A stretch of DNA of 21,358 nucleotides from Candidatus Bipolaricaulia bacterium (GTDB lineage Bacteria; Bipolaricaulota; Bipolaricaulia; JBHIAT01), in the NCBI GenBank assembly GCA_046758705.1, contig JBHIAT010000050.1:1-21358 (forward strand), written 5' to 3'. This document shows positions 1-21,358 of the stretch, in pieces. The position numbers and the translations under genes are program-made. The stretch's first letter is position 1; every line of letters starts with the position of its first letter. The notes below the pieces were generated by a model. The model was not told where the DNA came from. It made no database searches and was given only the letters and a program-made list of their open reading frames with translations.

Positions 1-25
1 TCAATATGGAAAGACGGTCATCGGG

Positions 26-93
26 GAGAGTGAGCAAGTTGTGGATCAGATCAGGTATAGTAGAGGGTGAGCAAGTTGTGGACCAGATCAGGT
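26..93. repeat. Two-copy 31-bp direct repeat (26-56 and 63-93, period 37)
   Basis: GAGAGTGAGCAAGTTGTGGATCAGATCAGGT vs GAGGGTGAGCAAGTTGTGGACCAGATCAGGT, 2 mismatches. Confidence 0.9.
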
Positions 94-98
94 TTTAT

Positions 99-136
99 AA
101 CTTTTCAACTTGTGAACTTTTCAACTTTTAACTGTT
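99..136. repeat. Short tandem repeat, ~8-nt period (AACTTTTC-like x5)
   Basis: AACTTTTC AACTTGTG AACTTTTC AACTTTT AACTGTT, directly 3' of the kinase stop codon on the minus strand. Confidence 0.75.
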
Positions 137-3100
137 TATGCCAGGCCGTGGCGCACCGCCCACACCGCTGTCTGGACCCGATCGGAGACGTGGAGTTTCA
201 TGATGATGTGCTCGACGTGGGTTTTGGCGGTGCTGACGCTGATATCGAGCACCTTGGCGATCTCGCTGTTGCTCATCCCTTCCACGACGAGCCTCAGCAC
301 CTCCCGTTCTCGGTCGGTCAATAGATCCTGGGTCAACTCGGTGCCGACTGGAGTAGTCTTAGAGCTCTCTTGGGTCAGCTCTTCGACAAGCTCTTTGAGC
401 ATCGAACGGTTGATAAGGGACTCCCCATCATGGACCCGGCGAATGGCATCAACAAGCTCCTCGCAGGGGACTTCTTTGAGTAGATACCCGGCCGCGCCGG
501 AGGCGACCGCCTGTAACAAGTAACTGGGATTGTCATAGGTCGTGAGCATGATTACGGCGATCTCCGGGTTCTCTGCCTTGATCTCTTTCAGCGCATCCAA
601 GCCGTCCATCTCCGGCATGCGAACATCCATCAGGATGATATCCGGTGCCAGTCGATTCGCTTTGACAACTGTCTGTTTCCCATTGGCCGCTTCCCCGATG
701 ATACGAATCCCTTCCACATCAAGCATGAGTCGAAGACCATCTCGTACTATGGGATGGTCATCAGCGATCAGGACAGTGATCTCACGGTTCGGTCGGCTAT
801 CCTGGTCTGCCGTAATCCTTCTTCTCCTCAAGGGGATCTCGGCCCGGACGGTCGTCCCCTGATCGAGAGCACTTTCGACTGTAAACCGGCCGCCCACCAA
901 TTTGGCCCGCTCCTGCATCGCGATCAACCCTAGCGGCTTGTCCTCCTCCCTGTCAGCTTGGTGGAGCTCTTTTGGATCGAATCCAGTTCCCCAGTCCTGC
1001 ACCTCGACGTTCAGGTGAGCTGATCGTCGCTCGATCGCCACCCGTACCCGGTCCGTCTCAGCATGCTTTTTGGCGTTGATCAGGGCTTCCTGTATAATCC
1101 GGTAGACGACCACCTCCACTGTCGGATCGAGCCGCACCTTCTCCAAATTCTCCTCGAACACCACCTCCCAGCCAGTTTCCTGTTGGAGTTCCCGCAGGTG
1201 GTCTTGGATCGCAGGGATCAGCCCGAGATGATCCAGCGTCGACGGCCGAAGCGCTGCGATGATTCGCCGTGCCTCAGTGATAGACTGATTCAGCTGGTTG
1301 AGTCCCTTCTCCAGCACTGTTTGTATCTCCTCTGTGGTGCGGGCACGTGATCTTAGCTTTTTGAGACCAGTTTTGAGGTACATGTTGGCGCTGATGATGT
1401 GCTGAATGAGCTCATCATGGATGTCGTAGGCAACCAGCCGTCGTTCCTCCTCCTGGACTTGGATCAATCGATTGACGAACGAGCGGAGTTGCTTCTCCTT
1501 CATCCTCAGGTCATCATAGAGCTGGATGTTCTCGATGGCCATGCCGATCTGATGTCCGATGGCCATCAACAGCTGAACCTCCTCTTCCGTAAACAGACGG
1601 GTGGTACGAGTGCCCAGCAGTAACGCGCCTGTGACCCGTTGTTTCGATTTCAAAGGTATAACCACCTCTGATTGCAGCCCCGCTTTCTTGATGATCTCTC
1701 GGTGGGCAACTCGGGGATCCTCAGCGAGGTTCTGGATCACGATCGGCTCCCCTGACTGGGCGACCCTCCCGGGTATCCCTTCACCCAATTTCAGTTTCAC
1801 GATGGTAAGCATCTCGACCAATTCAGACGGTATTCCCTGGTAAACAGCAGGGACAAGCTCCTGGTTGCTCTCATCTATCAGGAATATCTCACCGCACTCC
1901 ACCTCCATCAATTCTATCGCCGCACCCAGAGCTTGATCGAGAATGGCATCCAGATTCAGGGAACCACTCGCCATGCTCGCGATCTCGTACAAGGCGGACA
2001 GTTCCAGGGTGCGTTGTTGGAGCTTCTGTAGGGATCTTTTCCGCTCTTTAGACAACCGAGCGTTCTTGATGGCCAGGGTGATCTCATCCCGGACCTCCTC
2101 GATCAAATTCAGATCCTCCTCGTCGAACGCATTCTCCACAGCAAGGCTGTGGATGATAAAGCACCCCACTATCTTCCCGTCGATGTGCACTGGAACGATG
2201 ATCAATGATTTCGGATATTCCAACTCTTTGAACTGTTCCATTATCTCAGGATCATAATGCCGCTTGTGTAACGCTTTGAACTCCTCACCCTCGATAATCG
2301 TCGACTTGTTGATCGATTTCAGGATGAGGATCGAACGATCGGTGGGAATCTCGATCCGCTTCAACAACTCCAGGTCCCAGCCGCAGGTCGCCTGGAACTC
2401 GAGGATGCCTTCAGCTTCGTTTAGCATCAGGACCGAGCCGCTATCGGCATTGGGGACTATGTCGATCGCTTGTTCCAAGATAACGTTCATCAACTCCCCT
2501 AAGTTGGAGGTCTCATTCATCACCCTCATGAACCGGTTGGTTCTCCTGATTTGCCTCACCTGTTGCTCTAATTCTTCAGCCGTGAGCTTGACCTTCTCAT
2601 ATAGTCTCGCGTTCTCGATGGCCACGCCAATCTGATGCCCGATGGCCATCAACAACTGAACCTCCTTTTCAGCAAACAGACGAAATGTACGATCGCCTAA
2701 GAATAACACACCAATGAAGCGATCTTTCGATTTTAACGGTATGATCACCCCGGATTGCAGTCCCTCTTTCTTGAAGAGCTCTCGGTGGACAAGTCGGGGA
2801 TCTTCAGTGAGATTCTGGATCACGAGCGGTTTCCCGGACTGGGCGACTCTGCCAGCCCCCCCTTCATCCAATTTGAATCTCTCCTTTGCAAATGCTTTGA
2901 TCGATTCAGGAGATAACCCCTGGTAAGTGGTAAGGACGAGCTCCTGGTTACTCTCATCCATCAGGCGTATCACACCGGCCTTCGTCTTTGTCAATTCCAT
3001 CGCCCTGCTCAGAGCTTCATCGAGAATGACATTCAGATCGAGGGAACCACTTACCGTGCTCGTGATGGCATACAGGGTGGACAGCTCCAGGTTGCGTTGT

Positions 3101-3717
3101 TGGAGCTCCCACAGGGAGTTCTCCCGCTCTTCAAACAGCCGGGCGTTCTTGATGGCCAGGGTGATCTCATCCCGGATCGCCTCGATCGTCCTCAGGTCTT
3201 CCTTGTCGAAGGCGTTCTCCACAGTCTTGCTGTTGAGGGCAAAGTACCCTATCACCTTCCCGTCGATGTACACTGGGATAAAGATCGACGATTTCGGATG
3301 TCCCACCTCTTTGAGCTTCTCCACTATCTCAGGATCATAATACCGCTTGTTCAACGCTTCGATCTCCTCGCACCCGACGATCGTCGGCTCGTTGATCGAT
3401 TCCTGGATGAGGATCGTGCGATCGGCGGGGAGTTTGATCCGCTTTAACAACTCCAGGTCCCAGCCGCGGGCCGCCTGGAACTCGAAGACGTTCTCTCGTT
3501 CGTTCAACATCAGGAACGAGCCGCTGTCGGCGGTGGGAATCATGTTGATCGCTTGCTCCAAGATAACGTTCATCAACTCCTCTAAATCGGAGGTCTCATT
3601 CATCACCCTCATGAACCGATTGACACTCCTGATCCGATTCTCGGCCTGCTTGCGCTGGGTTTCTGCTATTTCTAATTCATTGATAAGTTTCCCTTTTGCC
3701 TTATCTTTATCTTTCAT
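136..3717 (-). CDS. Cytoplasmic multi-GAF histidine kinase fused to a NarL/LuxR-type response regulator (GAF x4, HisKA_3, HATPase_c, REC, LuxR HTH)
   Basis: 1193-aa ORF. GAF-end motifs (AIGHQIGVAIENARLY, EITLAIKNARL); HisKA_3 H-box QEEERRLVAYDIHDELIQ; N-box EALINAKKHA; G-boxes QDWGTGF and LGLIAMQER; receiver LIADDHPIVR / ILMDVRMPEMDG / GYLLK; LuxR HTH LTDREREVLRLVVEGMSNSEIAKVLDISVSTAKTHV. No obvious transmembrane segment. Confidence 0.93.
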   Translation of the reverse strand: MKDKDKAKGKLINELEIAETQRKQAENRIRSVNRFMRVMNETSDLEELMNVILEQAINMIPTADSGSFLMLNERENVFEFQAARGWDLELLKRIKLPADRTILIQESINEPTIVGCEEIEALNKRYYDPEIVEKLKEVGHPKSSIFIPVYIDGKVIGYFALNSKTVENAFDKEDLRTIEAIRDEITLAIKNARLFEERENSLWELQQRNLELSTLYAITSTVSGSLDLNVILDEALSRAMELTKTKAGVIRLMDESNQELVLTTYQGLSPESIKAFAKERFKLDEGGAGRVAQSGKPLVIQNLTEDPRLVHRELFKKEGLQSGVIIPLKSKDRFIGVLFLGDRTFRLFAEKEVQLLMAIGHQIGVAIENARLYEKVKLTAEELEQQVRQIRRTNRFMRVMNETSNLGELMNVILEQAIDIVPNADSGSVLMLNEAEGILEFQATCGWDLELLKRIEIPTDRSILILKSINKSTIIEGEEFKALHKRHYDPEIMEQFKELEYPKSLIIVPVHIDGKIVGCFIIHSLAVENAFDEEDLNLIEEVRDEITLAIKNARLSKERKRSLQKLQQRTLELSALYEIASMASGSLNLDAILDQALGAAIELMEVECGEIFLIDESNQELVPAVYQGIPSELVEMLTIVKLKLGEGIPGRVAQSGEPIVIQNLAEDPRVAHREIIKKAGLQSEVVIPLKSKQRVTGALLLGTRTTRLFTEEEVQLLMAIGHQIGMAIENIQLYDDLRMKEKQLRSFVNRLIQVQEEERRLVAYDIHDELIQHIISANMYLKTGLKKLRSRARTTEEIQTVLEKGLNQLNQSITEARRIIAALRPSTLDHLGLIPAIQDHLRELQQETGWEVVFEENLEKVRLDPTVEVVVYRIIQEALINAKKHAETDRVRVAIERRSAHLNVEVQDWGTGFDPKELHQADREEDKPLGLIAMQERAKLVGGRFTVESALDQGTTVRAEIPLRRRRITADQDSRPNREITVLIADDHPIVRDGLRLMLDVEGIRIIGEAANGKQTVVKANRLAPDIILMDVRMPEMDGLDALKEIKAENPEIAVIMLTTYDNPSYLLQAVASGAAGYLLKEVPCEELVDAIRRVHDGESLINRSMLKELVEELTQESSKTTPVGTELTQDLLTDREREVLRLVVEGMSNSEIAKVLDISVSTAKTHVEHIIMKLHVSDRVQTAVWAVRHGLA
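1520..3620 (-). repeat. Intragenic tandem duplication of a GAF-GAF unit, offset 1083 bp (361 codons)
   Basis: Three anchors give the same offset: CACCCTCATGAACCG at 2521 and 3604, GATGGCCAGGGTGATCTCATCCCGGA at 2068 and 3151, GATGGCCATCAACA at 1558 and 2641. Boundaries approximate. Confidence 0.9.
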
Positions 3718-4115
3718 ACTGATCTTCCCTTTGGCCGACTGAGGAGTGAGCGTGATAGGCAGATTGCAATGTTTGCCACAGCTGTCGATCCTTTATACTC
3801 CAACCCGATCCAATCGTGCAACTCCTTGGGAAAACCCGGTTCCACCGATCACTTTTTAGGGAACGCTTCAGATCTCAATCAGTCCCTAATCCCAATGCGG
3901 TTGTAGTTTCAGGAGCATACTGGGGAGGTTAACTGCAAGCTCACCATCTTAATACTAGGATATAGAGAGATTGAAGCGTTGTAATGCTTCTCACAGACAG
4001 ATTATCGAAATGGCCATATAATGAATTGACTTTGATCTATCAGATTCGTGATAAATATCAAGGAACTTGATCGGAATTCTCTGCTACTTCCCGAATAGGG
4101 ATGGGCTTGAGAGCT

Positions 4116-4144
4116 TGGACTTTGATCGGGATTTGTGCTAACCT
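4116..4144 (+). promoter_or_regulatory. Candidate sigma70-type promoter for the proteasome operon
   Basis: TGGACT (4116-4121), 17-nt spacer, TAACCT (4139-4144) with extended -10 TG at 4136-4137; AAGGAGG RBS lies before the ATG at 4189. Confidence 0.45.
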
Positions 4145-4188
4145 TCTATACCAGTAACTCATGATTCAGAGTTCAAGGAGGGACCGAG

Positions 4189-5958
4189 ATGGCGGACCGT
4201 AAGCGCCAGAAGCCGCACGATGAGCCCCGACGCCGGCCGGGAGGAGAACCGGAGCGGGAGAACGAACCGGGGGCTTCGAAGGATCCTGATCCCGACCAGG
4301 AGGCGAGGGAGACCCAGATTCGTGCCCTGGCTATCCTGGATGAGATCCTGATGCAAACTCCAGCGGATGATCCCCAGCTCGGGCTGTTGGAGCTGCTACG
4401 CCATCAGCTCGAGGTCGACGAGCTCCAGCTCCAGGAGGCCCAGGATCTGATCGCCGAGTTCGAGGAGATCTACGAGAAGCTTACCTCCCCCGCCAACCGT
4501 ATCGGCACCTACCTGGACTCCCCGGACGAAGAGATCGCTTACATCGCTCTCGGCGACAGCGAGTATTACGTCAACGTCGATCCTAATATCGATCTCGAGT
4601 CGTTAAAGGTCGGGACCCGGGTGAGGTTAAACGAGGCGTTCGTGATCATTGGGGACCTGGGTTACCATCCTCAGGGCCCGATCGTGAAGGTTGCGGAGGT
4701 GTTAGATGATGGGCGACTGCGGATCTCGACGGAGGGGCCTGCGCAGTCGGGGCGTCTGGTGATGCGTTCCTCGGCTTTGGAAAGGGAGACGTTGAAACCC
4801 GGCGATGAGGTCCGAATGGAGCCCTCGCTGAAGGTGGCGATCGAGTCGTTCCAGAGACGGGAGGCCCGCGACTACTATCTAGAGAAGATCCCGGAGATCC
4901 CGTGGAGCCGGATCGGCGGACAAAAGGAAGCGATTCAGCTCATCCGCGATACGATCGAGCGTCCGCTCCTCTATCCGGAGTTGTATGAGCGCTTCGGCAA
5001 GCGGACGTTGAAGGGCATCCTGCTCTACGGTCCGCCGGGCTGCGGCAAGACGTTGATCGCCAAGGCGACCGCGTACAACCTCACCCAGGCCTACAGCGAG
5101 CGGATCGGCAAGGACGTGCGCGAGTACTTCATGTTCATCAACGGTCCACAGCTGCTCAACATGTGGCTGGGCGAGACCGAGCGCATGGTCCGGGAGATTT
5201 TCTCTGCCGCACGCGAGCGGGCGGCGGAGGGATACCTCGTATTCGTCTTTATCGATGAAGCCGATTCGCTGTTGCGCGCGCGCAGTTCGGGCCGCTACCT
5301 CAACATTGCCAACACCGTCGTACCTCAATTTTCCGGTGAGATGGACGGGTTGGTGGGTCTGGAGAATGTGGTGGTGATGCTCACCTCGAACCGTCCCGAC
5401 TACATCGATCCTGCGGTCCTGCGCCCGGAGCGTATCAGCCGCAAAGTCAAGATCGGCCGTCCCGACCATGACTCATCGGCCGAGATCTTTTCCATCTATC
5501 TCCATGAGGACGTGCCGCTCGATCCGGCCTGGGTGGAACGATGCGGCGGTGATTCCGAGCGAGCGCGCCGCGAGCTGATCGAGCGCGCGACCGACTATCT
5601 GTTCCGTCGCACCCGGGAGACCGCTTTCCTCAAGGTGAGTCTGCGCAGCGGTCGCCGGGAGACTCTCTACTGGAGAGATCTGGTCAGCGGTGCGTTGATC
5701 GAATCGGCGGTCGAACGAGCCAAAGAGTACGCGATCCGACGATGGATCGATGAGCAATCCGAGGGAGGCGTCAACTGGGAGAATCTAAACGAGGCGATCC
5801 AACGCGAGTACCAGGAGAACGAGATCTTCCCTAAGGCCGACATGGTTGAGGACTGGTTGAAGCTGCTCGATCACGAACCAGAGAACGTTGTCGAGGTACA
5901 CCCTGCCCAAGAGCGGGACGGGAAGGAACGTCGCCGGGACGTCGATTCGGTCGTCTGA
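4189..5958 (+). CDS. arc: Proteasome-associated AAA+ ATPase (ARC/Mpa family)
   Basis: N-terminal coiled coil followed by OB-like interdomains (KVGTRVRLNE, LKPGDEV); Walker A GPPGCGKT; pore loop LNMWLGETER; Walker B VFIDEAD; NTVVPQFSGEMDG; TSNRPDYIDPAVLRP; first gene of a dop/prc/pafA operon. Confidence 0.95.
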   Translation: MADRKRQKPHDEPRRRPGGEPERENEPGASKDPDPDQEARETQIRALAILDEILMQTPADDPQLGLLELLRHQLEVDELQLQEAQDLIAEFEEIYEKLTSPANRIGTYLDSPDEEIAYIALGDSEYYVNVDPNIDLESLKVGTRVRLNEAFVIIGDLGYHPQGPIVKVAEVLDDGRLRISTEGPAQSGRLVMRSSALERETLKPGDEVRMEPSLKVAIESFQRREARDYYLEKIPEIPWSRIGGQKEAIQLIRDTIERPLLYPELYERFGKRTLKGILLYGPPGCGKTLIAKATAYNLTQAYSERIGKDVREYFMFINGPQLLNMWLGETERMVREIFSAARERAAEGYLVFVFIDEADSLLRARSSGRYLNIANTVVPQFSGEMDGLVGLENVVVMLTSNRPDYIDPAVLRPERISRKVKIGRPDHDSSAEIFSIYLHEDVPLDPAWVERCGGDSERARRELIERATDYLFRRTRETAFLKVSLRSGRRETLYWRDLVSGALIESAVERAKEYAIRRWIDEQSEGGVNWENLNEAIQREYQENEIFPKADMVEDWLKLLDHEPENVVEVHPAQERDGKERRRDVDSVV

Positions 5959-5982
5959 ACCGGCGGACGTTAAGGAGGATCG

Positions 5983-7539
5983 ATGGAGCGGCTGATGGGC
6001 ACCGAGATCGAATATGGCTTGTATATCGACGGGGTTGATTTGGTCGATCTCGTCGACGAGGCCCGGGCGGTGGTAGCCAGTTGGCCCGGGCAATTCGCTG
6101 CACCCTGGGATTACAGCCGGGAGAACCCATTGCGCGATCTGCGGGGAGGGTACGCGTCGCGGCTGGCCACCGACCCACGGGATGACCGCTACGAAAGACC
6201 GTCTTCAAGACGGCTTACACCCCATGAGAACCATGTCGACCTCGTCCTGCCCAACGGAGCCCGGTTGTACCAGGATCACGGTCATCCCGAGTACAGCACG
6301 CCCGAATGCCGCTCCCTCTTTGACCTGGTCGCTCATGAGCGAGCGGGTGAGCGGATCGTCCGGGAATGTGCTCGCCGGTACGCCCGGAGAACCCATCACC
6401 AGGTCACCCTTTATAAGAACAACACCGACTTCCACGGGATGAGCTACGGGGCGCACGAGAACTATCTGGTGCGCCGCGATGTCCCGTTCGAACAACTGTT
6501 GAGCGGTATACTGCCGTTTTTGGTGACCCGGCAGATCTTCGCCGGGGCCGGCAAGGTAGGGGTTGAGGGAGAGAAAAACGAGGCCGGAACGATCCCGTAC
6601 CAGCTGTCGCAACGGGCGGACTTCTTCACCGAGCTTGCCGGTGTCGACACGCTCTACAAACGCCCGTTGATCAACACCCGCGATGAGCCTCATGCCGATC
6701 CCGCCCGTTTCCGGCGGTTTCACGTAATTGCTGGAGACGCCAACATGAGTGAGTATGCGCTCGCCCTGAAGCTGGGCACGACGGCCCTGGTCCTGTCTCT
6801 GATCGAGTCGGGTTGGGGTCCGAATCTGGAGTTGAAAGCGCCAGTTCAAGCAGTCCGCCATATCTCGCGGGATCCGACGTGGCGCTGGGAGGTCGAGCTG
6901 ACGGGTGGGCGGACGATGCCCGCGGTGGAGATTCAGCGTGTTTACCTGGAGGCGGCTCAGGAGCGCTATGCGGGTCAGGACGGGGAGGATGAGGAGGCGG
7001 ACTGGGTGTTGCGGGAATGGGAGGCGGTTCTGGACGGCCTCGAGACCGATCCTGAACGGCTTGCTGATCGTCTCGACTGGGTCGCGAAGCAGGGATTGCT
7101 GGCGTCGTTCATCGAGGCCGAGGGCCTGGACTGGAGCGATGAACGGTTGCTCAGCCTCGATCTCGCCTACCATGATCTCGAACCGGAGCGCGGACTCTAC
7201 AGTGCTCTTGAGGCAGACGGAGCGGTGCGACGGGTCACGACCGATGAGCAGATCCGGAAAGCGATTGAGTGTCCGCCGGCCGATACCCGGGCGTACCTGC
7301 GCGGCCTGTGTGTCAGCCAACTGGGGACATCCCTACGATCGTTGACCTGGAGTCGGATCGTCCTGGATAATCACGATACCGAGGTGGTGTTGGATTTAAG
7401 CGATTGGGTAGACGACAGGGTGGCGACGCGTAACCGGGCGTTCGCCGATGCGGAGGCGGAAGTCACCCCCGTCGGGATCAAACAGGCGATCGAGCAGCCT
7501 ATAGATGGTGATTCAAACTCTGAGGATGAGGAGGTGTAA
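5983..7539 (+). CDS. dop: Dop-family deamidase/depupylase
   Basis: RLMGTEIEYG, NGARLYQDHGHPEYSTPEC (Dop-type DHxHPEYS), YKNNTDFHGMSYGAHENY, LSQRADF, RPLINTRDEPHAD, RFHVIAGDANMSE, LDWVAK, DLAYHD, PPADTRAY; RBS AAGGAGG; directly upstream of the tag gene. Confidence 0.93.
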   Translation: MERLMGTEIEYGLYIDGVDLVDLVDEARAVVASWPGQFAAPWDYSRENPLRDLRGGYASRLATDPRDDRYERPSSRRLTPHENHVDLVLPNGARLYQDHGHPEYSTPECRSLFDLVAHERAGERIVRECARRYARRTHHQVTLYKNNTDFHGMSYGAHENYLVRRDVPFEQLLSGILPFLVTRQIFAGAGKVGVEGEKNEAGTIPYQLSQRADFFTELAGVDTLYKRPLINTRDEPHADPARFRRFHVIAGDANMSEYALALKLGTTALVLSLIESGWGPNLELKAPVQAVRHISRDPTWRWEVELTGGRTMPAVEIQRVYLEAAQERYAGQDGEDEEADWVLREWEAVLDGLETDPERLADRLDWVAKQGLLASFIEAEGLDWSDERLLSLDLAYHDLEPERGLYSALEADGAVRRVTTDEQIRKAIECPPADTRAYLRGLCVSQLGTSLRSLTWSRIVLDNHDTEVVLDLSDWVDDRVATRNRAFADAEAEVTPVGIKQAIEQPIDGDSNSEDEEV

Positions 7540-7542
7540 CCG

Positions 7543-7722
7543 ATGCCCGAACGTGTGAAGCGAAGAACGGTCGAGGAGCCTTGGACGAAGCCCAAGCAGG
7601 GCGACGATGACGGACCGCAGACCCCCGATATCGATCGGCCCGACAGCCGTCGATTGCTCGAGCGGATGAAGCGGGTCGATCCACGTCAGGCGCAGCGCTA
7701 TCGCCAGCGTAGCGGGGAGTAA
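7543..7722 (+). CDS. ubact: Ubiquitin-like protein modifier, UBact type (59 aa; absent from the ORF track)
   Basis: Manual translation: MPERVKRRTVEEPWTKPKQGDDDGPQTPDIDRPDSRRLLERMKRVDPRQAQRYRQRSGE*. RBS GAGGAGGTG at 7528-7536; sits between dop and prcB like pup; low-complexity charged N-terminus; C-terminal R-S-G-E matches the UBact R[ST]G[EQ] signature. Confidence 0.92.
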   Translation: MPERVKRRTVEEPWTKPKQGDDDGPQTPDIDRPDSRRLLERMKRVDPRQAQRYRQRSGE

Positions 7723-7760
7723 TCGGAGCCGAGAGGCGAAGGGCAGAGTGAGGTGAGACC

Positions 7761-8588
7761 ATGGGATCGAGGTTCAGATTGGATGGTGGCGCTGTTAGTG
7801 AGTCTGAGTTCGAGACGACCGGCGACTTCCTCGGGTTACTGCGTCGTAGTGGCATCCCGTTTCCCGAGGTGGGGAACGAAGGGGTCGAAAGCGGTGGGGG
7901 TCCTGCTCAGGGGCTCGGCGCTGCACATGGCACGACCGTGATCGCCGTCAAGTTCCGGGACGGCGTCCTGAACGTGGCCGACCGGCGGGCGACCTCGAGC
8001 AACTACATCCTGTACGATGAGGCGGAGAAGATCCTGTCCCTGGATGATCAGATGCTGATTGCCATCGCCGGCTCCTATGCTCAGGCGATCGAGGCGGTTC
8101 GATTCTTGAGACACAACTTCAAATATTATGCCCGCAGTCAGCTCCAGGAGATGAGCCTGGAAGGCAAGCTCGGCGAGGTCTCCCGGGTACTGGGGCGCAG
8201 CCTGCCCGGCGCACTGCAAGGGATCGGTGGCTTCCTGCCGGTGGTGAGCGCCCATGACCGACAGAACGGAGGCGGCCGAATCTTCTTCTACGATATGCTC
8301 GGCGCCCGGTTTGAGAGCCGGGAGTTCGGTGCAGCGGGGTCCGGAGCGGAGCGGATTCGGGGTGTGTTTGACTATATCGTCCGATCCAAAGGCCCGTTCC
8401 ATACGCTGTCGCTCGATGAGGTGTTGCGGGAGACGCTGTTGCTGTTGGACATCGCCGCCGGCCTGGATGCGGCGACCGCCGGTCTCGGGGGCGTACCGCC
8501 TCTGGCGAAGACGGTCACCGCCGACGGAATCGCCGATATCCCTGAGGATCATATTCGCGCCCTCCAGAAAGAATTGGTGCAGCGGTAA
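7761..8588 (+). CDS. prcB: 20S proteasome beta subunit with 57-aa propeptide
   Basis: AHG|TTVIAV autocleavage site (Thr1 codon at 7932); Asp17 (ADRRAT) and Lys33 (AEKI) in canonical register; AGSG motif; RBS GAGGTG at 7750-7755. Confidence 0.95.
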   Translation: MGSRFRLDGGAVSESEFETTGDFLGLLRRSGIPFPEVGNEGVESGGGPAQGLGAAHGTTVIAVKFRDGVLNVADRRATSSNYILYDEAEKILSLDDQMLIAIAGSYAQAIEAVRFLRHNFKYYARSQLQEMSLEGKLGEVSRVLGRSLPGALQGIGGFLPVVSAHDRQNGGGRIFFYDMLGARFESREFGAAGSGAERIRGVFDYIVRSKGPFHTLSLDEVLRETLLLLDIAAGLDAATAGLGGVPPLAKTVTADGIADIPEDHIRALQKELVQR

Positions 8589-8597
8589 GGATATAAG

Positions 8598-9446
8598 ATG
8601 GCCTACAGCTACAGCCCGTACGATTGGCAACAGACGCTCCATCAGAAGGCGGAGTACGTCGAGGATCGGCTGAAGCGCGGCAGCCCCGTTGTCGCGCTGA
8701 GTTGCGTGTTGGGGATCTTGTTACTCACGATCCGGGGGAGTCAGCGAAAGATCTTTGAGATCTACGACCGGCTGGTGTTCACCGGACTCGGCAATCCTGC
8801 TGATCTGGAGGTGGTACGCCATCAGACGGTCGACTTCACCCACCTGGAGGGCTACCAACGCAGCCCGGAGGATGTCTCGATCCAGCGGGTGGTCGGCTTC
8901 TCCGTCAGCCCCGTCCTGAAGCGCTTCTTCAGCGATCCTCTCAGAATGCCGCTCGTGCTGAGGGGGCTATTCACCCAGGTCGGGGATCTCCCTGAGGAGG
9001 ATCTGTTCCTGACGGTCAACTACGATGGGGAGTTCAACACGCGAACGCACCACGCCGTCGTGGCCGGGACCGGGGCGGCCGAGGTGCAAATGGATCGATT
9101 GCTTAAGGGGCTCAGAACCGGAGTCGACCGACCCCTGTCTCTGGAGGCCGCCATCGAGGCCGCTTTGGAGGTGTGGACGGTAGGGTGGTGGCATGCCCGC
9201 CATGGAGAGGAGGGCGTGGGATCAGATGAGGATAATGGTGAGCCCGAGGGTGAGGGAGCGAACGGTCTTCCCACCGAGGAGGAACGCCATGAGTTCCTGG
9301 TCGACGCGCTCGCCGACGGTGTCGTTGAAGCCGTCCTGCTGGAGCGGGAGCCTCAACGAGAGCGCCGGTACCGGAGCCTTGAAGACGAGGAAGTGAGGCG
9401 GTTCCTGCCGCCCTCCCAAGGGCCGGCCGAGGGCGGGGGAGGGTAA
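8598..9446 (+). CDS. prcA: 20S proteasome alpha subunit
   Basis: YSPYDWQQTLHQKAEYVEDRLKRGSPVV N-terminal helix, KIFEIYDRL, VNYDG, EAVLLER; follows prcB. Confidence 0.92.
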   Translation: MAYSYSPYDWQQTLHQKAEYVEDRLKRGSPVVALSCVLGILLLTIRGSQRKIFEIYDRLVFTGLGNPADLEVVRHQTVDFTHLEGYQRSPEDVSIQRVVGFSVSPVLKRFFSDPLRMPLVLRGLFTQVGDLPEEDLFLTVNYDGEFNTRTHHAVVAGTGAAEVQMDRLLKGLRTGVDRPLSLEAAIEAALEVWTVGWWHARHGEEGVGSDEDNGEPEGEGANGLPTEEERHEFLVDALADGVVEAVLLEREPQRERRYRSLEDEEVRRFLPPSQGPAEGGGG

Positions 9447-9452
9447 ACGACC

Positions 9453-10940
9453 GTGCCGGACCGCATCGTCGGGTTGGAGACAGAGTTTGGATGTCTGGTA
9501 CGCGATCCCAGCCTGGGTTCCCCGGAGGAGGTCGTCCGATGCGTGAAAGACACGGCATTTTGTTCCGGATCCGAATCGTGGGGATTGCTCGATCGCCATA
9601 GCCGCGACCCGTATTTCGAACCCGCCGAGTCCGGCGGGTTCCTCATCAACGGGGGGCGGTTGTACGTGGATTCGGTGGGGGATCATGAGGAGTACGCCAC
9701 TCCGGAATGCCAAGTGCTCATCGATCTGATCACGTACGACCGGGCCGGGCGACGTCTGCTCGGACGGCTGCTGCATGACCTGGGTTGGAGTAAAGGCGTC
9801 AGTTTCCATAGCAACAGCATCGATCACTTCGGTGGCCACACCTTCGGTTGTCACGAGAACTACTCCCTCGACCCGGATGCCCTGGCTACCCGAGATTCCC
9901 TCGCTCCGCTGATCCCGTTCTTGGTGACCCGACAGATCTTCGCCGGGTCAGGTCGGGTCGGCGGTCACCGGCTCACCCGAAACCTCGGGGTTCGGAAGAG
10001 CCATGAGCTGGCGAGGAACCCGATCGACCATATATTTATCGACCATCTCTACGGTGTGGAACCGGACCCAACGGTGGAGTTCCAACTGTCCCAGCGAGCC
10101 GATCATATCTTGTACATCGTCTCGGAGCGTGTCCGCTTCCGCCGGGCGCTGATCAACCCCAAGTGGTGGGACAGCTCTAACGACCTCGATCGTGCCCCCC
10201 GGCTGCACGTCCTGTTCGGTGAATCGAATATGTCGGAGTACGCGGCATACTTGAAGGTGGGAACCACCGCCCTGGTGCTCGATCTGCTGGAGGCGAACCA
10301 GGGGCCGAAACTCAGGTTGATCGATCCGATTCAGTCATTGAGGCAGATCTCTCGCGATCCCACCTGGCGCTGGATCGTGCGCACGCAAAAGGGGAAGACC
10401 ATATCTGCGGTGGACCTGCAACGCCTCTACTTGGAGGCAGCCATACGATGCTTCTCGGGTCGAGATGAGGAAACGGACTGGGTACTTAGAGAGTGGGGGG
10501 TCGTCCTCGACGGGCTGGGGCGCGATCCGACCTCGATGAGCGATCGACTCGATTGGGTCGCCAAACGCAACCTGTTGGAAACGTACATAGATGCCGAACG
10601 GATTGATTGGGGGGACGAGGTGCTGCATAGCCTCGACCTGGAATACCATAATATCGATCCCAAGAACGGCCTGTACTATGCTCTGGAGAGCATGGAACAG
10701 GTTCGTCGCCTGACGAACGACGAGGCGATCGAACGGGCGCTCTGTGAGCCGCCCCCGGACACCCGAGCCTACGGCCGCGCTCGCGTCATCAAGGAGTTGC
10801 TAAAACGAGGAGCACGGCATTACCGCATCGAGTGGGACAGCGTCTCGGCCGGCCAACGAGACCGGCGAACCCTAATCCTGGACAACCCATTCTCCCCCTA
10901 CCGACGTCAGGTGGAGCGATTCCTCCGGCGAATATGGTAG
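9453..10940 (+). CDS. pafA: PafA-family Pup/UBact-protein ligase
   Basis: GTG start; RIVGLETEFG, NGGRLYVDSVGDHEEYATPEC, GCHENY, LSQRADHI, RLHVLFGESNMSE, LKVGTT, LDWVAK, LDLEYHNI, PPPDTRA; last gene of the operon and paralogous to dop. Confidence 0.9.
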   Translation: MPDRIVGLETEFGCLVRDPSLGSPEEVVRCVKDTAFCSGSESWGLLDRHSRDPYFEPAESGGFLINGGRLYVDSVGDHEEYATPECQVLIDLITYDRAGRRLLGRLLHDLGWSKGVSFHSNSIDHFGGHTFGCHENYSLDPDALATRDSLAPLIPFLVTRQIFAGSGRVGGHRLTRNLGVRKSHELARNPIDHIFIDHLYGVEPDPTVEFQLSQRADHILYIVSERVRFRRALINPKWWDSSNDLDRAPRLHVLFGESNMSEYAAYLKVGTTALVLDLLEANQGPKLRLIDPIQSLRQISRDPTWRWIVRTQKGKTISAVDLQRLYLEAAIRCFSGRDEETDWVLREWGVVLDGLGRDPTSMSDRLDWVAKRNLLETYIDAERIDWGDEVLHSLDLEYHNIDPKNGLYYALESMEQVRRLTNDEAIERALCEPPPDTRAYGRARVIKELLKRGARHYRIEWDSVSAGQRDRRTLILDNPFSPYRRQVERFLRRIW

Positions 10941-10948
10941 CGTATTAT

Positions 10949-13900
10949 CTAGAAGTTGGTGATCACACCGAGTGAGGCGAGGAAGGTGTTGTAGGAATCC
11001 TCGGCGTTCAGATAGTCGACCCCGGTGATGTAGCTGATCGAGAAATTCAGAGCCCACATCTCTCCCAGTTGGTAGTCGAGCCCGAGCGTGACCTCGGCGC
11101 TCAGTTCGTCGGTCGCCTCTCCCTGTTCCTCTCCGACCTGGTAGTTCCCGGTGGTGGTGAATTTGGAGGAGATCCCCGGGGCGACGGCATAGCTCAGCGT
11201 GTTGGAGAGCGAATAGGTGGTCATTACTTGGTCCAGTTCGGTCCGCTGTGTCCAGTTCTGCGACAGGGATAGATTATCGGTTATTCCCGGGCCGAGCTGC
11301 CAGGTCAACCCGGCGGTGGTGGTGGTCGTAGCCGTCTCTTGCAGTCCGAAAGTCGGATGCTCCAACAGCCCGTTCGTCGCCCGAAACTCGAGGCGTGGGG
11401 TGATCCCCTTAAGCCCGGTGTAGCTGGTGCTGAGGGAAAGTTCATCCTGGGTGTTGCGCTTGATTCCGCTCCCCACGAGTTGTTGATCGACCTGACTCTG
11501 AGTGTAGGAGAGCCGGGTGTTCAGTTTCCTATAGACCCCGGTCAGGCCGCCGGTTCCGGAGATCGTCGTCGTCGGGGTCCCCGGAGCGAGGGGCTCGGTC
11601 TGATCCCACCTCAGGTTGACGGAAGGGGTGAGTCGCAACCCCCCTAGTTGGAAGCTTTTGAAATTGACCGTGGTGGACGTATTCTCCGTCCTTCCCGGCT
11701 CGCTGAATTCGCCCGTGAGGAACTGGTCGGGTTCCAGATCATCTATCTCCCAGCGGTTGTTCTGGCTGTAAATGGTGTTCACAGTGAATGGGCCGAAGTC
11801 GTTCGACCAGCGGGCCGACCAGTTAAGGGTCTGATTGCCATCGATCACCTGGGTCACCTTGATCGGCAGGGAGTAGTTCAGATTCAGAAACAGGTTCTTG
11901 ACGATCTCATAGCTGACGTTGCCGATCAGGTTATGGGAGACGAACGAGTTCAGCGCCTGGACCAGATCGTCGTAGTCCACCTGCTGGTAGCCGATCCCCA
12001 AGGTCAGCCGTCCGCTCAGGAACCGTTCGCTCACCGAGAGCTGATAGGTGCGCTGCCGTTTGTCGGTGAATGTTGGTATCTGAGTAGCCGACCGTTGGTC
12101 GGTGTAATCGAGTCCGATCTCTGGACCGAGCTCCCATTGCAGACCGAGGTCGTCGGTGACCGTCCGGCTCGACGACTGCTCCGAGTCGACGTGGGAGGCG
12201 GAGATGGAGAGTTTGGGGGTGATGTCGTAATCAGCGGCCAGGCTCAACCGTTGTTGGTCAAGACGGTTGAGCCAACCGATTGCGGTGAACGACGGCTCGA
12301 TCCGCTCGAAGCTCGCCCGTACCTCTCCCCGATCGAACCGGTAATCGAGGTCGACCCGTCCGGCCCAACCCTGGTCGATGATCGATGCGTCAGGATCCTG
12401 ATAGCGGAACTGATCCTCACCGGCGATTCCGGTATCCTCATCCGGATACTCTTTGTCGAGCAAACCGGTTTCAACTCTCCAGATGGATAGCTCGTAGGCG
12501 CTGTCCGCTTCGGAACCGATCCACAGGGTGGTCCCGTCGGCCGCCAGCGCGGTGATCTTCGGGTCGGCAGCCCCGCTGATCAGGTCGAGGCGAACCGAGT
12601 TGCGATAGAGCCCATCGTCCCTCCCGACCCAAAGCCTCCCGTTTTCATAAGCGACGGAATAGGCAGGACGCCCATCGGTCGGCGAGTTCCATCCAGTGGC
12701 GTCCACAAACCCCACGCCACTATCGGTCGCCACGTAGAGATTGCCATCATCCCCTATGGCCATATCGTGAACCGGTTCATCAGAAACGGTCTCGAACTTG
12801 GTCTGCGGCGGATCCAGCGACATCAGTCCAGCATCCGTGCCCAAGTACATCTTATTGTCATACTCCTCGATCATGAGGATGACGTCGCTGAGCATCTCCG
12901 GGTATTCCTCTGTGTCATAGATCGTCCACTCGTTTGTTTGTCCCTCATCCTTTAGGATGTCGAGCGATATCTTCCCAAACCCGGCATCGGTTCCCACCCA
13001 GAGTTCTCCTTGATCATCGTCGACAAAGACAGTGTAGATGGTGCTGCTCGGCAGACCATCGCTCGTGTGGAAACGTTTCCAGTTTTCCACGACCGGGAAC
13101 GGATCGAGTTCTCTCTCCAATGTGGTGAGCCCCGACTCGGTGGCAAAGAACCAGCGATCTGGATCGAAATCGATATCGTAGACCGTCCGCCCTGACAGGC
13201 CGTCTGAGACATCGTAGCTCGTCCAGCTTGGGGTCTGATAGACGGTCAGTCCATTCCGGTGGGCAAAGAAGACCGTTTGGCCCGGATCGGGATCAGCAAA
13301 AATATCATGAATCTGGTTGAATTGGTTCGCTTTGCTGTTGTTATCGAACGGGAATTCGTCGTGGTTGTACGCCAGTTCGAGGTTCAGATCGAAGGCATCC
13401 CCGGTGTATCGGGCGGTGAAGCCCGTCACCGTATGGGTATTCGGCATGGTCGTGGCGCGCTCCGGATCGACGGTCGGTGTGGGACTGTCCTTCAACTGGA
13501 GCAGGTCAACGTTAAAAGAGAGGCGGTCGGTGGGTTGATACCCGAACGATACTCCGTAGAAGTTGCTCTTGTACTCGGTGAAGCCGCCGAGCCCGCCCCG
13601 GAACGTCTCGTAGTCGATCCGCAGCACGTCGTCGATCGTCACTTCACGGAACAGGATCACGATACCGAACTCGTAGTCGATGGTGTAGTCGATGTCCCGC
13701 TCGAGCAGCTCATCGTTCAGATAGACCTTCTCGCTCCCCTGGACGATCGACAGCCCCAGCACATAAACGTTCTCTGAAATCGTGTAGTTGTAGCTTGTCC
13801 TGATTGCATATAAGCCGCCCGAAAGCAGCTCGAGGATGCCCTCCTCGTCAAAGATGAACGGATCCAGATCGGGACGTACCTGCTCTATGGGTTGATAACT

Positions 13901-15043
13901 GTCGCTGGATGTCAATTTTACCTCAATCGTCACGGTATCCAGTTCGATCTCCTGATGGCCCAGGTCATAGAATCTCCTCCGGCTGTAGCTGTTTAATGGG
14001 GTGGCCACCAGCGCCTCGGTGTTCTCCGGCGGGCTGCCCGCTTCAATCTGGACGTGCTCATCTCGCAACTCCTCAAGAAACAAAAGTTCGGGATCGGTTC
14101 CCTCATTCCAGGGGTACTGTTTCTGCGCGTCACCTTCCAACTCGTTCTTCTCGTTATATTCCCGGATGAAATCCTGGATTTGATCTCTGAGCAGGTCTAA
14201 CGCTTCCCGCTTCAGGAGCAGGTAGTGCTCCTCCCCTAGGGTGGTGATGGCCACATACACCCCTGAACTGATCTCCTGAGTGTCTCCTTCGGCGAGCACC
14301 CCATCATCCGTGTCACTCTCCCGATAGAGGTAGTCCAGTCCGTAGTTCATTAACAGGTCCTTCAGGCTCCGGCTGGCCCCTCCAGCCGTTTGATATCTCA
14401 ACCGCACCTCCATAAAATCCGAGTCGAACCTGTCATCCAGTGGACCGTAGAACTCAAGGCCCTCAATGTCGGCGACGAGCTGATCGTTCTCGTCTCGTCT
14501 TGGACTGTAGGAAGCATCCGGTTCAAATGCGGTGATATCACTGCTTGAGTTTCCAGAGAATTCCTTGGAGGCCGAGGTCCCCTGGATCCGGGAGATGACC
14601 CCGGTGGCCGAGAACTCGCTGAGCGCTCCGGTCAACTCCGCTCCCTTCAGGCTCTTGTTGTAGACCGTGTAGCGGTTGTTCGGCCGGAAGGTGAAGTCAC
14701 CGAACCGTCCTTTCCAGTTGTCGGTATCCAGTGTAATCGTGATCAGCTGGAGGTTCTCATCGCTGAAATCATCGAGGTGGGCCGAGATTGACAGGCCCGT
14801 GGCGATCTCGCCGGAGATATCGACGCCGAGGGACTGGTCGAGGAGGAGCTGGTTCCGCGCATAGTCCTGTCCTGGAATCCCCTCCTGGTCCCCCCAAGCA
14901 TACTTGAGGGTCCAGGTCTTGGTTCCCAAGATCTTCAGGTTGGACGACCCATCATCTCCCCCGTCCTGAGCGAAGGTGTTTATAGAGATCAACACCAACA
15001 ACGTTAAGGACAGGGCGAAGCGGGTGATCGGCATCGGTTTCAT
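10949..15043 (-). CDS. Large secreted, probable outer-membrane beta-barrel protein with SprA-like N-terminal motifs and an internal beta-propeller
   Basis: 1364 aa. Signal peptide (…LTLLVLISINTFA|QD); long amphipathic beta-strand C-terminal region ending in Phe (ASLGVITNF); propeller repeats SDGLSGRTVYDI, SDGLPSSTIYTV…LWVGTDAG, MYLGTDAGL, LYVATDSGV, LWVGRDDGL. The ORF is well supported; the function call is by-eye resemblance. Confidence 0.7.
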   Translation of the reverse strand: MKPMPITRFALSLTLLVLISINTFAQDGGDDGSSNLKILGTKTWTLKYAWGDQEGIPGQDYARNQLLLDQSLGVDISGEIATGLSISAHLDDFSDENLQLITITLDTDNWKGRFGDFTFRPNNRYTVYNKSLKGAELTGALSEFSATGVISRIQGTSASKEFSGNSSSDITAFEPDASYSPRRDENDQLVADIEGLEFYGPLDDRFDSDFMEVRLRYQTAGGASRSLKDLLMNYGLDYLYRESDTDDGVLAEGDTQEISSGVYVAITTLGEEHYLLLKREALDLLRDQIQDFIREYNEKNELEGDAQKQYPWNEGTDPELLFLEELRDEHVQIEAGSPPENTEALVATPLNSYSRRRFYDLGHQEIELDTVTIEVKLTSSDSYQPIEQVRPDLDPFIFDEEGILELLSGGLYAIRTSYNYTISENVYVLGLSIVQGSEKVYLNDELLERDIDYTIDYEFGIVILFREVTIDDVLRIDYETFRGGLGGFTEYKSNFYGVSFGYQPTDRLSFNVDLLQLKDSPTPTVDPERATTMPNTHTVTGFTARYTGDAFDLNLELAYNHDEFPFDNNSKANQFNQIHDIFADPDPGQTVFFAHRNGLTVYQTPSWTSYDVSDGLSGRTVYDIDFDPDRWFFATESGLTTLERELDPFPVVENWKRFHTSDGLPSSTIYTVFVDDDQGELWVGTDAGFGKISLDILKDEGQTNEWTIYDTEEYPEMLSDVILMIEEYDNKMYLGTDAGLMSLDPPQTKFETVSDEPVHDMAIGDDGNLYVATDSGVGFVDATGWNSPTDGRPAYSVAYENGRLWVGRDDGLYRNSVRLDLISGAADPKITALAADGTTLWIGSEADSAYELSIWRVETGLLDKEYPDEDTGIAGEDQFRYQDPDASIIDQGWAGRVDLDYRFDRGEVRASFERIEPSFTAIGWLNRLDQQRLSLAADYDITPKLSISASHVDSEQSSSRTVTDDLGLQWELGPEIGLDYTDQRSATQIPTFTDKRQRTYQLSVSERFLSGRLTLGIGYQQVDYDDLVQALNSFVSHNLIGNVSYEIVKNLFLNLNYSLPIKVTQVIDGNQTLNWSARWSNDFGPFTVNTIYSQNNRWEIDDLEPDQFLTGEFSEPGRTENTSTTVNFKSFQLGGLRLTPSVNLRWDQTEPLAPGTPTTTISGTGGLTGVYRKLNTRLSYTQSQVDQQLVGSGIKRNTQDELSLSTSYTGLKGITPRLEFRATNGLLEHPTFGLQETATTTTTAGLTWQLGPGITDNLSLSQNWTQRTELDQVMTTYSLSNTLSYAVAPGISSKFTTTGNYQVGEEQGEATDELSAEVTLGLDYQLGEMWALNFSISYITGVDYLNAEDSYNTFLASLGVITNF

Positions 15044-15098
15044 CCCAGATCCCCATGACTATTTTACCCAGGATCCGGGACGAACACCAAGGGGGGGA

Positions 15099-15137
15099 GG
15101 GCCATGGGCACGTATGCTGGACACATGCCCACAGCCC
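15099..15137 (-). other. 17-bp RNA stem-loop just after the htrA stop codon
   Basis: Minus strand GGGCUGUGGGCAUGUGU-CCAGC-AUACGUGCCCAUGGCCC pairs continuously with 4 G-U pairs; no U tract follows. Confidence 0.6.
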
Positions 15138-15147
15138 ATATAGTCGA

Positions 15148-16623
15148 TCAGCGGAGCGGCATGAACCGGGTCCGGTCTCCCCGCATGATGGTGAAGACCG
15201 GATTCTCATCCTCACTTATCCCGCCGACGATCTCGTTCCATTCCTCGACGGAGTTGACCGGGCGGCGGTCGACTTCAAGGATCACATCTCCAGGCTGGAG
15301 CCCGGCCCAAAACGCCTTGCTCCCTGACTCGACATCGATGATGGCCATTCCCTCATCCGTTGCAAGATCCATCCGCTCAGCGAGATCCCTTGAGTTCTCG
15401 GTAACGGTGACCCCGAATTTGGGAACCGGTGCAACGCCGCGGGGGGCGAGTGCCGAGGTCTCCGGCCGCTCACCCAGGGTGACGTTTACCTCGATCTGCT
15501 GACCATCCCGGATCACCTCTAAGGTGACCTGCTCGCCGACCTGTCGAAACATGATCTCATCTTGCAGGCCACTCGGGCCTTGGATCAGGTTGCCGTCTAC
15601 TTTGAGGATCACATCGCCGCGCTCGAGTTTCCCGTCGGAGGGCGAACCTCCCACCACGTCGCTGACCAGAGTGCCCCGCTCCGGTTCGACATTGAACTCC
15701 TCGGCCAGCTGTGGGGTGACCACCTGGATGAAGACGCCGAGCCACGCCCGTCGCACCCGGCCCGTTTCGATCAGTTGGGGTAGGATCTGTTTGGCACTGT
15801 TGATCGAGATGGCGAAGTTGAGCCCCTCCAGGGGGATGCCCCGATCCCCGGCCCGTTGGATGGCGGCATTGATGCCGATGACCTCCGCGTGGGCATTGAC
15901 GAGAGGGCCGCCGCTGTTACCCGGGTTGATGGCGGCGTCGGTCTGGATCATATCACGATACAGGCCGTTGCCGTTGGGCTTCGGGATGTCCCGGTGTAGT
16001 GCGCTGACGACCCCGACGGTGACGGTGCTGAACAATCCTTCGGGGTTGCCGATGGCGATCGCCCATTCCCCGATGATTGCCCCATCTGAATCCCCGAGCG
16101 ACAGCGCCGTGGGCAGATTGTCGAGGCTGGCGCCGAACAGTCCCTGCCTCAACTCCAGGACCGCCAGGTCTACGTCGGCATCGCTGCCGATCACCTCGGC
16201 ATCGTATCGCTTGCCGTTGGGGAAGATCACCGTGATCTTATCGGCGTCGGCTACCACATGCTGGTTGGTCAGCACGTATTTGCGTCCACCGAACTGGATC
16301 ACGAATCCCGAGCCCAGTGCCGAGATCTGACGCTCCCGCTCATCGAACGGGGCCGGGTCCCCAAAGAAGAACCGGAAGTATCGCTCGAAGGTCTCATCCT
16401 GGAAGAACCGACTGAACGGATCTTGAACCGCCACCTGACGGGTAACCTCGATCCGTGCCACCGAGGAGCCGGTCTCTTGGATCACATCGGTGATCGCATT
16501 CTGGCGCGATATGGTGATCTCGTCTTGGGCGCTGGCCGGGGTGTCGGCCGGGCCCCACAGGGAAAGACCGATCCCGATGAACAAAAGCACCAGGATCGGC
16601 AAGAAATAGCGCTTCATTTGCAT
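15148..16623 (-). CDS. htrA: HtrA/DegP (Do-family) serine protease with two PDZ domains, 491 aa
   Basis: Start reassigned to ATG 16623 (RBS AGGAGGT just upstream; signal peptide MQMKRYFLPILVLLFIGIGL…ASA|QD). LGSGF, TNQHVV (His), DLAVL (Asp), IQTDAAINPGNSGGPL (Ser); PDZ motifs WLGVF and AGLQPGDVILEVD. Confidence 0.95.
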   Translation of the reverse strand: MQMKRYFLPILVLLFIGIGLSLWGPADTPASAQDEITISRQNAITDVIQETGSSVARIEVTRQVAVQDPFSRFFQDETFERYFRFFFGDPAPFDERERQISALGSGFVIQFGGRKYVLTNQHVVADADKITVIFPNGKRYDAEVIGSDADVDLAVLELRQGLFGASLDNLPTALSLGDSDGAIIGEWAIAIGNPEGLFSTVTVGVVSALHRDIPKPNGNGLYRDMIQTDAAINPGNSGGPLVNAHAEVIGINAAIQRAGDRGIPLEGLNFAISINSAKQILPQLIETGRVRRAWLGVFIQVVTPQLAEEFNVEPERGTLVSDVVGGSPSDGKLERGDVILKVDGNLIQGPSGLQDEIMFRQVGEQVTLEVIRDGQQIEVNVTLGERPETSALAPRGVAPVPKFGVTVTENSRDLAERMDLATDEGMAIIDVESGSKAFWAGLQPGDVILEVDRRPVNSVEEWNEIVGGISEDENPVFTIMRGDRTRFMPLR

Positions 16624-16637
16624 GGTGACCTCCTGGC

Positions 16638-16663
16638 TTGTATTACAAAGCTTTGCAATATAA
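16638..16663. promoter_or_regulatory. 26-bp imperfect palindrome next to the htrA RBS
   Basis: TTGTATTACAAAG|CTTTGCAATATAA, 11 of 13 positions dyad-symmetric. Confidence 0.5.
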
Positions 16664-16682
16664 CTTATAAGAAGCTGCAGGG

Positions 16683-16721
16683 TAGAAAAGCAATGGAAAA
16701 CGGGTGGAAGTCCAGTGGAAA
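16683..16721. promoter_or_regulatory. Four direct-repeat boxes at 11-bp phase, candidate OmpR/PhoB-family operator
   Basis: TAGAAA 16683, TGGAAA 16694, TGGAAG 16705, TGGAAA 16716, in the divergent htrA/kinase intergenic region. Confidence 0.6.
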
Positions 16722-16798
16722 CCTCCGGCGCGGTTGAAGCTCCGGTGTGACGGCGATAGAATGAAATGAGACATAGATATCGCACGGAGAGTGGCGTG

Positions 16799-18328
16799 AT
16801 GAGGAAGAGATTTCGGTTCGGCAATCTGAGTCTGAGAACCAAACTGATCAGCGCGTTGATCCTGTTCACCGTCCTGGGGGCGGTCTCGTTCGGGGCGATC
16901 ACGATCAACCGGCTGTCGGTGCGGCTGGAGAACCAGGTGCGCGATCGAGGTATCGCCCTGATCGACGATCTGGTGGTGCACTTCGTCCAACCGACGGCGC
17001 AGGGGGACGACTTTGAGTTCCTGATCAACAGCATCGTTGGGGACGACATACTCTATATCCAGGTCGTGCGCTACGGCGGGGTGCTGTACGAGATCCGGGC
17101 GGCTAACGTCCAGGGCCAGATCCCGATCGAGGATCCTCCCTCCCAGATGGTGGTTCGACGGGGGAAGTTGCAAGATGGCACGTGGTTCTTTGATATCCAG
17201 CGGCCGCTTCCCGATCAGTTGACGGAGCACCCGGGGTTGAGCTATACGGCCACGACCATGACCGTTCAGGTCTCACGCAGGCCCAACTACATCCGGCTTG
17301 GGATCTCCCTCGTCCTTGTCCAGCAGGAGTTGCGTGCCGAGATGATCCGCATCGTGGCGGTGAGCCTCGGATTCATCACCGTTGGGGTCGGGATCGTCTT
17401 ACTGCTCAACCGGATGATCCTGGGGCCGGTGGGGACACTGACCGAGACGGTGAGGCGCTTCGGAAGCGGAGAGCTAAGCACCCGGGCCCAGGTGGAGAGC
17501 GGAGATGAGTTCGAGACCCTGGCCCATGAGTTCAACCGAATGGCCGACTCCCTGGAGGAGCGGGACCGGCACCTGGAGGAGATCAACCGGAAGCTAGCGC
17601 GGGCCAACCGGGTGAAATCGGAGTTCCTGACGATGATGGGGCATGAACTGATAACTCCCCTCCACTCGATCCGGGGCTACTCCCAACTGCTGCTCGAGGG
17701 GATCGACGGACCGATCAACGAGACACAACGTGACGACCTACGGGCGATTCTGAACGCCGGAGACCACCTATTGGATCTCATCGACAATATCCTGCGGTTC
17801 TCTGAACTGGAGGCGGGCGAAGAGCGGTTGCATCCGGGGGTGCTTCGGGTGGGACAGGTGGTGGAGGAGGCGATCCAGAGCGTCAGCTCACTCGCCCGGG
17901 AAAAGGGGCTCGAACTGCGTACCGAGGTTGGGCTCGACCGGATGACGGCGGATGGGACGAAGCTTAAGCAGATCTTGATCAACCTGCTCGACAACGCGAT
18001 CAAGTACACCCAGGCCGGGACGGTAACCGTCCGGGTCGAGCGGGAGAACGGTCAAGTCCACTTCTCCGTGACCGATACAGGGATCGGCATTCCTGAGGAA
18101 GCGCTGCCCCAGCTGTTCGAGCCGTTCACCCAGGTTGACAGCTCATCGACCCGGGAGGTCAACGGTATCGGCCTCGGGCTCGCCATCGTCAAACGGTACG
18201 TCGAGATGCACGGCGGAGAGATCCAGGTGGAGAGTCAACTCGGCGAGGGGAGCACATTCCACGTCATCCTGCCAGGGGCGATCGATTACGGAAACGGAAC
18301 AGGTGGGGAGGGGGCCGCGAACACATGA
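16799..18328 (+). CDS. Membrane sensor histidine kinase (2 TM, HAMP, HisKA, HATPase_c)
   Basis: Start placed at ATG 16799 (GGAG at 16786-16789; the ORF track starts at 16766). TM segments LISALILFTVLGAVSFGAITI and IVAVSLGFITVGVGIVLLL; HAMP DEFETLAHEFNRMADSL; H-box GHELITPL; N-box LINLLDNAIKYT; DTGIGI, LFEPF, GIGLGL. Confidence 0.93.
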   Translation: MRKRFRFGNLSLRTKLISALILFTVLGAVSFGAITINRLSVRLENQVRDRGIALIDDLVVHFVQPTAQGDDFEFLINSIVGDDILYIQVVRYGGVLYEIRAANVQGQIPIEDPPSQMVVRRGKLQDGTWFFDIQRPLPDQLTEHPGLSYTATTMTVQVSRRPNYIRLGISLVLVQQELRAEMIRIVAVSLGFITVGVGIVLLLNRMILGPVGTLTETVRRFGSGELSTRAQVESGDEFETLAHEFNRMADSLEERDRHLEEINRKLARANRVKSEFLTMMGHELITPLHSIRGYSQLLLEGIDGPINETQRDDLRAILNAGDHLLDLIDNILRFSELEAGEERLHPGVLRVGQVVEEAIQSVSSLAREKGLELRTEVGLDRMTADGTKLKQILINLLDNAIKYTQAGTVTVRVERENGQVHFSVTDTGIGIPEEALPQLFEPFTQVDSSSTREVNGIGLGLAIVKRYVEMHGGEIQVESQLGEGSTFHVILPGAIDYGNGTGGEGAANT

Positions 18329-19008
18329 AGATCCTGGTCGCCGAGGACGACCCGGGGGCACGGAAGCTGCTGCGCAAGTTTCTGACGGCTGAGGGTCATC
18401 AGGTGATTACTGCTGAGGATGGACTGGAGGCGATCGAGCGATTCTTCACCGGGTCCCCTGATCTCGTCCTGCTCGACCTGATGATGCCGAAGGTCGACGG
18501 CTGGGAGGTGCTGGAGCGGATCCGGAACGCCAGCGAGACGCCGGTCATCATGTTGACGGTCCGAGGAGCGACCGAAGACAAGGTGCGCGGTCTCTCTGCC
18601 GGGGTCGACGATTACATCACCAAGCCGTTCGATCTGCGCGAGGTCGCTGCCCGCATCGAGGCGGTGATGCGCCGCTATCGGGGGGAGGGTAGGGACGAAG
18701 CAGGGGAGTCGGTGTTAGAGCTCGGGGATTTGGTCATCGACGATGCCAGCAAGGAGGTCCGGGTGCGCGGTCAGCTCGTCGGACTCTCCCCGAAAGAGTA
18801 TGAGCTGTTGAAGTTGCTCGCCTCCAAGCCGGGACGGGTCTTCTCCAACGAGGAGATTCTGGAGGCGGTCTGGCCGGAGCGGGGGTATGCCTCCGCCGAG
18901 GACGTGAAGAAGTACGTCTATCTGTTGCGCAACAAGGTCGAGGTGAATACCGAACAACCGGAGTTGATCGTGACCGTCCGGGGGTTCGGCTACAAGCTCG
19001 CCGTTTAG
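18325..19008 (+). CDS. OmpR/PhoB-family response regulator
   Basis: KILVAEDD, LLDLMMP, YITKPF; winged helix LSPKEYELL…TVRGFGYKL; ATGA overlap with the kinase stop. Confidence 0.95.
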   Translation: MKILVAEDDPGARKLLRKFLTAEGHQVITAEDGLEAIERFFTGSPDLVLLDLMMPKVDGWEVLERIRNASETPVIMLTVRGATEDKVRGLSAGVDDYITKPFDLREVAARIEAVMRRYRGEGRDEAGESVLELGDLVIDDASKEVRVRGQLVGLSPKEYELLKLLASKPGRVFSNEEILEAVWPERGYASAEDVKKYVYLLRNKVEVNTEQPELIVTVRGFGYKLAV

Positions 19009-19027
19009 AACAGCTTTAAGGGAAAGC

Positions 19028-19672
19028 ATGCACCTAAAATTGGAGCAATTCATCGGGTTTCTGGAGTCCAACCTCTACTTGGTCGTCGATGACACGATCC
19101 GGGAGGCGGTCCTGATCGACGCCGGTGGCGGTGCCGACGAGGTCGTCCGCCGGTTGGAGCAGGCTGGACTCAAACTCAACGCGATCCTGCTCACCCACGC
19201 CCACGTCGACCACGTCCTGGCGGTGGATCAAATCCGAGAGGCGACCGGCGCCCCCGCCTACCTCCATCCGGATGATCTGCCTGTCTTGGAGGCGATGCAG
19301 GAGCGGGGACGGGAGTTCCTCGGTATCGAGCTGCCCCCACCGCCGAGCGTCGACAAGTTCTACAAGGACGGTGACGAGTTCCCGATCGGGGATGCGTCGT
19401 TTCGGATCATCCACACACCGGGTCACTCGCCGGGGGGCATCTGTCTCTACGAGCCCGAGGGGAAGATCTTATTTAGCGGGGACACGCTATTCTGGAGGAG
19501 CGTGGGTCGAACCGATCTGGGGGGCTCTTGGGAAGATCTAGTCCGTTCTATCCGAGACAAGCTGTTTGAACTGCCCGATGAGATCGTCGTCTATCCGGGG
19601 CACGGGCCGGAGACGTCCATCGGAGAGGAGCGCCGCACCAACCCGTTCGTGGGCGAGGGGAACGAATTCTAA
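19028..19672 (+). CDS. MBL-fold metallo-hydrolase (glyoxalase II / YcbL-like)
   Basis: THAHVDH (HxHxDH), HTPGHSPG, FSGDTLF…GRTDL, YPGHG…TSIGEE…NPF. Confidence 0.93.
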   Translation: MHLKLEQFIGFLESNLYLVVDDTIREAVLIDAGGGADEVVRRLEQAGLKLNAILLTHAHVDHVLAVDQIREATGAPAYLHPDDLPVLEAMQERGREFLGIELPPPPSVDKFYKDGDEFPIGDASFRIIHTPGHSPGGICLYEPEGKILFSGDTLFWRSVGRTDLGGSWEDLVRSIRDKLFELPDEIVVYPGHGPETSIGEERRTNPFVGEGNEF

Positions 19673-19732
19673 CGTTCTGGGATCGCCCTGTCGCTTCATT
19701 TAACTGCTTTTTTGATGAGGCAATTCGAGGTG

Positions 19733-19763
19733 TTGCAAAAGGGTGAGAAAATTGGTGTATAAT
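19733..19763 (+). promoter_or_regulatory. Candidate sigma70 promoter for the terminal three-gene module
   Basis: Perfect TATAAT at 19758-19763; TTGCAA at 19733-19738, though the 19-nt spacer is long. Confidence 0.5.
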
Positions 19764-19866
19764 CATGGGTGGTTGAGGCCCCTGCACCGTGCTTCAGGTA
19801 GCCTGAATTCAGTGAACTACAAGCTATTCGGCAGGGGAAAATCGATCAACGCCTGGGAGAAAGTGT

Positions 19867-20571
19867 ATGCATCCTGATAGCCGTCAGATAATCTATATGG
19901 GCATTAACTTCGTTATGTCTCCAATGCCTACTATCGATATGCAGAGCAACCTGAACTTTCAACAATCCCTTGTTAAGCAAGGAATTGACTTCACCAAGGC
20001 TGAACTCAAGGAACGAGAGATTGTCGTGGTTCGTGAGGCACTAGCACGTCTGGAAATAAAGGTGGCAGCAGTTAGCCCTCCATCAATTGGTCAGCTTCTG
20101 ATTGTGGCTCCGCGACGTGACTTGACCTTGTTTGCCAAAGAAGCACAAGCTATTGTTGAAGCATTTGATTCGACTTGGCCAGCGAAGAACAGACAAGTAA
20201 TCTCCAGCGACGCTACTCTTCGTGATCTCTATGAAACTTCTGCTGAACACGCCTTCCAGGAGCTATGGGAAATGCATCTGGGCCAATCGCGGGCAGCACT
20301 CTCAGCGCTAGGACGGCCCGTTCTCGGTGGTGGCCTCAGATTCGTCATGCCTCCACAGCCGGATGACTCTGAGCCAGTCCAAATAGAGGTGAAAATAGAA
20401 TCTTTCTTGAGAGATACGAGAAAGATCTATGTGGAAACCCAATTTAAGTGGCCTCAGCCGATGCCTCCAGGGACACCGCTGGACCCAGAGAATCGGCTGA
20501 ATCAGGTTAACGACTACGTCAAAAGTGAAGTCATTTCATTTATAGTGGGAGGTTCCCATGACCGCAGTTGA
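19867..20571 (+). CDS. Hypothetical alpha/beta protein, 234 aa, first gene of a toxin-antitoxin-like operon
   Basis: GGGAGA RBS upstream; overlaps the next ORF by 14 nt; more A/T-ending codons than upstream genes; no motif I can firmly assign. Confidence 0.75.
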   Translation: MHPDSRQIIYMGINFVMSPMPTIDMQSNLNFQQSLVKQGIDFTKAELKEREIVVVREALARLEIKVAAVSPPSIGQLLIVAPRRDLTLFAKEAQAIVEAFDSTWPAKNRQVISSDATLRDLYETSAEHAFQELWEMHLGQSRAALSALGRPVLGGGLRFVMPPQPDDSEPVQIEVKIESFLRDTRKIYVETQFKWPQPMPPGTPLDPENRLNQVNDYVKSEVISFIVGGSHDRS

Positions 20572-20836
20572 CAGTCGAACGCCAACGGTCGAACACGAGG
20601 CTTTCGTATATGTTACCTCCGAGCCAAAAGACAGTGAGTGGGGGCAACCAGCCGCCAGTTACTACGAGTTCACAACGGTCGGCACCACGCTGCGCGGCCA
20701 ACTAATTGCGGAGGTCTACTTGGCATCATCATCTTCGGATATTCCCCCCATTGATTTGCACCTTGCCGCAGAATTGGAGGCCTGGGACGCCGCGAGTGAT
20801 GAGGCCCTGGCTAACTTTGAGGCAACGCTGGACTGA
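20558..20836 (+). CDS. Putative antitoxin, 92 aa, acidic
   Basis: RBS GGGAGG at 20547-20552; ends 3 nt before the MazF-like gene; acidic C-terminal helix AAELEAWDAASDEALANFE resembles antitoxin tails seen beside PemK/MazF toxins (by-eye recollection). Confidence 0.6.
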   Translation: MTAVDSRTPTVEHEAFVYVTSEPKDSEWGQPAASYYEFTTVGTTLRGQLIAEVYLASSSSDIPPIDLHLAAELEAWDAASDEALANFEATLD

Positions 20837-20839
20837 CAC

Positions 20840-21190
20840 ATGGCACGCGGTGACGTCTTACGCGTTAAGCTTCCACTCCCACCAGGCGGTGCAGGGCGTG
20901 AGCAGGCAGGGCGCAGGCCAGCGATCGCTGTCCAAACCGATGTCACAAGCGCGAACTTGCCAACGCTTATGATAGTCCCTTTAACTGGACAACTTAGTGC
21001 GTTACGTTTCCCTCACACCATTCGAGTCGAGCCATCAAACACAAATGGACTCAACCAGCCATCGGTCCTATTGGTCTTTCAGCTCCGCGCCATTGATCAG
21101 CGGCGAATTATTGAGGTGATCGGCCGTCTTGAGGAAGAGTACCTCGATCAACTGGATGCCGAAATGCGACGGCTGTTGAGCCTCGAATAA
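20840..21190 (+). CDS. PemK/MazF-family endoribonuclease toxin
   Basis: RGDV…GREQAGRRPAIAVQ, IVPLT, NGLNQPS…QLRAIDQRRI…IGRL; 116 aa. Confidence 0.92.
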   Translation: MARGDVLRVKLPLPPGGAGREQAGRRPAIAVQTDVTSANLPTLMIVPLTGQLSALRFPHTIRVEPSNTNGLNQPSVLLVFQLRAIDQRRIIEVIGRLEEEYLDQLDAEMRRLLSLE

Positions 21191-21262
21191 GCTTCAAGCT
21201 GACTGCTGAGGCAAGTGCCAGAACGCGCCTGATGCTCCTAAGAGCGTAAGACACTTTGAGAG

Positions 21263-21286
21263 AACCCGCCCAAGTGGCAGGTTTTT
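21263..21286 (+). terminator. Weak candidate intrinsic terminator
   Basis: AACC-C-GCC CAAGT GGC-A-GGTT followed by TTT; one stem mismatch. Confidence 0.35.
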
Positions 21287-21308
21287 GGTTGACACTAAGG
21301 AGGATTCC

Positions 21309-21358
21309 ATGGCCCTCGGTGATTCGAGAACCAGCAAGGTCCGAATTGGCGATCCAGC
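21309..21358 (+). CDS. 5' fragment of a gene running off the window (MALGDSRTSKVRIGDP…)
   Basis: AAGGAGG RBS 5 nt before an ATG at 21309; frame open to the window edge. Confidence 0.5.
   Translation, partial: MALGDSRTSKVRIGDP

Follow-up and report, generated by a model that had tools for sequence, protein, structure and literature searches.

Genes and features of the operon

The window, by which we mean the whole 21,358-nucleotide stretch of Candidatus Bipolaricaulia DNA that was analysed, carries six intact open reading frames on the + strand between positions 4189 and 10940. They are separated by gaps of 3-38 nt and form one operon in the order ARC-Dop-UBact-PrcB-PrcA-PafA (Table 1). Genome-wide there is one UBact gene and there are two Pup_ligase genes, all of them within this operon. 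The preliminary description of the locus had read it as an intact system of tag, ligase, eraser, unfoldase and 20S proteasome; the gene set is indeed there in full, and the functions are those that analogy would assign. All five partners of the tag fall short of the NCBIfam equivalog cut-offs, and we therefore regard them as divergent relatives rather than textbook orthologues. A promoter and terminator scan of positions 3600-11200 stayed at chance level, with three promoter-like sites (2.1 expected) and four terminator-like sites (4.1 expected), and the base composition reveals no island, the operon having 57-63% G+C and its flanks 50-62%.

Table 1. Features of the window discussed in the text, by position.
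Feature	Position	Strand	Description
ARC/Mpa-type AAA+ unfoldase	4189-5958	+	589 aa; Pfam Prot_ATP_ID_OB_N, Prot_ATP_ID_OB_C, AAA
ARC acidic N-terminal coiled coil	4354-4488	+	residues ~56-100, followed by two OB domains
ARC Walker A	5029-5052	+	GPPGCGKT
ARC pore loop	within 5158-5181	+	M-W
ARC C-terminal end	5944-5955	+	DSVV
Dop-type deamidase/deconjugase	5983-7539	+	518 aa; Pup_ligase (PF03136) 545.6 bits
Dop-loop	6103-6234	+	about residues 41-84
Dop marker motif	6274-6306	+	DHGHPEYSTPE, with the D98-H99 pair and S-T-P
Antisense ORF	7499-7855	-	118 aa; overlaps the tag gene
Shine-Dalgarno of tag gene	7528-7536	+	GAGGAGGTG, within the 3' end (last codons) of dop; sequence read
dop stop codon	7537-7539	+	3 nt ahead of the tag ATG
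UBact tag	7543-7722	+	59 aa, ends RSGE; PF20513 and NF033388; alignment, codon test, complex model
Tag start codon	7543	+	ATG
Tag stop codon	7720-7722	+	TAA
PrcB, 20S proteasome beta	7761-8588	+	275 aa; Pfam Proteasome 82.3 bits; TIGR03690 116.2 bits (cut-off 191.9)
PrcB maturation site	7926-7949	+	HG/TTV; catalytic Thr is residue 58
PrcA, divergent 20S alpha	8598-9446	+	282 aa; TIGR03691 E 2.1e-15, 56.8 bits (cut-off 139.05)
PafA-like ligase	9453-10940	+	495 aa; Pup_ligase 404.7 bits
Ligase D73 motif	9669-9707	+	D73-S-V-G-D-H
Ligase insert	9963-10079	+	39 aa, residues 171-209
Ligase His218	within 10089-10109	+	PafA-type His following SQRAD (SQRADH)
Ligase altered motif	10155-10184	+	NPKWWDSSND
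Ligase C-terminal tail	10878-10901	+	DNPFS (LxLxDPFS)

The small gene between dop and prcB

The gap between dop and prcB is occupied by a 59-codon frame that can be read directly from the sequence. Its product is MPERVKRRTVEEPWTKPKQGDDDGPQTPDIDRPDSRRLLERMKRVDPRQAQRYRQRSGE, whose C-terminal end, LLERMKRVDPRQAQRYRQRSGE, runs out in RQRSGE immediately before the stop codon. A Shine-Dalgarno sequence lies 8 nt upstream of the ATG (counted from AGGAGG), and purine runs of a similar kind precede UBact orthologues from other loci. The frame is placed exactly where the preliminary description, which also noted a strong ribosome-binding site, had put it. That description had also called the frame hidden: it was missing from a length-filtered list of open reading frames, but it is hidden from that list only, close homologues being publicly annotated.

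The open reading frame is found in 28 of 28 loci, the window included. Over the last 17 tag codons these loci differ pairwise by 0.067 per site at first, 0.058 at second and 0.484 at third codon positions, and this dominance of third-position substitution indicates purifying selection on the encoded peptide. The codon pattern matches the + strand frame. The sequencing runs listed as containing the stretch are four metagenome DNA runs, with no RNA run among them; these four show no variants within the tag gene and 19 variant sites across the surrounding 701 bases, which is a weak hint, since the runs come from a single hydrothermal-vent study, one of them is perhaps the source of the window and one does not cover positions 7577-7641. 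Taken as a whole, the conservation confirms that the small gene is real and protein-coding.

The tag belongs to the UBact family

Both curated UBact models recognise the tag: Pfam PF20513 with 74.1 bits (E 7.3e-21, cut-off 27.8) and the NCBIfam equivalog model NF033388 with 80.5 bits (cut-off 35). A six-frame search of the genome with the UBact model gives 79.2 bits at the tag gene. When the threshold was relaxed to E 10, UBact was still the only family to match the tag in either Pfam or NCBIfam. With the Pup model PF05639 no match appeared at E≤10, either to the tag itself or to the six-frame translation of the complete genome (3.7 Mb); as a positive control for the latter search we used Corynebacterium glutamicum, which passed the cut-off. 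Searching solved structures with the single UBact sequence likewise returned nothing at E≤10, and no Pup chain.

The tail of the protein agrees with this classification. It ends S-G-E, so the C-terminal G-G-[EQ] of Pup is absent, and RSGE falls within R[ST]G[EQ], which we take to be the C-terminal motif that defines UBact. This motif terminates 115 of the 150 best UBact representatives (RTGQ in 62, RTGE in 26, RSGE in 16 and RSGQ in 11); the other 35 have closely similar ends (RAGE and KSGQ, for example) or are read-through or mis-called products. A profile search of 1.84 billion representative proteins recovered 179 UBact clusters at E≤0.001, 89 of them at E≤1e-10, and a word-indexed search recovered 18 relatives that are 64-75% identical to the tag, the nearest 75%, all of them with PF20513. 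In the alignment of these 19 sequences the last 17 residues are invariant except for the E/Q at the terminus and a single position that varies among Q, R and E.

By sequence, then, the tag is UBact, as the preliminary description had proposed, and the comparison of UBact and Pup models that it had called for comes out on the UBact side only. Its suggestion of novelty was overstated. The family already has a name and both Pfam and NCBIfam models, and two of the close relatives, in records from Candidatus Fraserbacteria and Candidatus Acetothermia, are publicly named 'ubiquitin-like protein UBact'. The 2017 UBact paper reportedly counts Acetothermia and Fraserbacteria as carriers. Compared with the known family, the member described here shares both models, the RSGE end, the length of 59 aa and the position between dop and prcB, with no essential difference.

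UBact and Pup (PF05639) have in common the operon position, a similar size, a Gly before the terminal Glu or Gln, and the company of paired Dop and PafA paralogues, an ARC ATPase and PrcAB; they differ in the tail, GGE/Q in Pup and SGE in this UBact. Since no similarity between the sequences of UBact and Pup could be detected, the analogy between them rests on genomic context and the terminal G[EQ]. Separately, a search of solved structures with a 19-member UBact profile produced purine nucleoside phosphorylase and LipL32 only, at E 0.29-1.8; we regard these as chance matches, and no Pup chain was among them.

Conservation of the locus and earlier descriptions

We compared the window with 27 loci in species genomes of GTDB, which bear the labels Bipolaricaulota, Acetothermia, Fraserbacteria, 'Thermotogae' and, in one case, Armatimonadota. 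UBact has dop directly upstream in 25 of the 27 and prcB downstream in 26, and PrcA orthologues are kept at the same operon position. A PafA-like gene follows prcA in 19 loci; in four others 3.8 kb or more of downstream sequence contains none, and in a further four the contig breaks off. The position of ARC varies: it lies directly upstream in 10 of the 27 loci and is not adjacent to dop in 17.

Metagenomes give a similar picture. Among 80 loci found via Dop, UBact directly follows dop in 65 and directly precedes prcB in two more; eight end too early for a call, and five have no UBact in the available stretch. None of the 80 has a GG[EQ] tag downstream of dop, all being of UBact type or undecidable. 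Homologues at the same operon position, whose absence would have spoken against the preliminary description, are therefore found in genome and metagenome loci alike.

Within the phylum of the window, UBact occurs in 30 of 184 species genomes, many of which are incomplete. The carriers belong to the window's own family and to four others (1/1, 17/18, 3/3 and 8/9 genomes), and other families are without it (for example 0/50, 0/19 and 0/74). In the species set searched, the genome of the window is the sole UBact carrier of its family.

Pup-like tags ending in G[EQ], together with paired PafA paralogues, were described in nitrospirae, verrucomicrobia, planctomycetes and deltaproteobacteria by Iyer, Burroughs and Aravind (2008; PMC2588565), and the name UBact was introduced by Lehmann et al. 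(2017). Papers citing UBact mention the family in passing only, as far as their accessible passages go. We found no experimental study of UBact in the literature searched, which lay largely outside the subscription journals. The operon described here is a sound but ordinary member of the known UBact family and leaves knowledge of the family unchanged; it contributes a further example, well preserved, from a MAG of hydrothermal-vent origin that is related to Bipolaricaulota and Fraserbacteria.

The Dop homologue and the PafA-like ligase

The two paralogues of the window match the Pup_ligase family over their full length and are 43% identical to each other over 405 residues. The first scores 475.7 bits with the Dop model TIGR03688 (cut-off 492.3) and 389.8 bits with the PafA model. 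Against solved structures it is likewise closer to Dop (4b0r, 404.9 bits) than to PafA (4b0t, 283.7 bits), and its alignment with 4B0R spans the Dop-loop. The scores of the second paralogue are less telling: 280.7 bits with the PafA model TIGR03686 (cut-off 551.3), 274.2 bits with the Dop model, which is also below the cut-off, and, against solved structures, a higher score for Dop (227.7 bits) than for PafA (195.5 bits).

Markers that separate Dop from PafA are given in Table 1 of Hecht et al. (2020; PMC7947786), and the D98-H99 pair and S-T-P of the first paralogue match those of Dop. The second has no Dop-loop. It carries D73-S-V-G-D-H, with V-G following the catalytic Asp as in PafA, where the same marker scheme gives D-V-G-S-H for Corynebacterium PafA (PMC7947786), as well as the PafA-type His218, and its C-terminal tail aligns to the end with PafA 4B0T and not with Dop. 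The orthologues of this protein keep E9, E11, D73, H134, E135 and R215 invariant. Judged by the markers, the first paralogue appears to be Dop-like and the second PafA-like, the second being ambiguous by score. In the same source, Nitrospirae sequences split into separate Dop and PafA clades (PMC7947786).

The putative ligase also departs from both references. It has a 39-aa insert that the Dop and PafA references lack, and where Dop and PafA have NTRDEPHAD it has NPKWWDSSND. The insert and NPKW(W)D, both specific to the lineage, are conserved in 18 orthologues.

The proteasome subunits and the ARC unfoldase

PrcB keeps its propeptide and its cleavage and maturation site. It matches the Rhodococcus beta chain 2h6j_H with E 1.2e-22, and the mature chain 1q5q_H begins at PrcB residue 58, the catalytic Thr. 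PrcA is more elusive: it has no Pfam match and finds the Rhodococcus and mycobacterial alpha chains at E about 1e-7. In the alignment with the Rhodococcus alpha subunit, its K51 is matched by a Lys.

ARC shares the OB-OB-AAA architecture of Mpa and matches the Mpa chain 5kwa_A with 342 bits; with the Mpa/ARC model TIGR03689 it scores 446.8 bits and does not pass the cut-off of 504.75. The C-terminus is where it differs from mycobacterial Mpa, which has a GQYL docking motif in place of DSVV. GQYL is essential for Mpa and PafE and for 20S opening, according to two reviews (PMC12288473, PMC8223512). Neither GQYL nor a penultimate aromatic residue occurs in any of the 120 best ARC homologues or in any of the 49 metagenome ARCs with complete 3' ends.

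A [VI][VI] end is present in 119 of the 120 best homologues and in 48 of the 49 metagenome ARCs, and this conservation points to a tail that serves in docking. In pore loop 1, Mpa has K-F and 119 of the 120 homologues read M-W; the pore-loop Lys is described as strictly conserved across Actinobacteria (PMC8755798). Tail and pore loop are thus traits shared throughout the clade.

The charges of tag and unfoldase can be set side by side. Pup is an acidic protein. UBact has a net charge of +4 as a whole (pI 10.1) and of +5 in residues 31-59, the half that bears the conserved RVDPRQAxRYRQRSG[EQ] motif; the N-terminal half is flexible by prediction. In all 115 canonical representatives the charge of the last 29 residues lies between +2 and +8, so the basic C-terminal half noted in the preliminary description holds for the canonical members of the family. 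The coiled-coil segment of ARC has a net charge of -10, and across 114 full-length ARC relatives the corresponding alignment positions give a negative sum in 105 (median -4). In the 18 aligned coil residues Mpa is net 0, whereas the ARC of the window is -5. The charges are compatible with electrostatic attraction between the tag, which is basic, and the ARC coil, which is acidic.

A predicted complex of UBact with the ligase

Modelling of the tag with the PafA-like ligase, a step suggested in the preliminary description, predicts docking. The complex reached an ipSAE of 0.86 against 0.10 for the best control, a pass that shows likeness and not proof of binding, because the PafA-Pup complex 4BJR has been solved and analyst-supplied alignments were used. 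Of 80 solved complexes, 58 attain the mark that was applied, as do 2 of 110 mismatched pairs. At least 82% of the contacts are shared between runs, and the pLDDT of the UBact partner is 57-58.

On the UBact side, the confident interface of the model comprises residues 34-35, 37-39, 41-42 and 45-59. On the ligase side it comprises residues 11, 13-15, 17, 73, 75-78, 119, 124-134, 254 and 374-416, that is, the catalytic strands and the C-terminal helical domain, with UBact 45-59 lying against the strands that include E11, D73 and H134. The C-terminal half of UBact may thus dock into the active-site groove of the ligase, and the model may also reflect memory of a 4BJR-like complex. In Pup, of 64 residues, PafA binds residues 38-47 and 51-58 and Mpa residues 21-51 (PMC5314882); docking through the C-terminal half would be common to Pup and, by prediction, UBact.

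Proposed mechanism and its alternatives

The terminal Glu:Gln ratio among relatives is 9:10 in the alignment of 19, 21:7 in the 28 loci and 46:82 in the 150 best representatives, and the alternation is confined to the last residue of UBact. Alternation of Glu and Gln at the terminus is known for Pup. It is what Dop-dependent conjugation chemistry predicts, and it is sensible only if the side-chain carboxylate is reactive and a Dop-type amidase is available. The tag of the window ends in Glu, so that it could be ligated without prior deamidation, with Dop acting as a deconjugase; that Dop is mainly a deconjugase here is a reasonable inference.

We consider it very likely that the product of 7543-7722 is UBact, a largely disordered modifier and the counterpart of Pup in Bipolaricaulota/Fraserbacteria-like and other non-actinobacterial lineages, and that it works in Pup-like conjugation and degradation. 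We infer conjugation, removal, recognition by ARC and degradation by analogy with pupylation. The groove of the PafA-like enzyme would receive UBact by its basic C-terminal half; using ATP, the enzyme would phosphorylate the side-chain carboxylate of Glu59 and link Glu59 to a target lysine. The Dop homologue would strip the tag and, in relatives with a Gln-ended tag, deamidate it first. ARC would capture the basic UBact helix with its acidic coiled coil, thread the conjugate and pass it to the PrcAB 20S particle (7761-9446).

One might take the small frame for a chance opening in a G+C-rich intergenic gap, given that it encodes only 59 aa and is overlapped by a 118-aa antisense ORF. We give this practically no credence: two curated HMMs recognise the product, 179 clusters are found among 1.84 billion representatives, the frame recurs in 28 of 28 loci with substitution dominated by third positions, and it is free of variants in four runs of one study that show 19 sites in the surrounding 701 bases. 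Conservation has already refuted the idea of a chance frame. It is also conceivable that UBact is made and never conjugated, acting non-covalently on the proteasome or on the Dop/PafA enzymes as a cofactor, an assembly factor or a regulator. A short, basic protein predicted to be flexible, with a pLDDT of 57-58 in the complex model, could play such a part, and the literature searched reports no conjugate. We nevertheless rate this role as highly improbable, given that the near-invariant 17 residues sit at the extreme C-terminus with E/Q alternation at the last residue only, that the tag co-occurs with ligase-type and deamidase-type paralogues, and that residues 45-59 are modelled at the catalytic strands of the ligase (E11, D73, H134).

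The fate of the conjugates calls for separate consideration. UBact could be conjugated and its conjugates not be directed mainly through ARC to the 20S particle, the modification serving chiefly to signal regulation or unfolding, or else ARC docking on the 20S in a manner unlike that of Mpa. The DSVV end of ARC, and the lack of GQYL or a penultimate aromatic residue in all 120 best homologues and all 49 metagenome ARCs, lend this some substance, as does the separation of ARC from dop in 17 of 27 loci. Reviews, moreover, describe both degradation-independent pupylation in Corynebacterium and the GQYL requirement (PMC12288473, PMC8223512). On the other side, prcB and prcA lie between tag and ligase at almost every locus, PrcB still has the catalytic Thr and the site of its maturation, K51 of PrcA is aligned with the Rhodococcus alpha Lys, and the [VI][VI] end conserved in 119 of 120 ARCs looks like a docking tail of its own. 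On balance we think this reading unlikely, and favour Pup-like conjugation followed by degradation.

Departures from the mycobacterial system

The basic tag and acidic coil, the M-W pore loop, the [VI][VI] tail, and the ligase insert with its replaced NTRDEPHAD motif could together mean that UBact systems form a module whose parts have adapted to one another, in which the electrostatics are reversed and the coupling to the proteasome differs from that of Pup systems. We put this forward tentatively, at somewhat less than an even chance. If it is true, the rules of tag recognition, threading and gate opening would not be deducible from the mycobacterial system. The literature searched contains no report of a reconstitution of UBact conjugation; a compact and complete six-gene set with a Glu-ended tag makes this operon a convenient candidate for the first one. 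Of interest to specialists are an ARC without GQYL and with an M-W pore loop and an acidic coiled coil, and a ligase with an insert and an altered motif.

ARC and the PafA-like ligase differ from their characterized counterparts

The window's ARC departs from mycobacterial Mpa at both its C-terminus and its translocation pore. While Mpa is described as ending in a docking motif, C-terminal GQYL with a penultimate Tyr (PMC12288473, PMC8223512), the tail of the window's ARC is DSVV. A terminal [VI][VI] pair is found in 119 of the 120 best ARC homologues and in 48 of 49 ARCs encoded at metagenome loci, and neither GQYL nor a penultimate-Tyr docking motif was found in any member of these two sets. 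In pore loop 1, M-W (present in 119 of the 120 best homologues) stands where Mpa has K-F; the pore-loop Lys is strictly conserved across Actinobacteria, according to PMC8755798.

The acidic coiled coil of ARC faces a tag of opposite charge, the C-terminal half of UBact being basic (+5). The same trend holds clade-wide: ARCs are negative in 105 of 114 cases and tags positive in all 115. Solved Dop and PafA share the motif NTRDEPHAD; in contrast, the window's PafA-like enzyme carries NPKWWDSSND in its place, and both this replacement and a 39-aa insert are retained in 18 PafA-like orthologues.

Features of the window
Feature	Position	Strand	Description
Hybrid sensor-regulator	136-3717	-	1193 aa; four GAF domains, HisKA_3, HATPase, receiver, LuxR-type HTH
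ARC coiled coil	4354-4488		strongly acidic, net -10
ARC pore loop 1	5158-5181		N-M-W-L-G-E-T-E
ARC C-terminus	5944-5955		DSVV
PafA-like insert	9963-10079		39 aa, conserved, between GRVG and FQLSQRA
PafA-like replacement	10155-10184		NPKWWDSSND for NTRDEPHAD
1364-aa ORF	10949-15043	-	sole Pfam match, Reg_prop repeat
HtrA-like protease ORF	15148-17049	-	Trypsin_2, two PDZ domains
Histidine kinase	16766-18328	+	
92-aa ORF	20558-20836		ends 3 nt before toxin gene
PemK/MazF-type toxin	20840-21190		Pfam E 8e-22

Operon linkage, tag copies and metagenome variants

Among the 27 loci from related genomes, 17 (L002, L004, L010, L014-L016, L021, L023 and others) lack an ARC gene upstream of dop, and therefore the linkage of ARC to the operon is variable in the group; several of these 17 have more than 4 kb of upstream sequence. 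At one metagenome locus (L092) a second, diverged UBact-like ORF ending in HHYKQRAGQ adjoins the canonical UBact downstream of dop, and one genome of the window's phylum (G101) has two UBact matches, on separate contigs.

Across four metagenome runs from one study, 19 variant sites lie within window positions 7300-8000, distributed over the 3' end of dop, the spacer and prcB, with none inside the tag ORF.

Genes flanking the proteasome operon

The hybrid sensor-regulator gene is divergent from the proteasome operon at a distance of 472 nt, and the 1364-aa ORF converges with the operon's end. As listed, the HtrA-like protease ORF overlaps the start of the opposite-strand histidine-kinase gene by 284 nt; the real start of the protease is probably further inside the ORF. 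Next come a kinase, a response regulator and a metallo-beta-lactamase-fold gene. The 92-aa ORF and the PemK/MazF-type gene (20558-21190 together) probably constitute a toxin-antitoxin pair.

Follow-up and report, generated by a model that had tools for sequence, protein, structure and literature searches.

The systems closest to the locus described here are the type IX secretion translocons SprA of F. johnsoniae (6H3I, 6H3J, 8GL6, 8GL8) and Sov of P. gingivalis, which share the profile TIGR04189. Cargo loads onto SprA-PorV without energy (Lauber 2024, PMC10994853). Its release in F. johnsoniae requires the GldLM motor together with SprE and SkpA, and cargo stalls when they are missing (PMC10994853); in the structural model, motor-driven extraction is the essential step (PMC10994853). 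Recent reviews confine type IX secretion (T9SS) to the FCB superphylum (PMC12398890) or to a single phylum (PMC13721041). Reduced versions are on record: organisms placed in Bacteroidetes incertae sedis are reported to have Sov and PorV without PorK, L, M or N, while retaining PorU, PorZ and PorQ, and in Sphingobacteriia that lack PorU, cargo has been suggested to remain bound to PorV (Emrizal 2020, PMC7323717). These motor-less sets were reported within Bacteroidetes, and we found no such system outside the FCB group in the literature searched.

The gene considered here occupies 10949..15043 on the minus strand (where all features given with coordinates below also lie) of a window of 21,358 nucleotides, the whole stretch of Bipolaricaulota DNA that was analysed. 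It is an intact reading frame of 1364 codons, present once in its genome, and its product is confirmed as a compact SprA homologue, in keeping with the original prediction of an SprA-like outer-membrane protein much shorter than SprA (1364 against 2403 aa). A profile of the N-terminal half of the family, compared with 177,635 PDB sequences, matched SprA only (E 2.4e-9). The match consists of two collinear blocks, profile positions 9-127 with F. johnsoniae SprA 146-269 and 362-493 with SprA 679-806, so that strands 1-7, the cap motif and strands 8-10 are homologous and in the same order. The two SprA-like segments that had been singled out earlier are both present in the reading frame and align with SprA. 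Residues 412-549 also match TIGR04189 positions 583-716 (E 1.7e-10), with a score of 38.8 bits confined to that stretch, where the curated threshold asks for 200 bits across some 2300 aa; 44 of 49 family N-terminal halves match the same profile. An alignment by hhalign to P. distasonis SprA gave one block (probability 83%, E 9e-6), and the N-terminal-half profile reaches proteins that exceed the TIGR04189 cut-off (P0141, 204 bits; P0157, 243 bits). The likeness is visible only at the family level: a single-sequence search with the 1364-aa protein returned no match among PDB sequences, and the family profile was needed to reach SprA. The Pfam SprA_N profile (PF14349), a comparison with which had been proposed, recognized neither the full protein nor any of the 49 N-terminal halves, compared with 735 bits for true SprA, and across strands 12-36 sequence similarity to SprA is undetectable. 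An atlas search gave a weak SprA lead at 0.81 and otherwise unnamed clusters.

The predicted layout begins with a Sec signal peptide (aa 1-25, 14969..15043) that, read from sequence, has no lipobox Cys, and ends with a C-terminal Phe, which 62 of 74 aligned family members share; both of these features had been noticed earlier, and SprA has them too. Predicted strands 1-7 (aa 36-153, 14585..14938) are placed by the model and by alignment to SprA 146-269. They are followed by an insert of 339 aa (13568..14584), predicted to form a cap domain at the outer face or in the lumen. This insert is the best-conserved region of the family, conservation reaching 80% or more in 51 of its 339 columns, and it carries the motif GSEKVYLN...DYTIDYE, which SprA also has. 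Modelled strands 8-11 (aa 493-563, 13355..13567) include an invariant TMPN loop, and the loop after strand 11, predicted to lie on the outer face, holds a beta-propeller (aa 575-861, 12461..13321). Strands 12-29 (aa 889-1229, 11357..12379) are joined by short loops in the model, and strands 30-36 (aa 1238-1364, 10952..11332), which lie outside it, were assigned by eye. SprA differs in several respects: here a propeller sits in the loop after strand 11, the loops on strands 12-36 are very short, and the long periplasmic N-terminal arm that binds SkpA and SprE is missing, since only about 11 residues separate the signal peptide from strand 1 of the model (aa 36-49). Of the 47 members in which the strand-1 motif was found, 38 have it among their first 60 aa, whereas the SprA alignment begins at SprA residue 146 and SprA strand 1 at residue ~140.

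The fold points the same way. The structure model, truncated to 29 strands, has a mean pLDDT of 87.4, and SprA entries take the first four places in Foldseek (E 2e-20 to 5e-12), with a whole-fold likeness that is modest for this truncated model (TMq 0.38, rmsd 18.8 Å). SprA is also the top fold match for a complete homologue of 1149 aa, whose full-length model has about 30-32 strand elements, low confidence around aa 740-955 and a poorly folded C-terminal half, and does not confirm the strand count. In a second look with VIA, propellers took up the list and SprA did not appear. Adding the seven strands assigned by eye to the 29 modelled ones (pLDDT 87) gives a predicted total of about 36, as in SprA, with closure of the barrel not visible. 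In this assignment each of the 17 internal even-numbered turns has 2-8 aa and both large inserts follow odd strands, which places both inserts on the predicted outer side; a crude score of hydrophobic alternation is uneven, falling close to zero at strands 7, 15 and 27. The protein likely forms an outer-membrane pore of roughly 36 strands, and the large barrel of the original prediction gains support from the model. The barrel of Deinococcus SlpA is among the fold matches as well (E 4e-9, TMq 0.21), far below SprA in score.

The barrel family is present in 40 of 41 genomes of the bipolaricaulotal class, where it is nearly universal and single-copy, and in 11 of 22 genomes of one class of Bacillota. 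Of 80 loci, 67 have a PorV-like gene within 1.5 kb of the barrel gene, 67 a gene for a protein with a T9SS-type tail within 7 kb, and 65 both, as counted with profiles built from those same loci. Tailed genes directly precede 72 of 76 PorV-like genes. In the class, the PorV family NF033709 matches 38 of 41 genomes (3 over the cut-off) and the type A C-terminal domain (CTD) TIGR04183 matches 40 of 41 (38 over the cut-off). The source genome, where a search for PorV and T9SS-CTD proteins had been proposed, has four PorV-like proteins (61-87 bits, all under the NF033709 cut-off of 90) and five tailed proteins (three over the TIGR04183 cut-off), encoded on contigs other than that of the barrel gene and including two tail-then-PorV pairs. 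The barrel had been placed outside the usual T9SS context. This is correct for the host, which lies outside the usual T9SS phyla, but finds no support in gene content, where PorV-like carriers and type A CTD cargo accompany the barrel family. What is directly observed is the homology to SprA, the insertion of a propeller, and the fact that PorV-like genes and genes for tailed cargo co-occur with the barrel gene and are linked to it. From this we consider it probable that the protein is a shortened SprA homologue, a pore of about 36 strands that exports folded, type IX-tagged proteins with PorV-like carriers, the usual proton-driven motor being undetected. The barrel might instead be a structural component of the envelope or a relic, its linkage to PorV and tails being historical and the cargo leaving by another route. 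Its near-universal, single-copy occurrence in the class, the SlpA match and the separation of the barrel gene from PorV-like and tailed genes in the source genome would fit such a role. Against these stand the low score of SlpA relative to SprA, the conservation of the SprA-specific cap motifs above all other parts and the maintenance of the three-gene unit across two phyla, and we regard this possibility as quite improbable.

The propeller sets the protein apart from SprA. Repeats of the type found in hybrid two-component sensors had been predicted at 12470-13310, in agreement with the computed span. Reg_prop (PF07494) matches at 37.2 bits against a cut-off of 20.4, and the nearest propeller fold is the sensor domain BT3049 (3V9F; Z 28.4, rmsd 2.4, 266 aligned residues). 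The fold and its Reg_prop repeats are common to other sensor propellers (BT4663, BT4673) and to the T9SS protein PorZ (5M11), although here a single propeller is embedded in a loop of an outer-membrane barrel. It is the hallmark of the subfamily, being kept in 74 of 75 near members against 1 of 55 distant matches. One reading of these results is a receptor, or a large gated pore, in which the propeller would bind a ligand from outside and which would have nothing to do with protein export. However, hybrid sensor propellers score Z 27-28 and WD40 propellers Z 25-27, only 2-3 Z units apart, so the sensor match leaves function unspecified, and PorZ, whose profile match is weak (E 1.4e-5), shows that a propeller of this type also occurs within T9SS. 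Domain searches and the model revealed no Y_Y_Y domain, transmembrane helix or kinase in the 1364-aa protein, and thus nothing to pass on a signal; nor did searches reveal a TonB or ExbB that could drive uptake (TonB_C was not found in the source genome and was detected in 3 of 14 controls). Together with the tight linkage to PorV-like and cargo genes, this makes a sensor or receptor role, which the original prediction had raised beside that of a translocon, hardly probable. Mid-size SprA-like proteins of other phyla (P0141, P0142, P0157, P0195) have strands 1-7 and the cap motif in common with the present protein and lack the propeller; four have a CBM_11-like domain further along instead. 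This may point to an exchangeable cap slot. In distant relatives the loop after strand 11 was mostly not located, because the profile of strands 12-15 rarely matched.

Export through a SprA-type pore raises the question of energy. The original prediction had proposed a search for GldKLMN. GldK was not found in the source genome (93.9% complete), while related domains were detected in three controls; GldN was not found there either, in a search that had no control. GldL and GldM were each found in 0 of 41 class genomes and Pfam GldM in 0 of 4 Bacillota hosts, searches for which no positive control gave a match: the one Bacteroidota record with sprA that was tried as a control yielded no GldM. 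Similarly, no Plug was found in 41 class genomes and no PorP in the source genome, in both cases without a control that matched. GldL, GldM, GldN, PorP and Plug are fast-diverging families, and this set of searches is to be read as lacking positive controls. MotA/ExbB/TolQ proteins were found in 0 of 41 class genomes with a working control (9 of 14). The PorU sortase (peptidase C25) is not found in the source genome and matches in 3 of 41 genomes of the class, indicating that the search was able to detect it. The locus thus differs from SprA systems in that no GldKLMN, PorU, PorP or Plug was found and the host is outside FCB. Like the reduced systems of Bacteroidetes incertae sedis, it combines a Sov-type barrel with PorV and no motor genes that could be found. 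It differs from them in a barrel of half the length that carries a propeller, in yielding no PorU, and in its hosts, which belong to Bipolaricaulota and Bacillota.

The translocon could still be driven by an energiser that escaped recognition, either a strongly diverged counterpart of the GldLM motor or some unrelated machine, driven by ATP or ions, whose genes lie elsewhere. The uncontrolled Gld searches leave room for this, as do the MotA/ExbB-family genes present in the four Bacillota hosts tested. On the other hand, clustering of the 80 loci brought out no additional conserved membrane gene, the other recurrent neighbours being read, mostly by eye, as housekeeping genes; MotA/ExbB was not found in the 41 class genomes by a search that works; the N-terminal arm tying SprA to SprE and SkpA is missing; and the set of barrel, PorV and tail persists in genomes of only 1.1-1.3 Mb. 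We therefore consider a hidden energiser unlikely, though the least so of the alternatives.

By analogy to SprA, the barrel of the preferred export model would be exported by Sec and inserted by BAM (Omp85 is present in the source genome), and the loop-7 domain and propeller would close its outer end. A PorV-like barrel would dock at a side opening, the cargo tail binding the carrier loops without energy input, and the carrier-cargo pair may then exit sideways into the membrane, again as in SprA. A complex prediction for aa 35-575 with one PorV-like protein, run without alignments and with the PorV-facing strands not known, gave no answer (score 0.00) and speaks neither for nor against such docking. 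Release would be passive, perhaps favoured by the passenger folding or being bound on the outside. This is the weakest step, and it contradicts the sole studied case, since release in F. johnsoniae needs the GldLM motor and SprE/SkpA. The carrier is probably kept as the surface anchor of its cargo and not recycled, given that a PorV-like gene almost always comes after the gene for its own cargo and that the source genome yielded no PorU sortase.

A wider and more tentative proposal is that Bipolaricaulota and some Bacillota have a three-part, energy-independent type IX export system, comprising a propeller-lidded 36-strand pore and a single-use PorV-like anchor for each cargo, in cells without a known proton-driven trans-envelope motor. 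Such a system might represent the ancestral core of T9SS, to which motor, hub and sortase were added later in Bacteroidota. We think this possible but doubtful. Whatever its origin, a near-universal unit of pore, carrier and cargo in Bipolaricaulota, where GldLM and MotA/ExbB were not found, challenges both FCB exclusivity and the necessity of a motor. It also offers a three-gene system for direct testing of motor-free SprA-type export, and at 1364 aa the protein would provide a far more compact version of the giant barrel for export and surface display of folded proteins.

The barrel gene also has close neighbours in the window. The gene for a DegP-type protease, htrA (15148..16620, minus strand), is directly upstream and ends 104 bp from the barrel gene on the same strand; a promoter/terminator scan, which performed at chance level, gave no terminator-like site in the gap, and a UBact-proteasome operon converges to within 8 bp of the barrel stop codon. 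This arrangement could be taken to mean that the barrel is a quality-control port working with HtrA or the proteasome. But htrA and Pup-ligase genes accompany the barrel in 0 of 80 related loci, htrA lies within 10 kb in none of the 37 relatives carrying both genes, and Pup ligases occur in only 10 of 41 class genomes, which makes a quality-control port very improbable. The position right behind htrA, to which attention had been drawn, is thus real in this genome but does not support a meaningful link. Contamination was considered as a source of the contig and rejected: its tetranucleotide profile ranks 25 of 69 among contigs of similar size, and relatives in the class match its HtrA at about 400 bits, the Bacillota hosts at about 200 bits.

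The gene at 10949-15043 (- strand) encodes a compact SprA-like barrel of 1364 aa and is single-copy in the host genome. Its ORF has the signal-peptide-like start and the terminal Phe that were originally described. The protein is a real, propeller-capped SprA homologue and part of a T9SS-like module outside the FCB group. In NCBIfam, TIGR04189 (SprA) matches aa 412-549 (E 1.7e-10) with 38.8 bits, below its cut-off of 200 bits. Among PDB sequences, a family profile of 49 N-halves matches SprA only (E 2.4e-9), with profile positions 9-127 falling on SprA 146-269 and 362-493 on SprA 679-806. TIGR04189 is matched by 44 of the 49 N-halves and SprA_N by none. Profile comparison with full-length Bacteroidota SprA recovers the cap block alone. 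Against 1.84 billion representatives, the N-half profile retrieves 2268 proteins with an E threshold of 0.001 and 106 with one of 1e-30; two of six distant matches scanned pass the SprA cut-off, and the family therefore grades into SprA proper. The window protein is itself negative in the formal membership tests for both SprA and a full T9SS. Still shorter SprA-like proteins without a propeller are also seen (P0162, 845 aa; P0143, 1138 aa), P0162 resembling a near-minimal barrel with tiny loops.

The AlphaFold2 model, based on an alignment of 71 sequences, covers aa 35-1234 (pLDDT 87.4, pTM 0.70) and contains 29 barrel-type strands; seven more, assigned by eye in aa 1238-1364, bring the total to 36. 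With this numbering, even-strand turns are 2-8 aa, and inserts of 339 aa after strand 7 and 325 aa after strand 11 both lie on the side predicted to face outward. Conservation across the family is highest in the loop-7 insert. The top four Foldseek matches are SprA (E 2e-20 to 5e-12), although similarity over the whole fold is modest (TMq 0.31-0.38, rmsd about 19-22 Å). SprA is also the top match of a complete 1149-aa homologue. The homologue model has low confidence over much of its C-half and leaves the 36 strands unconfirmed, so the barrel is only presumed to be closed. The propeller (aa 575-861) resembles hybrid sensor propellers (Z 28.4) and WD40 proteins (Z 25-27), and Reg_prop is over the Pfam cut-off at aa 663-686, in agreement with the original prediction of a sensor-type propeller within the protein. 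The NCBIfam match to PorZ across it is weak. Among near members 800 aa or longer, 74 of 75 have a propeller, versus 1 of 55 distant matches; 4 of 10 distant proteins scanned have a CBM_11-like domain.

A protein search with the window protein gives 28 matches: itself, 23 relatives (26-39% identity, mostly ~1300 aa) and four that match the propeller only. The barrel gene occurs in 40 of the 41 Bipolaricaulia genomes, host included, and in 11 of 22 genomes of one Bacillota class. Most labels among the best 80 of 207 GTDB matches read Bipolaricaulota, Acetothermia, Fraserbacteria or "uncultured Thermotogae"; 15 matches are labelled Bacillota, Firmicutes or Clostridia. Of 29 loci from class relatives, 13 are identical to labelled ones, seven of these bearing Bipolaricaulota-group and six "Thermotogae" labels, which points to a Bipolaricaulota host. 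Bacillota copies outscore all 40 class relatives (up to 872 bits versus 661 bits). A quick unrooted tree built from 67 N-halves places the window protein between Bacillota and other Bipolaricaulota copies but does not give the direction of transfer. With the barrel closer to the Bacillota copies, an ancient transfer of the module is possible; contamination is unlikely for this contig. The barrel is ~41% identical to Bacillota copies (G041, G042, G049, G059, G062) versus at most 36% over full length to 40 sampled class relatives; like P0003 and the Bacillota-labelled P0014, it has an insertion near aa 240-255.

The barrel gene is linked with genes for PorV-like carriers and for tailed proteins, that is, cargo with a type A C-terminal sorting domain (CTD). 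When ORFs at the best 80 of 207 loci are clustered, two neighbour clusters dominate. In one, all seven sampled members match PorV_fam (two over cut-off); in the other, 6 of 10 match the type A sorting domain (three over cut-off), which usually follows S8 protease or PKD domains. By local profiles made from these same 80 loci, which makes the counts partly circular, 67 loci have a PorV-like gene no more than 1.5 kb from the barrel gene, 67 have a tailed gene no more than 7 kb away, and 65 have both. Of 76 PorV-like genes, 72 come directly after a tailed gene. By curated models, 38 of the 41 class genomes have the PorV family and 40 have the CTD. The suggestion that the protein acts outside the usual T9SS context is thus not upheld. 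The host genome has Omp85, four PorV-like and five tailed proteins, the latter two all off the barrel contig; a PorV-like gene immediately follows those for a 3074-aa Ig/FG-GAP and a 513-aa PKD tailed protein. The 3074-aa secreted protein (G000:C48:3864-13088, L112), which carries a C-terminal tag as well as FG-GAP, Ig-like and FlgD-type domains, is likely a giant surface adhesin; its stop codon overlaps the start of the PorV-like ORF. At seven loci (L046, L064, L067, L073, L077, L079, L080), pairs of tailed PKD protein and PorV-like genes alternate on the opposite strand beside the barrel gene, an arrangement that fits a separate carrier for each cargo.

In searches without a positive control, GldM, GldL and Plug were not found in any of the 41 class genomes, nor GldN and PorP in the host; GldK, TonB_C and Peptidase C25 were not found in the host either. 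The last is present in 3 of 41 class genomes (G010:C31, G028:C3, G030:C22; L122-L124). According to Lauber 2024 (PMC10994853), SprA is a 36-strand capped barrel that opens laterally and binds SkpA/SprE through its N-terminal arm; cargo tails load onto PorV loops without energy, and release depends on the motor. Compared with SprA, the window protein keeps pore and cap homology but lacks the N-terminal arm; compared with the F. johnsoniae-type T9SS, its hosts keep carrier and tag but no motor was found. We infer that it works like SprA, and transport through the barrel is highly probable. Cargo would be exported through the pore and released passively, the weakest step, with the PorV-like carrier retained as anchor. 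The main rival holds that a hidden energiser drives release. MotA/ExbB/TolQ were found in none of the 41 class genomes, in a search where 9 of 14 controls rang; four Bacillota hosts have MotA/ExbB genes, and GldM was not found in them. Several papers confine T9SS to Bacteroidetes or FCB (PMC12398890; PMC13721041; PMC7463736; bioRxiv 10.1101/031039). For Bacteroidetes incertae sedis, PMC7323717 describes Sov and PorV in the absence of PorK/L/M/N; lack of the motor genes is therefore not new on its own. No such system was found described in the Bipolaricaulota or Bacillota literature, although subscription papers or supplements may hold one.

In the window, htrA lies upstream of the barrel gene and a convergent arc-dop-UBact-prcB-prcA-pafA operon downstream. 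The position behind htrA is not conserved: htrA and Pup ligase are absent from all of the best 80 of 207 barrel loci, and in 37 relatives with both htrA and the barrel gene, the two never lie within 10 kb of each other. The UBact-proteasome operon (4189-10940, + strand) is complete, with ATPase, Dop-like, UBact (7543-7722, + strand; NF033388, 80.5 bits), proteasome beta and alpha, and PafA-like genes. Ten of the 41 class genomes have Pup ligases; in G027 these are encoded ~6 kb away from the barrel gene. Among the 41, LpxC is found only in the host (G000:C7:7324-8109, L125), where skp-, fabZ-, lpxD- and lpxA-like ORFs, recognized by eye, follow the omp85 gene (G000:C11 about 22900-29300); the host may therefore make lipid A, unlike its class relatives. 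A 1193-aa hybrid regulator (136-3717, - strand) combines four GAF domains, histidine kinase, receiver and LuxR helix-turn-helix on a single chain. At 19867-21190 (+ strand), a 234-aa ORF without family is accompanied by a 92-aa ORF and a MazF/PemK-like gene, the latter two probably a toxin-antitoxin pair.
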